Assembly (NCBI GenBank): GCA_041577335.1
Contig: JBFGJH010000007.1
Coordinates: 1 to 64,000 of the forward strand
Reading direction: 5' to 3'
Origin: Acidimicrobiia bacterium
GTDB lineage: Bacteria; Actinomycetota; Acidimicrobiia; Spongiisociales; JAENVV01
Length of the DNA: 64,000 bases
The notes under the pieces were generated by a model. The model did not search any database, was not told where the DNA came from, and saw only the letters and a list, made by a program, of their open reading frames with translations. Position 1 is the stretch's first letter, and each line of letters begins with the position of its first letter. This document shows, piece after piece, positions 1 to 64,000 of this stretch. A program made the translations under genes and the position numbers.

Positions 1-1
1 G

Positions 2-3000
2 AGCACCGTTGCCACGACCGCCGCAACGGGCGCCAAGCGGGTCGTCGCACTGAGCCCCGCAGGCAGCCGCCACGACTATCACCTGACGACCTCTGGCAGC
101 GCCACCGTCGGCGACGTCGTCGAGGCTCTCACCAACCGAACGGGCCACGAATGGCCGACGACCCTGTTCGTCAACGGTCAGGGATTCCCGGCGTCGATGT
201 CTTTGGCGGACGTTCCCATCGAGGACGGTACGTTGCTGGCAACCACGCCCACCCAGCCGTCCCACCAGGAAGCCGTACTGGAGCTCTTGGCCGTCTCTGG
301 AGACAACGCCGGGAGCAGCATTCGATACTCTGCTGGAAAGTTCGCGTTGGGCGGCCGTCGCCGGGCAGGCACGCTCGAAGTTGATAGCACCGGATCCGCG
401 CATCTGGTACCAGACCCTCACCGAGGTATCCGCGTGTCGGGCGGCATGCACCACCACCCGCTGGCCCTCTCGATCGGCGACGTCGTGGAGATCGATAGCA
501 CCGCCTATTCCGTAGCTCCCGCTCCTCGCCGAGTCGTCCCGCGCCCTCGTCCCAGCTTCAATCGGCCCCCGCGAACGCTGCCCCCCGAAGATCCGGCGCC
601 GCTCGACCCCCCGACCCGTGATCGGGTGAGCCAACAGTCCGTGCCATTCCGCTGGCCCATGCTGTTGGGTCCCGTGGTCATGGGCGTTGCCATGATGGTC
701 ATCTTCCAGCGCATGGCGTTTCTGATCTTCATCGCGATCGGCCCGCTGATGCTGCTGGCCAACCTCATCGACGGCAAGATGCGCAACCGCAAAGGGAGCA
801 AGCGAGCCGAGGCAGCGTTTCGAAAGGCACTTCGGGAGTTTGCGGTGACACTGGATGTGTGGCGTGGAGCCCTTCACGACACGGCCAGGCGTCGCCATCC
901 GTCGCTGCCAAAGGCGATCCAGAGGGCGGTGCTCGGCGACGATCGCCTGTGGGAGCGGCGCCGCCACCACGTCGACTTCATGCGCCTCTTCGTCGGGTAC
1001 GGGCCCGCTCCCTTGGCGCCCGCGGTCGTAACCGCCGAGGTGGAACCGGAGGTCGCAGCGATGCTGGCCGCCCCCGATCGGCGCGGGAGTTTGCCCATCG
1101 AGGTCGATGTGTCGGGCGGATCGGTCGTGGGGCTCACCGGACCTCCCGAGGTGAGCCGCGGCTTGGCTCGGAGCCTCGTCCTTCAGGCAGCCATTCACCA
1201 CGGACCAGCCGACCTCGGCATAGCCGTCGTGTGCCAGCCATCGTGTGCCGACGGGTGGAGGTTCGCGGGATGGTTGCCCCACTCGGAAAGCGATCAGGGT
1301 CGCCATCTCTTGGCGGCAACGGTCGAAGATGCCGCCACCGTTTTTGCCGAGCTCCGCGCGAGTGACCGGCCGGCGCTGGTCGTCCTCGATGGTGAGTACA
1401 CGCCTGAGCGAGCCGGGCTCGTAGCCTCGCTGACGTCCGAGCATCAAGTCGCCGTGCTGGTTATCGCCGACTCGCTCAGCGGCCTGCCGGGGATCACGTC
1501 GATGAATGTCGAAGTGCGTCCGGGAGCATCGTTGGTGGTATCGGAGCCCTCCACGGGACGCACCGTCGGCTCGATCAGCGGCGTCCTGATGAGTGAGCCG
1601 GTGGCTGATGAGGCGGCCCGATCGCTGGCACGGATCGAGGACCCCGAGCGAGTGACTATCGGTGGTTCACTCCCGGGGCACGTTGATCTCTTGGAGCTTC
1701 TGGGGCTGCCCAATCCCACAGCCGGCGACATCACCGCTCTGTGGGCCGCATCCGGCGACACCATCAAGGCGCCGATCGGCCGCACGGCCGCCGGGGTCCT
1801 GGAGATCGATCTGGTTCGCGATGGCCCACACGGGCTATTGGCCGGCACCACGGGTGCGGGCAAGAGCGAGCTGCTCCGGACGATGGTCGCGTCCTTGGCA
1901 GCGCGCGTTGATCCCGAGCATCTCAACTTCGTGCTCATCGACTACAAAGGAGGTAGCGCCTTCGACGTTTGTTCCGAGCTACCCCACGTCGTGGGCCTGG
2001 TCACCGACCTCGACCCAAGCCTTGCCACCCGGGCGGTGACCTGTCTCGAGGCCGAGCTCGAATACCGAGAGCATCGCCTGCGCGACGCCGGCGCCTCCGA
2101 TCTGATGGGCTATCAGAATCTCGGGCTGGCTGATCCGCTCCCCCGGCTCTTCATCGTCATCGACGAATTCGCAGCGATGGCCAAAGAAATGCCCGACTTC
2201 ATGGCCGCACTGGTCGACATCGCAGCTCGGGGCCGCAGCCTCGGCGTCCACCTGATGTTGGCGACGCAGCGCCCCGCCGGAGTCATCGGTGAGAACATCA
2301 GAGCGAACACCAACCTGAGAATGTCGCTGCGAGTCCAGTCGACCAGCGATTCCAAGGACGTCTTGGGGGACGATGCTGCGTCAGGGCTGCCGCGCTCGAT
2401 TCCAGGTCGAGGGTATGTTCGGTTTGGCCCTTCGGAGCTGGTCGGTTTCCAGACAGCGCTGGTCACGGGAGCCACCGGGTTCGTTGAACGCCGGGTGGAG
2501 CTTCACGACGTGCGCTTCGACCCGCAGGGACCGCAGGCTGCTACCGCAACGATTCCCGAAGGAGTCAAGACCGACCTCGAACGGCTGGTTGAGGCCATCC
2601 GGGGGGCGGCGGTCGCCACCGACATGCGACCTGGTCACACGCCGTGGCCCCCGGCCCTCACGCCCGATCTTCCGTTGCACACCTTGTTGCCAAGCGACGA
2701 TGTGACACTCGGACTGGTCGACGAGCCGTCCAAGCAGCGTCAGAGCCGCTTCGCGTGGAAGCCCGCCGAGAGTGCGCTGGGCCTCTATGGCATTTCGGGA
2801 ACAGGCCCGGAAGCTGCCGCCGAAACGGCGATCCGATCGATCGCGGCCGGCTCCTCACACCAAGCGGCCCACGTGTTCATCATGAAGTTCGGCACCCATA
2901 CATTCGAACGAGTCACCGGGCTGCCGCATGTGGCATCCCCCGTGGAGGCAGACGACCAAGAACGGCAGATGCAGCTGTTGCGGATGCTTCGAAGGGAGTT

Positions 3001-4060
3001 CGAGGAGCGCCGCAAAGAACCGGCCGTGGTTGCCGAGCGGCCCAGTCTCTTCCTCGTCATCGACGACGCCGGCGCCTTCCGGGATGCCTACGACTCGTAT
3101 CACCTCCACGAATACCTGAACGTGGTCGGGGACGTCATCGCCAAGGGCTCGCCCCTCGGCATCCACCTGATTGCCACGATGAATCGCCCCAACGCCCTTC
3201 CAATGAAACTCGCCACCTTGATCGTGGATCGGCTGGTTTTTCAGTTCGCCGACATGAGCCAGGCGATGGCGCTCGGACTGAAGAGAACCGCCGTCGTCGA
3301 CGAGCTGCCGTATGGGGGCTTCATCGACGTCAAGACCGGGCTGGTGGGCCAAGTGGCAGTCATTCACGAGGGGGTGCCGATTCGGGAGACCGCGGATGCT
3401 CCGCAGCCATTGGTTCCGGTGCTTCCAGCCTCCGTCGACCGGGCCGACCTGCCGGAGGCCGCGGTCGCGCCAGATCACGTGTGGTTGCCGGTGGGTATCG
3501 GCGAGACGGCACTGTCGGTGTCCGGGGTGTCCCTCGAGGAAGGCGATCATCTCCTGGTCACTTCGCCCATGCGAGGCGGTCGCAGCTCGGTTCTCGCTGC
3601 CATGGCGAGGCAACTGGCCGAGAAGTCCGACGCCCAACTGGTGGCGATCGTTCCTCGGAAGTCGCCGCTGACAAAGGTGGGCTGTTTCAAGTATCTGGTG
3701 ACCGACCTCGACCAGGTCGACGCGTTGGCAGCAGCGCTGGCCGATTCCGGCGACGAGCCGATCGTGGTGTTTGTCGACGATGCCGAGATGGTTCAGTCAC
3801 AGGGGCTGGAACGGCTGTTGGGCTCCCGCAAGAGCAACGTTCGAGTGATTGCGGCCATGCGCAACGAGGACGCCACCCGGTCGTACACCCATTGGACCAA
3901 GCGGATAAAGGACTGCCGCAAAGCGGTCGCCATCCAGCCAGTCGCCGGCATCGCCGAGATGTACGGCCACCAGTTCCCCAAGGCAACGGCGCCCTACCCA
4001 CCCGGTCGAGGCTACGTCATCGACGGCCACACCGTGGAGAAGGTGCAAGTAGCCGAGTAG
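2..4060 (+). CDS. FtsK/SpoIIIE-family multi-ATPase membrane protein (EccC/EssC-like, type VII secretion-associated); 5' end probably just outside the window
   Basis: Frame is open from base 2 with no stop before the ATG at 197. TM hairpin (WPMLLGPVVMG...IGPLMLL), LWERR motif, Walker A GTTGAGKS, DYKGG, Walker B FIVIDEF, GRSLGVHLMLATQRP, then two degenerate ATPase repeats ending PGRG. Confidence 0.85.
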   Translation, partial: STVATTAATGAKRVVALSPAGSRHDYHLTTSGSATVGDVVEALTNRTGHEWPTTLFVNGQGFPASMSLADVPIEDGTLLATTPTQPSHQEAVLELLAVSGDNAGSSIRYSAGKFALGGRRRAGTLEVDSTGSAHLVPDPHRGIRVSGGMHHHPLALSIGDVVEIDSTAYSVAPAPRRVVPRPRPSFNRPPRTLPPEDPAPLDPPTRDRVSQQSVPFRWPMLLGPVVMGVAMMVIFQRMAFLIFIAIGPLMLLANLIDGKMRNRKGSKRAEAAFRKALREFAVTLDVWRGALHDTARRRHPSLPKAIQRAVLGDDRLWERRRHHVDFMRLFVGYGPAPLAPAVVTAEVEPEVAAMLAAPDRRGSLPIEVDVSGGSVVGLTGPPEVSRGLARSLVLQAAIHHGPADLGIAVVCQPSCADGWRFAGWLPHSESDQGRHLLAATVEDAATVFAELRASDRPALVVLDGEYTPERAGLVASLTSEHQVAVLVIADSLSGLPGITSMNVEVRPGASLVVSEPSTGRTVGSISGVLMSEPVADEAARSLARIEDPERVTIGGSLPGHVDLLELLGLPNPTAGDITALWAASGDTIKAPIGRTAAGVLEIDLVRDGPHGLLAGTTGAGKSELLRTMVASLAARVDPEHLNFVLIDYKGGSAFDVCSELPHVVGLVTDLDPSLATRAVTCLEAELEYREHRLRDAGASDLMGYQNLGLADPLPRLFIVIDEFAAMAKEMPDFMAALVDIAARGRSLGVHLMLATQRPAGVIGENIRANTNLRMSLRVQSTSDSKDVLGDDAASGLPRSIPGRGYVRFGPSELVGFQTALVTGATGFVERRVELHDVRFDPQGPQAATATIPEGVKTDLERLVEAIRGAAVATDMRPGHTPWPPALTPDLPLHTLLPSDDVTLGLVDEPSKQRQSRFAWKPAESALGLYGISGTGPEAAAETAIRSIAAGSSHQAAHVFIMKFGTHTFERVTGLPHVASPVEADDQERQMQLLRMLRREFEERRKEPAVVAERPSLFLVIDDAGAFRDAYDSYHLHEYLNVVGDVIAKGSPLGIHLIATMNRPNALPMKLATLIVDRLVFQFADMSQAMALGLKRTAVVDELPYGGFIDVKTGLVGQVAVIHEGVPIRETADAPQPLVPVLPASVDRADLPEAAVAPDHVWLPVGIGETALSVSGVSLEEGDHLLVTSPMRGGRSSVLAAMARQLAEKSDAQLVAIVPRKSPLTKVGCFKYLVTDLDQVDALAAALADSGDEPIVVFVDDAEMVQSQGLERLLGSRKSNVRVIAAMRNEDATRSYTHWTKRIKDCRKAVAIQPVAGIAEMYGHQFPKATAPYPPGRGYVIDGHTVEKVQVAE

Positions 4061-4119
4061 CCGCTTTCTTGGGCCCCGGGCCCAACGAAGTCTGCAGTTT
4101 GCTCGGCAAACCGCGGTGC

Positions 4120-4806
4120 TCAAGCCTGCGCCAGCAGTCTCTCGAGGGCATCGAGCACAGCCCTCGGATCGGTAACCGCGCTGAGGTGGGTGCCGGCGAA
4201 CACCGCTGTCGGCCATCCCCGGCTACCCGCTGCTTCGAAGTCGTCGTTGTACGCAGCGCTCAGTCGTAGATAGGAACATCGGAAGTCAGACCATCCGTGA
4301 GGCATCGGAATCTCCTGGTCGTAGAACGAGCGGTGGAGTCTCGGCATATCAGCCAAGAGCGCATCTCGGTCACTCGGGTCCGGCACCAGTTCTTCGACGA
4401 CATCGGGAGGCCACCAGGCCAGCCATGGCGCGAGGAGGCCATCCTCAGTCTGTTCGTCAAGCAGCTCGGCAAGACGTTGGGGCGCGACATGGACGCCCGT
4501 CTCGGCCGGCACCATCGCGTCGACGAAAACCAACTCTGGCTGACGGTGGCTGAGACGCTCACCAAGGGATGGCAAGAAGGGCCCGGCCCCGGAGTGGCCA
4601 ACGACAGCAATCGGCTCGTACAGTTCGACGGCTCCCGCCGCTGCCTCCTCCACCAGACTCAACCAGTTCGGCGGTGCAGCGGACGCAACACCAGTGAGAT
4701 CGGGGATCGCGACCGAGTACCCGCGCTCACGGGCGACATCGGCAAGCGGCAGCCACGAAGACGGCCCCAGCAACGGGCTGTGTACCAGCAACAGCGACCG
4801 CTCCAT
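4120..4806 (-). CDS. alpha/beta-fold hydrolase
   Basis: LVHSPLLG, nucleophile elbow GHSGAG, C-terminal GTHL; start at ATG of MERSLLL. Confidence 0.8.
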   Translation of the reverse strand: MERSLLLVHSPLLGPSSWLPLADVARERGYSVAIPDLTGVASAAPPNWLSLVEEAAAGAVELYEPIAVVGHSGAGPFLPSLGERLSHRQPELVFVDAMVPAETGVHVAPQRLAELLDEQTEDGLLAPWLAWWPPDVVEELVPDPSDRDALLADMPRLHRSFYDQEIPMPHGWSDFRCSYLRLSAAYNDDFEAAGSRGWPTAVFAGTHLSAVTDPRAVLDALERLLAQA

Positions 4807-4912
4807 GGTGCGACGGTACCGCCAGGAGGCCACGGGTCCCAACATACACGGGAAGGGAAGCACTGGAGTTCGTAGACCACACTGCGGACAGGCTTGGTGA
4901 AGCGGCTCCTCT

Positions 4913-4943
4913 GCGCTCTTCAGGCCGGCGGCCTGAAGAGCGC
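4913..4943 (-). terminator. GC-rich hairpin directly 3' of tRNA-Arg (terminator or processing stem)
   Basis: Perfect 14-bp inverted repeat GCGCTCTTCAGGCC/GGCCTGAAGAGCGC with 3-nt loop; no U-tract. Confidence 0.5.
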
Positions 4944-5012
4944 CCTCGGCAGGATTCGAACCTGCGCACCCGGCTCCGGAGGCCGGTGCTCTATCCCCTG
5001 AGCTACGAGGGC
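4941..5012 (-). tRNA. tRNA-Arg(CCG)
   Basis: GCCCTCGTAGCTCAGGGGATAGAGCA-CCGGC CT CCG GA GCCGG-...GGTTCGAATCC...CGAGGGCG; full cloverleaf; CCA not encoded. Confidence 0.97.
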
Positions 5013-5149
5013 AAGGGCTGGAAGTGTACTGCGCCCCACGACCTCGAAACCAGAAGCATTCGCCAAGTCAGCGCCGCTCGGCCCGCCAGCCGGGTGATCC
5101 TCACTCGCTCCCTCTGTCCGAGACCGCGAAAACCCCGTATGCTGAAGGG

Positions 5150-5935
5150 ATGCGATCTATTTGGAAAGGCGCCATCAGTTTCGGCCTCGTGACGATTCCA
5201 GTGGGCCTCTACTCGGCCACTGAGAACCGAACGCCCAAGTTCAAAATGCTCCGCGAGTCGGATAGCAGCCCTATCAAGTACAAGCGGGTTGCCGAGTCCG
5301 ACGGCAAGGAAGTTGCCTGGGAGGAGATCGTCAAGGGCTACGAGGTCGAGAAGGGCCGCTACGTGATCTTCACCGACGAGGACCTCCAAGCAGCTTCTGC
5401 CTCCAAGGGCACCAAGCTCGTCGACGTGGTCCAGTTCGTCAACGAGAGCGACATCGATCCGATTCATTACAAATCGTCGTACTACCTCGCCCCTGAGAAG
5501 ACCGGCATCAAGGCGTACAACATCCTCCTCAATGCTCTCGGCGAGGGCAAACGGGTTGGGCTCTGCAAGGTGGCTCTCCGGGACAAGGAGTATCTCGCCA
5601 CACTGCGGGCCAAGGAAGGCGTCCTCGTGCTCGAGACGATGTACTGGCCCGACGAGATCAGAGAGCCCGCGTTCGAAGAGCTCGAGACCGAGGTCGAAAT
5701 CCGCGACGAGGAGGTTGCGATGGCACAGATGATCATCGACAACCTGTCGGGGAAGTTCGACCCTTCGGCGTGGGTCGACAAGAGCCGGGAGACGATCGAG
5801 GCGCTTGCCCAGAAGAAGATCGACGGTGAAGAGATCGTGGCGCCCGAGGCTCCCGAGCCCACCAAGGTCGTCGACCTTCTCGAGGCATTGAAGGCAAGCG
5901 TGGAGGCCACGAAAGCGCAGCGAGAGGCCGGCTGA
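5150..5935 (+). CDS. ku: Ku protein (non-homologous end joining)
   Basis: MRSIWKGAISFGLVTIPV, EIVKGYE, YYLAP, VVDLLEALKASV are typical prokaryotic Ku motifs. Confidence 0.95.
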   Translation: MRSIWKGAISFGLVTIPVGLYSATENRTPKFKMLRESDSSPIKYKRVAESDGKEVAWEEIVKGYEVEKGRYVIFTDEDLQAASASKGTKLVDVVQFVNESDIDPIHYKSSYYLAPEKTGIKAYNILLNALGEGKRVGLCKVALRDKEYLATLRAKEGVLVLETMYWPDEIREPAFEELETEVEIRDEEVAMAQMIIDNLSGKFDPSAWVDKSRETIEALAQKKIDGEEIVAPEAPEPTKVVDLLEALKASVEATKAQREAG

Positions 5936-6027
5936 GAGCCGCCGCTTTCCATGGGTGAATGACGCTGAGATCGGCGGCGCCGATCCTACGATGCCGTGAA
6001 CATATCTCCGTCAGACCGGCTGTACGA

Positions 6028-6936
6028 GTGCTTTATCAATCCATCATGTTCGCGAACGGGACGGGCGACGTCGGCAAGACCTCTATCTGCGCCAACGTGG
6101 CCGGATTGGCCTCTCAGAGCGGCTGGCGAACCCTCGTCATCGACCTCGATCCGCACGGCTCGCTCGGTTCGGATTTGGGCTACAAACAACGCGGCTTGAG
6201 TGACGAGGGCGAAGGCTTGTTCGATGCGGTGATCTCTGGCGCTCCCATCCGACCGCTCCGGGATGTGCGGAGGAATCTCGACGCCGTTCCCGCCGGTTCT
6301 GCCACAAAGGAACTCCTGGCGATGCTCACCGATCGCCGCATTATCGATGCCACGAGGGTCCTCGACATCCTGCGCGTCGTCGAGCCCCTCGAGGAACTCT
6401 ACGACCTCGTTCTCATCGACTCACCTGCTGCCGGCGGTTATGCGGTGGAGGCCGCTTTGGCTGCCACTCATTGGGTGGTCGCCCCGGTGAAGTTCGGCGA
6501 TGCATCACGAGGCGGGCTCGAGATGATGACACGTCAGATGGAGGCCGTACGCACTACCGCGAATCCCGATCTTCAGCTGCTTGGGGTGGCCCTATTCGAC
6601 TACGCGTCGCCACGGGCGGTTGTTCGATCGGAGGAGCGGCGCCGGATGATCGATGAGTTGGGGAGTGGAACTCCGGTTTTCAAATCGATGATTCGGAGAG
6701 CTGACCGCGCCGCGTATGACATGCGCCGGGAAGGCCTCCTTGCCCACGAGTATGCCCATCGATCTGAACCCGGCAAGAACCGCGCTCCCATCGCACAGAG
6801 AATCAAGCGAAGTCAACGCAGCACCGGTGGCGACCGACTCGCCGTCGCGGCAGCCGGCCTCGCCGCCGACTACAAGAAGCTGGCCACGGAGATCCTGCTT
6901 TCGCTGGGTGAAGTCGCCCACAGCGTTCGATCATGA
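6028..6936 (+). CDS. ParA/Soj-family ATPase (orphan, atypical Walker A)
   Basis: FANGTGDVGKTS, LVIDLDPHGS, YDLVLIDSPA, terminal DYKKLATEI; GTG start inferred. Confidence 0.85.
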   Translation: MLYQSIMFANGTGDVGKTSICANVAGLASQSGWRTLVIDLDPHGSLGSDLGYKQRGLSDEGEGLFDAVISGAPIRPLRDVRRNLDAVPAGSATKELLAMLTDRRIIDATRVLDILRVVEPLEELYDLVLIDSPAAGGYAVEAALAATHWVVAPVKFGDASRGGLEMMTRQMEAVRTTANPDLQLLGVALFDYASPRAVVRSEERRRMIDELGSGTPVFKSMIRRADRAAYDMRREGLLAHEYAHRSEPGKNRAPIAQRIKRSQRSTGGDRLAVAAAGLAADYKKLATEILLSLGEVAHSVRS

Positions 6937-6951
6937 ATCGGCAGCACGAAC

Positions 6952-7395
6952 ATGGGTGAGCAGAGACGGGATCGAGCCGGGTTCGCCGTCCCGCCTCCTC
7001 CGCCGGGCGCGCCGCCACATCACGGCCCCCCGAAAGGGCCCGGCCCGCCACCGCCGCCGGTTGCTTCCAAGCCAACCCGGAGTCGGGCAGTCAAGAAGAA
7101 GCGAATCACGCTGTCTCTGCCGACCGCCATCGCTGCCCGGTTGCGCCAAACCGCGGCACAGGAGGACCGATTCTTCCTCGACATCGTGCTCGAGGCATTC
7201 TCCAAGCATGCTCCGATGATCGACGCCGAGCTGACCGGAATCGATCTTGCGGCGAGAAATCGCTCGGCGGGGCGCACGCAGATCCCACTGAACATCGTTC
7301 CGGATGATCTCGCCAAGATCGATAGGCAGGCCACCCGGCTGAATCTGGACCGGTCCGCTTATGTCGCCGAGTTGCTCACACGCTCGCTCCGCTGA
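6952..7395 (+). CDS. Pro-rich protein with two ribbon-helix-helix-like repeats (putative ParA partner)
   Basis: Poly-Pro N-terminus; KRITLSLPTAIAARLRQTA...FLDIVLEAF and TQIPLNIVPDDLAKIDRQA...RSAYVAELL both fit the beta-alpha-alpha RHH pattern. Confidence 0.6.
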   Translation: MGEQRRDRAGFAVPPPPPGAPPHHGPPKGPGPPPPPVASKPTRSRAVKKKRITLSLPTAIAARLRQTAAQEDRFFLDIVLEAFSKHAPMIDAELTGIDLAARNRSAGRTQIPLNIVPDDLAKIDRQATRLNLDRSAYVAELLTRSLR

Positions 7396-8305
7396 TCGAG
7401 CCATGGGGAAATGGCCCAGCCTTGGGGAGGAGAGCCGGAACCGGCTTCGCCAGAGGTCCTTCGAGAAACGTCGACGCCTCGACGAGACGTGCAAGGTCGA
7501 TGCCAGTCTCAACTCCCATACGATGAAATAGGTAGACCAGGTCATCGGTGGCGATGTTGCCCGTGGCGTTGGGAGCAAAGGGGCAGCCTCCGATGCCCCC
7601 GGCACTGGCATCGAACGTGCGGACGCCGGCATCATACGCCGCCACCGCATTGGCGTAGCCCGTGTTTCGAGTGTTGTGGAAATGCACCGCCAGGTCGACG
7701 CCTTCTGGCGTAACGCGGGAGACGGACGCGAGGCGTTCGGCAACGTCCGAGGGGACTGCCACGCCAATCGTGTCGGCGATATTGATTCGAACCGGGTTGG
7801 TTGCTGCCACTGCCTCAACCACCTCGGTCAACCGGGTGATGGGCACCTCGCCCTCAAAGGGACAGCCGAACGCGGTCGAAACCGTGATTGACAGTGGACG
7901 ACCTGCGTCGGCGACGAGCGCAGCCACCTGCACAGCGCGATCGACCCCGCCAAACGCATCGACACCCTGATTGGCCATCGAAAAAGCATCGGAGGCAGCG
8001 ACAACCATGTTGATCTCGTCGACGTCTGCCTCGAGCGCCCTGATCGCACCTCGTTCGTTGAGCGCCAAGCCGATGTAGCGGACTCCGCTCGGTCGCGGTA
8101 CCCGCCTCATGACGTCTTCGGCATCGGCCATCTGCGGAACGAGCTCAGGGTGGACAAAACTGGCCGCCTCGATGCTTCGCACCCCGGCGGCGATGAGATG
8201 CTCGACGAGACGGACCTTGTCGGCGGTAGAGACCAAGATGTCTTCGTTTTGCAAGCCATCGCGGGGCGATACGTCGATGATCGAAACGGACGCGGCAGGC
8301 GGCAT
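7376..8305 (-). CDS. hydroxymethylglutaryl-CoA lyase
   Basis: DVSPRDGLQNE, AFGCPFEG, LAVHFHNTR, GGIGGCPFAPNATGNIAT. Confidence 0.93.
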   Translation of the reverse strand: MPPAASVSIIDVSPRDGLQNEDILVSTADKVRLVEHLIAAGVRSIEAASFVHPELVPQMADAEDVMRRVPRPSGVRYIGLALNERGAIRALEADVDEINMVVAASDAFSMANQGVDAFGGVDRAVQVAALVADAGRPLSITVSTAFGCPFEGEVPITRLTEVVEAVAATNPVRINIADTIGVAVPSDVAERLASVSRVTPEGVDLAVHFHNTRNTGYANAVAAYDAGVRTFDASAGGIGGCPFAPNATGNIATDDLVYLFHRMGVETGIDLARLVEASTFLEGPLAKPVPALLPKAGPFPHGSISGASV

Positions 8306-8314
8306 GGAGCGAGC

Positions 8315-9250
8315 CTAGGCCTCCGGCCCCTCCACTTCCCATGTGATGTCCTCATGGGGCTCACCTCCAAAGCCCTTGAATACGGGCGCACGCAGATGGG
8401 CGTCGTTGGTCCAGTTGGCGTACTCGACGTGCGCAACCAGCGATGGGATCACGTATACGGTTTCTCGGGGCATCGTGGCATCATCGTGAAACGGCGTGGC
8501 GTCCTGATGCATCTTTCGCAGAGCGTCTGCGATATCACGAACGTCGGCTTCGCTGAAACCGCTCCCGACGTTTCCGATGTAGCGCAGCAGGTCACCCGAC
8601 CAGAGGCCGAGCGTGAGGCTGCCAAAGGTTCGCTCCCGCCAACCAGTGCCGGGCAGGTATCCGCCGACGACGGCTCGCATGGCCTTTCTGTGCACGACTT
8701 TCACCCACGCGTCTGACCGGCGACCTGAGGCATAGGGACTATCGAGGCGTTTGGCGACGATGCCCTCGAGATCCCGTTCGACCACTGCCTCGAACAGGGC
8801 CGTGCCCTCCCCGACGACCTGGTCGGCACGCACAAAAGGTGCCGGGAGTTCGATGGCCTCCAAGATCTGGCGCCGCTCCTGCAGCGACCGCTGGGTGACA
8901 TCTTCGTCCCAATACAGCACGTCGAACACGACGAGCGCCACTTGCGCCGGCGAGGTGCCCTGGCCGGGACTCATACGGCCCTGAAGCAGTCCGAACGACG
9001 GGTTCCCGTCGTCTCCGAAAGCGACGATCTCCCCGTCGAGAACACAAGGAACTGGTGGCCGGTAATGGAGGAACTCGGGGTAGGTGCTGTTCATCAAGAG
9101 TCCGGACCTCGATCGCAGTTCGGGCTTGTCACCGTCCCAGCTCCACAAGCACCGGATCCCGTCCAACTTGAGCTCAAATGCCCATGAGGGATCGTCGAAA
9201 GGCCGGCGTTGCTTGGTCGCCAGCATTGGTTTGAAGCGGGGAAGCTTCAA
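8315..9250 (-). CDS. ATP-dependent DNA ligase, LigD-type ligase domain only
   Basis: KPMLA, motif I ELKLDGIR, LDGEIV, FDVL, EGIVAKRLDSPY..GRRS..WVK, VGSGF, LRAPVF. Confidence 0.9.
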   Translation of the reverse strand: MKLPRFKPMLATKQRRPFDDPSWAFELKLDGIRCLWSWDGDKPELRSRSGLLMNSTYPEFLHYRPPVPCVLDGEIVAFGDDGNPSFGLLQGRMSPGQGTSPAQVALVVFDVLYWDEDVTQRSLQERRQILEAIELPAPFVRADQVVGEGTALFEAVVERDLEGIVAKRLDSPYASGRRSDAWVKVVHRKAMRAVVGGYLPGTGWRERTFGSLTLGLWSGDLLRYIGNVGSGFSEADVRDIADALRKMHQDATPFHDDATMPRETVYVIPSLVAHVEYANWTNDAHLRAPVFKGFGGEPHEDITWEVEGPEA

Positions 9251-9708
9251 GCGCCGGCCAGTGCCTCAGTCACGATCTGATTGACGAGCTGACCGTCGAG
9301 ATCGTCCTTGTGGGACTTCATGAGATGTCCCATGAGCCGCCCCTTGTCTCCGGGGTCGGAGAGCCCCAGCTCGGCGATCGCTTCGGCCACGAGTTGGCGG
9401 GTTGCCCCCTCGTCCATCTTCTGAGGAAGCCACCGACTCAGGTATTCGGCCTCAAATGCGAGTCGATCCGCCATTTCTCGACCACGGTCGCCAAGCTCGC
9501 CGTATTCGACCTGTGACTTCTTGACCTTCTTCACGAAGGAATCGATGACCGCTCGGTAAACGTCGTCGTCCACCACTCCGTCGAATCCAGGTTCCGTGAT
9601 CTTTCTCCCGAGCTCCGTTTTCACGGCCCGGATCACGTCGAGGCGACGCTGATCCTTTGCGCGCATCGCATCCTTGAGCTCATCTGACAGTTCGGTTTCT
9701 ATCGACAT
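9247..9708 (-). CDS. GatB/YqeY domain protein
   Basis: LKDAMRAKDQRRLDVIR, YLSRWLPQ, GRLMGHLMK, DGQLVNQIV. Confidence 0.88.
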   Translation of the reverse strand: MSIETELSDELKDAMRAKDQRRLDVIRAVKTELGRKITEPGFDGVVDDDVYRAVIDSFVKKVKKSQVEYGELGDRGREMADRLAFEAEYLSRWLPQKMDEGATRQLVAEAIAELGLSDPGDKGRLMGHLMKSHKDDLDGQLVNQIVTEALAGA

Positions 9709-9751
9709 GGTCCTTTTCCCAGAGGTTGACCGTCCGATTGTGGTCCGGTTC

Positions 9752-10438
9752 TCAATGGAGTCCAAGCGCATCGCGAATCCCAACCGGATCGTTGGAGATC
9801 AGGGAGTCAATCCCGAGGTCGGCCAACCGGGCGGCGACCTCGGAGTCGTCGACGGTCCACGTTGCGATCTCGAATTCCAACACGAGGCTTCTGCTCACTG
9901 CCTCATCCTCGAGCAACAACGACCAATGCGGCGCCAAGGCGCCGTGGTCGTTGGCTGCGGCATAACGGGCAGCCTCGGTGATCGAACCGCCCTCATCGAT
10001 GAGCAGTCCGGTGTGCAGCCCGGGTGTCGCTGCCTTCGCAGCATCGACGGTTGGCCAGAAGAAGCACGTGAAGACGTCGTGCGAACGGGCCATCGCTGCG
10101 ACGTCGCACGCGAAACGCCCCTCGGGATCGAATCCCGGTTCGAGCGGAGAATTCTTGATCTCGATGTCGAGAGGAAAGTCGCCGATCGCAGCCAAAACGG
10201 CGTCCAACGTCGTGGGATGAAACCCGTCACCGACCGTGATCTGCTGCAAGTCCTCCCACCGTGTCGAGGCAACGTCAACACCTTCAATGGTCGGATCGTG
10301 GGAAAGGACCTTCACTCCGTCGAGCGACCGCCGGACATCGAGTTCGACGTAGTCACACACGGCCATGGCGGCAGTGATGCCCTCCAAGGTGTTGTCCGGA
10401 AACTGCCTCGGAAGGCCCCGATGACCGGCTATTCGCAT
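9752..10438 (-). CDS. glycerophosphodiester phosphodiesterase
   Basis: IAGHRG...PDNTL, VELDVRRSLDG...HD, DIEIK, TWTVD, LISNDP. Confidence 0.9.
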   Translation of the reverse strand: MRIAGHRGLPRQFPDNTLEGITAAMAVCDYVELDVRRSLDGVKVLSHDPTIEGVDVASTRWEDLQQITVGDGFHPTTLDAVLAAIGDFPLDIEIKNSPLEPGFDPEGRFACDVAAMARSHDVFTCFFWPTVDAAKAATPGLHTGLLIDEGGSITEAARYAAANDHGALAPHWSLLLEDEAVSRSLVLEFEIATWTVDDSEVAARLADLGIDSLISNDPVGIRDALGLH

Positions 10439-10543
10439 GAATATCGACTCCTTGTGAAAAAAATCTCGAATATCCCTTGCTCGGTAAATTAACCGCAGGT
10501 ACAGTCCCATTCATACACCAATCAAGGCTATGGAATCGGTTCC

Positions 10544-10592
10544 GTCCTCTTTGTGAAAGAATTCACAAAGAGGACACGTGAAACCAATCACA
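10544..10592. promoter_or_regulatory. tandem CRP-family binding sites upstream of whiB
   Basis: TGTGA-N6-TCACA (10552-10567) inside a perfect 14-bp inverted repeat; CGTGA-N6-TCACA (10577-10592); weaker TGTGA-N6-TCTCG at 10453-10468. Confidence 0.75.
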
Positions 10593-10648
10593 CGAACCCC
10601 ATACTTTTTTCCCCAATATGCGAGACCCGCAAAAGGAGCAAAGACGAC

Positions 10649-10939
10649 ATGCTGGTCACCCCCGACCCAGATACTGTCATCGTTGCCGAGTGGCGAGAGT
10701 TGGCATTGTGCCGAGACTCCGACGCGAACCTGTTCTTCCCGGTTGGGAGCACCGGTCCGGCAATCGACCAGATTGAAGCCGCCAAGGCAGTGTGCGGCCA
10801 ATGCGCTGTGCAAGAAAGCTGCCTCCAGTACGCCCTCCAGTCCAATCAGGAAGCAGGCGTGTGGGGCGGCTACGCCGAAGACGAACGTCGCCGGCTGCGC
10901 AAGCGCTGGCTAGCCGAACGGCGCCGCCGCGCCAGCTGA
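10649..10939 (+). CDS. whiB: WhiB-family Fe-S transcriptional regulator (WhiB1-like)
   Basis: Four Cys (C-x26-CxxC-x5-C spacing approximately), LFFPVGSTGPA, GVWGG; AAGGAG RBS upstream. Confidence 0.95.
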   Translation: MLVTPDPDTVIVAEWRELALCRDSDANLFFPVGSTGPAIDQIEAAKAVCGQCAVQESCLQYALQSNQEAGVWGGYAEDERRRLRKRWLAERRRRAS

Positions 10940-10961
10940 CTCCGGCGATACGGATAACGAC

Positions 10962-10989
10962 AGAAAGCGGGCCACGGGGCCCTCTTTCT
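10962..10989 (+). terminator. probable terminator after whiB
   Basis: AGAAAGcGGGCC-acgg-GGCCCtCTTTCT stem-loop about 22 nt after the stop codon. Confidence 0.45.
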
Positions 10990-11347
10990 CGTTGAGGAGC
11001 ACCGCTCGGCGACGATGTGAGTTCCCACCAATCAAGGGCCGGTGACAGGCTTGATCCCGCTGAGCACGAGACCTCGCCTTCGGCTCGGCCCCCCTCCCCC
11101 CTCCGGGGTACTCCCCCCAACGCTCGGCCAATGCCTCGCTGGAGGGAGAAACAGTCGACCGACCACGAAGTAGACCCGTTAGGGGGGAGAACCCCACGGC
11201 CACCTGCCGCAGCGAAACGCTTCGCGTTTGGCGAGGACCGTCGGTCGACCAGCGTCTGTTTGAGCCCGGTGTGAAACCCCAGATCACCGGTCAGCCATCA
11301 AAGAGACACACGACCCGAGGCCGGTCTCAAAGTCGACCGACCAAAAA

Positions 11348-11563
11348 CTAGGCGAAGCCGACTTGGACCTTGCCTTCTTCGGCATCCACGACGACATAGG
11401 CGATCCGGGAGACGGGGACTCCGACGGCGTTGCCTTTGAGGTCCTTTGTCCAGAGAATGCCCACTTCGTCGGCGAAAGCCTGTTCGACCTTCTTCACGAA
11501 GTCGTCGCCGGCTTCGATCTCGAATTCCCGACCTTCGGCCACGCCGATACGTGCACGCACCAT
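11348..11563 (-). CDS. DUF3107-like small actinobacterial protein
   Basis: RIGVAEGREFEIE...KDLKGNAVGVPVSRIAYV...VGFA pattern; AGGAGA RBS. Confidence 0.75.
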   Translation of the reverse strand: MVRARIGVAEGREFEIEAGDDFVKKVEQAFADEVGILWTKDLKGNAVGVPVSRIAYVVVDAEEGKVQVGFA

Positions 11564-11683
11564 GTCTCCTCTTGTGTGATGTGAGAAACAGGCTACCAAC
11601 CTCAGGACGATCTCTCGCTGAGATTGTTTAGCGTTATACAAAGGTATTTGACTGGTATATAGTTACGCAGTACGATTGACAGC

Positions 11684-12517
11684 ATGTGGAAAGAGCGAGC
11701 ACAGCTGGCAGCGTCCCTGTCGGTGGGCACCCTCGCCATCGTCGGGCTCCACCGCATCTCATTGCGGTTCCCGATCGACTGGTCCGATCCGCTCGACTGG
11801 CTTGCTCGCAGCCCCATCGAGGATGCCGTTGCCGAGGTCATCCGCATCGTTGCGCTCGGCCTGTCCTACTGGTTCGTAGTCTCCACCGTTCTCTACATCC
11901 TGGCGGTTCTCTCGAATATCCCTGCGGCGATTCGCGCTGTCGAGTGGGCCACGGTCCCATCTGTCCGCCGCATCACCCGGCGAGTTGCCGCAGTGACGCT
12001 GGCGACTTCGATGGCCGCTCCGGCGGCCGTGCTGCTGGCGCCACCCGCTCCCGATCCGTCCACAGCTCATCCGCCCACCGCTGGCGCGTCGGTGGAGCTG
12101 ACCGTCCCTTCGACGGGAGACTCCCTCCAGCCGGTGGTGCGCGTCTCCGACGATGGCGTAGTGATCCCTCCTGGTTACCAAGAGCCGACCGAACCAGCGT
12201 ATGAGCCGACCATCGGCGTTCCCGGCAGCGTATCTGCCGAATCCGGAAACATCGGCGCGGCCCGCACCTCGGTTGATGAAACCATCGAGCAAGCGCAGGC
12301 GACCACCCATATCGTGGTGGACGGCGACAACCTGTGGCGTATCTCAGAGAGCCACCTGGCTGCCATCACCGGTGTGAGCCCATCAAGCGCCGACCTCGTG
12401 GCGTACTGGTCGGCAGTGATCGAAACCAACGTGGGCAACCTCGTCTCGGGTGATCCAGATCTCATCTACCCGGGTGAGGTCCTCGTGCTGCCCTCCTTCG
12501 AAGGGAACGAAGAATGA
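11684..12517 (+). CDS. membrane-anchored LysM-domain protein
   Basis: N-terminal TM helices, Pro/Thr linker, C-terminal HIVVDGDNLWRIS...N...DPDLIYPGEVLVLP. Confidence 0.85.
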   Translation: MWKERAQLAASLSVGTLAIVGLHRISLRFPIDWSDPLDWLARSPIEDAVAEVIRIVALGLSYWFVVSTVLYILAVLSNIPAAIRAVEWATVPSVRRITRRVAAVTLATSMAAPAAVLLAPPAPDPSTAHPPTAGASVELTVPSTGDSLQPVVRVSDDGVVIPPGYQEPTEPAYEPTIGVPGSVSAESGNIGAARTSVDETIEQAQATTHIVVDGDNLWRISESHLAAITGVSPSSADLVAYWSAVIETNVGNLVSGDPDLIYPGEVLVLPSFEGNEE

Positions 12518-13332
12518 CTGCCATCCACTATCCCGAACCGGACTTCACAGCCGATCCGCCTGCGCCGCCCGTCGCGATCGTCGCTCCTCCTCGCCGGTCG
12601 CGACTCGGCAGGACGCCGATCATCATCGCAGTGGCTCTGCTCCTAGCGCTCGCCTCGGCGGCGGCCGTGTGGACGTACGGACGCTCCGACTCTGCCGCAG
12701 TCAACATCCCGGGCTTTGCGGAGATGTATGTGCGCACATTCCTCACCCAGGCAGGAGAGGGCAACGAGGCGGCAATCGTCCCGTTCCTCGGCTACGAGCC
12801 TGACCTCGCCGGCATGGAACCGGGATCGTTTTATGTGGCGGGATCTGCCGCATTGACCGTCGAAGATGTCGGCGATGGCGCCAACACCGTCGTGGTAGCC
12901 GTCGATCAAATGGGGGCGGTGAGTGGCGGCTTCGCACCCGAGGGCATCCACTACTACGAGGTGACGATGAAATCCATCGGCGACACGGTTCGGGCCACCC
13001 GCCTCCCCTCTCGCACCTCACCGCCGATCATTGGAGCCGAGGCGCCCAATCAGCCAGTCTTTTCTCCCCCTTCCGACGGGCCGATGGCATCCGCAGTCGA
13101 GGACTACCTCAGGTGGTACCTCGCCGATGGCGCCGGTGCCTACGGAAGCGAGCGACCGGCCGAAGCCCCGTATACCGACATCGTCGTCACGGGTATCGCC
13201 GCTGCCCCCGACGCAGACACCGCCAACGTGACCGTGGCAGCGACTGACGGCCAGGGTCGAGTCGTTCATCTCCAGTACGAGCTGAACGTGACCAACGAAA
13301 ACGGCATGTGGGTGGCCGGACCGGGCCGATAG
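12514..13332 (+). CDS. TcpC/Tn916-Orf13-like (VirB8-like) bitopic membrane protein
   Basis: Single TM then two NTF2-like repeats: FAEMYVRTFLT...YYEV...LP and AVEDYLRWYL...VTVAATD..G...YELNV...GMW; ATGA-coupled to the LysM gene. Confidence 0.6.
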   Translation: MTAIHYPEPDFTADPPAPPVAIVAPPRRSRLGRTPIIIAVALLLALASAAAVWTYGRSDSAAVNIPGFAEMYVRTFLTQAGEGNEAAIVPFLGYEPDLAGMEPGSFYVAGSAALTVEDVGDGANTVVVAVDQMGAVSGGFAPEGIHYYEVTMKSIGDTVRATRLPSRTSPPIIGAEAPNQPVFSPPSDGPMASAVEDYLRWYLADGAGAYGSERPAEAPYTDIVVTGIAAAPDADTANVTVAATDGQGRVVHLQYELNVTNENGMWVAGPGR

Positions 13333-13337
13333 CCGCC

Positions 13338-13742
13338 TCAGCCGGGGATGAACGACAGCCGGACCAGCCGGATTGGGTTGTCGTGGTTGGTGTCGACGAG
13401 GACAACCGACTGCCAGGTACCGAGCGCCAGCGAGCCGTCAATGACGGGAATGGTGATGCTGGGTGCCACCAGTCCGGGGAGCACGTGATCGGCCCCATGC
13501 CCCGCCGAACCGTGGCGGTGCCGCCAGCGGTCATCCTTGGGGAGCAAGACTTTGATCGCCCCGAGCAGGTCGATGTCGGATCCGGCACCGGTTTCGAGGA
13601 TGGCGATGCCGGCGGTGGCGTGGGGCACAAAGACGGACGCCAGGCCGTCGCCCTCCCCACGCACGAACTCGGCCACCTGAGCGGTGAGATCGAAGGCGGC
13701 ATCAACTGTCCCGGTCCGCACTTCGATGATGTGCGACTTCAA
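13338..13742 (-). CDS. yjbQ: YjbQ/UPF0047 family protein
   Basis: FVPHATAG, RHRHGS.GHGADH, LALGTWQSVVLVD. Confidence 0.92.
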   Translation of the reverse strand: MKSHIIEVRTGTVDAAFDLTAQVAEFVRGEGDGLASVFVPHATAGIAILETGAGSDIDLLGAIKVLLPKDDRWRHRHGSAGHGADHVLPGLVAPSITIPVIDGSLALGTWQSVVLVDTNHDNPIRLVRLSFIPG

Positions 13743-13745
13743 GAC

Positions 13746-14717
13746 TCAGACGTTTTCGCCGAGGAAGATCTGCGAGACCGAACTCTCCATGAAGATCGCC
13801 TCGAGGGCCTCCGATACGATCGGGGCGATCGAGAGCACCACCAGCTTGTCGAGGCCTACGGCCTCCTCAGGCAGGGGCAGGGAGTTGGTGACGATCATTT
13901 GGTGGATCGGCGCGTTCTTGATGCGATCCACGGCCGGTGGTGAGAGAACTCCATGGGTGGCAGCCACGGTGACACTGAGGGCACCCTTCTGCATCAACAG
14001 CTCGGCGGCGTTGCACACCGTTCCAGCCGTATCGACGATGTCATCGACGATCACCGCATGCCGTCCTTCGACTTTGCCGATGACCGCCAAAGCTGCCGAC
14101 TCGTTGTGGGTTTCGGCTTCGCGGCGCTTGTGGACGAAGGCCACATAGGCGCCAAGATGACGGGCAAAGCGCTCCGCCCGCTTCACGCCGCCGGCATCGG
14201 GGGAAACCACCGTGGTCGGGCCGTCGAGCGCGTGCGTGAGGTGATCGACAAAGATCGGGTTGGCAGTGAGATGGTCGAATGGCCGGTCGATGAAGCCCTG
14301 AATCTGGCCAGTGTGGAGATCCACCGACACGATGCGGTCGGCTCCGGCCGTCATATAGAGATCGGCGATCAGCCGAGCCGTGATCGGTTCGCGAGGCAGC
14401 ACCTTCTTGTCCTGCCGGGCGTACCCGAAGAACGGCGTCACGGCGGTGATCTTGCGAGCCGACGCCCTTCGTAGCGCATCGATCGTGATGAGCTGTTCCA
14501 TGATGTGGAAGTTGATTGGGCGAGTATGACTCTGGATGACGAAACAGTCCGCCCCGCGAACACTCTCGTTGGGACGGACATAGATCTCGCCGCTGGCGAA
14601 CGTCGACCGCTGGAGACTGCCGAGCTTCACGCCGAGCAGATCGGCGACTTCTTCGGCGAGCGCCTCGTTGGCTCCGCCGGAGAAGAGCATGAGGCGTTTG
14701 CGGGAGATGACCTCCAT
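13746..14717 (-). CDS. prs: ribose-phosphate pyrophosphokinase
   Basis: FASGE, YARQDKK, DLHTGQIQGF, VSPDAGG, VDDIVDTAGT. Confidence 0.97.
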   Translation of the reverse strand: MEVISRKRLMLFSGGANEALAEEVADLLGVKLGSLQRSTFASGEIYVRPNESVRGADCFVIQSHTRPINFHIMEQLITIDALRRASARKITAVTPFFGYARQDKKVLPREPITARLIADLYMTAGADRIVSVDLHTGQIQGFIDRPFDHLTANPIFVDHLTHALDGPTTVVSPDAGGVKRAERFARHLGAYVAFVHKRREAETHNESAALAVIGKVEGRHAVIVDDIVDTAGTVCNAAELLMQKGALSVTVAATHGVLSPPAVDRIKNAPIHQMIVTNSLPLPEEAVGLDKLVVLSIAPIVSEALEAIFMESSVSQIFLGENV

Positions 14718-16105
14718 CAGTCAGCGTTCCTTTTTCGCTTGCGGGCCGCTAAGCGGGCAGCGTAGCCAGGAATCTCTCGCTGGTCAGCCCGTTCGACTGC
14801 CAGGGCTCCGTCCGCCACGTCTTTGGTGATCGTGGAGCCTGCCCCGGTCACCGCGTCCTTACCGATGCGAACGGGCGCCACCAACATGGTGTCGCTTCCC
14901 ACGAAAGCCCCCTCTCCCACCTCGGTACGATGTTTGTCGACACCGTCGTAGTTGCACGTGATGGAACCAGCCCCGATGTTGGCACGATCACCAATCTCGG
15001 CATCACCCATGTAGCTGAGATGCGGCACCTTGGCTCCGTCGCCAAGGGTGGTGTTTTTCATCTCGACGAAGGTGCCGGCTTTGGCGCCACGCCCGAGAAC
15101 GGTTCCCGGGCGGAGCGAAACATAGGGACCCACCTCGGCTTCGGGGCCGATCTCCGCCTCGCGCAGAACCGAATACCAGACCCGGGCCCCGGCCCCGATC
15201 GACGAGTCCCGGGCGAATGTGTCGGGCCCAACCGAGGCTCCCTCCTCGACCCGACAGGCGCCTTCGAGGTGGACGCCGGTGTACAAGAAGGCTCCGGGCT
15301 CGACCACCACATCAGCGGTCAGATAGACGTTGAACGGATCTTGGATCCACACACCCTTCTGCATGAGGTCGGTGGCGATGCGGTGGCGCATCAGCCGGTT
15401 GGCCTCTGCCAGCTGCCATTGGCTGTTGACCCCGGCAATAACGGCTTCGTCGGTGGGAATTCCCACCAGGGGGAATTCCCGCTCCGAAAAATGGGTGATC
15501 ACGTCGGTGAGGTAATACTCGCCTTGTGAGTTGACGTTGCTCAGCTGCGACAAGCCCTCCAACAGCTTGGCGCCGTCGAAGGCGTACATGCCGGCGTTGA
15601 TTTCGCGGATCTCACGCTGTTTGGCGTTGGCGTCTTTGTGCTCGACGATGCCAACGACCCGATCCCAACCGTCACGCAGGATGCGTCCATAACCGCGGGC
15701 GTCGGGAAGTTCGGCCGTCAGAAGGGACGCGGCCGCCCCGATCTTCTCCTTGCCGGACACCAGCTCGATGAGCGCTTCGCCGGTGAGGGCGGGCGTATCG
15801 CCGGAGAGAACGACCACGGTATTGGCAGACACATCGCCGATGTGGTCCACGGCCGTCTGGACCGCATGACCCGTCCCCAATTGCTGTTCCTGAACACAAT
15901 GGTCGACACCGTCTGGGAGTATCGATCGAACCTGTTCGGCGCCGTAGCCGACGACCACAGTGATCCGATCCGGGTTCAGCTGCTGGGCAGCGTCGAGCAC
16001 CCAAAGGAGCATCGGTTTCCCGGCAACCTCGTGCAACACCTTGGGAACATCGGATTTCATCCGAGTTCCCTGCCCTGCGGCCATGACGACCACCGTTGTG
16101 GCCAT
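14717..16105 (-). CDS. glmU: bifunctional UDP-GlcNAc pyrophosphorylase / GlcN-1-P acetyltransferase
   Basis: AAGQGTRMKS..PKVLH, QLGTGHAV, GEYYLTD, hexapeptide repeats, HLSYMGDA, NYDG; GGAG RBS. Confidence 0.97.
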   Translation of the reverse strand: MATTVVVMAAGQGTRMKSDVPKVLHEVAGKPMLLWVLDAAQQLNPDRITVVVGYGAEQVRSILPDGVDHCVQEQQLGTGHAVQTAVDHIGDVSANTVVVLSGDTPALTGEALIELVSGKEKIGAAASLLTAELPDARGYGRILRDGWDRVVGIVEHKDANAKQREIREINAGMYAFDGAKLLEGLSQLSNVNSQGEYYLTDVITHFSEREFPLVGIPTDEAVIAGVNSQWQLAEANRLMRHRIATDLMQKGVWIQDPFNVYLTADVVVEPGAFLYTGVHLEGACRVEEGASVGPDTFARDSSIGAGARVWYSVLREAEIGPEAEVGPYVSLRPGTVLGRGAKAGTFVEMKNTTLGDGAKVPHLSYMGDAEIGDRANIGAGSITCNYDGVDKHRTEVGEGAFVGSDTMLVAPVRIGKDAVTGAGSTITKDVADGALAVERADQREIPGYAARLAARKRKRNAD

Positions 16106-16125
16106 GTTCTCTCCTCCGTGGTTCG

Positions 16126-16197
16126 CTGGGGGGACAGGACTCGAACCCGTACCAACGGGACCAAAACCCGTCGTGCTGCCAGTTACACCACCCCCCA
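16126..16197 (-). tRNA. tRNA-Gln(TTG)
   Basis: TGGGGGGTGGTGTAACTGGCAGCA-CG ACGGG TT TTG GT CCCGT-...GGTTCGAGTCC...CCCCCCAG; usual position upstream of glmU. Confidence 0.96.
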
Positions 16198-16225
16198 AAT
16201 GGGGCGCTCGTTGAGCGGCGCCAGT

Positions 16226-17080
16226 CTAGCCCTGGTCGATTTGGGCGCCGTGTGGCACCGGAGTCGCCGCCCGAACGGCTCGCGCTTCGCCGCGAAAGGG
16301 ATCCACCGCCTCCTCGGCATCCTCTCGCGAGGGAAAGAACGAGAACAAGGTCGATCCGCTTCCGCTCATCATCACGCCTCGATTCCAAGCGTCCTCGAGG
16401 CGACGGCGCCACTCCCCCAGCTGTGGGTCGAGGTGAACCGCTGCCGGGTAGAGGTCGTTCACGAGCGGCGCCCAGTCCTGGAGCGATGCGGGAAGTGAGG
16501 GGTCATCCATCTCGGGACCAATCGGCGCGCCGAGCATGTCCCACGCCCGGTATACCTCGGGCGTGCTCAACTGGATGGGGGGAACCACCAACGCCAAGGC
16601 GAAATCGGACGAGGCGTCGACAGGATCGACCCGCTGGCCGTGGCCGGACAACTTCGCCCAACCTCCTTTCAACGCGAACGGCACGTCTGCCCCGAGGCCC
16701 GCGGCAAGGTGTGCCGCACGGTCCGTGCTCGCCACCGAATCCGCGAGCCGCAAAGCTGCGGCGGCATCGGCACTGCCGCCCCCGAGGCCTGCGGCCGCCG
16801 GGATGTGCTTGGTGAGGGCCAAATCGAGGCCGGCTCGTTTGCCGGTGTCGCGACGGTGGCCATCCACGGCCTTCCACACCAGATTGGATCGATCATTGGG
16901 CACCCCGGTGGCCTGGGCGCCGTCGACCACCAGACTGTCGTTTGCAGACGGGGTGGCCACCAGTCGGTCCGCCCAGTCAATCGTCGTCACCAGCGATTCG
17001 ATCGGATGGAGGCCGTCGTCGCGCACCGGCGACACACGGAGCGTGACGTTGACTTTGGCGAATCCCAGCGCAGCCGTCAT
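16226..17080 (-). CDS. ispE: 4-diphosphocytidyl-2-C-methyl-D-erythritol kinase
   Basis: AKVNVTL, KHIPAAAGLGGGSADAAA, GADVPF, MSGSGST. Confidence 0.95.
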   Translation of the reverse strand: MTAALGFAKVNVTLRVSPVRDDGLHPIESLVTTIDWADRLVATPSANDSLVVDGAQATGVPNDRSNLVWKAVDGHRRDTGKRAGLDLALTKHIPAAAGLGGGSADAAAALRLADSVASTDRAAHLAAGLGADVPFALKGGWAKLSGHGQRVDPVDASSDFALALVVPPIQLSTPEVYRAWDMLGAPIGPEMDDPSLPASLQDWAPLVNDLYPAAVHLDPQLGEWRRRLEDAWNRGVMMSGSGSTLFSFFPSREDAEEAVDPFRGEARAVRAATPVPHGAQIDQG

Positions 17081-17880
17081 AGGCAGGCCTCCGCCAGTGC
17101 CAACCACTCCTCAACCGTCAACGTCTCTGGTCGCCGGGTGGGATCGATGGCGGCCGAGCTGAGCACCGCGTCGGGGTTGGGCACGGTGTTTCTGAGGGAT
17201 TGCCTCAGCATCTTCCGGCGTTGGTTGAACGCGGCCGCGGCAAGGTCAACTGCCCGTTCGGCGCCCGCCGGTGCTGCGCGACGATCGAGGCGGACCACCG
17301 CCGACCCCACATGGGGCGGCGGTACGAAGACCTGGGGCGGGACCGTGAACATGCTGTGGCGCTCGGCGTACAGCCCGGCGACCACCGAGGGCAGGCCAAA
17401 TACGCGCGAACCAGGCTGGGCGGTGAGCCGATCGGCCACCTCTTTCTGCACCATCACGCAAAAACGCGACACGGCCGGGACATGGCGCATGAGGTCGAGC
17501 ACAATCGGTGTCCCGACGTTGTAGGGCAGGTTGGCGACGAGTGTCCATTCGCCCTGAAGCTCGGTGGCGAACTCGACGGCGGCGGCATCCTCGAAGCGCA
17601 CGTCGACCTCCAGGCCGGCGAGCACCTCGGCCAGCAGCGGCCGCAGAGCTTCGTCGACCTCATAGGCGCGCACATGGTGGCCGCGCTCGGCCAATGCGCG
17701 AGTGAGTGCTCCCGTGCCGGCACCAATCTCGAGGACCGCGGCGCCCGCGCCGAGATCGGCGAGGTCGATGATGCGTTGCACGATGTTGGGATCCGCCAGG
17801 AAATGTTGCCCGAGCCGCTTGCGGGGGCGCAGCTCATGCCGATCGAGAAGCCGCCGGATCTCGGTTGGCGTCTGGCTCAT
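17077..17880 (-). CDS. rsmA: 16S rRNA dimethyladenosine transferase
   Basis: KRLGQHFL, LEIGAGTGALT, VANLPYNV, MVQKEVADR, FNQRRKML. Confidence 0.96.
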   Translation of the reverse strand: MSQTPTEIRRLLDRHELRPRKRLGQHFLADPNIVQRIIDLADLGAGAAVLEIGAGTGALTRALAERGHHVRAYEVDEALRPLLAEVLAGLEVDVRFEDAAAVEFATELQGEWTLVANLPYNVGTPIVLDLMRHVPAVSRFCVMVQKEVADRLTAQPGSRVFGLPSVVAGLYAERHSMFTVPPQVFVPPPHVGSAVVRLDRRAAPAGAERAVDLAAAAFNQRRKMLRQSLRNTVPNPDAVLSSAAIDPTRRPETLTVEEWLALAEACL

Positions 17881-18617
17881 GACCCGAAGACCACTCGGGC
17901 ACGCTGCGAGGTCGCCTCGGCAACCTGGGAGATGTCGATACTCCATACCTCGGCCAGCGCCGCTCCATTCAGCGCAACGTGAGCCGGCTCATTGGTTTGC
18001 CCTCGGAACGGCGGCGGTGTCAGATACGGAGTATCGGTCTCCACCATGGCCCGCTCGGGAGGCACCAACGCGGCGCCCCGACGGACCGTATCGCCGTTTT
18101 CGAACGCCACCGGGCCGGCGAACGAAAACGTGACGCCCAACTCCAGGAACCGTTTTGTCCAGCGCGGCCCACCCGTCCAACAATGGAGGATCGCCTTGGG
18201 GCCGAGATCGAACCGACCCAGGTGGTCGTAGACGTCACTGAAAGCGTCGCGGCAATGCACGATGGCCGGCAAGTCGTGGCGCTGGGCGAGAGCCAGTTGG
18301 TCCGCAAAGGCGATGCGTTGTTCCTCGGGATCGGAGAGGTTGCGGTAGTAGTCGAGGCCCATTTCGCCCACGGCTGAGACCTCGCTCATCAGGGCTTCGA
18401 TTGCCCCCTGTTCCTTGTTCCAACGGGCGGCATCGTGGGGGTGGAGGCCGGCGCTGGCCCGGATACGCGAATCGGCGGCGGCGAGGTCGATTGCCGCCCG
18501 ACTCGAGGCGAGATCGATTCCCGGCACGACCACCCAGTCCACGTCGACAGCCCGATCGAGGACTTCCGCTGGGTTGCTGTCCGTGAGCTGCAGATGGCAA
18601 TGAGTGTCGATCCACAC
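17877..18617 (-). CDS. tatD: TatD-family hydrolase
   Basis: DTHCH, GLHPH, GEMGLDY, HCRDA, HCW, ETDTPYL. Confidence 0.95.
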   Translation of the reverse strand: MWIDTHCHLQLTDSNPAEVLDRAVDVDWVVVPGIDLASSRAAIDLAAADSRIRASAGLHPHDAARWNKEQGAIEALMSEVSAVGEMGLDYYRNLSDPEEQRIAFADQLALAQRHDLPAIVHCRDAFSDVYDHLGRFDLGPKAILHCWTGGPRWTKRFLELGVTFSFAGPVAFENGDTVRRGAALVPPERAMVETDTPYLTPPPFRGQTNEPAHVALNGAALAEVWSIDISQVAEATSQRARVVFGS

Positions 18618-18661
18618 GCCGGTGAGGGTAGCGGCGCCGCTGGATCAGTAGACTGGCTCCG

Positions 18662-18895
18662 ATGGACACCGGAATGGTCAGGAAAATCGATGACCTGGGC
18701 CGGATCGTGGTTCCTGCCGAGACCCGCAGGCTCTTCAACATTCAAGAGGGCGACCAGCTCGCGATTGCCGTAGAAGACGACGCCATCGTGATTCGCAAGC
18801 TGGACGCCAGCTGCACGTTCTGCGGCACCTCCACCGACGTCATCGCCTTTCGTGGCAAGGGCGTGTGTGCGAGCTGCCGCAACGAACTGACCTAG
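18662..18895 (+). CDS. abrB: AbrB/MazE/SpoVT-family regulator with C-terminal zinc ribbon
   Basis: MDTGMVRKIDDLGRIVVPAETRR resembles the Bacillus AbrB N-domain; CTFC...CASC. Confidence 0.88.
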   Translation: MDTGMVRKIDDLGRIVVPAETRRLFNIQEGDQLAIAVEDDAIVIRKLDASCTFCGTSTDVIAFRGKGVCASCRNELT

Positions 18896-18898
18896 GAC

Positions 18899-19723
18899 TC
18901 AGCGTTCCCCCCGAATCAGACGCTCGTAGATCTTGCGACGGGGCAACCCTGTTTCGGATGCCACCTCGGCTGCCGTGGTTTTGACGCTGGCTCCGGCGTC
19001 CACCTGTCGCTGCGCCTGCCGAACAGCATCGTCCAAACTCGCTTTCGGCTCGCCTGCACCACCGAGGGCAACAGTGAGCTCGCCCCGTTGATCGAACTCG
19101 GTGGTGAGAGCCTCCCCAAGGGCACCCCTCCAGATCTCCTCGTGGAGCTTGGTCAGCTCCCGGCCGATGACGACCGGCCGCCACGAATCGACGCCGGCGC
19201 CGGCGAGATCGAACAAGTCGGCTTCGAGTCGTTTGGGTGTCGTGAAGAACACGACGGTGCGCGGCTCACTGGCAACGGCGGCGAGCCGACTGGCCCGGTC
19301 TTTGCCCTTGCGCGGCAGAAAGCCCTCGAACACGAAGCGATCGGTCGGCAAGCCCGATACGGCCAGCAACGACGTAACTGCGCTCGGTCCGGGGATGGGC
19401 ACCACCTGGCCCCCGGCGGCGATGGCGGCAGCCACCGCCGACAATCCCGGGTCGGAGATAGACGGTGTCCCAGCATCGCTCACCAATGCGATCGTGTCTC
19501 CTGCGGCGATTCGCTCTCCCACTTCGTGCGCCCTCGTGTCTTCATTGCCTGCGAAGTAGGAACGCAACTGCACCGACACACCCAGGTGCTCGAGGAGCCG
19601 GCCGGTGCGACGGGTGTCCTCCGCATAGACGATGTCGACTTCGCCGAGCACGTCGGCCAGCCGTTTCGTCACATCGTTCAAGTTGCCGATGGGGGTGGCG
19701 CACACATAGAGGACTCCGGACAC
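18899..19723 (-). CDS. rsmI: 16S rRNA C1402 2'-O-methyltransferase
   Basis: LYVCATPIGNL, AEDTR, SDAGTPSISDPG, PIPGPSA, FEGFLPRK, RELTKLHEE. Confidence 0.96.
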   Translation of the reverse strand: MSGVLYVCATPIGNLNDVTKRLADVLGEVDIVYAEDTRRTGRLLEHLGVSVQLRSYFAGNEDTRAHEVGERIAAGDTIALVSDAGTPSISDPGLSAVAAAIAAGGQVVPIPGPSAVTSLLAVSGLPTDRFVFEGFLPRKGKDRASRLAAVASEPRTVVFFTTPKRLEADLFDLAGAGVDSWRPVVIGRELTKLHEEIWRGALGEALTTEFDQRGELTVALGGAGEPKASLDDAVRQAQRQVDAGASVKTTAAEVASETGLPRRKIYERLIRGER

Positions 19724-20049
19724 TCACCCACGATAGGGCGGATCGCAACACGTTCTCCAACATCGGGGATCGGCTCCTCCAGATCCATCTCCAGGATCAT
19801 TCGCGCCCCGGCCCTGCCCCAGAGTCGCCACGGAGCGAGCCGACCCACCGCCAAGACATGGCCGGATCTGTCAAACGCAACCGTTGTCAGGGGTGACGAC
19901 ATCCCCATCCCGTGAACCGAGGCGGCGCGGAGGAGGAGCGCGTGGCGGGGAGGGACGATCCGCACTCCGCGCAGTCGCCGATAGAACGTGTCGGCAATCA
20001 CCACCGGTCCAGAAGTCCACGACGGAGTCGTCAGAGTCACATGCTCCAC
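19678..20049 (-). CDS. DUF192-like protein
   Basis: IADTFYRRLRG, SVHGMGM, FDRSG.V, ILEM; GTG start inferred. Confidence 0.65.
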   Translation of the reverse strand: MEHVTLTTPSWTSGPVVIADTFYRRLRGVRIVPPRHALLLRAASVHGMGMSSPLTTVAFDRSGHVLAVGRLAPWRLWGRAGARMILEMDLEEPIPDVGERVAIRPIVGECPESSMCAPPPSAT

Positions 20050-20113
20050 GCACCGACGGTACGACGCCGCAATGGCCAATACCAGAGGGGTGTTGACCCG
20101 GCTCGCCGGACCA

Positions 20114-21487
20114 TCAGTCGGCGAATGTGGCTCGATAAGGCTCGAGGACGGCCTCACCCGCGGCTTCGGAGTCGGCAACGATCACCAGCACCTCATTGCC
20201 GGTTGTCCCGACAAAAAAATACCGGTCGGAGGGGATCTGGGTCCGGCCGAGTTCCGACCAGGCTGCGTACATCTCTTCTGCGTCGCTCGCTTCGTCGCCC
20301 GCGAACAGGTTGACGAATATGGCGTTGTCGCCGTCCCACAGAACCCGGTAAACGTCACCGCCCCACCCATTGGCGGCATCTTCGGCGGTACGAGTAGAAA
20401 GCGACTGGTTGAACAATGCTGCGTAGGCCTGCTGGCCCCATGTCGATTCTTCACCCACCTCATAACCGGGCACCGGTGTGGGGAGCAACGTGACCGCAGC
20501 TGCCTCCTCACGGTCCCGGTAGGCGTCGAGGTCGATGACTTGTTCGGTGCTGGTGGGAAGGCTTTCGTAGGCGGCATTGACTGCGGAGAAATCGCCCGCC
20601 TCGGTCCACAAGCTCGATACGAAGCCCGTGCCCCCCGTGAGGTCATACGGCCAGATGAGCGAATCGGCGATGAACGACGGTGTACCGTCCAACGTCGTGG
20701 TGTCGATGTTCAGAGATTCCTCGAGCACCTCGCGCTGGTCCTGGACTGACATGGCCGTCTGGAAGTAGATCAGCTCCGTCCAAGTGGCGTCGCCCTCGAG
20801 CAGGCCGCTGAGCGCGGAAGCCTCGTCGAAACGGTCTTCGTCGTAGAGCATGTTGCTGTGCTCGTTGAATTCGAAGTGCTGGTCGGTCAGCGAATGCACC
20901 AGCTCATGGACCATCGTCAGTTTCTGCAGTGCAGTCAGATTCCCGTCAGAGGCGGGCACGACCAGTTCTTCGGTGTCGCCGTCGTAGAAGCCGGCCACCT
21001 GCTCGGTATACAGATCGATGAACAGCCCGCGCAGATCCGACTGCGGGCCGATGATGCCCAGCGCCTCGTATACGGCATCGTCGCGGGCCGTCTCCTCGGG
21101 CTCGAGCTCTTCCTCGATCAGAGCCGAGACCCGGTCGGCGAGTTCTTGCTCGGTCACGATGGCGACGAGCGGCGAGCGAAGGAACTTGAGGCCCCGAGTC
21201 TCCTCGGTGATCGCAATCAGATCGTTGATGGTCGCAACCAACTCGGGATTGGGATCATCGGCGACGATCGTCGCCTCGGTCGGCTGGTCAGGATCGACAC
21301 TCGGCGTCGTGGTGCCCTCCGTCGTCGGCGAGGTCGTGGCGCCGGCCGTATCGGCGGGGAGCGTCGTCTCCGGCGCAGTGGTCGTCTCCACCGGAACGGC
21401 GGTTGTCGTGGTCTCACCAGCACCGCCCGAACACGCTGCCCCAAGCAGAACGAGGGCAAGCAGAACGGGAAAGAGGCTGCGTGGCAT
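20114..21487 (-). CDS. lipoprotein with zinc-metallopeptidase-like HExxH domain
   Basis: Lipobox LGAAC, Thr-rich linker, RGLKF, AGFYD, HELVHSL.DQHF, EGDA, P.STEQV, GWGGD. Confidence 0.8.
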   Translation of the reverse strand: MPRSLFPVLLALVLLGAACSGGAGETTTTAVPVETTTAPETTLPADTAGATTSPTTEGTTTPSVDPDQPTEATIVADDPNPELVATINDLIAITEETRGLKFLRSPLVAIVTEQELADRVSALIEEELEPEETARDDAVYEALGIIGPQSDLRGLFIDLYTEQVAGFYDGDTEELVVPASDGNLTALQKLTMVHELVHSLTDQHFEFNEHSNMLYDEDRFDEASALSGLLEGDATWTELIYFQTAMSVQDQREVLEESLNIDTTTLDGTPSFIADSLIWPYDLTGGTGFVSSLWTEAGDFSAVNAAYESLPTSTEQVIDLDAYRDREEAAAVTLLPTPVPGYEVGEESTWGQQAYAALFNQSLSTRTAEDAANGWGGDVYRVLWDGDNAIFVNLFAGDEASDAEEMYAAWSELGRTQIPSDRYFFVGTTGNEVLVIVADSEAAGEAVLEPYRATFAD

Positions 21488-21610
21488 GCGGCACAGGTTA
21501 CCGGCCACGCGGTTTATGGCGGCATACCGCACCTTGATCGCGAGCACCCCCGAGGCGCGATGTTCTAAGGTGACCGCCGTTCCAACCGAACCACAGAGGG
21601 ACCGATAGCG

Positions 21611-22570
21611 ATGGCAGGCTCAGGACACGGAACCAAGGCAGTGCTGGCTGCGCTGATTGCCAATGCGGGTATCGCCGTCGCCAAGTTCGTGGCGTGGGCA
21701 TTCACGGGTTCCTCCTCGATGCTCGCCGAGGGGATTCACTCGGTGGCAGACTCCGCCAACCAGGCCCTCTTGCTTCTCGGAGGTCGCAGAGCGCGACGAG
21801 AGGCGTCGGCCACCCATCAGTTCGGCTACGGCCGGGCCCGGTACTTCTGGTCGTTCATCGTCGCGGTGGTCCTTTTCTTGCTCGGTGGTGTGTTCGCCTT
21901 GTTCGAAGGCGTGGAGAAGCTCCGGCATCCCCACGAGATCACCTCGCCCGCCTGGGCGTTTGGAGTGCTCATCTTCGGCATCATCCTGGAAGGTTGGTCA
22001 TTTCGAACGGCCATCGTCGAGTCGCGACCCTTGAAGGGCGATCGCACCTGGTGGCAGTTCGTCCGCCAGGCCAAAGTGCCTGAACTACCGGTCGTCCTGC
22101 TCGAGGACCTCGGTGCTCAAGTGGGTATGATCCTGGCCCTGATCGGCGTGACGCTGGCGGTCACGACGGGCGAACCTCGATGGGACGCGGCAGGCACGCT
22201 GGCGATTGGTTTGTTGCTCCTCGTCATTGCGGTGATCCTCGCCATCGAGATGAAGAGTCTGCTGCTCGGTGAATCCGCCGATCCCAAGGTGCAGGCCGAC
22301 TTGGAGCACGCTCTCGCTTCCTCGCCCCACGTGCGCCGCGTCATCCACATGCGTACCCAGCACATGGGCCCTGACGAGATCCTCGTCGCTGCCAAGGTCG
22401 AGTTCGATCACCATCTATCGAACCCGGAATTGGCCGACGCCATAGACGTCGCAGAGCAGAATATGCGCGATACGGCTCCCGATGCCGCAATCGTCTACCT
22501 CGAGCCCGATCTCCACGAGGTCGACCACGAAGGCCGATCGGGTGCCGACGACCCGGGCGCGGAGCATTGA
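21611..22570 (+). CDS. cation diffusion facilitator family transporter
   Basis: SMLAEGIHSVAD, HQFGYG, LEDLGA, six TM segments, C-terminal dimerisation domain ending YLEPD. Confidence 0.92.
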   Translation: MAGSGHGTKAVLAALIANAGIAVAKFVAWAFTGSSSMLAEGIHSVADSANQALLLLGGRRARREASATHQFGYGRARYFWSFIVAVVLFLLGGVFALFEGVEKLRHPHEITSPAWAFGVLIFGIILEGWSFRTAIVESRPLKGDRTWWQFVRQAKVPELPVVLLEDLGAQVGMILALIGVTLAVTTGEPRWDAAGTLAIGLLLLVIAVILAIEMKSLLLGESADPKVQADLEHALASSPHVRRVIHMRTQHMGPDEILVAAKVEFDHHLSNPELADAIDVAEQNMRDTAPDAAIVYLEPDLHEVDHEGRSGADDPGAEH

Positions 22571-22622
22571 CAGAACCCGATTCGAGCTCGGCGGAGTGCG
22601 GTAACCTCTAGCCCGTTCCTTT

Positions 22623-22696
22623 GGGGGTGTAGCTCAGCCTGGCAGAGCGCTACGTTCGCAACGTAGAAGTCACGGGTTCAAATCCCGTCACCTCCA
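22623..22696 (+). tRNA. tRNA-Ala(CGC)
   Basis: GGGGGTGTAGCTCAGCCTGGCAGAGCG-CTACG TT CGC AA CGTAG-...GGTTCAAATCC...CACCTCCA; G3:U70 pair present. Confidence 0.96.
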
Positions 22697-22921
22697 CTTG
22701 ACATTCACCAGTAGAACTGCCTCGAGAATCAATCGGTCTGACAGCGGGCGGTTCGTATGTGAGGCACAGACCACGGCCAGGTCAGCGGCTGGAGCAGGGT
22801 ACGTCGGTCTGCAATTGAAGGGCGATGAGGTCAAGAAGGTGACCGATCCTCGACTGCCCGAGCACCGTTCAAGCCCTGGCGGGTCGGCTCCCATCCGCCC
22901 GTTCTTGCGGCTCCTGCGCCG

Positions 22922-25072
22922 TCATCGTTCGGCCGGTGCCACCGCGAACTCGACATTGCCGGTCGAGCCGTCGACCGTCACGAGTTGCCCATCTTTGAGG
23001 CGCGCCGTGGCATCTCCGCAACCCACGACTGCGGGTATCCCATATTCGCGGGCGATGATCGAGGCGTGGGCAAGGGCGCTGCCAACGTCGGTGACCACTG
23101 CTGCCGCTCGATCGAAGAGGTAGGTCCAAGCAGGTGCGGTGAGAGGGGCGACGAGAACCTCGCCATCCACGAAATCGTCGAATTGCGACGATTCTCGCAC
23201 TACCCGCACTCGACCAGTCGCCCGACCGGGGCTCGCCGGTACGCCACGGACCAGGGCATCGTCCGAGCGGACCGCTCCGACGGTCTTGCCGCTGTACTCG
23301 AAGAGGAACCGGACTATTGGCGGGACCTTCCCAACCCAGAGGGGTGCGACCATCTTGGCCGCCAGCATCCGTTCTTCCCGTCGTTGCAAGATGATGGTCT
23401 CCATTGGCTCCGGCTTCTCGAGCAAGAACAGGACCTCGGCATGGTTCAGATGGAAGATGTCGTCTGGCGAGCGGAGCGCCCCGGCCGAGGCGAGGGCCTC
23501 ACCCAGCCGCTGAACTGCCCGGCGCATCACCGGCCAGGGCAGTGAGAGCAGGCCGAGTTGTTCCTCGCGCACGGGCACGACATATTGGGCCTCAGTGAGC
23601 AACCTTCGGAATCTGCGAAGACGACGTGGCGAGCGGGCCAAGACTTCCTCGGCCGCTTGCACCGTCCTGATGCGCCGCTCCTTCAGCTGACCGGCGTCGA
23701 CAGGGTCATGGCTTGGACTCATCGGCCGGACAGACCAATCGAGCGTCTCGAGACGCGGTGTTCGATAGACCTCCTCAGGTATATCCAATCCCTGCAGCAC
23801 CACCATGTGACTGAGCTCGAGCTCCTCCTTCAGATGCTTGTTCCAGAATTGCGCGAGCTGTGCTTCGAACTTGTAGGCAGAGCCGGCGACGGTCGCGATC
23901 GAGCCGAAATAGTCTCCCGCTTCGTTCGCCAATTCGTCGACCAGTTCGATCAGCTCGAGGGGCTCGAGCGTCTCGACTGCCTTTTCGCCGTCTGATACCG
24001 CGCTGCGATAGCGTGGCAGGACGTTGTCCCTCCAATCGTCCTCGCACCGCTGGTAGCCGAAACGAACCGTTTGGGGGAACATCGGAGCCGCCATCCTCCA
24101 GTCCTTGCGTACCCGGCCGACGATGTTGATGAAGTTCCTCGTGAAAGCGACACCGGGAGCGGGCAGCCAGTTGAGCGAGTAGTAGTACCAGCCGTTGACG
24201 ACCACGTGGAGGGGTTCGGGGGCGACTTGTCCGATCAGCTCGTTCAGTCGTTCGTGCAGGCGCCTTTCCATGCGGGACAGCAACCACGACTCGAACAGCG
24301 GCGTGACCGGTTCGGGGATCCACTCACCGAATCGCAAGGATCGGTGATACACGCCCGGGGCGGGCGGCTCCCAACTCACCGCGTCCGGTAGCCCGGTGAT
24401 GGGTCGAGCTTGCACCACCCAGAGCTGTTCTCCGTCCCAGGCCCACTCGACGTCCTGCGGAACCTTGAACTCCCGCTCGATGTCAGCAGCCAGTCGGGCG
24501 ATGCGCTTGGCCAACCTCTTTCCCAACACACCTTCAGGGCTCCGGACCGGTCGGGCCCTGCCCGCTCCCACCGTCCACTCGTCTCCCGGGACCTCACCCG
24601 ATAGCAGTCGGTCGGCGAGGCCGCTCGTGGCAGTGATGACCGTCGTGTCTCTGTCCCCGGTGACTGGATCGGCGGTGAAGGCAACCCCCGCGCACACCGG
24701 GTCGATCATGACTTGAGTGAGCACCGGAATGACATGTCCATTCGCGAGGCGTGCGGATTCTCTGACTTCGGAAATGGCTGTCAGGATCGAAGAAGCATCG
24801 ACACGGAGAACCGAGCGGTACCGGCCGGCGAGTGACGCCTCGGGAGCGTCTTCGAGCGCCCCACTGGATCGCACGGCGAAAGGCCCGTCACCGAGCCCTT
24901 CGATGTGGGGACCCAACTGAATGTCGTTCAGGTCGGTGTTGGGTGTCACCACGAACCCGTCCGGGATCTTGAACCCCGCCCCACTCAACAAACCAAGACC
25001 GCGAGCCTTCCCACCGACATCGGCAAGAGACGCTTCGCCGGCGCTCACCAGATTGATCACTTCACGGGTCAC
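22922..25072 (-). CDS. PEP/pyruvate-binding plus PEP-utilising swivel-domain phosphotransferase (rifampin phosphotransferase-like architecture)
   Basis: VGGKARGL, AVRSS..ED....AG.Y, GVAFTADP, QDVEWA, QARPIT, C-terminal GSALAHASIIAREYGIPAVVG; GTGA-coupled to tetR. Confidence 0.85.
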   Translation of the reverse strand: MTREVINLVSAGEASLADVGGKARGLGLLSGAGFKIPDGFVVTPNTDLNDIQLGPHIEGLGDGPFAVRSSGALEDAPEASLAGRYRSVLRVDASSILTAISEVRESARLANGHVIPVLTQVMIDPVCAGVAFTADPVTGDRDTTVITATSGLADRLLSGEVPGDEWTVGAGRARPVRSPEGVLGKRLAKRIARLAADIEREFKVPQDVEWAWDGEQLWVVQARPITGLPDAVSWEPPAPGVYHRSLRFGEWIPEPVTPLFESWLLSRMERRLHERLNELIGQVAPEPLHVVVNGWYYYSLNWLPAPGVAFTRNFINIVGRVRKDWRMAAPMFPQTVRFGYQRCEDDWRDNVLPRYRSAVSDGEKAVETLEPLELIELVDELANEAGDYFGSIATVAGSAYKFEAQLAQFWNKHLKEELELSHMVVLQGLDIPEEVYRTPRLETLDWSVRPMSPSHDPVDAGQLKERRIRTVQAAEEVLARSPRRLRRFRRLLTEAQYVVPVREEQLGLLSLPWPVMRRAVQRLGEALASAGALRSPDDIFHLNHAEVLFLLEKPEPMETIILQRREERMLAAKMVAPLWVGKVPPIVRFLFEYSGKTVGAVRSDDALVRGVPASPGRATGRVRVVRESSQFDDFVDGEVLVAPLTAPAWTYLFDRAAAVVTDVGSALAHASIIAREYGIPAVVGCGDATARLKDGQLVTVDGSTGNVEFAVAPAER

Positions 25073-25653
25073 GAGCGGATGCGTTGGATCAATGTCCTCA
25101 TGGTCCACATCACTTCGTCCGCAGCCTCGTCTGGACCGAGACCCAACCGGTCCTGCCATAGGAGATAGACGTCGGAGGTGGTGAGAACAAATGCCAGCTT
25201 GGCGAGGTGTTCCAGTTGATCAGGCGGGATCTCAGGATCGACATTACGGAACGCCTCCCGCATTCCATCGAGTCGCTCGGGCGTCCCCTGGATGCGCACA
25301 TCGCGCCCGATCCGCGAGGCGAATGCGGCTCTCGTCAGATCGTCGGTGTTCTCGAAGTGGTGGAACACCTTGCGGACGATTTCGTCGACTTCTTCCATGG
25401 TCTCTGGAAGAGACTCAACCTCGATGCCGGATCTCCGCCCGGCGTGGGGGATGAGTGCCTTGAGCAATCCTGCCTTGTCGCCGAAATGCCGGTAGATGGT
25501 TCCCACCGACACACCGGCCCTCTCGGCCACTGCGGGGACCGACAGAGTATCGACGCCCTCGGCGAGAACCTCCACGACGGCGTCGAGAATGCGGTCGCGG
25601 GTCGCTGCGGCCTGGTCATCCCTGAGTTGTGAATCGTATTTGCGCGTGGTCAT
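25069..25653 (-). CDS. TetR/AcrR-family regulator
   Basis: TRDRILDAV...VAERAGVSVGTIYRHFGDK HTH. Confidence 0.93.
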   Translation of the reverse strand: MTTRKYDSQLRDDQAAATRDRILDAVVEVLAEGVDTLSVPAVAERAGVSVGTIYRHFGDKAGLLKALIPHAGRRSGIEVESLPETMEEVDEIVRKVFHHFENTDDLTRAAFASRIGRDVRIQGTPERLDGMREAFRNVDPEIPPDQLEHLAKLAFVLTTSDVYLLWQDRLGLGPDEAADEVMWTMRTLIQRIRS

Positions 25654-25675
25654 CGTTCTGCTCAACGGATCGCCT

Positions 25676-25708
25676 ATTGATTATAGGATTCGTTTAGTCA
25701 ATTGTCAA
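25676..25708 (-). promoter_or_regulatory. consensus housekeeping-sigma promoter of tetR with overlapping operator
   Basis: TTGACA (25708-25703)-N17-TATAAT (25685-25680) on the minus strand; inverted repeat ATTGATTA/TAGTCAAT (25676-25683/25695-25702). Confidence 0.85.
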
Positions 25709-25819
25709 CCGCTGAATCGGAAGGAGGTCAAGGTCGTGTGCCTCCCTGTTCCTGGTGGGAGGCCTCATCGAGGTGGGCGGCTCACCGTCGCGGGATAGTC
25801 GACTCCGAGCCGTTGCGAG

Positions 25820-25853
25820 GGCGGGGCGGTCGGTCCAACCAAACCACCCCGCC
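25820..25853 (-). terminator. hairpin after the cupredoxin gene
   Basis: GGCGGGGTGGT...ACCGCCCCGCC on the minus strand (one G-U pair), about 15 nt after the stop. Confidence 0.5.
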
Positions 25854-25868
25854 GATCCAGCTGGCAGT

Positions 25869-26597
25869 TCAGTCCGTCACGATCAGCTGGCCGGTCATCG
25901 ACTGGTGGCCGGGGATGCTGCATACGAAGTCGTAGGTGCCCTGGGCCGCTTCGCCCAGGTCGATGCGCCGGGCCTTGCCGGCGGGCAACTGCAGCTCGAT
26001 GCCGAGCTCGGGAACCGAGAAGGCGTGGTGGGACATCTCCGGGTTGTCGATCCACAGACCGCCTTCGTCGAGATCCACCTCCACCATCCCCGGAGCAAAG
26101 GCGAACCCGTCGACGGCGAGAACCACGTCACCAGGTTGTGCCAGCTCGGTGGTCGTCATCGAGGAGATGAAGATCGCAGCCGCCACACCGATACCGAACA
26201 CACCGAGGGCCGCCCAGCGGGCCGGTCCGGCCCGATCGGGTGCCCAGCCTCGCAGCAAGCCGATCCCTCCAACCAACGCCAACGCGATCGCCAACGTCCC
26301 GAACAGTGCCGGCGCGAATGATGCAGCCGACTCCGGGTGCCGGAGGTCGCCGGCGAACGCCAGATTGGCCGCCATCACGAGCGCCGCCAGGACGGTGAAG
26401 GCGATCACACGGGACCGCTTGCCCGTCCGCAGCGCCCGGGCGCCGATGGCGAACAGCACCGCCACCAGCGTCATGAACGGGTCGAAGAACAGCGACCCGG
26501 CCTGGAGAACGACGGCCCAGACCACGAAGGCCCAGGCGCCGGTTTGGGCAACCGTGCGCCACGTCGTGGTCCGTCCGCCTGTGGTTGTCTCAGTCAT
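25869..26597 (-). CDS. multi-pass membrane protein with C-terminal cupredoxin domain
   Basis: About five TM helices, then FAFAP, N.EMSHHAF and YDFVCSIPGHQSMTG type-1 Cu ligands (H, C, H, M); AAGGAGG RBS. Confidence 0.82.
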   Translation of the reverse strand: MTETTTGGRTTTWRTVAQTGAWAFVVWAVVLQAGSLFFDPFMTLVAVLFAIGARALRTGKRSRVIAFTVLAALVMAANLAFAGDLRHPESAASFAPALFGTLAIALALVGGIGLLRGWAPDRAGPARWAALGVFGIGVAAAIFISSMTTTELAQPGDVVLAVDGFAFAPGMVEVDLDEGGLWIDNPEMSHHAFSVPELGIELQLPAGKARRIDLGEAAQGTYDFVCSIPGHQSMTGQLIVTD

Positions 26598-26765
26598 GTC
26601 ATCCCTCCTTGGTTCTGAGTGAGCCGGTGCTCCGCCGACCGGGTGTACGTCGGCCGGGTTTCTGTTCGATGCCTTCACGACCGCTCCTTTCGCCGGGTCG
26701 GTTTGTCCTGGTTCCAAGGTGCCTGGTCCGGGTGCTTCCGTCGATGGGGGTAGCCCGCCAGTCAG

Positions 26766-26783
26766 GGTGCGGGTTCCCTCATT
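26766..26783. promoter_or_regulatory. operator copy 1 (GGTGNGG-N4-CCNCACC family)
   Basis: GGTGCGG-GTTC-CCTCATT upstream of the cupredoxin gene. Confidence 0.6.
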
Positions 26784-26796
26784 CGGTTCGTGGGGA

Positions 26797-27600
26797 TCAC
26801 GCCTGGTACCTCCGCCCGGCGGCCGCGGCGGTCACGTCGACGCCGCAGCCTTGGAACCGCGCCACGATCTCGTCGATCTCGTCGTCGGTGCGTGCGGGGT
26901 CGTGGTGGAACAACGCCAGGCGCCGAACGACATGGCGGCGGGCGAGGTCGATCACGTACTCCACGCTGGAGTGACCGAGAAACGCCTTGTCCCTCATCTC
27001 AGCGGCGGTGTGTTGGGAGTCGTGCAGCAGGAGATCGGCGCCGGCGACCAGATCGACCGGTTCCGATTCCGCTTCGGCGAGCCAGTAGTCCGGGAGGTAG
27101 GCGAACGACGTTGCGCCGTCCGATACCCGGTAGCCGAAGGTGCGGCCCCCCTTGTGCGGGATGTCGCCGGCGAGCACCTCGAATCCCTCGATCACGACGC
27201 GGCCGGCGTCGAGGGCATGGAACCGCCACCGACCCCGGAGTTGCGCCGGCGTGACGGGAAAGTGGGGCGGGCCCATCGCCCGCGACAGCACCTCGACCGG
27301 ATCTTCACCCTGGGCCGGCAGGTAGAGGTCGACTTCGGCGTCGTCCCGGTCGACGGCCGGGGCGAAGGGCAGTCCATGGGTGTGATCCCAGTGGAGGTGG
27401 GTGAGGAGGATCGATCCCCGGAAGGGCTCCGCACCCAGCAAGTCGGACAGCCTGCGCAATCCCGTGCCGGCGTCAAGCACCAGCCGGGGTGTCTCGCCGG
27501 CATTGGCGACGGCGACCGAACTGGTGTCACCGCCGTAGCGGGCGAACTCGGCCCCGGTCGCCGGGGTCGAGCCCCGGCAACCGAGGATGGTCACCGCCAC
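26797..27600 (-). CDS. metallo-beta-lactamase-fold hydrolase (RNase Z/cNMP-phosphodiesterase-like)
   Basis: LGCRGS.P, YGGDTS, LDAGTG, THLHWDH, IPHKG, LPD, GHSS, FHHDP. Confidence 0.88.
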   Translation of the reverse strand: MAVTILGCRGSTPATGAEFARYGGDTSSVAVANAGETPRLVLDAGTGLRRLSDLLGAEPFRGSILLTHLHWDHTHGLPFAPAVDRDDAEVDLYLPAQGEDPVEVLSRAMGPPHFPVTPAQLRGRWRFHALDAGRVVIEGFEVLAGDIPHKGGRTFGYRVSDGATSFAYLPDYWLAEAESEPVDLVAGADLLLHDSQHTAAEMRDKAFLGHSSVEYVIDLARRHVVRRLALFHHDPARTDDEIDEIVARFQGCGVDVTAAAAGRRYQA

Positions 27601-28593
27601 TCAGCCTTCCTCCCGTCGGTGGCCCGAGGCCACTTCGGCCAGGTCTCCCCTATCCAGGGCCTGGCCGCTGACGGCCGCCACCTTGCTGGGAGTCAGCGCC
27701 CTGACGGTCGATGTTCGATTCCCGCCTTCCAGCACGGCCCGCTCGCCGACGATGGCACCGGGTCCGATTTCGGCGACGGTCTCGCCATCGACGTCAACCG
27801 CAAAGACACCGTCGAGCACCAGGTAGATCTCAGCGCCGGGCTCGCCCTGCGTGGTGAGAAGACTGTCCTTGGCCAGCTTGCGGATCTTGGGCTTCAGTCC
27901 CATCAGCATCGAGGAAAGGGAACGCTCGACTTCGCTCTCGACGGCCGCGACCACGGCCTCGTGCTCGACCCCGTGCCACGGCGACCGGTCGTGGTCGAAG
28001 CGGCGCGTCCAGTCGGCCCAGTCGACCAGACCGCTCTTCTCGACCAGCCGGCCACTGTGGTCGTAGATCCAATGGCGGGGGAATGGCGACGCTCCCACCA
28101 CCTCGTGAGGTGCCGAACCGTCGACGCCGATCTCCAGGCCGAGAGTCACCCAGGTGGTAGGGCCGGTGATCCGCATGTAGGGCGGCCGGTCGATCCGTCG
28201 CGGCAACGGCGCCCCCGTCCGAGCCCCCACCGATTGCACGAACCGGGCCGTGCCGTCGGCGATGACGGGCTCCTCCTGGAGGACCGGGAACCCGACCCCG
28301 GGATAGGTGAGCTTCAGCGGCCCTATCCCACCTGAGGTCGAGCCAACCACGGCCCTGCCGCTGTAGCCGGCGTCGACGATCTCGCCTTCCCGGACTTCGA
28401 TCCAGGCGGCCAGCCGGTTGGCGGCTCGCAGGCGATCGGCGGCTTTCAGCTCGTCGAGTTTGCCGTCGGTGATCCTGTCGGGTGGCGGTTGGTCGTAGTG
28501 GCCAATGTTGAGGTCCAGCGGGACCCGGCTCCACCCGGTGACCGCCTCCGACGGGATCCAGCTGATGGATGTGACGGATGATTCGATACGCAT
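27601..28593 (-). CDS. cyclic-nucleotide-binding domain protein with unrecognised N-terminal domain
   Basis: C-terminal QGEPGAEIYLVLDG...GAIVGERAVLEGGNRTSTVRA phosphate-binding cassette; no HTH; GAAGGAGG RBS. Confidence 0.85.
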   Translation of the reverse strand: MRIESSVTSISWIPSEAVTGWSRVPLDLNIGHYDQPPPDRITDGKLDELKAADRLRAANRLAAWIEVREGEIVDAGYSGRAVVGSTSGGIGPLKLTYPGVGFPVLQEEPVIADGTARFVQSVGARTGAPLPRRIDRPPYMRITGPTTWVTLGLEIGVDGSAPHEVVGASPFPRHWIYDHSGRLVEKSGLVDWADWTRRFDHDRSPWHGVEHEAVVAAVESEVERSLSSMLMGLKPKIRKLAKDSLLTTQGEPGAEIYLVLDGVFAVDVDGETVAEIGPGAIVGERAVLEGGNRTSTVRALTPSKVAAVSGQALDRGDLAEVASGHRREEG

Positions 28594-28670
28594 GGGTGTT
28601 CCTCCTTCGGGTACCCCTCCAGCATCCGCCACCGCATCCGTCCGATGAATGGTGCAGCCCTGGTTTTGGA

Positions 28671-28688
28671 GGTGTGGGTTTCCGCACC
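28671..28688. promoter_or_regulatory. operator copy 2, bidirectional
   Basis: GGTGTGG-GTTT-CCGCACC between the divergent cNMP-binding and cyclase genes. Confidence 0.7.
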
Positions 28689-28744
28689 CCGATTGGGCGG
28701 GCGTCACCCTGGTGGCGCCCGGCGGGAGCTCGCACAATGAGGTC

Positions 28745-30049
28745 ATGGCGATCTCTGTGTTTCTGGCCGACGACAACCTGCTGGTCCGCACCGGCGTCCA
28801 GACGCTGATGGAGCTGGCCGGCGACCTCGAGGTGGTTGGCGTAGCGGCGGACTACGCCGGGCTCGTCGATGGGGCGGTCGCCCACCAACCGCAGGTGGTG
28901 GTGACCGACATTCGCATGCCGCCCGACTTCCGCCGGGAGGGCATCGAAGCGGCCAAGCTGGTCCGTAAGCGCCACCCCGGCACGGGCGTGGTGATCCTGT
29001 CGCAGTACGACGACCCGGAGTACGCCGTTGCTCTGCTCTCGGACGGAGCGGCCGGATACGCGTATCTTTTGAAGGACCGGGTGGCCGAGGGTGACCAACT
29101 GGTGCGGGCCGTCCGAGAGGTGGCCACCGGCGGATCGATGCTCGATCCGATGATCGTGGAGGCGTTGACGCGGCCGGTGTCATCGGACGGGCTGCTGGAC
29201 GACGGGGAGGAACGGTTGCTGGACATGGTGGCCGAAGGAACTCCGATCAAGGCGATCGCGCTCGCCCTCGACACCACGCCCGCCGACGTCGACAGCCGGA
29301 TCGAGTCGTTGTTCGTCAAGCTGGCCGATGGTCTCAGCGGCGGCCACCAGGAAGCACTGGACCGGCTGCGGACGCTGCAGCGAGCCATAGCCGACCGAGA
29401 AGAACAAGGCGAAGAGCTTTCCCGACTGCTGCCCGGCGGCGTGGCCGACAAGCTCCGGCGCGAGGGGCGGCGCATCGGCGAGACCGAGGAACTCGACGTC
29501 ACGGTGCTCATGTCCGACATCCGCAGCTACTCGACCATCGCCGAGCGATCCGACCCATCCACCCTCGCCGGCCAGCTCAACCTCCACCGCGCCGAGATGA
29601 ACCGGGCGATTCTCGCCGAGGGCGGCACGGTGATGCAGTTCGTCGGCGACGCCGTGATGGCGGTGTTCGGCGCCCCCGACCCGATGCCCGACCACGCCCA
29701 ACGGGCGGTGTGCGCCGCCGACGCCATGCACGAGGCGCAAGCGCGGGTGAACGACGCCTGGACCGCACAGGGGCTGGAACCGTTTGGCCTGGGCATCGGC
29801 ATCTCGACCGGCACGGTCGCCGCCGCCCTCTTGGGGTCCGAGGAGCGGGTCGAATACTCCGTCGTCGGCGACACTGTCAACCTCACCCAGCGTCTCCAGC
29901 AGTGGGGCGAACCGGGAGAGACGGTGCTGAGCGAAGCGACCTATGCGGCGCTGGCAGCTCCGCCGCCATGCGACGTGATCGAACCGGCGTTGGTGAAAGG
30001 TCGCGAGAAGCCGGTTGCGGCACATCGCTACCCGAGGAGATCGCCATGA
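28745..30049 (+). CDS. response regulator receiver + degenerate LuxR HTH + class III nucleotidyl cyclase
   Basis: REC: LADD, TDIRMPP, LSQY, LLKD. Cyclase: MSDIRSYST, QFVGDAVMAVFG, GIGISTG, YSVVGDTVNLTQRLQ, VKGR. Confidence 0.9.
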   Translation: MAISVFLADDNLLVRTGVQTLMELAGDLEVVGVAADYAGLVDGAVAHQPQVVVTDIRMPPDFRREGIEAAKLVRKRHPGTGVVILSQYDDPEYAVALLSDGAAGYAYLLKDRVAEGDQLVRAVREVATGGSMLDPMIVEALTRPVSSDGLLDDGEERLLDMVAEGTPIKAIALALDTTPADVDSRIESLFVKLADGLSGGHQEALDRLRTLQRAIADREEQGEELSRLLPGGVADKLRREGRRIGETEELDVTVLMSDIRSYSTIAERSDPSTLAGQLNLHRAEMNRAILAEGGTVMQFVGDAVMAVFGAPDPMPDHAQRAVCAADAMHEAQARVNDAWTAQGLEPFGLGIGISTGTVAAALLGSEERVEYSVVGDTVNLTQRLQQWGEPGETVLSEATYAALAAPPPCDVIEPALVKGREKPVAAHRYPRRSP

Positions 30050-32082
30050 CCGACTCGGCTGTTCGTGCCACGATCCGGACGGTCGTCTTCACCTCGGTCG
30101 TCCTCGTCGTCGGGGCTTTCACGACCATGGTATGGAGACACGGCGCCGGCCGGCTGGCCGAGAGCGACGTGCCCACCGCCTTCGTGATCGTCATCGGACT
30201 CGGCGCCGTGGTGTGGGTGGCATCCGGCCAGCAGCCCCGCAACCGGCTGGTGTGGGTACTCACCGCGTTCGTCGCCTCGGTTGCCTGGTTCGCGGCGGCG
30301 ACGGCCATACGAACCATCCTCGCCCCGGAGCTCCCGTTTCGCCTCACCGTGGAGTCCGGCGCCCCGGCCGAGCTACCACGCGCGGCGGCGTGGCTGGAGT
30401 ACGCCGCCCTTCCCCTCTCGAGCTCCGCCTCGCTTCTGCTCATCACGTTCGGGTTGATGCTGTTCCCCGACGGCACACTCCCTTCGAAGCGCTGGCGGCC
30501 GGTGGGCATCGCCGCCGGTGCGGTGCTCGCCATCGGGCTCGTCCGCAACCTCATCATTTGGCACCCCGACAGCACCTACGTCATCGCGGAGCATCCCTTG
30601 TTCCATCTCCTCAGTCCGGTCGACATCGGATTGCCGTTGGTGGCACTGGCTGCGGTCGTCGTCAGATTCAGGCGGTCCGAGGGCGACGAGCGGGCGCGGT
30701 TCAAGTGGGTGGTGTGGGGTCTCGGTGTCTTTGTGCCGCTGACGCTGGTGGGGTGGATGTCGGGGATCACCGTCATCGCCGCCCTCGCCAACTTCGTCTT
30801 GATCGGAACCTATGGCATCGCCATCACCCGCCATCACCTGTTCGACGTCGATGTGGTGATCTCGAAGACGCTGGTGTATGCGGCGCTGGCCGGGTTCATC
30901 GGATTGGTCTACGTGGCCATCGTGGTGGGCGTCGGAGCGTGGGTCGGTACCGGGTCGGAACCGAACCCGGTGCTGGCGGTGGGGGCAACGGCGCTGGTGG
31001 CGGTGGCGTTCCAGCCGGTCCGCCGCCGCCTGGAACGGGTCGCCAACCGGGTGGTGTTCGGCCGGCGAGCCACCCCCTACGAGGTGCTGTCGGAGTTCTC
31101 GCGGCGGGTGGCCGCCACCGGCGGCTCGCTACTCGACGACGCCGCCCGTTGGCTGGCCGAAGGGACGGCGGCGACCCGGGTAGTGGTGTCGCTGCGAATC
31201 GACGGGAAGTCGCGGGAAGCGGCCTCCTGGCCGTCCGCTTCGAACGGGGCGCCTGCCGAGCCGGTGCGGCTGCCCATCGCCGACGGCGGCGTCACGTTGG
31301 GCACCCTCGACCTGTATCTCCCGCCCAACCAGCCGCTCAACGACGAGGATCGGCGTTTGGCCGAGCAGGTGGCGTCGGGCATGGGACTGGCGGTGCGCAA
31401 CCAACTGCTCACCGAGCGGCTCGAAGCGCGGGTGCAGGCCCTGCGAGAATCCCGCCGCCGGCTGGTGGCCGTGCAAGACGAAACCCGGAGACGCCTCGAA
31501 AGGGATCTCCACGACGGCGCCCAACAACAACTCGTGGCGCTGAAAGTGAAGCTCGGGTTGAGCCGGACCATTGCCGACCAAGCCGGCGCCACCCACACCG
31601 CCGACCTGCTGGAGCGGTTGGCCGCCGAAGCCGACGAAGCCGTCGACGCCATGCGCGAATTCGCCCGCGGCGTCTACCCCCCGCTCCTGGAAGCCGAAGG
31701 CCTGACAGCGGCCATCGCCGCCCAAGCCCGACGAGCGCCGCTGCCGGTGGCGGTGAACTCCGATGGCATGGACCGCTACTCCCGCGACGTCGAGGCCACC
31801 GTCTACTTCTGTGTGCTGGAGGCATTGCGCAACACCATCCAACACGCCGGAGCCTCCTCCGCCGCGGTCACCCTTGGCCAAGACAACGGGACCCTCGAGT
31901 TCCGGATCAGCGACGACGGAACCGGCTTCGACCCGACCTCGACCAGCCGCTCCGGACTGATCACCATGACCGACCGGGTCGATGCCCTTGCCGGCCACCT
32001 CACCGTCGCCAGCAGCCCCGCCACGGGCACCACCATCACCGGGACCCTGCCCGTCGATGTTCCCGTGGAGGTGCCGTCGTGA
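30046..32082 (+). CDS. membrane sensor histidine kinase (HisKA_3 type, multi-TM + GAF-like)
   Basis: About nine TM segments, H-box ERDLHDGAQQ, YPPLL, EALRN, DDGTGF; ATGA-coupled to the cyclase gene. Confidence 0.9.
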   Translation: MTDSAVRATIRTVVFTSVVLVVGAFTTMVWRHGAGRLAESDVPTAFVIVIGLGAVVWVASGQQPRNRLVWVLTAFVASVAWFAAATAIRTILAPELPFRLTVESGAPAELPRAAAWLEYAALPLSSSASLLLITFGLMLFPDGTLPSKRWRPVGIAAGAVLAIGLVRNLIIWHPDSTYVIAEHPLFHLLSPVDIGLPLVALAAVVVRFRRSEGDERARFKWVVWGLGVFVPLTLVGWMSGITVIAALANFVLIGTYGIAITRHHLFDVDVVISKTLVYAALAGFIGLVYVAIVVGVGAWVGTGSEPNPVLAVGATALVAVAFQPVRRRLERVANRVVFGRRATPYEVLSEFSRRVAATGGSLLDDAARWLAEGTAATRVVVSLRIDGKSREAASWPSASNGAPAEPVRLPIADGGVTLGTLDLYLPPNQPLNDEDRRLAEQVASGMGLAVRNQLLTERLEARVQALRESRRRLVAVQDETRRRLERDLHDGAQQQLVALKVKLGLSRTIADQAGATHTADLLERLAAEADEAVDAMREFARGVYPPLLEAEGLTAAIAAQARRAPLPVAVNSDGMDRYSRDVEATVYFCVLEALRNTIQHAGASSAAVTLGQDNGTLEFRISDDGTGFDPTSTSRSGLITMTDRVDALAGHLTVASSPATGTTITGTLPVDVPVEVPS

Positions 32083-34184
32083 TCTCCCTCTCCGACCCGA
32101 CCCGTCGCATATTCGGATACCTCATCCTGGCCGGGGCCGTGACGGCGGTCGCCGTCAACGTCTGGACGTCGGTCGCCATGGGCGTCACCGACGACGTGCC
32201 CACGCAGATCGTGCTGGGCACGGTCTTCGGTGTCGTCGGCTGGGTGCTCGTTCGGTCCCAACCCGGCAACAACGCCGTGTGGGCGCTGCTGTGGGGAGCG
32301 CTGTGCGGGGCGTGGAGCGCGGCGCTGGAGACGTTGGCGGTGCGTCGCACCGGGTTCACTCTCGAGGAGATCGCCGACGGGGCGCTGCCGGTGGCGCCGG
32401 CCGCCCTCGACGGGGCCACGGCAATGTTGATCAACCTCAGCAACTGGCTGTGGCTCGGGTACTTCGCAATTCCCATTCACCTGGTGTTGCTGTTCCCGAC
32501 GGGGCGAGCGAGCTCGTTGCGTTGGAGAAGGGTCATGTGGGCGGCGTTCGGAGTGATGGTCGTGTCGGCGTTGGTCGGATTTGTCACATTGGGGCCGTGG
32601 GTCACCCGGCCGTACGACGAGATCTTCAGCTCGCAGATGCTTGGTGCGGTGGGCATGGCAAACCTGCTGCTCCTGCTTGCGGTTCCTGCCTCCCTGGCCA
32701 ATCTCGTCGTGCGGTTCCGCCGCAGCTCGGGCGTGGAACGACTCCAGTTCCGGTGGCTCACCTTATCGGTGGCCGTTCTGGCGTTCTCACTCTTGATCGG
32801 CCTCGCGCTCGACCCGCTGGGGCTGGCGAATATGGCTCCCGGACTGCAGAGCCTGATCTCCACCATCGGCCTGGCAGGGGTTCCGGTCTCCATCGGCATC
32901 GCCATCACCCGGTACCGGCTCTACGACATCGACCTCGTGATCAGCCGGACGCTGGTGTTCGGCGTGCTGGTGGGCTTCATCACCGTGGTCTACGCCGCCC
33001 TGGTGGTCGGGGTCGGGTCGCTGGTGGGCGGTTCGAGCCTGGGCTGGTCGATTGCGGCCACGGCGGTGGTGGCGGTGGTGTTCGAGCCGGTGCGCAACCG
33101 GGTGCAGCGGTGGATCAACCGGCTCGTCTACGGCCGGCGGGCCACCCCTTACGAGGTGCTGTCCGACCTGACCGGACGGCTGGCCGCCACTGAGCGAGAA
33201 GAGGGCCTGTTGGAGCGGATGGCGTCGCAGATCGCCAAGGGCACCGGCGCCCAGTTGGCCACCGTGTGGGTGGCCGACGACACCGGGCTGCGGGCCGTGG
33301 CCTCGGAACCGGCCGAGCATCTGCCCACGTCGGTGGTCGACGGGGTCGATGATCTGCCGGGAACGGTGATTCCGGTCCGGTCGGACGAAACCGTACTCGG
33401 CGCGTTCGCGGTGGAGGCCCGTCGCGGCGACGACCTCACGCCTATCGAACGACGCCTGGTGGAGGATCTGGCCGGTTCGGCGAGCCTGGTGATGCAACGG
33501 CTCCGGCTGGATCAGGCGCTGGAACAGAAAGCAGCCGAGCTGGCCGAGTCGCGGCGCCGGCTGCTCGACGCCCAGGACGTGGAACGACGGCGCCTCGAAC
33601 GCGAGCTCAACGAGGAGGTCAGGCAGCGGGTGGTGGCGTTGAAGCTCGAGCTGGGCATGGCCGCCCGGCAGGCCGAACGGGAGGGAGCCGGCCAGGCGGA
33701 GGCACTGGTGACGCAGATGGCCACCGAAGCTCAAGACGCCATCGACCAGATCCAGGCCCTGGCCCACGGCATCTACCCGCCGCTCCTGGAGGCTGAAGGT
33801 CTGGGCCCGGCGGTCCGGGCGCTGGCGGCCGTCGCCCCCGGCGGCGTGGAGGTGGAGTCGCACCTGGCGGCCCGTCATCCCCTGACCATCGAGGGCGCCG
33901 TCTACATGTGCATCTCGGAGGCGCTCACCAATGCGGTCAAGCACGGCCGGGGCCCCATCCGAGTCGAGCTGTCCGACGTGTCCGGCGACCTGGTGTTTCG
34001 GGTGTCCGATGCGGGGCCCGGCTTCGACTCGGCCACCGTCGCACGGGGGTCCGGCCTCGGCAACATGGCCGATCGACTCGACGCCCTCGGCGGCTCGGTG
34101 ACGATCAGCTCGCGTCCCGGCTCGCCCACAGTGGTGGAGGGGGTCGTGGCGGTGGCGGCGGAGCTGGCGTCGCAGCCGGCTTGA
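32079..34184 (+). CDS. paralogous membrane histidine kinase lacking the phospho-acceptor His
   Basis: Same architecture; H-box reads ERELNEEVRQ; intact EALTNAVKH, DAGPGF, GSGLGNM; GTGA-coupled. Confidence 0.85.
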   Translation: MISLSDPTRRIFGYLILAGAVTAVAVNVWTSVAMGVTDDVPTQIVLGTVFGVVGWVLVRSQPGNNAVWALLWGALCGAWSAALETLAVRRTGFTLEEIADGALPVAPAALDGATAMLINLSNWLWLGYFAIPIHLVLLFPTGRASSLRWRRVMWAAFGVMVVSALVGFVTLGPWVTRPYDEIFSSQMLGAVGMANLLLLLAVPASLANLVVRFRRSSGVERLQFRWLTLSVAVLAFSLLIGLALDPLGLANMAPGLQSLISTIGLAGVPVSIGIAITRYRLYDIDLVISRTLVFGVLVGFITVVYAALVVGVGSLVGGSSLGWSIAATAVVAVVFEPVRNRVQRWINRLVYGRRATPYEVLSDLTGRLAATEREEGLLERMASQIAKGTGAQLATVWVADDTGLRAVASEPAEHLPTSVVDGVDDLPGTVIPVRSDETVLGAFAVEARRGDDLTPIERRLVEDLAGSASLVMQRLRLDQALEQKAAELAESRRRLLDAQDVERRRLERELNEEVRQRVVALKLELGMAARQAEREGAGQAEALVTQMATEAQDAIDQIQALAHGIYPPLLEAEGLGPAVRALAAVAPGGVEVESHLAARHPLTIEGAVYMCISEALTNAVKHGRGPIRVELSDVSGDLVFRVSDAGPGFDSATVARGSGLGNMADRLDALGGSVTISSRPGSPTVVEGVVAVAAELASQPA

Positions 34185-34289
34185 TCAGCTCTCGCCCTCC
34201 CGCCAACGGCGGCCGCCGGGTGAGGACCAGAATCGGCCGTGGAGATGAACCCGACGGCTCCCGCCGTGAGCGCCCGGACCGGGGGAACG

Positions 34290-34327
34290 AAAAAAGAGAG
34301 GGGGAGGGCAATCCTGCCCTCCCCCTC
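34290..34327 (-). terminator. intrinsic terminator
   Basis: 13-bp perfect stem GAGGGGGAGGGCA/TGCCCTCCCCCTC followed by a U-tract on the minus strand. Confidence 0.85.
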
Positions 34328-34339
34328 CGTCTTCTGCGC

Positions 34340-34702
34340 CTAGAGGCCGAAGGCAGCGAGTAGCGACTCGCAGTCCGTCCACGACACCGGCTCGTCGAAG
34401 GGCGCCGGGAACGGCGCCACCGGCACGACGAACGAGTTGTTCTGCGACAGTGCGTTTCCGGCCTGTCCGAAGTGCATGTGCACATGGTGGGCGTGGATCG
34501 GCAGCGCCTGGTTGTTGGCCAGGTCCACGCACTTCCGCACGGAGATCGGGACTTGACCGGTCTCGTCGAGCACGACGCCGAGCACGAGGACGTGACCATG
34601 CTCGGCGAACGGGCTGTCGTGGTCGGGCGTTCCCGCCGCCGGGATGGCCGTGAGCGCCACCAGCAGACCGAATGACACCAGCATGCCCATCAATCGATTC
34701 AT
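34340..34702 (-). CDS. small secreted His-rich protein
   Basis: Signal peptide MNRLMGMLVSFGLLVALTAIPAAG, HGH and HAHHVHMH motifs, two Cys; GGAG RBS; own terminator. Confidence 0.7.
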   Translation of the reverse strand: MNRLMGMLVSFGLLVALTAIPAAGTPDHDSPFAEHGHVLVLGVVLDETGQVPISVRKCVDLANNQALPIHAHHVHMHFGQAGNALSQNNSFVVPVAPFPAPFDEPVSWTDCESLLAAFGL

Positions 34703-34846
34703 GTCGAAACTCCTCCCTGACCGCCACGCGGTCCCCTCGTCTACAGGCGAAATGGTTTCCGCCTCTGCCGGGCGTTCGACTTGCCCGCATGAGTTCACTG
34801 TTCGTGATCGTGCGTGTTCTCGGTATGGTGCTGGCCGAATTTCCCG

Positions 34847-34864
34847 GGTGAGGATTTCCACACG
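34847..34864. promoter_or_regulatory. operator copy 3
   Basis: GGTGAGG-ATTT-CCACACG upstream of the His-rich gene. Confidence 0.68.
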
Positions 34865-34914
34865 TCTGAACGACGAGCCGTCGCGGCGCCGCGAACATGC
34901 AGGACGTTGCCGGC

Positions 34915-35295
34915 TCAGCTTCGTCCGGACCAGGCCGCCGCCAGCGCCCCCGGACCGAAGTCGGACTTGGAGATGAAGGCGATGGCTCCGGATTGGCGGG
35001 CCCGTTCGGCGAACTCCCCCGCTTCGTAGGTGGAGAGGACGACGACGCGGGCGTCGGGGTCGTCGGCCAGGATCCGGCGGGTGGCTTCCAGTCCGTCCAT
35101 GCCCGGCATCTTGATGTCCATCAGCACGAGGTCCGGAGCGAGGTCGGTGAACATCGCCATGCCGTCGGTGGCGTTGCCGGCTTCGCCGGCCACCTCGAAG
35201 CCTTCGGTAAGTTCGATGACCAGGCGGGCGGCGGACCGGAAGGGCTCCTGATCGTCCACGATGAGAACACGCACGGTTTGAGTCATGACTGCCAC
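34915..35295 (-). CDS. single-domain response regulator (receiver only)
   Basis: LIVDD, LMDIKMPGMDG, LST, FISK; no output domain. Confidence 0.9.
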   Translation of the reverse strand: MAVMTQTVRVLIVDDQEPFRSAARLVIELTEGFEVAGEAGNATDGMAMFTDLAPDLVLMDIKMPGMDGLEATRRILADDPDARVVVLSTYEAGEFAERARQSGAIAFISKSDFGPGALAAAWSGRS

Positions 35296-35351
35296 CTGTT
35301 CATCATCGGCTTGTGACCCTCAAGGCACCAGGGGGCAGGCAGGCATTGCCG

Positions 35352-35369
35352 GGTGTGGTTTTCCACACC
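35352..35369. promoter_or_regulatory. operator copy 4 (perfect palindrome)
   Basis: GGTGTGG-TTTT-CCACACC upstream of the receiver-only gene. Confidence 0.72.
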
Positions 35370-35371
35370 TG

Positions 35372-36037
35372 TCATCCGGTGGTCTCGGCGAGGAAGAGGA
35401 GGACAGCGCGCACCCGCCGGTTGGTCTCCTGCTCGGGCAGCAGATCGAGCTTCGTGAAGATCGAGTTGATGTGTTTCTCGACCGCCCGCTCCGACAGGTA
35501 CAGCGCTTCGGCGATGGCCCGGTTCGATTTACCGCCGGCTAGTTCCTCCATGACCTCGCGCTCGCGTGGCGTGAGCCGGTCGACCTTGGAGTTCTGACGT
35601 TTGATGCGGCCCTCCACCAACGCGTCCACGACCTTGGGGTCGATCTTGGACTCGCCGGCGGCTACCAGCTCGACGGCGTCGGCGAGCACGCCGGCGTCGC
35701 CGACTCGTTCTTTGAGGAGATAGGCGATGCCGGCGCTGCCGTCTTCGAGGAGGTGGAGGGCGTAGTCCGGTTCGACGTACTGGCTGAGCACCACCACCCC
35801 GATGTCTGGGTGTTCCGCCCGGACCTGGCGGGCGGCGCGGATTCCCTCGTCGGTGCGGGTGGGCGGCATCCGGATGTCGGTGACCACCACCTCGGGCACG
35901 TGTTCTGCCACGGCGGCGAGCAGCTCGTCGTGGTCCTCGGCGAGCGCCACCACCTCGTAGCCCTCCTGCTCGAGGACGAGACGAACCCCCTCACGGATGA
36001 TGAAGGCGTCGTCGGCGAGTACGACTCGGCGTGACAT
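35372..36037 (-). CDS. NarL/LuxR-family DNA-binding response regulator
   Basis: LADD, TDIRMPP, LLKE, LTPREREV...GKSNRAIA..L.LSERAVEKHINSIFTKL. Confidence 0.95.
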   Translation of the reverse strand: MSRRVVLADDAFIIREGVRLVLEQEGYEVVALAEDHDELLAAVAEHVPEVVVTDIRMPPTRTDEGIRAARQVRAEHPDIGVVVLSQYVEPDYALHLLEDGSAGIAYLLKERVGDAGVLADAVELVAAGESKIDPKVVDALVEGRIKRQNSKVDRLTPREREVMEELAGGKSNRAIAEALYLSERAVEKHINSIFTKLDLLPEQETNRRVRAVLLFLAETTG

Positions 36038-36101
36038 CTGGTGACGATACCTCGTGAAGGTGCCGCGTCAGTGGTCAGCCGGCCACACGTGACGCGGCGC
36101 C

Positions 36102-36512
36102 TCAGCCGCCGCATTCGGCGGCGACGAACGCCACAACGCGCTCGTTGGCCGGGATATCAACGAGGCTCTCCCACTCCGACTGGATCACGTCGAAGGCCGA
36201 AACCGGGTCGAGGCCGGCTTCGAACGCCTCATTGAAACGAAACTCGAGCCGTTGCCAGCTGCCGATGCCGGCGTCGACCGACGGGGCGAGATGGTCGGGA
36301 GAGAGGCGAGCGGCTTCGGTGTAGATGTCCTGGGCACGCTGTGTGGTGGCAATGATCTCAGCCGGCGTCATGTCGACGTCGAACAGGAGCTCTTCTTGCG
36401 CCGAGTCGAGGTATTCGCAGAACGCCGCCGCATCGGACTCTCCGGCGCCGCAGGCAACCAGGAGAATCGCCGAGGCAGCGAGCGCAAGGACCCGCGACTG
36501 GCGAATGGCTAT
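36102..36512 (-). CDS. lipoprotein of unknown function (probable non-canonical start)
   Basis: The frame of the 89-aa ORF extends upstream to IAIRQSRVLALAASAILLVAC-GAG, a complete lipoprotein signal peptide; Cys near each end (FCEY, AECGG). Confidence 0.6.
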   Translation of the reverse strand: MAIRQSRVLALAASAILLVACGAGESDAAAFCEYLDSAQEELLFDVDMTPAEIIATTQRAQDIYTEAARLSPDHLAPSVDAGIGSWQRLEFRFNEAFEAGLDPVSAFDVIQSEWESLVDIPANERVVAFVAAECGG

Positions 36513-37120
36513 TGCTCCAGCCGGTCGATGAGGCGTTGCTGCACGGCGGTGCTGGTGAGGTCGGCCCGAGATCGCTCGATCAGGGCCCGGGCCACGTCAG
36601 TGGTTCGGCGCAGGCCACCGGTCATCCCGTCGGGATAGTCCAGCGAGGCCAGCAGATCGAGCACTTCGGACATCGACGCCAACGCTTCTTCGGCGGATTC
36701 GAGATCTCCGGCTCTCAGAAGGTCGAGCAAGCGTCGACGCATCTCCCCCACCGCCTCGCCGAGGCCATTCAGAAATGGAGCGGCCTCGACTCCAAGCTCG
36801 CTCGGCAATGGGAGGGTGGATCCGCCCATAAGAGCGGCGGTGAGCCGCGCCTCCGCATATTCCTTGGCAGCGTCGGAAACGAAACCTGCGTGGAGGATGT
36901 CGGGATGGTCGGTGAGGGCCTCTTTGCTTTCAGCAAGCTTGGCACCGGCCTCGTCCATCAAGTCGGCAGCAGCACCGCTGTCCCCGCGGTGAAGCGACCG
37001 GATGGCGTTGGCAGACAGCCTGATGACAACGCGCGAGTTCTTGATGCCGAGCTCGCGGGCCGCGAACTTGTCGTCGAGGTGGGAGCGTACGGCCCGTTCG
37101 ATGTCAGAAAGATCGGCCAT
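36509..37120 (-). CDS. Translin/Trax-family protein
   Basis: All-helical; ARE...SRVVIRLSANAIRSLHRG, KEYAEA, FLNGLGEAVGEMRR, LRRTTDVAR..IE. Confidence 0.8.
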   Translation of the reverse strand: MADLSDIERAVRSHLDDKFAARELGIKNSRVVIRLSANAIRSLHRGDSGAAADLMDEAGAKLAESKEALTDHPDILHAGFVSDAAKEYAEARLTAALMGGSTLPLPSELGVEAAPFLNGLGEAVGEMRRRLLDLLRAGDLESAEEALASMSEVLDLLASLDYPDGMTGGLRRTTDVARALIERSRADLTSTAVQQRLIDRLEQ

Positions 37121-37141
37121 GGGCCGCAGCGTAGCGCTGAG

Positions 37142-37594
37142 CTAGGAAGCGACGACCTTGACAGCGGCGCGGTCGGACTGCACGGGGGCAAGCGGAGCCT
37201 CGTCTGCCACAGGGCGTAATTGCGGAAGTGCTCGGGTCTGCTTGATCTGGAGAAGCATCGCCACATACCAAGCGAGGGCACCATCGATGACCAGGTTGAA
37301 CATCAACGCGGTCAACGATGACCGGACCACGGCAAACCCCAGGGTCGCGACGGCGAGAGAAGCCAAGCCGATCAGAATCCGGCGCCTGCGAACGAGAACA
37401 CCGTTCTTGGTTGTCTCGATCCTCGGCATCGCGGTCTGGACTCGGGTTTGCACCCGTGACAACCGCGCCGCGACGCGGTCATACTCCGCGGTCGACGCCA
37501 ACGGCGCCTCACGTCGTGAATTGAGAATCGGTGGGACCAGGAATGCTGCCCACACGAGTCCGATTGCGATGATGACGACCAGCGCTGATCCCAT
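37142..37594 (-). CDS. SepX/GlpR-like membrane protein
   Basis: N-terminal TM ending WAAFLVP, RRRR before a TM hairpin; sits at the end of the galU-moeA-moaC-mog operon as in other actinobacteria. Confidence 0.55.
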   Translation of the reverse strand: MGSALVVIIAIGLVWAAFLVPPILNSRREAPLASTAEYDRVAARLSRVQTRVQTAMPRIETTKNGVLVRRRRILIGLASLAVATLGFAVVRSSLTALMFNLVIDGALAWYVAMLLQIKQTRALPQLRPVADEAPLAPVQSDRAAVKVVAS

Positions 37595-37686
37595 CAGAAA
37601 AGAAATACTCCGCCTCGAGTGCTCGACAGGATAGACAGAAGGTAGCGCGCCATACAATTACCCTCGGGGAATTGTTGAGGCAGAGA

Positions 37687-38169
37687 TCAGTGGTCGGTCG
37701 GTGCCGATCGGATCAGCGCTACCGCGTGGGGCAAGGCTTCGGCGATCGCGGCGAGAGACTCCGTGACCCCCGACACCGATCCGGGCAGGTTGACGATCAG
37801 CGATTGCCCGGCAATGCCGGCCACGGCCCGCGACAACATGCCATGAGGGTTGACGCCAAATGTCTCCGCTCGCATGGCTTCGGGTAGTCCCGGAGCCGGG
37901 CGTTCGATCACCAAAGCGGTCGCTTCGGGAGTGAGGTCGCGACTCGTGAAGCCAGTGCCGCCGGTGGTTACCACCAACGCATAGTCTGCCTGCACCGCCT
38001 CCTTGAGAACCGTCGCAACCGAGTCGACGCCGTCGGGGACCGTCCGGTTCTCGCACACGAATCCGATCGCCGCCAGCCGCTCGGCAGCGGCAGGGCCCGA
38101 CCGGTCGTCGGCTTCACCCCGGCTCACCCTGTCGGACACGGTGATCACGAGCGCCCGCAACGCGCTCAT
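37687..38169 (-). CDS. mog: MogA/MoaB molybdopterin adenylyltransferase
   Basis: ITVSDR, DRSGP, TTGGTG...[16 protein letters not shown]. Confidence 0.93.
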
Positions 38170-38639
38170 GGCCGTGTCCAGGGACCGCTCTTGCCGCCCC
38201 GTTTCTCGAGCAGCCTGATGGCCGTGATGTCGACGCCCTTCTCCAATCCCTTGACCATGTCGTACACCGTGAGCGCGGCCACGGACACCGCGGTCATCGC
38301 CTCCATCTCGACTCCGGTCTTCCCGACCGTCTCAGTGGTGGCCACGATCCGGGCGCCACCGGAGACACGCGCAACAGAGATCTCGACGGAGGTCAACTCC
38401 AACGGATGACAGAGCGGGATGAGGTCGGGGGTCCGTTTGGCCGCCATGATCCCCGCGATGCGGGCCGTGGCGATGGCGTCGCCTTTGGGGAGGGTGCCGC
38501 CGAAAAAGGCCTCCGCGGTGGGCTCACTCATCATCACCAGCGCTTCGGCGATCGCAATCCGCGCGGTGTCCGCTTTGGCGCCGATGTTCACCATCCGGGC
38601 ATTCCCCTCGTCATCGAGGTGGCTCAGTTCATCAGACAA
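38166..38639 (-). CDS. moaC: cyclic pyranopterin monophosphate synthase
   Basis: [49 protein letters not shown]. Confidence 0.96.
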
Positions 38640-39870
38640 GGTCAACTCCCGCGTCGGAGGCTGATCGATTCTCAGGCCACGTGAACATCTCCAATGCGAC
38701 GTCACTCCCGGGGGCAACGTCGTCCCGGCCGCGTGGCACGACCGCGAAGGCATCTGCGCCGGCGAGCGCCGAGAGCACGTTCGAGGCCTGACCACCCGAC
38801 AACTCGGCCACCGGGCGGTCTCGTGACCAGTCGACTGCAGCCCGCAGGAACACTGTCTTGGCCGGATCGGTGCTGGCACCACCGGACATCACGCCGGTCA
38901 CCCGCGGCCGGAAGAGGTGAAGGGCTCCCATCATGTGCAACAACGCCGGGCGCGCGAACTGCTCGAACGCAACCATCACTGACACAGGATTGCCGGGCAG
39001 GCCAAAGAGCGGGACTCCGTTGATGAGGCCAAACGCAAAAGGTTTGGCGGGCTGCATGGCCACGCGCCACAGGCCGATGTCGCCGAGTTCGCTCAGCACC
39101 TGTTTCACGAGATCGTATTCGCCCATCGAAACCCCGCCGCTGGTGAGCACGGCATCGGCTTCCGAAGCACCTCGCTGGAGCGCAGCGCGCAGCGCGTCGG
39201 CGTCGTCGCCGACAATGCCGAGGTCCAGGACGTCGGCGCCGAATTCCGACAGCAGGGCGGCCAGCAAAGGCCGGTTCGTGTCGCGGATCTGGCCGGGTGC
39301 CAACGAATCGTGCGACGGTTCCAACACCTCATCGCCCGTCGACAGGATGGCGACCGTGGGGCGCCTCGCAACCAGTGGTGACACACCAAGCGAGGCGAGA
39401 ACGGCACAATGCCGTGCGGTGATTCGTGCTCGCGCCGCGAACACCAGCTCGCCCGCGCGGACATCACCACCGGCCGCCCTGACCGCAGTCCCCCGCGGCG
39501 CCGAGGCGTTGATCACCACTGAAGCAGCCCCGGGCTCGGTGTCCTCGACCTTGATAACGGTGTCGGCACCCGCCGGCAGCGGGGCTCCGGTCATGATCTT
39601 GATGGCCTCGCCGGACGAGACTCCGACTGAGGCAACGTGGCCGGCAGCCACGTCCTCGATCACCGGCAGCGTCACAGGCACATGGGCGACATCCTCGGCT
39701 TTGACCGCATAGCCATCCATGGCCGAGTTGGTGAATGGCGGGACATCGTGCGGAGCCGTAACAGCCTCGGCCAGGACCAGGCCCACGGCGTCGAACACCG
39801 ACACCCGCTCGGTCGGTAAGGGGGGCACCGTGGCCAGCACCTCGGCCTGAGCCAGTTCGAGCGGCCGCAT
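38632..39870 (-). CDS. moeA: molybdopterin molybdotransferase
   Basis: [48 protein letters not shown]. Confidence 0.95.
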
Positions 39871-40688
39871 CAGTGGTGGCGGTCCAGCCCGGCCAGGAAG
39901 GCCGAGTAGGCCTCGCCGAGCTCGGGATGGCCCCGACCGAGCAGCGTCGTCGCTTCCAAGAGCCCACCTGGGGTGCCGACATCGAGGAGATCGGTCTCGG
40001 CAATTGCTCCGATGCAACGGCCTTTGCGACCTAAGGCATCGATGGCATCAGTCAGCTGAATCTCGCCGCCGACGCCGGGCTCGGCGTCGTTCAACTCGTC
40101 AAAAACCTCCGACGTGAACAGGTAACGACCGATGAGGCCAAGCGCAGAGGGAGCGGCAGCCTTGCCCGGTTTCTCGACCGCACCCAACACGTTGAGCGCC
40201 TGGCCGTCGATCCACTCACCCGGCACGACCACACCGTATTTCTCGAGAAATTCGTCGGTGAGCGTCCGCAGCGCCACCACCGAGCGCCCATCGGAGCTCG
40301 CTGCCAGGGTGGAGAGAATCTGGCTGTTCGGCAGAACGATGTTGTCTGCCAAGAGGCAGAAGAACGGCCGACCGGCCACGGCTTCGCGAGCCGTCCACAC
40401 GGCATGACCGAGTCCGAGTGCCTCCTCCTGTACGACCACTCGCACTCTCACCGACTCCAGTCCGGGAAGCGCACCTTCCTCGTGAAAATGCCGATCGATA
40501 TCGGCTGCTGTCTCGAGATCGGCCACGATGACAGCTTCGGTCGCCCCGGCCCGGGCGGCCTCTTCAACTGCATACTGCACAGCGGGGCGGTCGACGACGG
40601 CCAACAGCGCCTTGGGCACGACCCGCGAAGCCGGGCGCATGCGTGTTCCCCGTCCTGCCGCCGGAATCACCGCCAGCTCAGGTTTCAT
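39870..40688 (-). CDS. galU: UTP-glucose-1-phosphate uridylyltransferase
   Basis: AVIPAAGRGTRM.P..PK, QEEALGLGHAV, VEKP, GRY, GGEIQLTDA. Confidence 0.92.
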   Translation of the reverse strand: MKPELAVIPAAGRGTRMRPASRVVPKALLAVVDRPAVQYAVEEAARAGATEAVIVADLETAADIDRHFHEEGALPGLESVRVRVVVQEEALGLGHAVWTAREAVAGRPFFCLLADNIVLPNSQILSTLAASSDGRSVVALRTLTDEFLEKYGVVVPGEWIDGQALNVLGAVEKPGKAAAPSALGLIGRYLFTSEVFDELNDAEPGVGGEIQLTDAIDALGRKGRCIGAIAETDLLDVGTPGGLLEATTLLGRGHPELGEAYSAFLAGLDRHH

Positions 40689-41296
40689 GATGGCACCACT
40701 TTTCGTTCGCCCCCTTTCAACATGCGTTGGATATTTCCCTTATGTCGATATACGACCAAAGTCATCATCGTTGCCACCCACACCAAGGGCCACCCGGTTA
40801 CCCCGCTCCACCACAGGGCGGGCAACACCAAAACCACCACCAGGAGCGAACCGATCGAAGCGATGCGGGTGATGCCAACTACGACGCCCCACAATGCGCC
40901 GAGCCCCAATCCGACGATCGGATTGAGCCATACGATCACCCCCGCAGAGGTCGCAACACCCTTGCCGCCCTTGAAGCGATGCCAGGCCGGATAGCAGTGA
41001 CCGGCGACGGCGCCCAGTCCCGCCAGCGCGGCGGCCGCCTCCGGGCTGGCGTATCCCTCACCCGATGCGCTGATAACAGCACCCATGGCGGCTGCAATGA
41101 GGCCTTTGACGAGGTCGCCGATGAGGACCATCGCCGCGGCTCCTTTGCCCATCGTCCGGAGGACGTTGGAGGTACCCGGATTGCCCGAGCCCACCTCGTA
41201 GATATCGACTCCACGCATCTTCCCGACGATGACCGCAAAGTCAACCCCGCCCAGGAGGTATCCGACTATCAAGCCGGCCAAGAGACGCACAAGCAT
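40685..41296 (-). CDS. plsY: glycerol-3-phosphate acyltransferase
   Basis: GYLLG, GSGNPGTSNVLR, DLVKG, GHCYP..FKGGKGVAT, HKGNIQR. Confidence 0.95.
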   Translation of the reverse strand: MLVRLLAGLIVGYLLGGVDFAVIVGKMRGVDIYEVGSGNPGTSNVLRTMGKGAAAMVLIGDLVKGLIAAAMGAVISASGEGYASPEAAAALAGLGAVAGHCYPAWHRFKGGKGVATSAGVIVWLNPIVGLGLGALWGVVVGITRIASIGSLLVVVLVLPALWWSGVTGWPLVWVATMMTLVVYRHKGNIQRMLKGGERKVVPS

Positions 41297-41463
41297 CCTG
41301 GGATTGTAGGGGCGGCAGGCCGGCCGGTTCGGCACGTTGCATGGCCCCGCCATCGATCGGTGGCACAACGACGCGACGCCGACCGGAACCGCGCCACCCG
41401 GGCCGATATGCCTGTCGAGCCTGGCTTGATATGATCTGCCGGCACATCAGGGAGTTCCCAACC

Positions 41464-41742
41464 ATGCCTACCTACGAATATCGCTGCGCCGAATGCGGAG
41501 AGAATTTCGACGTATTCCAGAAGTTCTCGGCCAAGCCTCTCCGCAAACATGAGGGATGTGGCGGTGAGCTCTCCAAGGTGATCCACCCCGCCGGCATTGT
41601 TTTCAAAGGCTCTGGCTTCTACACGACCGATTCGCGTAATGCCAAGTCGCCAACCACCACCTCCGGATCAGCGAAATCCGATTCGGACTCGTCCGAGGCC
41701 GACTCGAAGTCATCGAAGTCCGACTCGTCGGCGGATGGCTGA
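41464..41742 (+). CDS. FmdB-family zinc-ribbon protein
   Basis: MPTYEYRCAECG, HEGCGG, IVFKGSGFYTTD, Ser-rich tail. Confidence 0.92.
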   Translation: MPTYEYRCAECGENFDVFQKFSAKPLRKHEGCGGELSKVIHPAGIVFKGSGFYTTDSRNAKSPTTTSGSAKSDSDSSEADSKSSKSDSSADG

Positions 41743-42343
41743 CCCCGCATCGCCTCGGACCACGGTCAAGCGCCTGCCTGACCGCGCCGCGTACGACCGC
41801 GCAACCGTCGATGCAATCCTCGACGAGGCGCTGATCTGCCACGTCGGCTTCGACGACGGACAGGGGCCGATCGTGATCCCCACCATCCACGCTCGAGTGG
41901 GCGACACGCTCTACCTGCACGGGTCGGCTGCGTCGCGGATGCTGCGCACGGTCGGCAGGGAAGTCCCGTTGTGCGTGACGGTGACCCTCATCGACGGGAT
42001 CGTTCTGGCGAAAGCCCACTTTCATTCATCCATGAACTATCGGTCGGCAGTGATCGTGGGCCAGGGTCATGTCGTCGACGACCCCACCGAGAAGGACATC
42101 GCCTTCGCGGCGATCGCCGAGAAGATGATGCCGGGTCGCTGGGATGGCGCCCGCCGGCCAAACGACAAAGAGCGCCGAGCCACCCTCGTCGTTGCGATCC
42201 CCATCGTCGAAGCATCGGCCAAGATCAGATCCGGTGGCCCCAATGACGATCCCGAAGACCTCATGCTGGACTTCTGGGCGGGAGTCATCCCCATCGCAAC
42301 GCATCGCGGCACCCCGGAGGAGTACATCGCAGACCCCTTGTGA
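41735..42343 (+). CDS. pyridoxamine 5'-phosphate oxidase-like (NimA-type) flavin-binding protein
   Basis: RAAYD...ILD, CHVGF, IPT, LYLHGS, HSSMNYRSAV, SAKIRSG.P, WAGVIP. Confidence 0.9.
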   Translation: MADPASPRTTVKRLPDRAAYDRATVDAILDEALICHVGFDDGQGPIVIPTIHARVGDTLYLHGSAASRMLRTVGREVPLCVTVTLIDGIVLAKAHFHSSMNYRSAVIVGQGHVVDDPTEKDIAFAAIAEKMMPGRWDGARRPNDKERRATLVVAIPIVEASAKIRSGGPNDDPEDLMLDFWAGVIPIATHRGTPEEYIADPL

Positions 42344-42915
42344 GGGTTGGCGGCACACGGTACGTTCGGACCGTGTTCTGGTTCTCGCGACCTCCCTACG
42401 GCAGATACGCCGCAGCGGTAGTGCTTCTCACGATCGGCGTCTACGCAGAATTCCGGCCGAGCGAGACCCGCGCTCATCCTTTTGCCGTTGATGACATCGT
42501 GGCCGGTGCACCACTCGAATCGTCCCTTTTCGAAGAACGACCCGTTCTCAAAGGCAGTCTGGCGGCCGTGGCGGTCGCGGGTCGCGCCGCCCACAACATC
42601 GAGGCAGGCGAACCGTTGCTCGCATCCGCCGTGGACACGCAGCAGGCTGCCATCCCCGATGGTTGGTGGGCGCTCGAGGTGCCCTTGCCCGCCTCGGCCT
42701 CGGCCGGGATGGCCGTGCGCCTCGTCGTCCATGCGACCGATTCGGTGGGCTCCGCCACTGTCGTCGAAGGCATCGTGATCGAGCCGACGACTGGAACGAC
42801 GGACCCGCTCGGTTTCGAGTCGCCGAACGGATTGGTGGCCGTCCCCGAACCCGACGCAGCCGCCGCGGCTGTGGCAGTTGCTGATCGGCGGGTCACGGTG
42901 TTGTTGACGCCCTGA
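42340..42915 (+). CDS. SAF-domain membrane protein
   Basis: N-terminal TM, AVDDIVAGAPL, GRAAHNIEAGEPL; adjacent to FmdB as in actinobacterial synteny. Confidence 0.6.
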   Translation: MRVGGTRYVRTVFWFSRPPYGRYAAAVVLLTIGVYAEFRPSETRAHPFAVDDIVAGAPLESSLFEERPVLKGSLAAVAVAGRAAHNIEAGEPLLASAVDTQQAAIPDGWWALEVPLPASASAGMAVRLVVHATDSVGSATVVEGIVIEPTTGTTDPLGFESPNGLVAVPEPDAAAAAVAVADRRVTVLLTP

Positions 42916-42951
42916 GTCGCAGCGCTCCCAGGGACCGTTACCCTTCCCGCC

Positions 42952-43710
42952 GTGCTCAATCAGATCATTTGGGGAATCGTGCAGGGCCTCACCGAGTTCT
43001 TGCCAATCTCGTCGAGCGGCCATCTCGTCCTGGTACCCGCTCTGCTCGGGATCGATGGCCCCGACCTGGCTACCTCGGCCCTCCTGCACGTCGGCACATT
43101 GGCCGCCGTGGTTCTCTACTACCGCCGTGACCTGGCGAGACTGCTCCGTTTACGAACCGATCACACCGCCCGGCGCACGCTCTATTTGCTGATCGTTGCC
43201 ACGCTGCCCGCGCTGCTCGGCGCGGTACTCGGCGGGACCATCGAGTCTTTGCAGGAATCAACAACGGCAGTGTCGATCGCGTTGATCGTTACCGGCATCG
43301 TCTTGTATGCATCAGGCTGGATCGCCGAACGTGACGGCACGTTGGGCTCTGCGTCACCCTTTGACGCTCTGATGGTTGGCCTCGCCCAGGTAGTCGCGTT
43401 CATTCCTGGCATCTCACGCTCGGGAGTGACGATCACTGCCGGGCTGGCACGTGGGCTGAACAGGATCGAGGCGGCGAGGCTTTCGTTTCTCATGGCGATT
43501 CCCGCCATCGCCGGTGCGGCGTTGGTCGAGGGAAGAGAACTGGCGGGAACGGGCGAGATCAGTGCGGCAACTTGGGTGGGCGTCGTTGTGGCAGGCGTCA
43601 CCGGCTATGTCGCGATTGCCTTCCTTCTCAGGGTCATCACGCGAGCGGGGCTCCGCCCTTTCGCCATATATGCCGTGGGAGCCGGTATCGTCGGACTACT
43701 GCTTCTGTGA
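42952..43710 (+). CDS. uppP: undecaprenyl-diphosphate phosphatase
   Basis: GIVQGLTEFLPISSSGHL, PGISRSG.T, SFLMAIP. Confidence 0.96.
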   Translation: MLNQIIWGIVQGLTEFLPISSSGHLVLVPALLGIDGPDLATSALLHVGTLAAVVLYYRRDLARLLRLRTDHTARRTLYLLIVATLPALLGAVLGGTIESLQESTTAVSIALIVTGIVLYASGWIAERDGTLGSASPFDALMVGLAQVVAFIPGISRSGVTITAGLARGLNRIEAARLSFLMAIPAIAGAALVEGRELAGTGEISAATWVGVVVAGVTGYVAIAFLLRVITRAGLRPFAIYAVGAGIVGLLLL

Positions 43711-43794
43711 CCTCACGGGAATAACTCAGAAGGTTGCCAGATTCCTCTAAGGGAATCCGCCGATACTGCCCATTCCGTATAGCGAGTACACACC

Positions 43795-45195
43795 ATGGAC
43801 GAACCGACAACACCCCAAGACCCTCCGCCCCGACACCCGGACCGCTACGGCGACCCGTTCGACGAGCAGTTCGATTTCGGAGCTACCGAACCAGCCCCGG
43901 TCCCGCCGTCCACGGAACCCGATTGGCTTTCTGCGAAGCCAAGCCCCCAGGCCGGCTACCAACAAGACCTGGAATCCCTCGGGGACCTCGCTCCACCCGA
44001 CAGTCCGACTCCCCCATTGCCTTGGGAACAGCCTGCACCGTACGACATCCCCCTCATCGCGGGCGGTTACGAGCGCCCCACGGCGCAGCCGGGTCCCTCT
44101 CCCGAGCCTCCCCGCCGGCGTCACTACGTTCGGTGGATTGCCGCAGCGCTGGTCATCGCGATGGTTTTGACCGCAGTGTTCAGCCTTGGCCGGTTGACCT
44201 CCCCAGAGCCCGAAGCCGATTTCGAGGCAGTCGACGTCACGACGGAAGCTCCCGATGACGTCGCCGCCCAGACGATCGAGACGGCCGATACGCCAACGGC
44301 GACCCTCGATAACCCTTCTTCGCTCGAGCCGGTTGCCGATATCGCCGCCGCCGTCAGCCCAGCCGTCGTGCAGCTCGACACGAATGCCGGGCTCGGCTCC
44401 GGAGTTCTCTACTCGTCCGATGGCTACATCCTCACCGCTGCCCATGTCGTATTGGGCGCACGGACGGTGACGGTGCGCCTGGCGACAGGAGAAGCTGTCG
44501 ACGGCGAGGTGGTGGGGTCCCACGACCTCACGGACATTGCCGTCGTCAAGATCCCGGGGAGTGGCTATCCCGTAGCCGAATTGGCAATCGGCGAAGAGAT
44601 CAGAGTTGGCTCGCTGGCGGTGGCGCTCGGCAGCCCCTTTGGCCTGGATCAAACGGTTACGGCAGGCATCGTGTCAGCGGTCGATCGATCGATTAGTGGC
44701 GTCTCGATGGTACAAACCGACGCAGCGATCAACCCTGGCAATTCGGGTGGCCCGCTTGTCGACGCCCGCGGCCGTGTGATCGGTATCAACGACCAGATCT
44801 TCACTCAGAGCGGCGACAATGCCGGCATCGGCTTCGCCGTATCCATCGACCTGGCCAAGATCGTGGCCGACCAATTGGTTTTCGGAGATGACGTGCGCCT
44901 TTCGTTCCTGGGGGTATCGAGCCAGCCGTCGTCCTCCGACCAGCCGGGCGCAGTCGTGCAAGAGGTCGTCGAAGGATCGGCGGCCGAGACAGCCGGGATC
45001 GAAGTTGGAGACATCATCGTCGCCGTCGACGGAACGCAGGTGACCGACCCCAACCGGCTGCGAATCCTCATCATTTCGACGGCTCCCGGGAGTTCGGTCG
45101 ACATCGAGCTCATCCGCGATGGGTCGCGTCTCACGATCGCCACCCCGCTTGGTCAGACTCCGCCCCCGACGACCCCGACGACGGAAGCGCCCTGA
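43795..45195 (+). CDS. HtrA/DegP-family membrane serine protease with PDZ domain
   Basis: Pro-rich N-terminus, TM, TAAHV, DIAV, QTDAAINPGNSGG, one PDZ domain. Confidence 0.95.
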   Translation: MDEPTTPQDPPPRHPDRYGDPFDEQFDFGATEPAPVPPSTEPDWLSAKPSPQAGYQQDLESLGDLAPPDSPTPPLPWEQPAPYDIPLIAGGYERPTAQPGPSPEPPRRRHYVRWIAAALVIAMVLTAVFSLGRLTSPEPEADFEAVDVTTEAPDDVAAQTIETADTPTATLDNPSSLEPVADIAAAVSPAVVQLDTNAGLGSGVLYSSDGYILTAAHVVLGARTVTVRLATGEAVDGEVVGSHDLTDIAVVKIPGSGYPVAELAIGEEIRVGSLAVALGSPFGLDQTVTAGIVSAVDRSISGVSMVQTDAAINPGNSGGPLVDARGRVIGINDQIFTQSGDNAGIGFAVSIDLAKIVADQLVFGDDVRLSFLGVSSQPSSSDQPGAVVQEVVEGSAAETAGIEVGDIIVAVDGTQVTDPNRLRILIISTAPGSSVDIELIRDGSRLTIATPLGQTPPPTTPTTEAP

Positions 45196-45208
45196 CCAAT
45201 CCTGGGCT

Positions 45209-46831
45209 CTACTGCGAGTAGTTGGAGCTCATCCGCACGGTCTGGGCGAGGTGCACATTGATCAGCGCAGGAAGACCCGAAGAGCGCCCCCGCTCCAGAG
45301 CCGGGCCGATCTCGGCGGGGTCAGTCACGAACTCGCCGTACCCGCCCAAGCCGGCGACCATCAGGTCGTAGCGCTGGACTCCCAAATCGGCCGCTACCAC
45401 CCGGTCGGGATAGAACGCCTGGTGAAAGGTCTTGATGTTTGACCATTGCCCGTCGTTGCCGACCACCCCGATGATGGGCAGCCCGAGGCGCACCATGGTG
45501 TCGTACTCCATGCCGTTGAACCCGAAACCACCGTCGCCGTAGACGGTTCCGACCAGCTTGTCGGGAAATGCAACCTGGGCGGCAATCGCGTACGGGGCTC
45601 CCGTTCCGAGCGTCCCAAACGGGCCGGGGTCGAGCAGATGGCCGGCCTGGGAGACCTGGAGCCACCGGGCAGTGGTGGACACGATGTCGCCGCCGTCGAC
45701 CGAAACGATGGCATCCGATCCAAAGAACTCCGACACTTCCCGGGCGAAACGCTGAGGCATCACCGGTGAACCGGAATCGCCTGATTCCGCTTCACTGGCA
45801 GACCGCGCAGCAGCCTCCTGAACCATGATCTCGGCGGCAAAAGCCCCGTCTCCCGAGAAATCGCCTGCTCTTTCGGCAAGCTGGGTGACGACAACCGCCG
45901 GATCCGCGACCACAGCCAGGTGGGCCGGGCGGTTCCATCCGACACGGGTGGGCTCCGCATCAACCTGGATGACCGTTGCGTCCGGGTTGATCTTACGTCC
46001 GTAGCCCGTCCGGAAGTCCCAGTCGACGCCAAGCGCCACGATGAGGTCGGCGGTCGCAAAGGCGGCCGAGCGTGCGTGGGCACCGAGGAGTGGATGGCCG
46101 TACGGCACAGAACCGCGCGCCCGGCTGTTCAAATAGACGGGAGCTTGCAGCGCTTCAACAACTGCCGTGAGCTTCTCGCCGGAGTCATGAAACCCTCCGC
46201 CGGCAAACACCACCGGACGTTGGGCGCGGGCCAGGTGGCCGACGATCTCATCCACCACCTCCGGCATGGCACCCTGAGCCGCCGTATCCCGATAATGAGT
46301 CGGCCATACGATCGCCGACTCTTCCACCATGTCGAACTGAACGTCCATGGGAACATCCAGGAACACCGGACCTCCCCTGCCCGAAAACGCGTGCCGAGCC
46401 GCGGTTGCCACGTACTCGGCCAGCCGACCGGTCTCCCAAGCGGTCGCCCGCCACTTGGTGACAGCCTCGAACAACCGGGGGTGATCCATCTCCTGGAGCC
46501 CACCCATCAATTCCTGACGAATGAAGTGCCGCCCCCCGAGCAGCAGCATCGGCGTATGCGACCAAAACGCTGTCGCCACACCGGTCATCGCATTGGTGAC
46601 GCCGGGGCCGGCCGTCACCGCGGCCACGCCGAGGCGGCCGGTGAGCCGGGTGTAGGCCTCGGCAGCGAAAGCTGCCGTCTGCTCGTGGCGGACATCCACG
46701 ATCCGAATGCCCTCTTGAACACAGCCGTCGAGAATCCCGACGATGTGTCCCCCGGTGAGAGTGAAGAGGGTATCGACACCTTCGGCTCTGAGAGCCCGGG
46801 CGATCACCTGCCCACCGTGGATCTTCGCCAA
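45209..46831 (-). CDS. thiamine-pyrophosphate enzyme (acetolactate synthase-like / 2-hydroxyacyl-CoA lyase family)
   Basis: [34 protein letters not shown]...GND; TTG start with GGAGGAG RBS. Confidence 0.88.
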
Positions 46832-46886
46832 ATCTCCTCCTCGTCGCACCGCAGGGTAGCTCCGCGGGTGAGCCGGCTACGCGAGA

Positions 46887-47855
46887 ATGGGCGCGATGAG
46901 TGATCGCATCGTCGTGACGCGCCGGCCACCCGGCAGGGCGCTGGCCAACCTCGAAGCAACCGCTGACGTCTTCGTTTGGGCGGAGGATCGCAGCATGCCG
47001 CGCGCTCAGCTTCTCGCCGAGGTCGCCACCGCCGACGGGCTGTACTGCATGTTGACCGATGCCATCGACGCCGACTTGCTCGACGCGGCTCCTCGCCTGC
47101 GGGCGATTTCGACGATGGCGGTAGGCACCGACAACATCGACCTCGCTGCCTGCAGCCAGAGAGGCATCCCGGTTGGCCACACGCCGGACGTTCTGACCGA
47201 GACCACGGCCGACACGGCATTCGGGCTGGTGCTGGTGACCGCGCGCCGTTTCCAGGAGGGCATCGACTACGTGCGTGGGGGCCATTGGACCCGATGGGAG
47301 CCGGAGTTGTTGTGGGGTCACGATGTTCACGGGTCGACACTCGGCATCGTCGGGCTCGGTCGCATCGGCGAGGCGGTTGCCCGGCGAGGGACAGGCTTCG
47401 GCATGCGGATCCTCTACACGGCTCGTAGCCGCCATCCGGCCGCCGAGGCAGATTTGGGAGTCGTGTGGGCCGAGCTTCCCGACTTGCTCGCCGAAGCCGA
47501 CCATGTGGTGGTATCGACGCCCCTCTCGGATGAGACCCACCATCTCATCGACGGGGGGGCATTGCGGCACATGAAGCCGACCGCCACCCTGGTCAATGTC
47601 TCCCGAGGAGGGACCGTGGACCCGGTGGCCCTCTACGAAGCGTTGCGGGATGGCGTCATCGCGGCCGCAGGCCTCGACGTGACCGAGCCCGAGCCGATCT
47701 CACCCTCCGACCCGCTCCTCACCCTCCCCAACTGCACGGTTCTACCGCACCTGGGAAGCTCGAGTTCCGCAACCCGTATCGCCATGGCCGAGTTGGCCGC
47801 CGCCAACCTCCTCGCCGGACTGGCGGGCGAGCCAATGCCCGCACGCGCCCATTAG
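46887..47855 (+). CDS. D-glycerate dehydrogenase / glyoxylate reductase
   Basis: AVGTDNID, LTETTAD, GLGRIG, NVSRG, LDVTEPEP, PHLGS. Confidence 0.92.
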   Translation: MGAMSDRIVVTRRPPGRALANLEATADVFVWAEDRSMPRAQLLAEVATADGLYCMLTDAIDADLLDAAPRLRAISTMAVGTDNIDLAACSQRGIPVGHTPDVLTETTADTAFGLVLVTARRFQEGIDYVRGGHWTRWEPELLWGHDVHGSTLGIVGLGRIGEAVARRGTGFGMRILYTARSRHPAAEADLGVVWAELPDLLAEADHVVVSTPLSDETHHLIDGGALRHMKPTATLVNVSRGGTVDPVALYEALRDGVIAAAGLDVTEPEPISPSDPLLTLPNCTVLPHLGSSSSATRIAMAELAAANLLAGLAGEPMPARAH

Positions 47856-47892
47856 CCCGGGACGCCCGACAAACGCTCACCGGCGTGCCTGA

Positions 47893-48618
47893 TCACTGAT
47901 CCATCGGGCCTGAGTTCGGCGCGCCGGGCTGCATCCACGAGCGGAGCTGTGGTCCATCGACCCACATGAGCACATCGATGATGGACAGGTCCGGGACGAA
48001 CTCGAAGCCTGGAGTCGGGTACCGAGCGTTGAGTGGCTGGTGAAAGCTGAGATGGATGTCGTGCGCCGCGAATTGTGAGGGATCAAACAGATCCCGACCG
48101 CCGGCCGGGTTTCGATACTCCGTCGCTCCCATCTCCTTGGCGATGAATAGCGCCCACTCGCCGGGGCCGCAGTTTGCAGGAAGCTCCAGATCAAGGTCCG
48201 TCAGACGAACGATCTCTGTGGCTACGTCCAAGATCCCACTCACCGCATTGAGCGCCGCTACGTTGAGTCCGACCAGTTGCTCATGATCGGCGGCGACTAC
48301 AGAATTGATCAGCGAGACTGTCTCGTCGAAGTGTGGAGCTCGCCTCTCATAGACCCGGACCTGATCCATCAGCCGTGATCTCCACGGTATGTGATTCGCC
48401 AGGGCGACATCCGAGACCTGCGTCGTGTGGGGTGCCTTGACGACCGGGGCCGTGATATATGCCCACCCCTTATCGCGGTTGAGAATCCGGTTGCGGTTCA
48501 TCCACGTCTTACGACGATACTCCACCGTGTCGAAGACGACCCACCGGTCGCAAGACGCCATGAGCCGGAAATGCTCGAGGTACGGGAAGAAGTAAGGCTG
48601 CATGATTCCGAGCCTCAT
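47893..48618 (-). CDS. WbqC-family protein
   Basis: MQPYFFPY, WMNRNRI, APHF, YRNPAGG..LF, LSIIDVLM. Confidence 0.9.
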   Translation of the reverse strand: MRLGIMQPYFFPYLEHFRLMASCDRWVVFDTVEYRRKTWMNRNRILNRDKGWAYITAPVVKAPHTTQVSDVALANHIPWRSRLMDQVRVYERRAPHFDETVSLINSVVAADHEQLVGLNVAALNAVSGILDVATEIVRLTDLDLELPANCGPGEWALFIAKEMGATEYRNPAGGRDLFDPSQFAAHDIHLSFHQPLNARYPTPGFEFVPDLSIIDVLMWVDGPQLRSWMQPGAPNSGPMDQ

Positions 48619-49424
48619 CTGAGATACTCCGCCAGCGCAGTGCCGTCGAGCGATTCCCTGATTTCTCGTTGGATGGCCGGGTCGATGTTGTCGGCCCATT
48701 GGTCCCGAACGGCTGAGGGATCTTTGAATACCGAATACGCTCCCTCGACATTCACCCCGTGTGAAGAGGACAAGAAGTCGAGCACAGAGTCACTGATCTC
48801 CGAACCCGCGAACTCGAACAAGGACGCCGCCTCTTCGCCTGGCGCGTCGACTAGGTCTTCGTACCGGACCAAACGATATCGAAGGGGCTCAGATCGTTGC
48901 CGGTCGGCGTAGTCGGCCGTGAGGGTGACCCAATCGTCGAATCCCCAATACTCGCCAGGCCCCTCTGACTTTCGACAGGCACCCGACCGCCATTCTGCGC
49001 CGAAGTCAGCACCGGCTGGGAACTCAGGCGATCGCCGCCAGGAATCGAGCGTCGCCATGGGATTACGAACGATGTAGATGCATCGAGCCTTCGGCAGCAC
49101 ATCCATGCCGGCCAGATACACCTCGTGAAATCGAGTGTCCTTTACGGCAAGTCGCTTGTATGAGCCACGTCGATCGAAACGGGGGAGGTTTCCAGCTGCG
49201 CGTTGCCAATCCTGGGTCAGAAACGGATCGTCGCTCTCGACAGCAGCATGCAAGACGTCCGACCAGGTCTGCGCATCAGATTCCTTCGTCAGGCGGTTCT
49301 TCAGGGGATACGAATAGTTCGGCGACAGCCGCACGACGAAGTCTGAGTGGGCTTCGAAGATCTGGGAGAGCCATGTCGTGCCCGAGCGAGGCATCCCAAG
49401 AATGAACAATGGCGAATCGATCAC
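48615..49424 (-). CDS. sulfotransferase
   Basis: 5'-PSB GMPRSGTTW, 3'-PB IVRNP....S, VRYEDLV. Confidence 0.88.
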   Translation of the reverse strand: MIDSPLFILGMPRSGTTWLSQIFEAHSDFVVRLSPNYSYPLKNRLTKESDAQTWSDVLHAAVESDDPFLTQDWQRAAGNLPRFDRRGSYKRLAVKDTRFHEVYLAGMDVLPKARCIYIVRNPMATLDSWRRSPEFPAGADFGAEWRSGACRKSEGPGEYWGFDDWVTLTADYADRQRSEPLRYRLVRYEDLVDAPGEEAASLFEFAGSEISDSVLDFLSSSHGVNVEGAYSVFKDPSAVRDQWADNIDPAIQREIRESLDGTALAEYLR

Positions 49425-49428
49425 GCAA

Positions 49429-50127
49429 TCACGCCTTCTTGAAAACCACGTCGAAGCGGTAGTGAGCGGTGTAGAGCTTCGGGTCCTGGTCGTAGAACAA
49501 GGCTTCGAACCCGCAGGACTGGGCGACGCTGCCCACCTCACTCTTGGTCCACCAAGTTCCGATCTGTTCGATGCCTTCTTTCACCCGTCGCTCATACATT
49601 TGCCACCTGTCGTCCGTGTCGTAGAACGACCGGATTCGGTCACGGTCAGGTAGCGATCCAGCGAAGAATGTGGTGACTTCGCTGCGTGTGCGCAACCAAC
49701 CGAGCAGAGCTGCCAGATCTGGCCGTACGAGATGTTGGAGCACCTCGTACGAATAGGCCTTTGCCACGTCGAGGTTCCCGAGCGTGGTCGGCTGAGTCAG
49801 GTCACCGACACGGTATGTGACATTGTCGGCTGTGCGGTACTGACCGGCGTCGGCGATCAGCACAGGCGACACATCGATCCCAACCAGCGCTTTGACGTTT
49901 GCAGCAACGCGGTCGGTGATCAGCCCGTTCCCGCATCCGAGGTCAACTACTGCATCAGTGCTCGAGAGATCGAGCTGCTCCACAATCGTCCGCACGATCA
50001 GATCGAGGTGCTCTCGATGAACCGGAGCTCCCAACGTGGTCTTGCCTACCTGCCGCATCGCTTCGTCGGTGGAGTCGCTCTCGGCAGGCGCCACGTTCTT
50101 CCAATAGTCAGTCCAGTTGCGAGGCAT
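49429..50127 (-). CDS. class I SAM-dependent methyltransferase
   Basis: VVDLGCGNG, GIDVS, VLQHL. Confidence 0.88.
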   Translation of the reverse strand: MPRNWTDYWKNVAPAESDSTDEAMRQVGKTTLGAPVHREHLDLIVRTIVEQLDLSSTDAVVDLGCGNGLITDRVAANVKALVGIDVSPVLIADAGQYRTADNVTYRVGDLTQPTTLGNLDVAKAYSYEVLQHLVRPDLAALLGWLRTRSEVTTFFAGSLPDRDRIRSFYDTDDRWQMYERRVKEGIEQIGTWWTKSEVGSVAQSCGFEALFYDQDPKLYTAHYRFDVVFKKA

Positions 50128-50133
50128 GGCCAG

Positions 50134-52035
50134 TCATCCATTCCCGGCGAGCGCGCCGAGCGTGACAAGTAGGTCGTGCTCAGCGATTCGCGCCACGTCC
50201 GGGTGGGCGGGGATGTTGACGATGCGGGCATAGATGTCGCGGGCGTTCGAGGTCGCCGCCAGAGGTTGGTAGTACTTGCCCAGGACCAGATGCGGATTGC
50301 CAAGCGACTCAACCGGGATCGCTTGGGTTGCGAGAAACGGAAGGCTGGTAGCCGCGTGCACCTTCTCCCAGTCGAACAACGGGCGGAGGCCGGCTCGTTC
50401 GGCGATCATGCGGATGCGGATCGCCTGCATCTCGTAGAAGCCGGTCCACTCAGGGGCTCGCTCGAGTCGGTCCAAGTGATACGCACAGGCTGCCTCGGAC
50501 AGCTTGCCATTGCCGACCCAGGCGCCCGCCGGCGTTCGATCCAACGAACCGTAGGTGATCAGCTCGGCGAACGTGTCAACGTCCTCAGCCGGGACTACGG
50601 CGAGTCCGCCCTCTCCGAACCCATAGGGTTTCGTGTGGTGGAGGCTGAAAGCTTGGTACGGCCATGTCGCCAACGCCGGTCGGACACCAGCAGCGTTGTC
50701 GATGATCATTGCCATGCCGGTTTCTCGAACGAAGTCGACATAGGGGTCGAAATCCGTCCACAGGCCGAAGATGTTCGTCACGACGATCCCGTCGATAGGA
50801 CGATGGGCCATTCGGTCCCTCACTGCGGTGAGACTGAGCATTCCATCATCGCTGCAATCCACGATCTCGGAATTGGCGAAGTAGCCGCGCCCCTGGTTCC
50901 GGAAAGTGAACGAGCTCACTGCCCATCGGACAGACTGCTCGCGCTTGATGCTCTGGAGCCGGGCGAGAGCTTCGAGCGCAACGCCACCGTTGGAGCACGG
51001 GACGATTGCGTTGTCAGGAGGGACGCTCATGTAACGCTGGTAGGCCGTGCCGAGAATTCTCCATAGCGGACCACTGTTCGCCCAGTGATTCACCCTCGCG
51101 CTCGCCTGCAAGAGCTCGCGCACTCGAGAATGATCGGGAGGTTCGGACGCCACGAATGGTACTGGCGAGGCATCCACCTCGATTTGCAGAACTTCCTGCA
51201 GCAAGCCATCGACGAGCGGCAGCCGTGCTTGCTCGGGAAGCTGAGCAGTCGGAACGAGCTGGTTGTAGAAGCGCACGATGTCGCGCCGATGAGCCTTGCC
51301 CCATGGACGCCAAAGAATGTCCTCAGGCGCAACAATGCTCAGAGCTAGCCCGGCATCGATCCAGCGGACGTGTGGGAATCTCGGCCGCAGCCGGAGCATC
51401 CAGTACGGCGCAAGCGTTCCTGATTGGAACAGGACAACGGGCTGGGGGCCTGCCTGTCCGATCAAGTCGACGATGCGGTCTTCCGTTTCCTGCCGGGCCT
51501 TACGAGCCGCCGAGGGGTGGATCGACACGTGTACTCCGGACAGTCCGGTGACGTCGAAGAATGGCGAAAGGAGCGGTGGTCCCACCACGATCACGAAGTG
51601 CTCGGCAAGCTGTTGGAACAAGCGTTCGAACGTTCCGTCGGCAACCGCCCGCTTGAGCAACAACCCGTCGGCTGAGCGAGTGCGTTCGGTGTGAAAACGC
51701 TCCAGCAACGGGAAGGACCGCTCAGGTCGAAATGGGGTGCCGATGATGCGGTTGTCTTCCGGCCAGGCTGTCAGCTCAAACGCCAGTGTCAACGCTGGAT
51801 CATCCTCTTCGGTCGCAGCATTGAGCAGGGCGACGAGCTCATCGACAAACCCGCCGACGAAGAAGTCCGCTCGGCGTGAGATGACGTCGGCGCGATCTCG
51901 ATCCTCGACGGAGATGGGCCATCCGAGCTCGTGCTCGACATCACCCAGCGCCTCCCAGAACCCGTGATTGATCTTGGACCATCCGAAGTTCGAGTAACGC
52001 TGGAAGTCGTCCAGAAAGGCGCCGATGTCATTCAT
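50134..52035 (-). CDS. fusion of a GT-D-like/unknown N-terminal domain and a DegT/DnrJ PLP-dependent sugar aminotransferase
   Basis: C-half: CSNGGVAL, IIDNAAG, SLHHTKPYGFGEGG (PLP Lys), NGKLSE, IPAHP. N-half: IVVGP, VVLFQSG, WIDAG. Confidence 0.75.
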   Translation of the reverse strand: MNDIGAFLDDFQRYSNFGWSKINHGFWEALGDVEHELGWPISVEDRDRADVISRRADFFVGGFVDELVALLNAATEEDDPALTLAFELTAWPEDNRIIGTPFRPERSFPLLERFHTERTRSADGLLLKRAVADGTFERLFQQLAEHFVIVVGPPLLSPFFDVTGLSGVHVSIHPSAARKARQETEDRIVDLIGQAGPQPVVLFQSGTLAPYWMLRLRPRFPHVRWIDAGLALSIVAPEDILWRPWGKAHRRDIVRFYNQLVPTAQLPEQARLPLVDGLLQEVLQIEVDASPVPFVASEPPDHSRVRELLQASARVNHWANSGPLWRILGTAYQRYMSVPPDNAIVPCSNGGVALEALARLQSIKREQSVRWAVSSFTFRNQGRGYFANSEIVDCSDDGMLSLTAVRDRMAHRPIDGIVVTNIFGLWTDFDPYVDFVRETGMAMIIDNAAGVRPALATWPYQAFSLHHTKPYGFGEGGLAVVPAEDVDTFAELITYGSLDRTPAGAWVGNGKLSEAACAYHLDRLERAPEWTGFYEMQAIRIRMIAERAGLRPLFDWEKVHAATSLPFLATQAIPVESLGNPHLVLGKYYQPLAATSNARDIYARIVNIPAHPDVARIAEHDLLVTLGALAGNG

Positions 52036-52219
52036 CGAGTTCGCGAGGGTACCAGCACACCTGCATCCCGTACCGGTCGCCGCTTCTTGGCAACGAGCGC
52101 CGGTCGTCGGTTGGAACACCGCAGGTGTCATCGTCGCCGCCGCCCCAACTTCTTCTCGGCCTCCCCGGGCGGGTTGGGTGCCGTAGGTAGGGTGTCCGCT
52201 AAGCCTGGTCAGGAGTCTC

Positions 52220-53470
52220 ATGGGTGCCATCGCGGTCATTGCGGTCATCGTTTTTTCGTATGCCCTGTTTTCGGAACGTCTGGCCATGACTTCGCTCACG
52301 GCTCCGATGGCGTTCACAGCGGCGGGCGTTGCAATTGGCTCGTATGGCTTGGGATTCGTCGACCAGGTCGACCTCGAGGTGGGGGTGATCGGGATCCTCG
52401 CCGAGGCCACTCTGACACTTCTCCTGTTCACCGACGCCATTCGCATCGACCTGAGACGTCTGAAAGCGACCGCCCAGCTGCCCGTGCGCCTTCTCGTGGT
52501 GGGCCTTCCTCTGACGTTGCTCTTGGGCACCCTGTTGGCCTGGTGGCTCTTCGGAGGGCTCGGCCTTGCCGGGGCATTTGCACTGGCGGCGATCCTCACC
52601 CCGACCGACGCTGCTCTCGGCAAGGCAGTTGTCAACAATCAGCAGGTTCCGGTCCGGGTTCGCCAGACGATCAACGTGGAAAGCGGCCTCAACGACGGCC
52701 TCATGTTGCCCATCGTCACGGCAGCGATCGCTCTCGTGGCCACCGCCGAAAGGCTGGGGACCGCTGGCGAGTTGGCGATCTTCGCCGTCAAACAAGTTGG
52801 TTTCGGGCTCCTTGGAGGGGCGGTCGTGGGACTGGCGGGCGGTTTCTTGCTCGACCGGTTCGCTCAGCGAGGTTTCATCGAGGGGGCGTTCCGCCAACTC
52901 GCCACCCTGGCCATCGGAGTGGGCGCCTTCGCGACCGCCGAGATAATCGGCGGCAATGGCTTCGTTGCCGCATTCGTCGCCGGGCTGGCCTTCGGCGCCG
53001 TAGCACGCGAGCACTGTGCGAGTGCCTATGACTTCGCCGAAGACGAGGGCGAGCTGCTGGCGCTTCTCACCTTCCTGGCGTTCGGAGCCACCGTCGTCGG
53101 CCCGGCAGTCGCAGAGGCTTCGCTTCGAACCGTCGTCTATGCGCTGGCGAGTCTCACCGTCGTGCGAATGATTCCGGTTTTCATTGCTCTGTTGGGGACG
53201 AGGCTGAAACGGCCGACCATCGCCTACATCGACTGGTTCGGGCCGCGCGGCTTGGCTTCGATCCTCTTTGGCGTTTTTCTCATCGAAGAGACCGGCGACG
53301 GCTTGTCGGGAGAGATCTTCTCAACTGTGGTCGTCACGGTTGTATTGAGCATGCTCCTGCACGGGGCCACAGCCGCACCCCTCTCGCTGCGATACGCCGC
53401 GTGGTTCAATCGATCCGGAAGACCTGAGATGGAAGATGCTCCCATGCCCGAGTTGCCTATTCGCGGCTGA
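52220..53470 (+). CDS. cation:proton antiporter (CPA1/NhaP-type)
   Basis: About 12 TM segments, LFTDA, PTDAALG, ESGLNDG, WFGPRGLAS. Confidence 0.92.
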   Translation: MGAIAVIAVIVFSYALFSERLAMTSLTAPMAFTAAGVAIGSYGLGFVDQVDLEVGVIGILAEATLTLLLFTDAIRIDLRRLKATAQLPVRLLVVGLPLTLLLGTLLAWWLFGGLGLAGAFALAAILTPTDAALGKAVVNNQQVPVRVRQTINVESGLNDGLMLPIVTAAIALVATAERLGTAGELAIFAVKQVGFGLLGGAVVGLAGGFLLDRFAQRGFIEGAFRQLATLAIGVGAFATAEIIGGNGFVAAFVAGLAFGAVAREHCASAYDFAEDEGELLALLTFLAFGATVVGPAVAEASLRTVVYALASLTVVRMIPVFIALLGTRLKRPTIAYIDWFGPRGLASILFGVFLIEETGDGLSGEIFSTVVVTVVLSMLLHGATAAPLSLRYAAWFNRSGRPEMEDAPMPELPIRG

Positions 53471-53508
53471 GCGCGCCCGTCTCCCCCAGCGTGATGAAGA
53501 TCACGCGG

Positions 53509-54591
53509 TCAGCGAATCACCAGCTCAGGGTGAGTGCGCACGCGGGGCCTCAGCTCGATGACCTTTTCGGCGAGCTCGCGGAAGGCGATCGCAACATCAC
53601 TGTCCGGCGCCACGACGGCCACCGGCTTGCCGCTGTCGGCCCCTTCCCGCATGGCGGGCAAGAGCGGTATCTGCGCGGCCAGGGGAACATCGAGGTCGGC
53701 GGCAAGGGCTGCTCCGCCGCCGCTCCCGAAGATCTCGTAGCGCTTTCCATCGTCGCCGGTGAACCATGCCATGTTCTCGACGACCGCCATCACCTCTTGG
53801 TTCACCTGAGCTGCCATGAGCGCGGCGCGTTTGGCCACCCGCTGAGCGGTTGCTTGCGGCGTCGTGACCACCAAGATCTGGGCACGAGGGAGAAACTGGG
53901 ACAACGAGATGGCGATGTCCCCCGTCCCCGGAGGCATGTCGATCAGCAGGAAATCGGGCTCATCCCAGAACACATCCGTGAGGAACTGTTCAATTGCCTT
54001 GTGGAGCATCGGTCCCCGCCAGATCACAGCCTGTTCGTCGCCGACGAACCAATCCATCGACATCACCTTCACACCAAACGCCTCCGGCGGGATGATGGAC
54101 TCATGGATGACAGCAGGAGCAGGGCCCGCCCCCATCATCTTGGGGATCGAAAAGCCCCACACGTCGGCATCGATCACACCGACCGACCTACCCATCGCCG
54201 CCAGTGTCACTGCCAGGTTCGAAGTGACGGACGACTTGCCAACGCCGCCTTTTCCACTGGCGATACCGATGACGCGGGTCCGGGTGGGGCCCTGGCCGAT
54301 CACCGCCTTTTCGGGCACCAGGCGGGCCATCATTTGTTCACGTTCGTCATCACTCATGAGGTCGAAGGTGATGGCTACGCTTTTTGCATGCGGTGCGAGG
54401 GCTTCAACGACCCGCTGCTCCAGCTCTTCGCGGGAGGGATGGGCGGGAAGGGGGGAGGCCAACACGACCTCGACCGACTTGCGGAAGCCGATGCGCACGT
54501 CGCGCACAACCTCCAGGTCTGCCAACGTTCGATGCAGCAGCGGATCCTGGATCGCATCGATCACCGTCCGGATGTCTTCGACTTCGGCCAT
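53509..54591 (-). CDS. mrp: Mrp/NBP35 (ApbC) ATP-binding protein
   Basis: N-terminal DP...L domain, SGKGGVGKS, DADVWG, WRGPML, DMPPGTGD, VTTPQ, ENM. Confidence 0.95.
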   Translation of the reverse strand: MAEVEDIRTVIDAIQDPLLHRTLADLEVVRDVRIGFRKSVEVVLASPLPAHPSREELEQRVVEALAPHAKSVAITFDLMSDDEREQMMARLVPEKAVIGQGPTRTRVIGIASGKGGVGKSSVTSNLAVTLAAMGRSVGVIDADVWGFSIPKMMGAGPAPAVIHESIIPPEAFGVKVMSMDWFVGDEQAVIWRGPMLHKAIEQFLTDVFWDEPDFLLIDMPPGTGDIAISLSQFLPRAQILVVTTPQATAQRVAKRAALMAAQVNQEVMAVVENMAWFTGDDGKRYEIFGSGGGAALAADLDVPLAAQIPLLPAMREGADSGKPVAVVAPDSDVAIAFRELAEKVIELRPRVRTHPELVIR

Positions 54592-54814
54592 CGTCAGGAA
54601 ACCTCGAGTTCGCGTACGCGGCAACTTACCGGGCCGCACCATTAATGGGAATCTCACTGCCATGCTGTCGCAGCACTCGCCGCCCTACCTCGCTACGAGG
54701 AGCGGGCAGGCAGGTTGGTCGTCACCGACGGCTTCATCCTCGATATCAACGAGTTCGGGAGAGTTCGGTAGTGAATTTCCCGGTCGCCATCCTCTACACG
54801 GCCACAATGGCAGC

Positions 54815-55669
54815 GTGAAGCTCTGGGCGTTCGTCAAGCTGAGCCGGCTGCACTTTCTGGTGGGTGGCGCCGTCCTCTATGGCCTCGGGGCAGTAACCGT
54901 GCCAGGTGCCGGACCGGGGCTCTACCTCCTCGGGCAGGCCTTGGTGTCGGCGGCGCAGCTGACTGCCCACTATGTCAACGAATACGCCGATTTCGAAGCT
55001 GACCGAGGCGTGTTCAATCGAACGATATTCAGCGGTGGCAGCGGTGTGCTCGCCTCGGGCGCGCTGCATCGGAGGGTCGCCCTTCGCGCTGCCATTGTGA
55101 CGAGCGCCAGCACCCTCGTTTTGGCAGCATTGGTCGCACCTTCTTCGAGGACGGCTGCGATTCTGGGATTGCTCGCTCTGGCGTCTGCTTGGGGATACTC
55201 CATGCCGCCGCTTCGGATCCTCAACACGGGTTGGGGTGAAGTCGTGGCATCCCTGGTTGTTGCTGTGCTCGTGCCCGTGACCGGAGCAGCCGTCAACGGG
55301 GGTACCGTGACGACGCCGCTGGCTTGGACAGTTGTCAGCCTCTTCTTCATCCACATGGCGATGCTCCTCGCCTTCGAGCTCCCCGACCTCGACAGTGACG
55401 CCGAGGCTGCCAAGACCGTGCTGGCCGTTCGGCTGGGCCGGACACGCACGAGGCAGGTGATGGTCGCGGCAATCTGTGCGGCCGGGGTACTCAGTGTTTT
55501 GGCCATCGCCAGAGGGTCCACCAGCTTCTGGCCGACGGCGCTGAGCATCCTCCCAGCGGCCGTTACGGTCATCTCCGCGTACCAGGATGCTTATCGGTAT
55601 TTAACGATGGCTGCCGTGACAACACTCATGACATTCGCGGTAGCCAGTCTCATTACACTCGCCCCATAG
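54815..55669 (+). CDS. UbiA/MenA-family prenyltransferase
   Basis: [29 protein letters not shown]...KT.LAVRLG; multi-TM. Confidence 0.85.
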
Positions 55670-55688
55670 AAACGAAATGAGGCCACAA

Positions 55689-58427
55689 ATGACCAATGAC
55701 GCCTTCGGCGCTCGGGCAACCCTCTCAACTCCGCTCGGCGATCGTACGATCTATCGACTCGATGCGCTTCGAGAAATCGGCGACATCGACACGATTCCCT
55801 ACTCCATCAAGGTGCTGCTCGAGTCGGTGCTCAGGAACTACGACGGCCACATCGTTCAAGACGAAGATGTCCGAGCGCTGGCGTCGTACAACGCCTCCAA
55901 GGTGGGCGAAACCGAAATCCCTTTCACGCCTGGCCGAGTCGTGCTCCAGGATTTCACAGGTGTTCCGGCCGTCGTCGATCTCGCTGCCATGCGGTCTGCG
56001 GTCGTCAGAATGACGGGCGACACCGCCAACGCTGCCAAAGTGAATCCTCAGGTGCAATGTGACCTGGTGATCGATCACTCGGTTCAGGTCGATGCCTTCA
56101 ACTCGGGCATGGCACTTCGCATCAACGCCCAAATGGAGTTCGAGCGAAATCGCGAACGGTACGAGTTCCTCAAGTGGGGCCAGAGCGCTTTCTCCAACTT
56201 CAGAGTGGTGCCGCCGGCAACCGGCATCGTCCACCAGGTGAACTTGGAGTACCTCGCCAAGGTGGTCTGGGACAACGGAACCGAGCTCTATCCCGACAGC
56301 CTGGTCGGGACGGACTCACACACGACGATGATCAATGGAATCGGAGTCGTCGGTTGGGGCGTCGGCGGCATCGAAGCCGAAGCAGTGATGGTGGGTCAGC
56401 CCATCTACATGCTCATTCCTGAGGTTGTCGGCTTCAAGCTCACGGGCCAGCTCGCCGATGGCGCTACCGCCACGGACATGGTCTTGGCCGTCACCCAGCT
56501 GCTGCGTGAGCACGGCGTCGTCGGGAAGTTCGTCGAGTTCCATGGCCCCGGCCTCGCCGACATGCCGCTCGCCAACCGGGCAACCATCGCCAACATGGCC
56601 CCCGAATATGGCGCAACGGTGGGCTTCTTTCCCGTGGATGAGCAGACGTTGACCTACTTGCGCTTGACCGGCCGCGATGATGCGCTCGTCGACACCGTCG
56701 AGCAGTACTACAAAGAGCAGGGCCTCTGGCGCGACGACGCTCGCCAGATCACATATTCATCGAATCTCGAGCTCGACCTCTCAACGGTGCTCCCAGCGCT
56801 GGCCGGGCCGAAACGCCCCCAAGATCGGATCCTTCTCTCGGGCATGAAGGCCCAATGGGATCAAGACCTGGTCAACACGTTCCACAAGCCCAGTCCGGCC
56901 GCGTCTGGGACGATCCAGGAGATGGCAGACGAGGGTGGCCCGGCTCTGAACGGCGTCGACAGCGGCCCCCATCGGGTGGCCGTTGCCTACGAGGGGGCCA
57001 AGTTCGAGCTCGCCCATGGCGCTGTCGCCATCGCCGCCATCACCTCCTGCACGAACACCTCAAACCCTTCGGTGATGGTGGGCGCCGGTCTGGTCGCCAG
57101 AAAAGCACGCGAGAAGGGTCTCAACCGGAAACCGTGGGTGAAGACATCTCTGGCTCCCGGATCGAAGGTCGTGACCGAATATCTCGATGCGGCCGACCTG
57201 ACCAAGGACCTCGAGGGTGTCGGCTTCTTCAACGTCGGGTACGGATGCACGACGTGCATCGGCAACTCCGGCCCTCTACCGGAACCGATCGCCACCGCTG
57301 TGGAAGCCAACGACCTCGTGGTGGCATCGGTCCTGTCCGGCAACCGGAACTTCGAAGGCCGGATCTCTCCACTTGTCAAAGCCAACTACCTGGCGTCACC
57401 CCCACTCGTGGTCGCGTACGCCCTGGCCGGAACAGTCGACATCGATCTCACCACCGAGCCGCTGGGCGTCGGAAGCGACGGCAGTCCTGTCTACCTCAGG
57501 GACATCTGGCCGAGCCAGTCGGAGATCGATGAGGTCGTCCGCGTCGCGGTCAATCGCGAGCAGTTCGTGGAGCAATACAGCAACGTGTTCGAAGGGCCCG
57601 AGGAATGGCAAGCGATCGAGACCACAGGGGACGTTCTCTACAACTGGAACCCGGCATCCACGTATGTTCAGGAGCCTCCCTTCTTCGAGGGCCTCACCGC
57701 AGAGCCGGGCACGATTGGGCCCATCGAAGGCGCCCGCGTGCTCGTCAAGGTTGGCGGATCGGTCACCACCGATCACATCTCACCTGCCGGATCGATAGCC
57801 GAGACGTCCCCTGCCGGGGAATACCTGCTTGCCCAGGGGGTCGAGAAGAGACTGTTCAACTCGTATGGTTCCCGACGCGGCAACGATCGAGTTATGACGC
57901 GTGGGACATTCGCGAATGTCCGGGTACGCAACCATTTGGCTCCGAACACCGAAGGCGGATGGACGACCGATTTCACCGACGGACAAGTCAAAACGATCTA
58001 CGACGCCAGCCTTTCCTACCAGGCGGCGGGCATCCCGCTGATCGTGCTCGCCGGCAGCGACTACGGGATGGGGTCATCCCGCGATTGGGCTGCCAAAGGC
58101 ACGTACCTGCTCGGAGCGCGCGCCGTGATCGCCGAATCGTACGAGCGGATCCATCGGTCGAATCTCATCGGAATGGGTGTTCTGCCTCTGCAATACGCCG
58201 GCGGCGCAACCGCTGAGTCGCTCGGTCTCGACGGGACCGAAACATTCGACATCCGGGTCGACGACGGCCTGTTGCCTCGTCAGGACGTCGTGGTACGGGC
58301 CACTCGTGACGACGGTTCGGTGGTGGAATTCACGGCCACATGTCGGATCGATACACCCGTCGAGGTGGACTACTACCGCAACGGCGGGATTCTCCACACC
58401 GTATTGAAGTCGATGGCGTCATCCTGA
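55689..58427 (+). CDS. acnA: aconitate hydratase A
   Basis: [55 protein letters not shown]. Confidence 0.98.
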
Positions 58428-59254
58428 CCGCTGAAGACCTCACGGATCGTGGGATCGAAGGGTCGATCCATGACATCGGGCACGGGTCGCTCTCCCAACC
58501 AATGCGAGGCTGACAAAGCCCAGTCACCAGGACGGTCGGCTTTCTCGTCGGGAAGCACTCCCGCTCGATCGAGACTGCTGCGTCCGAAGACTTGCGCACG
58601 GGCGCTCACCGAGAAACAGTCGGCTCCGTTGGAGCTGATTATGACGCCTCGGTGGGACGGCAGTTCGTACCAGCCTTCGTCTCCACCGGAATACTCCCAA
58701 CCGATGAACTCGTTCAGGCATGCAGCCATGGAGCCAGGCATCAACTGATCCCCGTCCAACTCATCGATCCCGAACGTTCTTTCTTCGTAGTGCAGATGCG
58801 GGGTTGACGATGCGCCGGAGTTCCCAGACAGGCCCACCACGTCGCCGGCCTTCACCGGGCCGTCGGCGATGTGTACCTCGGACATATGGGCGAGGAGATA
58901 GTTGCGAGAACCGTCGGCCGCACTGATCTGCACCCAGTTCCCGTAGCCGTGGCCGCAGCCGCTCGGATGGTTGCCACAGTCCGAGCTCACGGCTGTCACG
59001 AAGCCATCCACCGGCGCGACCAACGGCGTGCCGGTGGGCATCAGGAAGTCGATGGCGTCGTAATCGTGGTGGCCATTGCAAACCGGCCCGCCACTGCCTC
59101 GAGTGCACCCCAACTCCGCTGAGCCGACAAACGGAACGACCGAGGGGGGATCGTCGGAGGCAGAGAGGGCGCGGGGCGCTGCTCCTGTGATGAGAACAAG
59201 GAGGACTGCGGCAATGACGACGAGCCGCGGCGAACGCGTGTAGCTGTGAGACAT
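58373..59254 (-). CDS. secreted M23-family peptidase
   Basis: Signal peptide, AIDF..GTP..A, GYGN.V, AHM, G.SGNSG.SS.PHLHYE. Confidence 0.85.
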
Positions 59255-59430
59255 GAATACGGGGAAGATGCCTTATCGGCAACAAAAGGGATCGCCTTGA
59301 GGCGACCCGACAAGAAAGCTAGTGGAGTTGCGCACCGACACCAAGCCATCGTTTGCCAGTTATTGCCAGGCATGGGGATCGCTTCCACCCGGGAACACCC
59401 CCAGCCGGCCCTCACGACTACCGTGGCCGG

Positions 59431-59997
59431 ATGGCATTGATCGACCCCCTCGCATGGATCGACTTGGAGATGACGGGCCTGGACCCTGGCTCTGACGTCA
59501 TCGTGGAAATCGCAGTGATCCTCACCGACGGCCAGTTGGCACAGACGATCGAGGGACCCGATTTGGTCATTGCCGCCCCACCCGACGCCCTGGCTCGGAT
59601 GGCGCCGATCGTCCGCACGATGCACACAGAATCGGGCCTACTCGACCGGATCCGCAATTCCGCGATGTCGGTCGCCCAGGCTGAGGAATCGGTGATGGCC
59701 TTCCTCAGTTCCAATATCGCGGAGGGACAAGAGGTGTTGCTGGCCGGCAACAGCGTCCATACCGATCGCAGCTTCATCCAGGCGCACATGCCGACGCTCG
59801 ATGGATTCCTGCACTACCGCCACCTGGACGTGAGCACGCTCAAAGAGATCGCCAGGCGGTGGTACCCGGAGGCGCTCGCAACGGCTCCGCGCAAGAGTGG
59901 CGGCCACCGAGCGCTCGCCGACATCAGAGAGTCCATCAAAGAGCTCCGCCATTATCGACAGACCTTGTTTGTGGAGAGGGCTCAGGAGCCCCAGTAG
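59431..59997 (+). CDS. orn: oligoribonuclease
   Basis: WIDLEMTGL, MHTESGL, LAGNSV..DR.F, HYRHLDVST.KE, HRALADI.ES. Confidence 0.96.
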   Translation: MALIDPLAWIDLEMTGLDPGSDVIVEIAVILTDGQLAQTIEGPDLVIAAPPDALARMAPIVRTMHTESGLLDRIRNSAMSVAQAEESVMAFLSSNIAEGQEVLLAGNSVHTDRSFIQAHMPTLDGFLHYRHLDVSTLKEIARRWYPEALATAPRKSGGHRALADIRESIKELRHYRQTLFVERAQEPQ

Positions 59998-60590
59998 CGC
60001 TGCTCCCGGAACGGGTCGCCGTACATGTGGTAGCCATTTCGTTCCCAGAACCCGGCGACATCATGATCGAGGAAACGGAAGCTCCGAACCCACTTCACCG
60101 ACTTCCAGAAGTAGAGATGCGGGACAACGAGCCGAAGTGGCCAGCCGTGCTCCAGTTCGAGAGGTTCGCCGTCGAACGACCATGCCAAGAGGTTCTCGGG
60201 GCGCAGGAAGTCATCGAGCGGGAGGTTGGCCGTGTAGCCGTGCTCCGCTTGCACGAGCACATGGCTGGCTTCGTCATTGAGTGCCACGCCGCTCATGAAG
60301 TCGGTGATTCGAACACCCTGCCACCGGGTGTCCAGCTTCGACCATTTGGTGACGCAATGGATGTCGACAACCTGGTCGGTGGACGGCATTGCCGTGATCT
60401 CATCGAGGGTCCACGATTGCTCTGTCGCGACAAGGCCCATGATCTTGAAATCCCATGTTGCCAGGTCGATGTCGGGCACCACTCCTGCATGCAGCACCGG
60501 AAACCGGTCGGTGACGTATTGGCCCGGAGGTACCCGAGACGGGTCGACGCCATCTCCTCCTGGCGGCTGTTTGCCTCCTCCGAACCTCAT
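59982..60590 (-). CDS. sulfite-oxidase-like molybdopterin oxidoreductase
   Basis: RVPPGQY, DIHCVTKWS, HGWPLRLVVPHLYFWKSVKW, GFWERNGYH. Confidence 0.92.
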   Translation of the reverse strand: MRFGGGKQPPGGDGVDPSRVPPGQYVTDRFPVLHAGVVPDIDLATWDFKIMGLVATEQSWTLDEITAMPSTDQVVDIHCVTKWSKLDTRWQGVRITDFMSGVALNDEASHVLVQAEHGYTANLPLDDFLRPENLLAWSFDGEPLELEHGWPLRLVVPHLYFWKSVKWVRSFRFLDHDVAGFWERNGYHMYGDPFREQRYWGS

Positions 60591-60630
60591 GCGGGCGAGT
60601 GTAACGACGCGCACCCGGTAACATCCTGAA

Positions 60631-61209
60631 ATGGATTCGGACAGCTCCGATGGTCCACTCCCCCGAAGAACGGGCCGACTCACGGCGATCTTCATAGGTG
60701 TGATCGCTATTGCCCTGATCGCCGCCGCGGTGTGGCCTGGCCAGGACTCGACCCCGCTCGCCGAGGCGGGCGCCCTCGGCGTCGTCGGTAACGAAGATCC
60801 CGCCCCGGACTTCACGGTTCGCCTTTTCGACGGCTCCACCTTCACGCTTTCGGAGCACCTGGTGACGGACGGCAGGCCAGTTGTCCTGAATTTCTGGGCT
60901 TCGTGGTGCGCTCCGTGTCGAGCCGAAATGCCCGACTTCGACGCGGTGGCAGCCGAAAAGCCGGGCCTCTTGGTTCTAGGGGTGGCCGTACAGGACTCCG
61001 AGGCCAACGCTCGCGAGTTTGCTGAAGAAGTAGGAGTTTCGTACCCGCTGGGCATTGATAGCGACGAAACGGTGGCCGCGGCATATCGCTACCTGGGATT
61101 GCCTGCGACGTGGCTCATCTCTACGGACGGAACGATCGCCCGCCAGATCAACGGGCAGGTCGATGCAGATGCGCTGCGAGAGATGGTGGCAGGCAGTTTC
61201 GGCTTCTGA
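60631..61209 (+). CDS. TlpA/ResA-family thiol-disulfide oxidoreductase
   Basis: N-terminal TM, APDF, VVLNFWASWCAPCRAEMP, GLP.T. Confidence 0.93.
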   Translation: MDSDSSDGPLPRRTGRLTAIFIGVIAIALIAAAVWPGQDSTPLAEAGALGVVGNEDPAPDFTVRLFDGSTFTLSEHLVTDGRPVVLNFWASWCAPCRAEMPDFDAVAAEKPGLLVLGVAVQDSEANAREFAEEVGVSYPLGIDSDETVAAAYRYLGLPATWLISTDGTIARQINGQVDADALREMVAGSFGF

Positions 61210-61352
61210 CGCGAATCCGCCCCCGGGCCGGCACCCGAAGTCCCACACGAGGCGGCGAGATCGAGGCGGGCAACATATTGACAGGCCGCCCCGCGCGGGT
61301 ATCAGTTCAACGACGACAGCCTCGGTCAGGTTCCCGCAGTCGGCTCGACTCG

Positions 61353-61502
61353 CTACTGAATCACTCCACCGTTGTCGATGAGATCGCCCGCCCGCTCGAA
61401 CGCGAGAGCGAGTGCCATGAGCGCCAACACCAGCAGGACCACCATGACTCCTGCCCGCACGGGCGGCGGACCGGGAAGACCGTTGTATATCCGTTTCAGC
61501 AT
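61353..61502 (-). CDS. 49-aa single-pass membrane protein downstream of the sortase (not in ORF track)
   Basis: MLKRIYNGLPGPPPVRAGVMVVLLVLALMALALAFERAGDLIDNGGVIQ; ATG overlaps the sortase TGA. Confidence 0.65.
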   Translation of the reverse strand: MLKRIYNGLPGPPPVRAGVMVVLLVLALMALALAFERAGDLIDNGGVIQ

Positions 61503-62236
61503 CAGCCGACTCCGACGCTATCAGAGCCGTCGGCCGTGTCAGACGCTCCGTAGAGATATTCGAAATTCGGACCGTCGACGAGCTCGGCGAACACCACGAG
61601 GCGCTGGCGAGCCGATCGCCTGGGATGACAAGTCGTGAGCGTGAGCCACGAACCTTCCCGGGGCTCGGTCACCCACACGTCGGTGGGCTCGACAATCAAG
61701 ACTTCCCGAACCGTGTAGATGTGGGCGCCGGTCGCCGTCTGGACCGTGATCTCGTCGCCGTCTTCGAGTAGATCGAGATCAGCAAACGGAGCTTCATATG
61801 TGGTGCGATGACCGCTGATCACGGCGTTGCCGGGCTGGCCGGGCAGCGGGGTCCACGGCATGTGCCCCGGGCCCTTCTTCAGGTCGTCTCGGCGCACGCC
61901 CTCGAAAACAATGTGGTCGACCTCCGCCTTTTCGCTGATGATGCGCGCGAATGGATTGCCCTCATCGACCGCGAACTCCGGGTAGAGCACCGGGGCGGTT
62001 TCGTCGGATCCTTGATCGGGAGCGGTCCCCACAACGGCTGGAGCCACCGGGAGCCCGGCTTCCTGAATCTGATCGATCGTGTTGTCAAAGATGCTCTCGA
62101 GCTGAGACTCGGCGTCGGCCTGCGCCTGCGCTGTGATGAACCCCGTTCCCCACAGCTGATAGGCGAGAAACGCCAGGATGAGTCCCCCGGACCAGATCAT
62201 GGCCCACCCGAGAATGCGGACGACCTTCACCCACAC
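61502..62236 (-). CDS. class E sortase
   Basis: TM ...YQLWGT, GPGHMP.T.LPG..GN..ISGHRTTY.APF, LTLTTCHP, RLVV. Confidence 0.93.
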   Translation of the reverse strand: MWVKVVRILGWAMIWSGGLILAFLAYQLWGTGFITAQAQADAESQLESIFDNTIDQIQEAGLPVAPAVVGTAPDQGSDETAPVLYPEFAVDEGNPFARIISEKAEVDHIVFEGVRRDDLKKGPGHMPWTPLPGQPGNAVISGHRTTYEAPFADLDLLEDGDEITVQTATGAHIYTVREVLIVEPTDVWVTEPREGSWLTLTTCHPRRSARQRLVVFAELVDGPNFEYLYGASDTADGSDSVGVG

Positions 62237-62279
62237 ACCTCTCTTTCGAGTGGTCAGCGTATCAGTGTCTCGGCGCTTC

Positions 62280-63041
62280 TCAACGTCCCTTGAACTCGGG
62301 TGTCCGCTTCCCGACAAAGGCAGCCAGCCCCTCGCGAGCATCCTCGGTCATCGCCACCGAGGTGAGACCCACAGCGAGATGGTCGAGAGCCGCATCGAAG
62401 GCCAGATCTTGGACTGCATAGAAGCTGTGTTTGCCCATGGCCAGCACAGCCCGACTCTTGCTCATGAGCTCAGCAACGAGCTCGTCGACCGCGGCGTCGA
62501 GCTCTTCCGGAGCGACCACTCGGGACAGGGCACCGATCCGCAAGGCCTCGGCGGCCCCGATCCGCCGACCGCTCATGACCAAGTCGAGGGCCACCTTGGG
62601 CGGAAGGCTCCGCTGAATCACTGTGGAGATCATCATCGGGAACAGGCCGACCGTCACCTCGGGCGCTCCAAACGATGCCATGTCGACGCCGATTGCCATA
62701 TCGCACGCCAGCATCAACCCGAAGCCGCCGGCTAGCGCATGTCCGTTGACGCGGGCCACAACCGGCTGATCGCAGCGCCGCATCAATCGAAACAGCTCAG
62801 CAAGTCGGCTCCGTTCTCGGTGAGTGGCAAGCGGCTCATCGAAAAATCCACCGCTGAGGTCCCCGCCTGCGCAAAACGCCTTGTCGCCTGCCCCGGTGAT
62901 GATTACAACCCGGATCTGGTCTGGCATCGTGTTGAACCCACTGATCAAGCCGGCAACGACATCGTCGGTCAGCGGGTTGCGGCGATCAGGGTCGTCGATG
63001 GTGAATGTGAGCCGTCCCGCAGAAACTTCGGTTCGGAGCAT
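62280..63041 (-). CDS. enoyl-CoA hydratase/isomerase
   Basis: AFCAGGDL, VNGHALAGG, PEVTVG, EDAREG..AF..KR.P.F. Confidence 0.92.
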   Translation of the reverse strand: MLRTEVSAGRLTFTIDDPDRRNPLTDDVVAGLISGFNTMPDQIRVVIITGAGDKAFCAGGDLSGGFFDEPLATHRERSRLAELFRLMRRCDQPVVARVNGHALAGGFGLMLACDMAIGVDMASFGAPEVTVGLFPMMISTVIQRSLPPKVALDLVMSGRRIGAAEALRIGALSRVVAPEELDAAVDELVAELMSKSRAVLAMGKHSFYAVQDLAFDAALDHLAVGLTSVAMTEDAREGLAAFVGKRTPEFKGR

Positions 63042-63108
63042 GATTCTCCTGGATATCGTTGGCGAAACATAGTCGATTGGCCCCCCACCCTGGTACGGTC
63101 GAAACGCA

Positions 63109-63696
63109 ATGCTGTGGCTCCTCCTCGTCCTATTCATAGCGATCTTCATTGCCGTGCTGCGTGGTGGCCGGTTGGGCAACCTGGCGGAGATCGAACTGAA
63201 GCTGTGGTACCTGTTGGTGCTTGGCTTCGTCATGCAGGGCGTCACCGAATTCTTCCCAGATGATGCGTCCTGGTCACGGCCAGCTGGCGTGTCTTTGGTG
63301 CTGCTGTCCTATCTGCCGATCCTCGCCACGATTGCGGCCAACCGCGCCAAGCCGGGGATGTGGCTGGCCGGAATCGGGATTCTGATGAACTTCACCGTCA
63401 TCGCTTCCAACGGTGGCATGCCGGTGATGCAGGAAGCTGCCCAGGTGGCGGCGTCCACCGACGCAATCGTCCTCGTCGCCGACCACAAGCACGTGGTGCT
63501 CGATGCGGCAACCCGCCTTCCCTTCCTGGCTGATGTGATTCCCCTTCGTTTTCTCGGGGAGGGCAACGTGTTGTCGCTGGGCGATGTGTTCCTGGCGGTC
63601 GGTCTCGGCCGGTTCCTCGAGGCTGAGCTCAGGCGTCCGGTCCGTTGGTTCAAACACAGGGCGGCATCGGAATCAGGGAGCGCAGAACGCGGCTAG
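63109..63696 (+). CDS. DUF5317-like membrane protein
   Basis: RGGRL.NL, N...I.SNGGMPV, KH, TRLPFLADVIP, SLGD. Confidence 0.8.
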   Translation: MLWLLLVLFIAIFIAVLRGGRLGNLAEIELKLWYLLVLGFVMQGVTEFFPDDASWSRPAGVSLVLLSYLPILATIAANRAKPGMWLAGIGILMNFTVIASNGGMPVMQEAAQVAASTDAIVLVADHKHVVLDAATRLPFLADVIPLRFLGEGNVLSLGDVFLAVGLGRFLEAELRRPVRWFKHRAASESGSAERG

Positions 63697-63706
63697 CGAG
63701 CAGGCT

Positions 63707-64000
63707 TCACCGAACTGCTGCTGTGTTGACAAGCCCCAAGTCGACGACCGTGCGCACCGCCTCGACGACATCAGGGTCGTAGTCATAGGCAGCTCCCCGG
63801 TGCATCACCTCGAGGGCTTCGAGTGGTGAGAAACCCATCTCGTTGATTGCGTGGTCGAACGCGCTCGATGCCCTGATGACCTTCGAAGCAAGAGGAACGT
63901 TGGGATCCTTCTGCTCTCCAGGCCGACGATACGGTTGATGTTGGAGGCGAACGAGCGTGGCCACGTTGCTGAGGTAGCGGGCCTCGGAGATGATCTCGCT
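63707..64000 (-). CDS. HD-GYP-like domain protein, C-terminal part only (degenerate)
   Basis: VPLASKVI...SAFD, EALE.M..GA..YDP.VV.A; runs off the window end. Confidence 0.65.
   Translation of the reverse strand, partial: SEIISEARYLSNVATLVRLQHQPYRRPGEQKDPNVPLASKVIRASSAFDHAINEMGFSPLEALEVMHRGAAYDYDPDVVEAVRTVVDLGLVNTAAVR

Follow-up and report, generated by a model that had tools for sequence, protein, structure and literature searches.

Gene organization of the cluster

The window (the whole 64-kb stretch of DNA that was analyzed) contains a conserved accessory signalling gene set of an uncultured Acidimicrobiia bacterium, assembled from known parts (Table 1). All genes were found at the positions given by the original prediction, including the fusion of a receiver (REC) with a class III cyclase, the divergently transcribed gene for a cyclic-nucleotide-binding (CNB) protein, and the MBL-fold hydrolase gene that abuts the latter. 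The stop codon of the cyclase gene overlaps the start codon of the kinase gene HK1 (ATGA), the HK1 stop codon overlaps the HK2 start codon (GTGA), and at the CNB/MBL junction TGA is followed directly by GTG. The genes around the cluster are housekeeping genes for molybdenum-cofactor biosynthesis and a PEP-utilising enzyme.

Table 1. Genes and sequence elements of the cluster, with positions in the window.
Feature	Position	Strand	Evidence
Membrane cupredoxin protein	25869..26717	-	PF13473, 38.7 bits
MBL-fold phosphodiesterase-type hydrolase, candidate eraser	26797..27600	-	PF12706, 57.9 bits
CNB effector, 330 aa, reader	27601..28593	-	PF00027
Operator copy 1	28671..28687	.	GTGTGG-N4-CCGCAC, CNB/cyclase divergent intergenic region
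Receiver + degenerate LuxR-type HTH remnant + class III nucleotidyl cyclase, writer	28745..30049	+	PF00072, PF00211
HK1, histidine kinase	30046..32082	+	Pfam, NCBIfam: HisKA_3
HK2, HK1 paralogue	32079..34184	+	Pfam, NCBIfam; Asn replaces phospho-His
Intrinsic terminator	34297..34328	-	14-bp stem + T-run
Small exported His-rich protein	34340..34861 (ORF)	-	Signal-peptide-like N-terminus
Operator copy 2	34847..34863	.	Upstream of small exported protein gene
Stand-alone receiver, 126 aa	34915..35295	-	PF00072, 86.1 bits
Operator copy 3	35352..35368	.	GTGTGG-AAAA-CCACAC on minus strand
NarL/LuxR-family response regulator	35372..36037	-	PF00072, 63.6 bits; PF00196, 53.9 bits

The cupredoxin protein is peripheral and does not belong to the cluster core. 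It is polytopic with a C-terminal cupredoxin domain, a Cys/His/Met copper-site-like motif is visible in its sequence, and its likelier start is ATG 26597, with the ribosome-binding site AAGGAGG; of 80 loci, only L012 and L021 have the gene next to the cluster. The small exported His-rich protein, for which ATG 34702 is the likelier start (120 aa; preceded by AGGGAGGAG and provided with a Shine-Dalgarno site), is likewise peripheral. It has a signal-peptide-like N-terminus and His-rich stretches, gave no match in Pfam, NCBIfam or PADLOC, and has a homologue in one of 80 loci (L014). The terminator follows its gene at the point where this gene converges with HK2.

Conservation of the cluster in other genomes

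Of 151 genomes of the class with completeness of 90% or more, 24 carried both the cyclase and the CNB gene, 7 the CNB gene alone, 3 the cyclase gene alone, and 117 neither. The two genes were thus found together in 24 of the 34 genomes holding either one and lay within 2 kb of each other in 20 of these 24, counts that overstate the support because related genomes are non-independent samples. Among 66 related loci with at least 1800 nt of upstream sequence, 39 had the REC-cyclase gene adjacent to and divergent from the CNB gene; it lay downstream in 3 of 73 loci. The REC-cyclase gene is followed in related loci by one to four kinase genes, a receiver-only gene, and a NarL gene. The distribution of the cluster is patchy (27/93 genera), and the conserved linkage spans Acidimicrobiia, Nitriliruptoria-type lineages, one Streptosporangiaceae MAG and Dormiibacterota MAGs. 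The neighbourhood co-occurrence that had been predicted was borne out for the core, namely the cyclase, CNB protein, kinases and receivers.

When the REC-cyclase gene was absent, the CNB gene was flanked by another class III cyclase in 7 of 22 loci according to Pfam, and these alternative cyclases had PAS_6-, AAA16-TPR- or abhydrolase-cyclase architectures. Such different partners provide independent support for the link between the cyclase as writer and the CNB protein as reader. Two results count against reading the cluster as one module: in 15 of these 22 loci, Pfam detected no class III cyclase in the surroundings of the CNB gene, and of the 61 CNB loci for which both flanks were present, 21 had neither the REC-HTH-cyclase nor this MBL gene.

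An ordinary NarL-type two-component system might also lie by chance beside unrelated cyclase, CNB and MBL genes, given that each part comes from a common family and that the genome holds other cyclases and other CNB proteins. This is contradicted by the linkage conserved across the above lineages, by the genome co-occurrence, and by the conserved operator common to the units (see below), and the stop/start codon overlaps also speak against it. We regard chance proximity as very unlikely.

Receiver-cyclase

Full-length NarL-type models align across residues 3–193 of the 434-aa REC-cyclase. The receiver residues D9, D10, D55, S86 and K110, as well as the cyclase residues D258, D302, Q298, D376, N379 and R383, are invariant in 42 of 42 sequences. 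The domain described in the original prediction as an HTH is only a degenerate remnant, which scores below the Pfam threshold. The REC-HTH part is 41–47% identical to the NarL regulator, and by sequence the two are paralogues. The substrate-specifying pair is Gln/Asp (Q298/D376); because Gln stands in place of the substrate-specifying Lys or Glu, the cyclase product is not readable from the sequence.

In cyanobacterial CyaC (Spirulina/Anabaena), a receiver fused to a class III cyclase places cNMP synthesis under phosphorelay control; CyaC is a large hybrid that includes a kinase domain and whose class IIIb site is Lys/Thr. The CyaC catalytic domain (1wc0) appeared in the comparison of the cyclase with solved structures. 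Unlike CyaC, the window protein is NarL-derived, consists of 434 aa, has separate kinases, and is accompanied by a dedicated, linked CNB effector.

The protein is an actinobacterial class III cyclase like Rv0386 and Rv1625c of mycobacteria. Rv1625c is the canonical reference, with Lys296/Asp365, and Rv0386 has the substrate pair Gln/Asn; the Gln/Asp pair of the window can be set beside mycobacterial cyclases with such non-canonical pairs. The domain order CHD-AAA-TPR-LuxR of Rv0386 is reversed in the window (REC-HTH remnant-CHD). Rv0386 is cited for an alternative substrate-binding mode (PMC3466318), and in a 2012 survey the combination of CHD and LuxR among Actinobacteria is reported in Mycobacterium only.

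The closest solved structure is that of the Synechocystis guanylate cyclase Cya2 (2w01; E 1.1e-29 across 154 residues), which shares the class III catalytic domain with aligned metal Asp, Asn and Arg residues. The window protein differs in having Gln298 where Cya2 has Glu488 and, according to the alignment, Asp376 where Cya2 has Ala at the second specifying position. Cya2 is reported to be converted to an adenylate cyclase by E488K and to be regulated by CHASE2, not by a receiver (PMC5995499).

Kinases, receivers and operator

HK1 and HK2 both have multiple TM segments and GAF-like, HisKA_3 and HATPase domains. The H-box of HK1 is intact (DLHDG). HK2 reads ELNEE, with Asn at the phospho-His position, and its N, G1 and G2 boxes seem to be preserved. 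Because HK2 lacks the phospho-His, the postulated two-kinase phosphorelay was wrong. Judging from these motifs, HK2 is a pseudo-kinase or a trans-acting partner; His-less kinase paralogues occur in 12 of 15 loci with at least two kinases. The stand-alone receiver has an intact phospho-acceptor pocket, and its gene adjoins the NarL gene in related loci too. The NarL regulator carries a canonical GerE HTH.

The pattern GGTG(T/A)GG-N-TTTCC(G/A)CAC occurs in three copies, at 28671, 34847 and 35352, the third of which sits 57–73 nt upstream of the receiver-only gene. With a pattern drawn from these same three copies, no fourth match was found in the 64 kb at up to two mismatches (0.17 expected), and 0 of 100 shuffles reached three matches. 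The core of the operator is the palindrome GTGTGG-N4-CCACAC. Strict matches to it in related loci lay upstream of CNB or receiver-only genes in 12 of 14 cases. At up to two mismatches, it was found upstream of the CNB gene in 18 of 79 loci, upstream of the cyclase gene in 12 of 45, and some 74 nt ahead of the receiver-only gene in 7 of 26, compared with 0.009 expected per searched interval. Its recurrence at corresponding positions in related loci independently supports the operator. None of the 24 NarL orthologues had the operator upstream, which counts against a single module, and the NarL gene of the window is preceded by only a half-site with different spacing. The original prediction of an operator shared by most units is corrected accordingly: none of the three copies lies ahead of the NarL gene. 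The candidate binder of the operator is probably the NarL regulator.

CNB effector

The start of the 330-aa CNB protein was confirmed by homologues of 329–350 aa, and more than 7900 homologues were found. It consists of a beta-rich orphan N-terminal domain (residues 1 to about 220) and a C-terminal CNB domain (AF2 model, pLDDT 90.8). The C-terminal domain matches CNB folds at Z 13–14; in its phosphate-binding cassette, Glu is present in all 52 sequences and Arg in 46 of them. The N-terminal output domain has no Pfam family, and its sole fold match is an uncharacterised Bacillus protein (3c5p; Z 12.1–12.7).

An effector output domain without assigned function, together with the patchy distribution, would also suit a Pycsar-like anti-phage pair, in which a cyclase makes cCMP or cUMP upon infection and an effector with a CNB domain causes cell death or arrest. 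The cyclase domain is matched by PADLOC PycC models at up to 68.6 bits and the CNB domain by PycTIR CNB models at about 40 bits, and the fold matches include the PycTIR CNB structure 8jsk (Z 12.4). However, none of the PADLOC scores exceeds the generic Pfam score of the cyclase domain (79.7 bits), and they thus indicate no more than class III homology. The effector lacks TIR and TM domains, the cyclase carries an intact receiver and lies in a two-component operon whose operator is conserved, and the neighbours are the housekeeping genes mentioned above. Moreover, the proteins are 50–80% identical across classes, unlike fast-evolving defence genes. A defence function is highly improbable.

MBL hydrolase

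The THLHWDH motif and all metal ligands of the MBL protein are invariant in 24 of 24 orthologues. Atypical class-II cNMP phosphodiesterases of PF12706, such as M. tuberculosis Rv1339, C. glutamicum CpdA and B. subtilis YhfI, are described as relatives of RNase Z with the signature [T/S]HxHxDH (PMC9293780). The MBL protein resembles them in fold, Pfam family, motif, RNase Z kinship and length (~260 aa). It differs in belonging to a separate subfamily that always adjoins the CNB gene, and this predicted hydrolase scores far under the cut-off of the cNMP-PDE model NF041851, an NCBIfam equivalog (about 44 bits against 400), and level with its RNase Z score.

All 10 MBL matches of at least 230 bits in the 151 genomes lie within 50 nt of a CNB gene. 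The MBL gene is present in 10 of 31 CNB-positive genomes; its absence from the other 21, and from 21 of 38 cyclase-bearing loci with both flanks, counts against the module reading. The MBL hydrolase is an optional member of the cluster: its expected co-occurrence was found in only about one third of cases, although each close copy directly adjoins the CNB gene.

Within the same module, the MBL protein might be not the eraser but a phosphodiesterase or nuclease for RNA 3' ends, 2',3'-cyclic phosphates or another diester, working with or under the CNB protein in the manner of CNB-regulated MBL enzymes, but in trans. Its best solved relative is indeed RNase Z (profile E 4e-11, versus 0.49 for Apyc1), and the RNase Z and cNMP-PDE models of NCBIfam tie in 24 of 24 members. 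The translational coupling with the CNB gene and the one-sided dependence, in which close MBL genes always lie beside a CNB gene and CNB genes mostly lack an MBL gene, point the same way, as does a better Rv1339-like PDE elsewhere in the genome (C40; 178.9 bits, versus 44 for the cluster protein), to which the cluster protein is 32% identical across 95 aa. Against this, the motif and PF12706 fit the atypical class-II enzymes, themselves described as RNase Z relatives, the order CNB-MBL-cyclase in two loci (L043 and L064) again gives the MBL protein a cNMP context, and the genome carries a separate RNase Z candidate (C35). We consider a role other than eraser rather unlikely.

Proposed signalling circuit

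The idea of one dedicated module is retained for the conserved core and the writer-reader link, but not for its two-kinase, REC-HTH and self-contained aspects. "Self-contained" was an overstatement, as the genome has two further CNB proteins, at least four further cyclase loci, and the much better Rv1339-like PDE.

We propose that the polytopic HK1, probably together with the His-less HK2, senses some membrane or envelope cue and phosphorylates three paralogous receivers. The NarL regulator probably binds the GTGTGG-N4-CCACAC palindromes, and its targets would be the CNB-MBL unit, the cyclase-kinase operon, the receiver-only gene and the gene for the small exported His-rich protein. The stand-alone receiver may serve as a phosphate sink or modulator. 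The third receiver is joined via the degenerate HTH and a helical linker to the class III cyclase; phosphorylation would drive dimerisation and thereby bring the two-subunit active site together. The product would be cAMP or cGMP; the invariant Gln/Asp pair does not tell which. This nucleotide would bind the 330-aa protein at its PKA/PKG-type CNB domain and switch the orphan N-terminal domain. In clusters that have the MBL gene, which is coupled in translation to the CNB gene, hydrolysis of the messenger would fall to its product, a phosphodiesterase of the atypical class-II-like type. It is probable that the cluster, with this whole circuit, constitutes a single accessory module for signalling in Acidimicrobiia and in related Actinomycetota and Dormiibacterota.

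Organization of the gene cluster

The source metagenome-assembled genome (MAG) comprises 3.38 Mb in 128 contigs and is 90.75% complete, and the window lies on contig C7. Named homologues and the related loci assign it to Acidimicrobiia. Gene calls based on ORF listing and on Pfam and NCBIfam scans confirmed the set of cluster genes described in the original prediction. The genes encode a class III cyclase fused to a receiver (REC-cyclase), two membrane kinase paralogues (HK1 and HK2), a cyclic-nucleotide-binding (CNB) protein, an MBL-fold hydrolase, a stand-alone receiver (REC-only), a NarL-type response regulator and two further proteins.

Features of the cluster and its flanks, with the basis of each annotation
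Feature	Position	Strand	Basis or remark
PEP-utilising enzyme, 745 aa	22922-25159	-	PPDK_N and mobile domain
ORF	25207-25632	+	No family match; may be spurious
Promoter match	25680-25708	-	Sigma-70 type, TTGACA-17-TATAAT, 12/12
Polytopic membrane protein with C-terminal cupredoxin domain	25869-26717	-	Likelier start ATG 26597, AAGGAGG site
MBL-fold hydrolase	26797-27600	-	PF12706, 57.9 bits (cut-off 27)
CNB protein, 330 aa, CNB domain C-terminal	27601-28593	-	Pfam/NCBIfam scan
Operator copy	28671
Receiver and class III cyclase (REC-cyclase), 434 aa	28745-30049	+	Pfam/NCBIfam scan
HK1: multi-TM, GAF-like, HisKA_3, HATPase	30046-32082	+	Pfam/NCBIfam scan
HK2: domain layout as HK1	32079-34184	+	Pfam/NCBIfam scan
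Small exported His-rich protein	34340-34861	-	Likelier start ATG 34702, preceded by AGGGAGGAG
Operator copy	34847
Stand-alone receiver (REC-only)	34915-35295	-	Pfam/NCBIfam scan
Operator copy	35352
NarL/GerE response regulator	35372-36037	-	Pfam/NCBIfam scan
203-aa protein	36509-37120	-	NCBIfam, under cut-off; annotation uncertain

The cyclase gene overlaps HK1 at ATGA and HK1 overlaps HK2 at GTGA, and the TGA stop codon of the CNB gene directly abuts the GTG start codon of the MBL gene. A terminator with a 14-bp stem ends the gene of the small exported protein, where it converges with HK2. The G+C content of the cluster (0.665-0.71 over 25800-36100) is higher than that of its flanks (0.615-0.645 at 20-26 kb and 0.627-0.652 at 36-38 kb). 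No Rfam family matched 24000-38000 at E up to 0.1, and thus no known riboswitch is present in the long leaders. Among the sequencing runs listed as containing this DNA, those found were marine, soil and sediment metagenomes, and none was an RNA run.

The flanking genes are ordinary: one flank carries the gene of a PEP-utilising enzyme, and the other carries genes for molybdenum-cofactor biosynthesis. With the models for PEP synthase and rifamycin phosphotransferase, the scores of the PEP-utilising enzyme came nowhere near the cut-offs (best 225 bits vs 945). The perfect promoter match faces this gene about 520 nt upstream of its start, and the ORF of doubtful status lies between the two. On the other side, the 203-aa protein matched PRK14562-type models named 'haloacid dehalogenase superfamily protein' (218 bits, below the cut-off of 291) and, in Pfam, YfdX alone and weakly.

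Linkage of the cyclase and CNB genes in related loci

A contig search anchored on the CNB gene gave at least 531 loci, 80 of which were fetched and compared by tblastn with the proteins of the window; the row of locus L028, which has a stop codon in its sequence, was left out of the alignment set. At 90% identity, the CNB homologues formed at least 7900 clusters (the best 120 being 57-98% identical) and the REC-cyclase family at least 7300. The REC-cyclase gene was divergent from and adjacent to the CNB gene in 39 of the 66 loci with at least 1800 nt upstream; in 3 of 73 it was downstream in the same orientation. It was followed by one to four kinase paralogues and then by the REC-only and NarL genes. 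The MBL gene directly followed the CNB gene in 18 of the 73 loci with at least 1000 nt downstream, and was elsewhere within the locus in a few more (L017, L028, L054, L076, L085). When the 61 loci with both flanks were classified, 17 had cyclase and MBL, 21 cyclase only, two MBL only and 21 neither.

In 22 loci without REC-cyclase, 138 candidate ORFs lie within about 3 kb of the CNB gene. We scanned 92 of them, a set that excludes the CNB genes and most ORFs at the outer edges. In seven of these loci, a different class III cyclase adjoins the CNB gene: a PAS_6-cyclase (L018), a cyclase-AAA_16-TPR protein (L043, L048, L060, L064), a short cyclase (L053) or an abhydrolase-cyclase (L091). The gene order in L043 and L064 is CNB-MBL-cyclase. 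The strongest argument for the CNB protein as the reader of a cyclase product is this independent recruitment of other cyclases beside its gene. No class III cyclase was found among the ORFs scanned in the other 15 loci. In five cyclase-less loci (L040, L046, L047, L070, L044), the CNB gene adjoins genes for a MnmA-type tRNA thiolase, a cysteine desulfurase or a Na/Ca exchanger, and this neighbourhood is a second conserved context of the orphan N-terminal domain of the CNB protein.

We also surveyed 151 genomes sampled evenly across the class, each with a completeness of at least 90%. The CNB protein was present in 31 genomes and 27 of 93 genera, and REC-cyclase in 27 genomes. Both occurred in 24 genomes, CNB only in seven, cyclase only in three and neither in 117, counts that are descriptive because related genomes are not independent. 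The two genes were at most 2 kb apart in 20 of the 24 genomes having both, and in G094, one of the cyclase-only genomes, the cyclase gene is at a contig end. The wider MBL family is common, the query matching 95 of the 151 genomes at E up to 1e-20. All 10 hits of at least 230 bits (51-100% identity) were no more than 50 nt away from the CNB gene. Where coordinates were compared in CNB-positive genomes, the lower-scoring hits were on other contigs or far from CNB. The predicted co-occurrence of writer, reader and hydrolase was therefore borne out for the cyclase and the CNB protein, whereas the MBL protein is optional.

According to record titles, the full cluster is present in Acidimicrobiia, Nitriliruptorales, Egibacteraceae, one Streptosporangiaceae MAG and Dormiibacterota MAGs, and the CNB protein alone also in Chloroflexota MAGs. 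None of the three queries had a match in the one further genome from the same genus (G027, 98% complete). In that genome, the MoeA orthologue is 2.5 kb from a contig end and no orthologue of the PEP-utilising enzyme was found. The cluster may be horizontally mobile, being richer in G+C than its flanks, patchy (27 of 93 genera) and not found in G027.

Distribution of the shared operator

A repeat search revealed a 37-nt direct repeat family with the core palindrome GTGTGG-N4-CCRCAC, which occurs three times in the window and nowhere else in its 64 kb at up to two mismatches. The expected number was 0.17 and none of 100 shuffles reached three copies, the pattern having been derived from these same copies. 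In 1.17 Mb of related loci, the strict pattern had 14 matches, 12 of them 72-104 nt upstream of the start of CNB (7) or REC-only (5). When up to two mismatches were allowed, it was found upstream of CNB in 18 of 79, cyclase in 12 of 45 and REC-only in 7 of 26 cases, against a background of 0.009 per 141-nt window; the matches came mostly from the closer relatives (L012-L038). It was absent upstream of all 24 NarL orthologues at the same tolerance, and the window has only GTGTGG...CCAC with 8-nt spacing at this position. Thus, the proposed operator before most units is real in the window but does not extend to NarL. A TAnnnT-like box (e.g. TATCGT) lies only a few bases upstream of the start codon in the NarL orthologues and in the window (36038-36060), suggesting that NarL may be expressed from this box in a leaderless, non-autoregulated manner.

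The receiver-cyclase has a Gln/Asp substrate site

The cyclase domain scored 79.7 bits with PF00211 (cut-off 21.9). In an alignment of the window's protein with full-length, stop-free matches from 41 loci, the metal ligands D258 and D302 and the transition-state residues N379 and R383, all in one chain as in the homodimeric type, were invariant (42/42) and aligned with the same residues of 2w01, 3r5g and 1wc0. The receiver residues D9, D10, D55, S86 and K110 were likewise invariant (42/42). The corresponding DD, D, S/T and K were seen in REC-only and NarL, and PF00072 scores were 54.6, 86.1 and 63.6 bits for REC-cyclase, REC-only and NarL, respectively.

In class III enzymes, the substrate-specifying pair is Lys/Asp in adenylate cyclases and Glu/Cys-Ser-Gly-Ala in guanylate cyclases. 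Neither canonical pair was found in REC-cyclase: Gln298 occupies the Lys/Glu position and Asp376 the second specifying position in all 42 sequences. The protein is therefore a class III cyclase that is assignable neither as an adenylate nor as a guanylate cyclase. The closest solved domain is that of the guanylate cyclase Cya2 (2w01; E 1.1e-29), whose Glu488 aligns with Gln298. Replacement of Glu488 by Lys is reported to convert Cya2 to an adenylate cyclase (PMC5995499), and Lys296/Asp365 is described as the canonical pair of Rv1625c (PMC4174876).

The helix-turn-helix (HTH) attributed to the cyclase proved to be degenerate. GerE (PF00196) matched one of eight orthologues, at 12.9 bits against a cut-off of 23.5, and the recognition-helix positions were not conserved across the 42 orthologues. 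Full-length NarL-type NCBIfam models nonetheless align across the middle segment, including the HTH, and we therefore regard this segment as a remnant, which is more likely to serve as a dimerisation or linker element than as a DNA reader. The REC-HTH part of the cyclase and the NarL regulator share 41-47% identity, which suggests that REC-cyclase is a NarL paralogue that gained a cyclase domain. Annotations of the family are generic only, e.g. 'class 3 adenylate cyclase/DNA-binding NarL/FixJ family response regulator'. In a 2012 survey of actinobacterial LuxR proteins, cyclase-LuxR fusions are reported only from Mycobacterium, in a domain order opposite to that found here. Two short contigs of genome G000 (C107 and C108) carry near-duplicate tandem-cyclase ORFs, with 1274-aa frames and PF00211 hits at the same coordinates; this pair reflects either duplication in the assembly or recent paralogy.

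One of the two kinase paralogues lacks the phospho-accepting His

HK1 has an H-box with intact His (ERDLHDG) and scored 39 bits with HisKA_3 and 40.5 bits with HATPase_c. In HK2, the phospho-accepting His is absent from the H-box (ERELNEE) and replaced by Asn, and the N, G1 and G2 boxes are visible in the sequence; the cluster thus does not encode two kinases as proposed. The membrane domains of HK1 and HK2 had no family match in Pfam or NCBIfam.

Among 55 DHp hits across the related loci, the phospho-His position was occupied by H in 41, D in seven, N in four, G in two and R in one. One or more copies had N, D, R or G in place of the His in 12 of the 15 loci with two or more paralogues (L013, L015, L019, L029, L034, L039, L049, L050, L063, L069, L077 and L086), and the cyclase-proximal copy keeps its His in 11 of these 12; the other three loci (L027, L038, L055) have His in all copies. 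The retention of a His-less paralogue with intact membrane and ATPase domains suggests a kinase/pseudo-kinase pair, in which the pseudo-kinase may act as a heterodimer partner or modulator.

The MBL-fold hydrolase is a candidate phosphodiesterase

The His and Asp metal ligands of the binuclear site of the MBL protein were invariant in 24 of 24 orthologues. The motif is T-H-L-H-W-D-H in the window; among the orthologues, its first His is preceded either by T/S or by G. The signature [T/S]HxHxDH is described as defining the 'atypical class-II' cNMP phosphodiesterases of PF12706, which are related to RNase Z, and their prototype Rv1339 as hydrolysing 3',5'-cAMP, 3',5'-cGMP and 2',3'-cNMPs (PMC9293780). 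The window's protein shares both the family and the signature with these enzymes.

The protein scored 44.1 bits with the equivalog-level model NF041851, below the cut-off of 400 and level with the RNase Z model (43.7 bits), and its best solved relatives by profile are RNase Z enzymes. The same genome encodes a much better Rv1339-like protein on contig C40 (178.9 bits; 32% identical to the MBL protein over 95 residues) and an RNase Z candidate on contig C35. The MBL protein therefore represents a third, CNB-linked subfamily of phosphodiesterase-type MBL enzymes. The most economical reading is that it is a candidate cNMP 'eraser'. Complex prediction for the CNB and MBL proteins gave a score of 0.00, which is no answer and evidence neither way.

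The effector combines a CNB domain with an orphan N-terminal domain

An AlphaFold2 model of the CNB effector had a pLDDT of 90.8. Residues ~220-330 form the CNB domain, which matched HCN, PKG, PKA and CRP domains with Z of 13-14 and, by profile comparison, PKGs with E 5e-30. PF00027 matched all 52 family members (59.6 bits in the effector). In the phosphate-binding cassette, G-E-R-A-x-L-E-G-G-x-R-T-[S/A]-T, the Glu was conserved in 52, the Arg in 46 and the following Thr in 48 of the 52. An Arg-Thr pair is typical of cGMP-capable domains (PKG, CNG, HCN) and serves here as a hint only.

No Pfam family covered the N-domain (residues 1-~220) in any of the 52 members at E up to 1. The only recurrent extra Pfam hit was Cupin_2 (26/52), which falls inside the CNB domain in the window's protein. 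Folded alone, the N-domain had a pLDDT of 81.6. Its sole fold match was an uncharacterised protein of Bacillus anthracis, 3c5p, over 174 aligned residues (Z 12.1, rmsd 3.8); Taspase and lmo2686 came next, at Z 5.2, and were taken as noise. Open-access papers and preprints retrieved for 3c5p/BAS0735 were all unrelated.

A full HMMER scan of 1.84 billion representatives detected 1137 relatives of the N-domain at E up to 0.001, and 28 of them, chosen for unusual length, were scanned for domains. Eight carried CNB domains (one has two, and one also an Mpo1-like domain), one carried a TrkA_N domain and 19 had no family, five of these being the size of the domain alone (228-253 aa). Thus, the N-domain is a separate module that tends to join ligand-binding regulatory domains. 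In P0223, a 591-aa relative, the orphan domain lies C-terminal to a TrkA_N (RCK-type) domain rather than N-terminal to a CNB domain, which suggests that this output module may be controlled by other small ligands too.

A probable signalling pathway and its relation to known systems

The original prediction described one dedicated, self-contained module. The conserved linkage supports a dedicated module in part, but it is not insulated: the genome also encodes two other CNB proteins, cyclase domains at at least four other loci and the phosphodiesterase candidate on C40, so that self-containment is not borne out. In its most probable working, the kinase would phosphorylate three receivers, corresponding to a transcription arm, a cyclase arm and a sink. 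The cyclase arm would produce a cNMP that is read by the CNB effector, and the optional MBL phosphodiesterase would act on this cNMP.

We also considered a Pycsar anti-phage system and rejected it: the cyclase is receiver-fused and not a stand-alone PycC, the CNB protein has no TIR or TM killing domain, and the PADLOC hits were at the level of generic homology only.

Our tentative suggestion, which we consider rather less probable than its negation, is that the cluster is a widespread dedicated pathway for cGMP or another non-cAMP nucleotide in soil and marine Actinomycetota and Dormiibacterota. In such a pathway, the phosphorylation-gated cyclase, with its invariant Gln/Asp and Cya2 as its nearest solved relative, would make the messenger; the PKG-like CNB domain with its R-T-[A/S]-T cassette would read it; and a heterodimer of the true kinase and the His-less pseudo-kinase would control the input.

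Searches of open-access papers and preprints on adenylate cyclase and CNB in Acidimicrobiia, and on response-regulator class III cyclases in Actinobacteria, found no description of the cluster. The catalytic parts all belong to known families. By the literature searched, the apparently new elements are the putative NarL-derived REC-HTH remnant-cyclase with a Gln/Asp site, the CNB effector with a predicted 3c5p-like orphan domain, the CNB-linked MBL subfamily and the recurrent His-less kinase paralogue.

To our knowledge, nearly all that is known of cyclic-nucleotide signalling in Actinomycetota comes from mycobacteria, corynebacteria and streptomycetes. The cluster described here is abundant in environmental data and joins two-component input, writer, reader and probable eraser in one place, and this linkage therefore provides several testable items. 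These are a set of candidate physiological partners for the orphan domain, a naturally occurring cyclase site with the non-canonical Gln/Asp pair, and a recurrent kinase/pseudo-kinase pair. If the product is cAMP, the cluster would be a tidy but unsurprising addition to known signalling architectures; if it is cGMP, the known range of bacterial cGMP signalling would be greatly widened.
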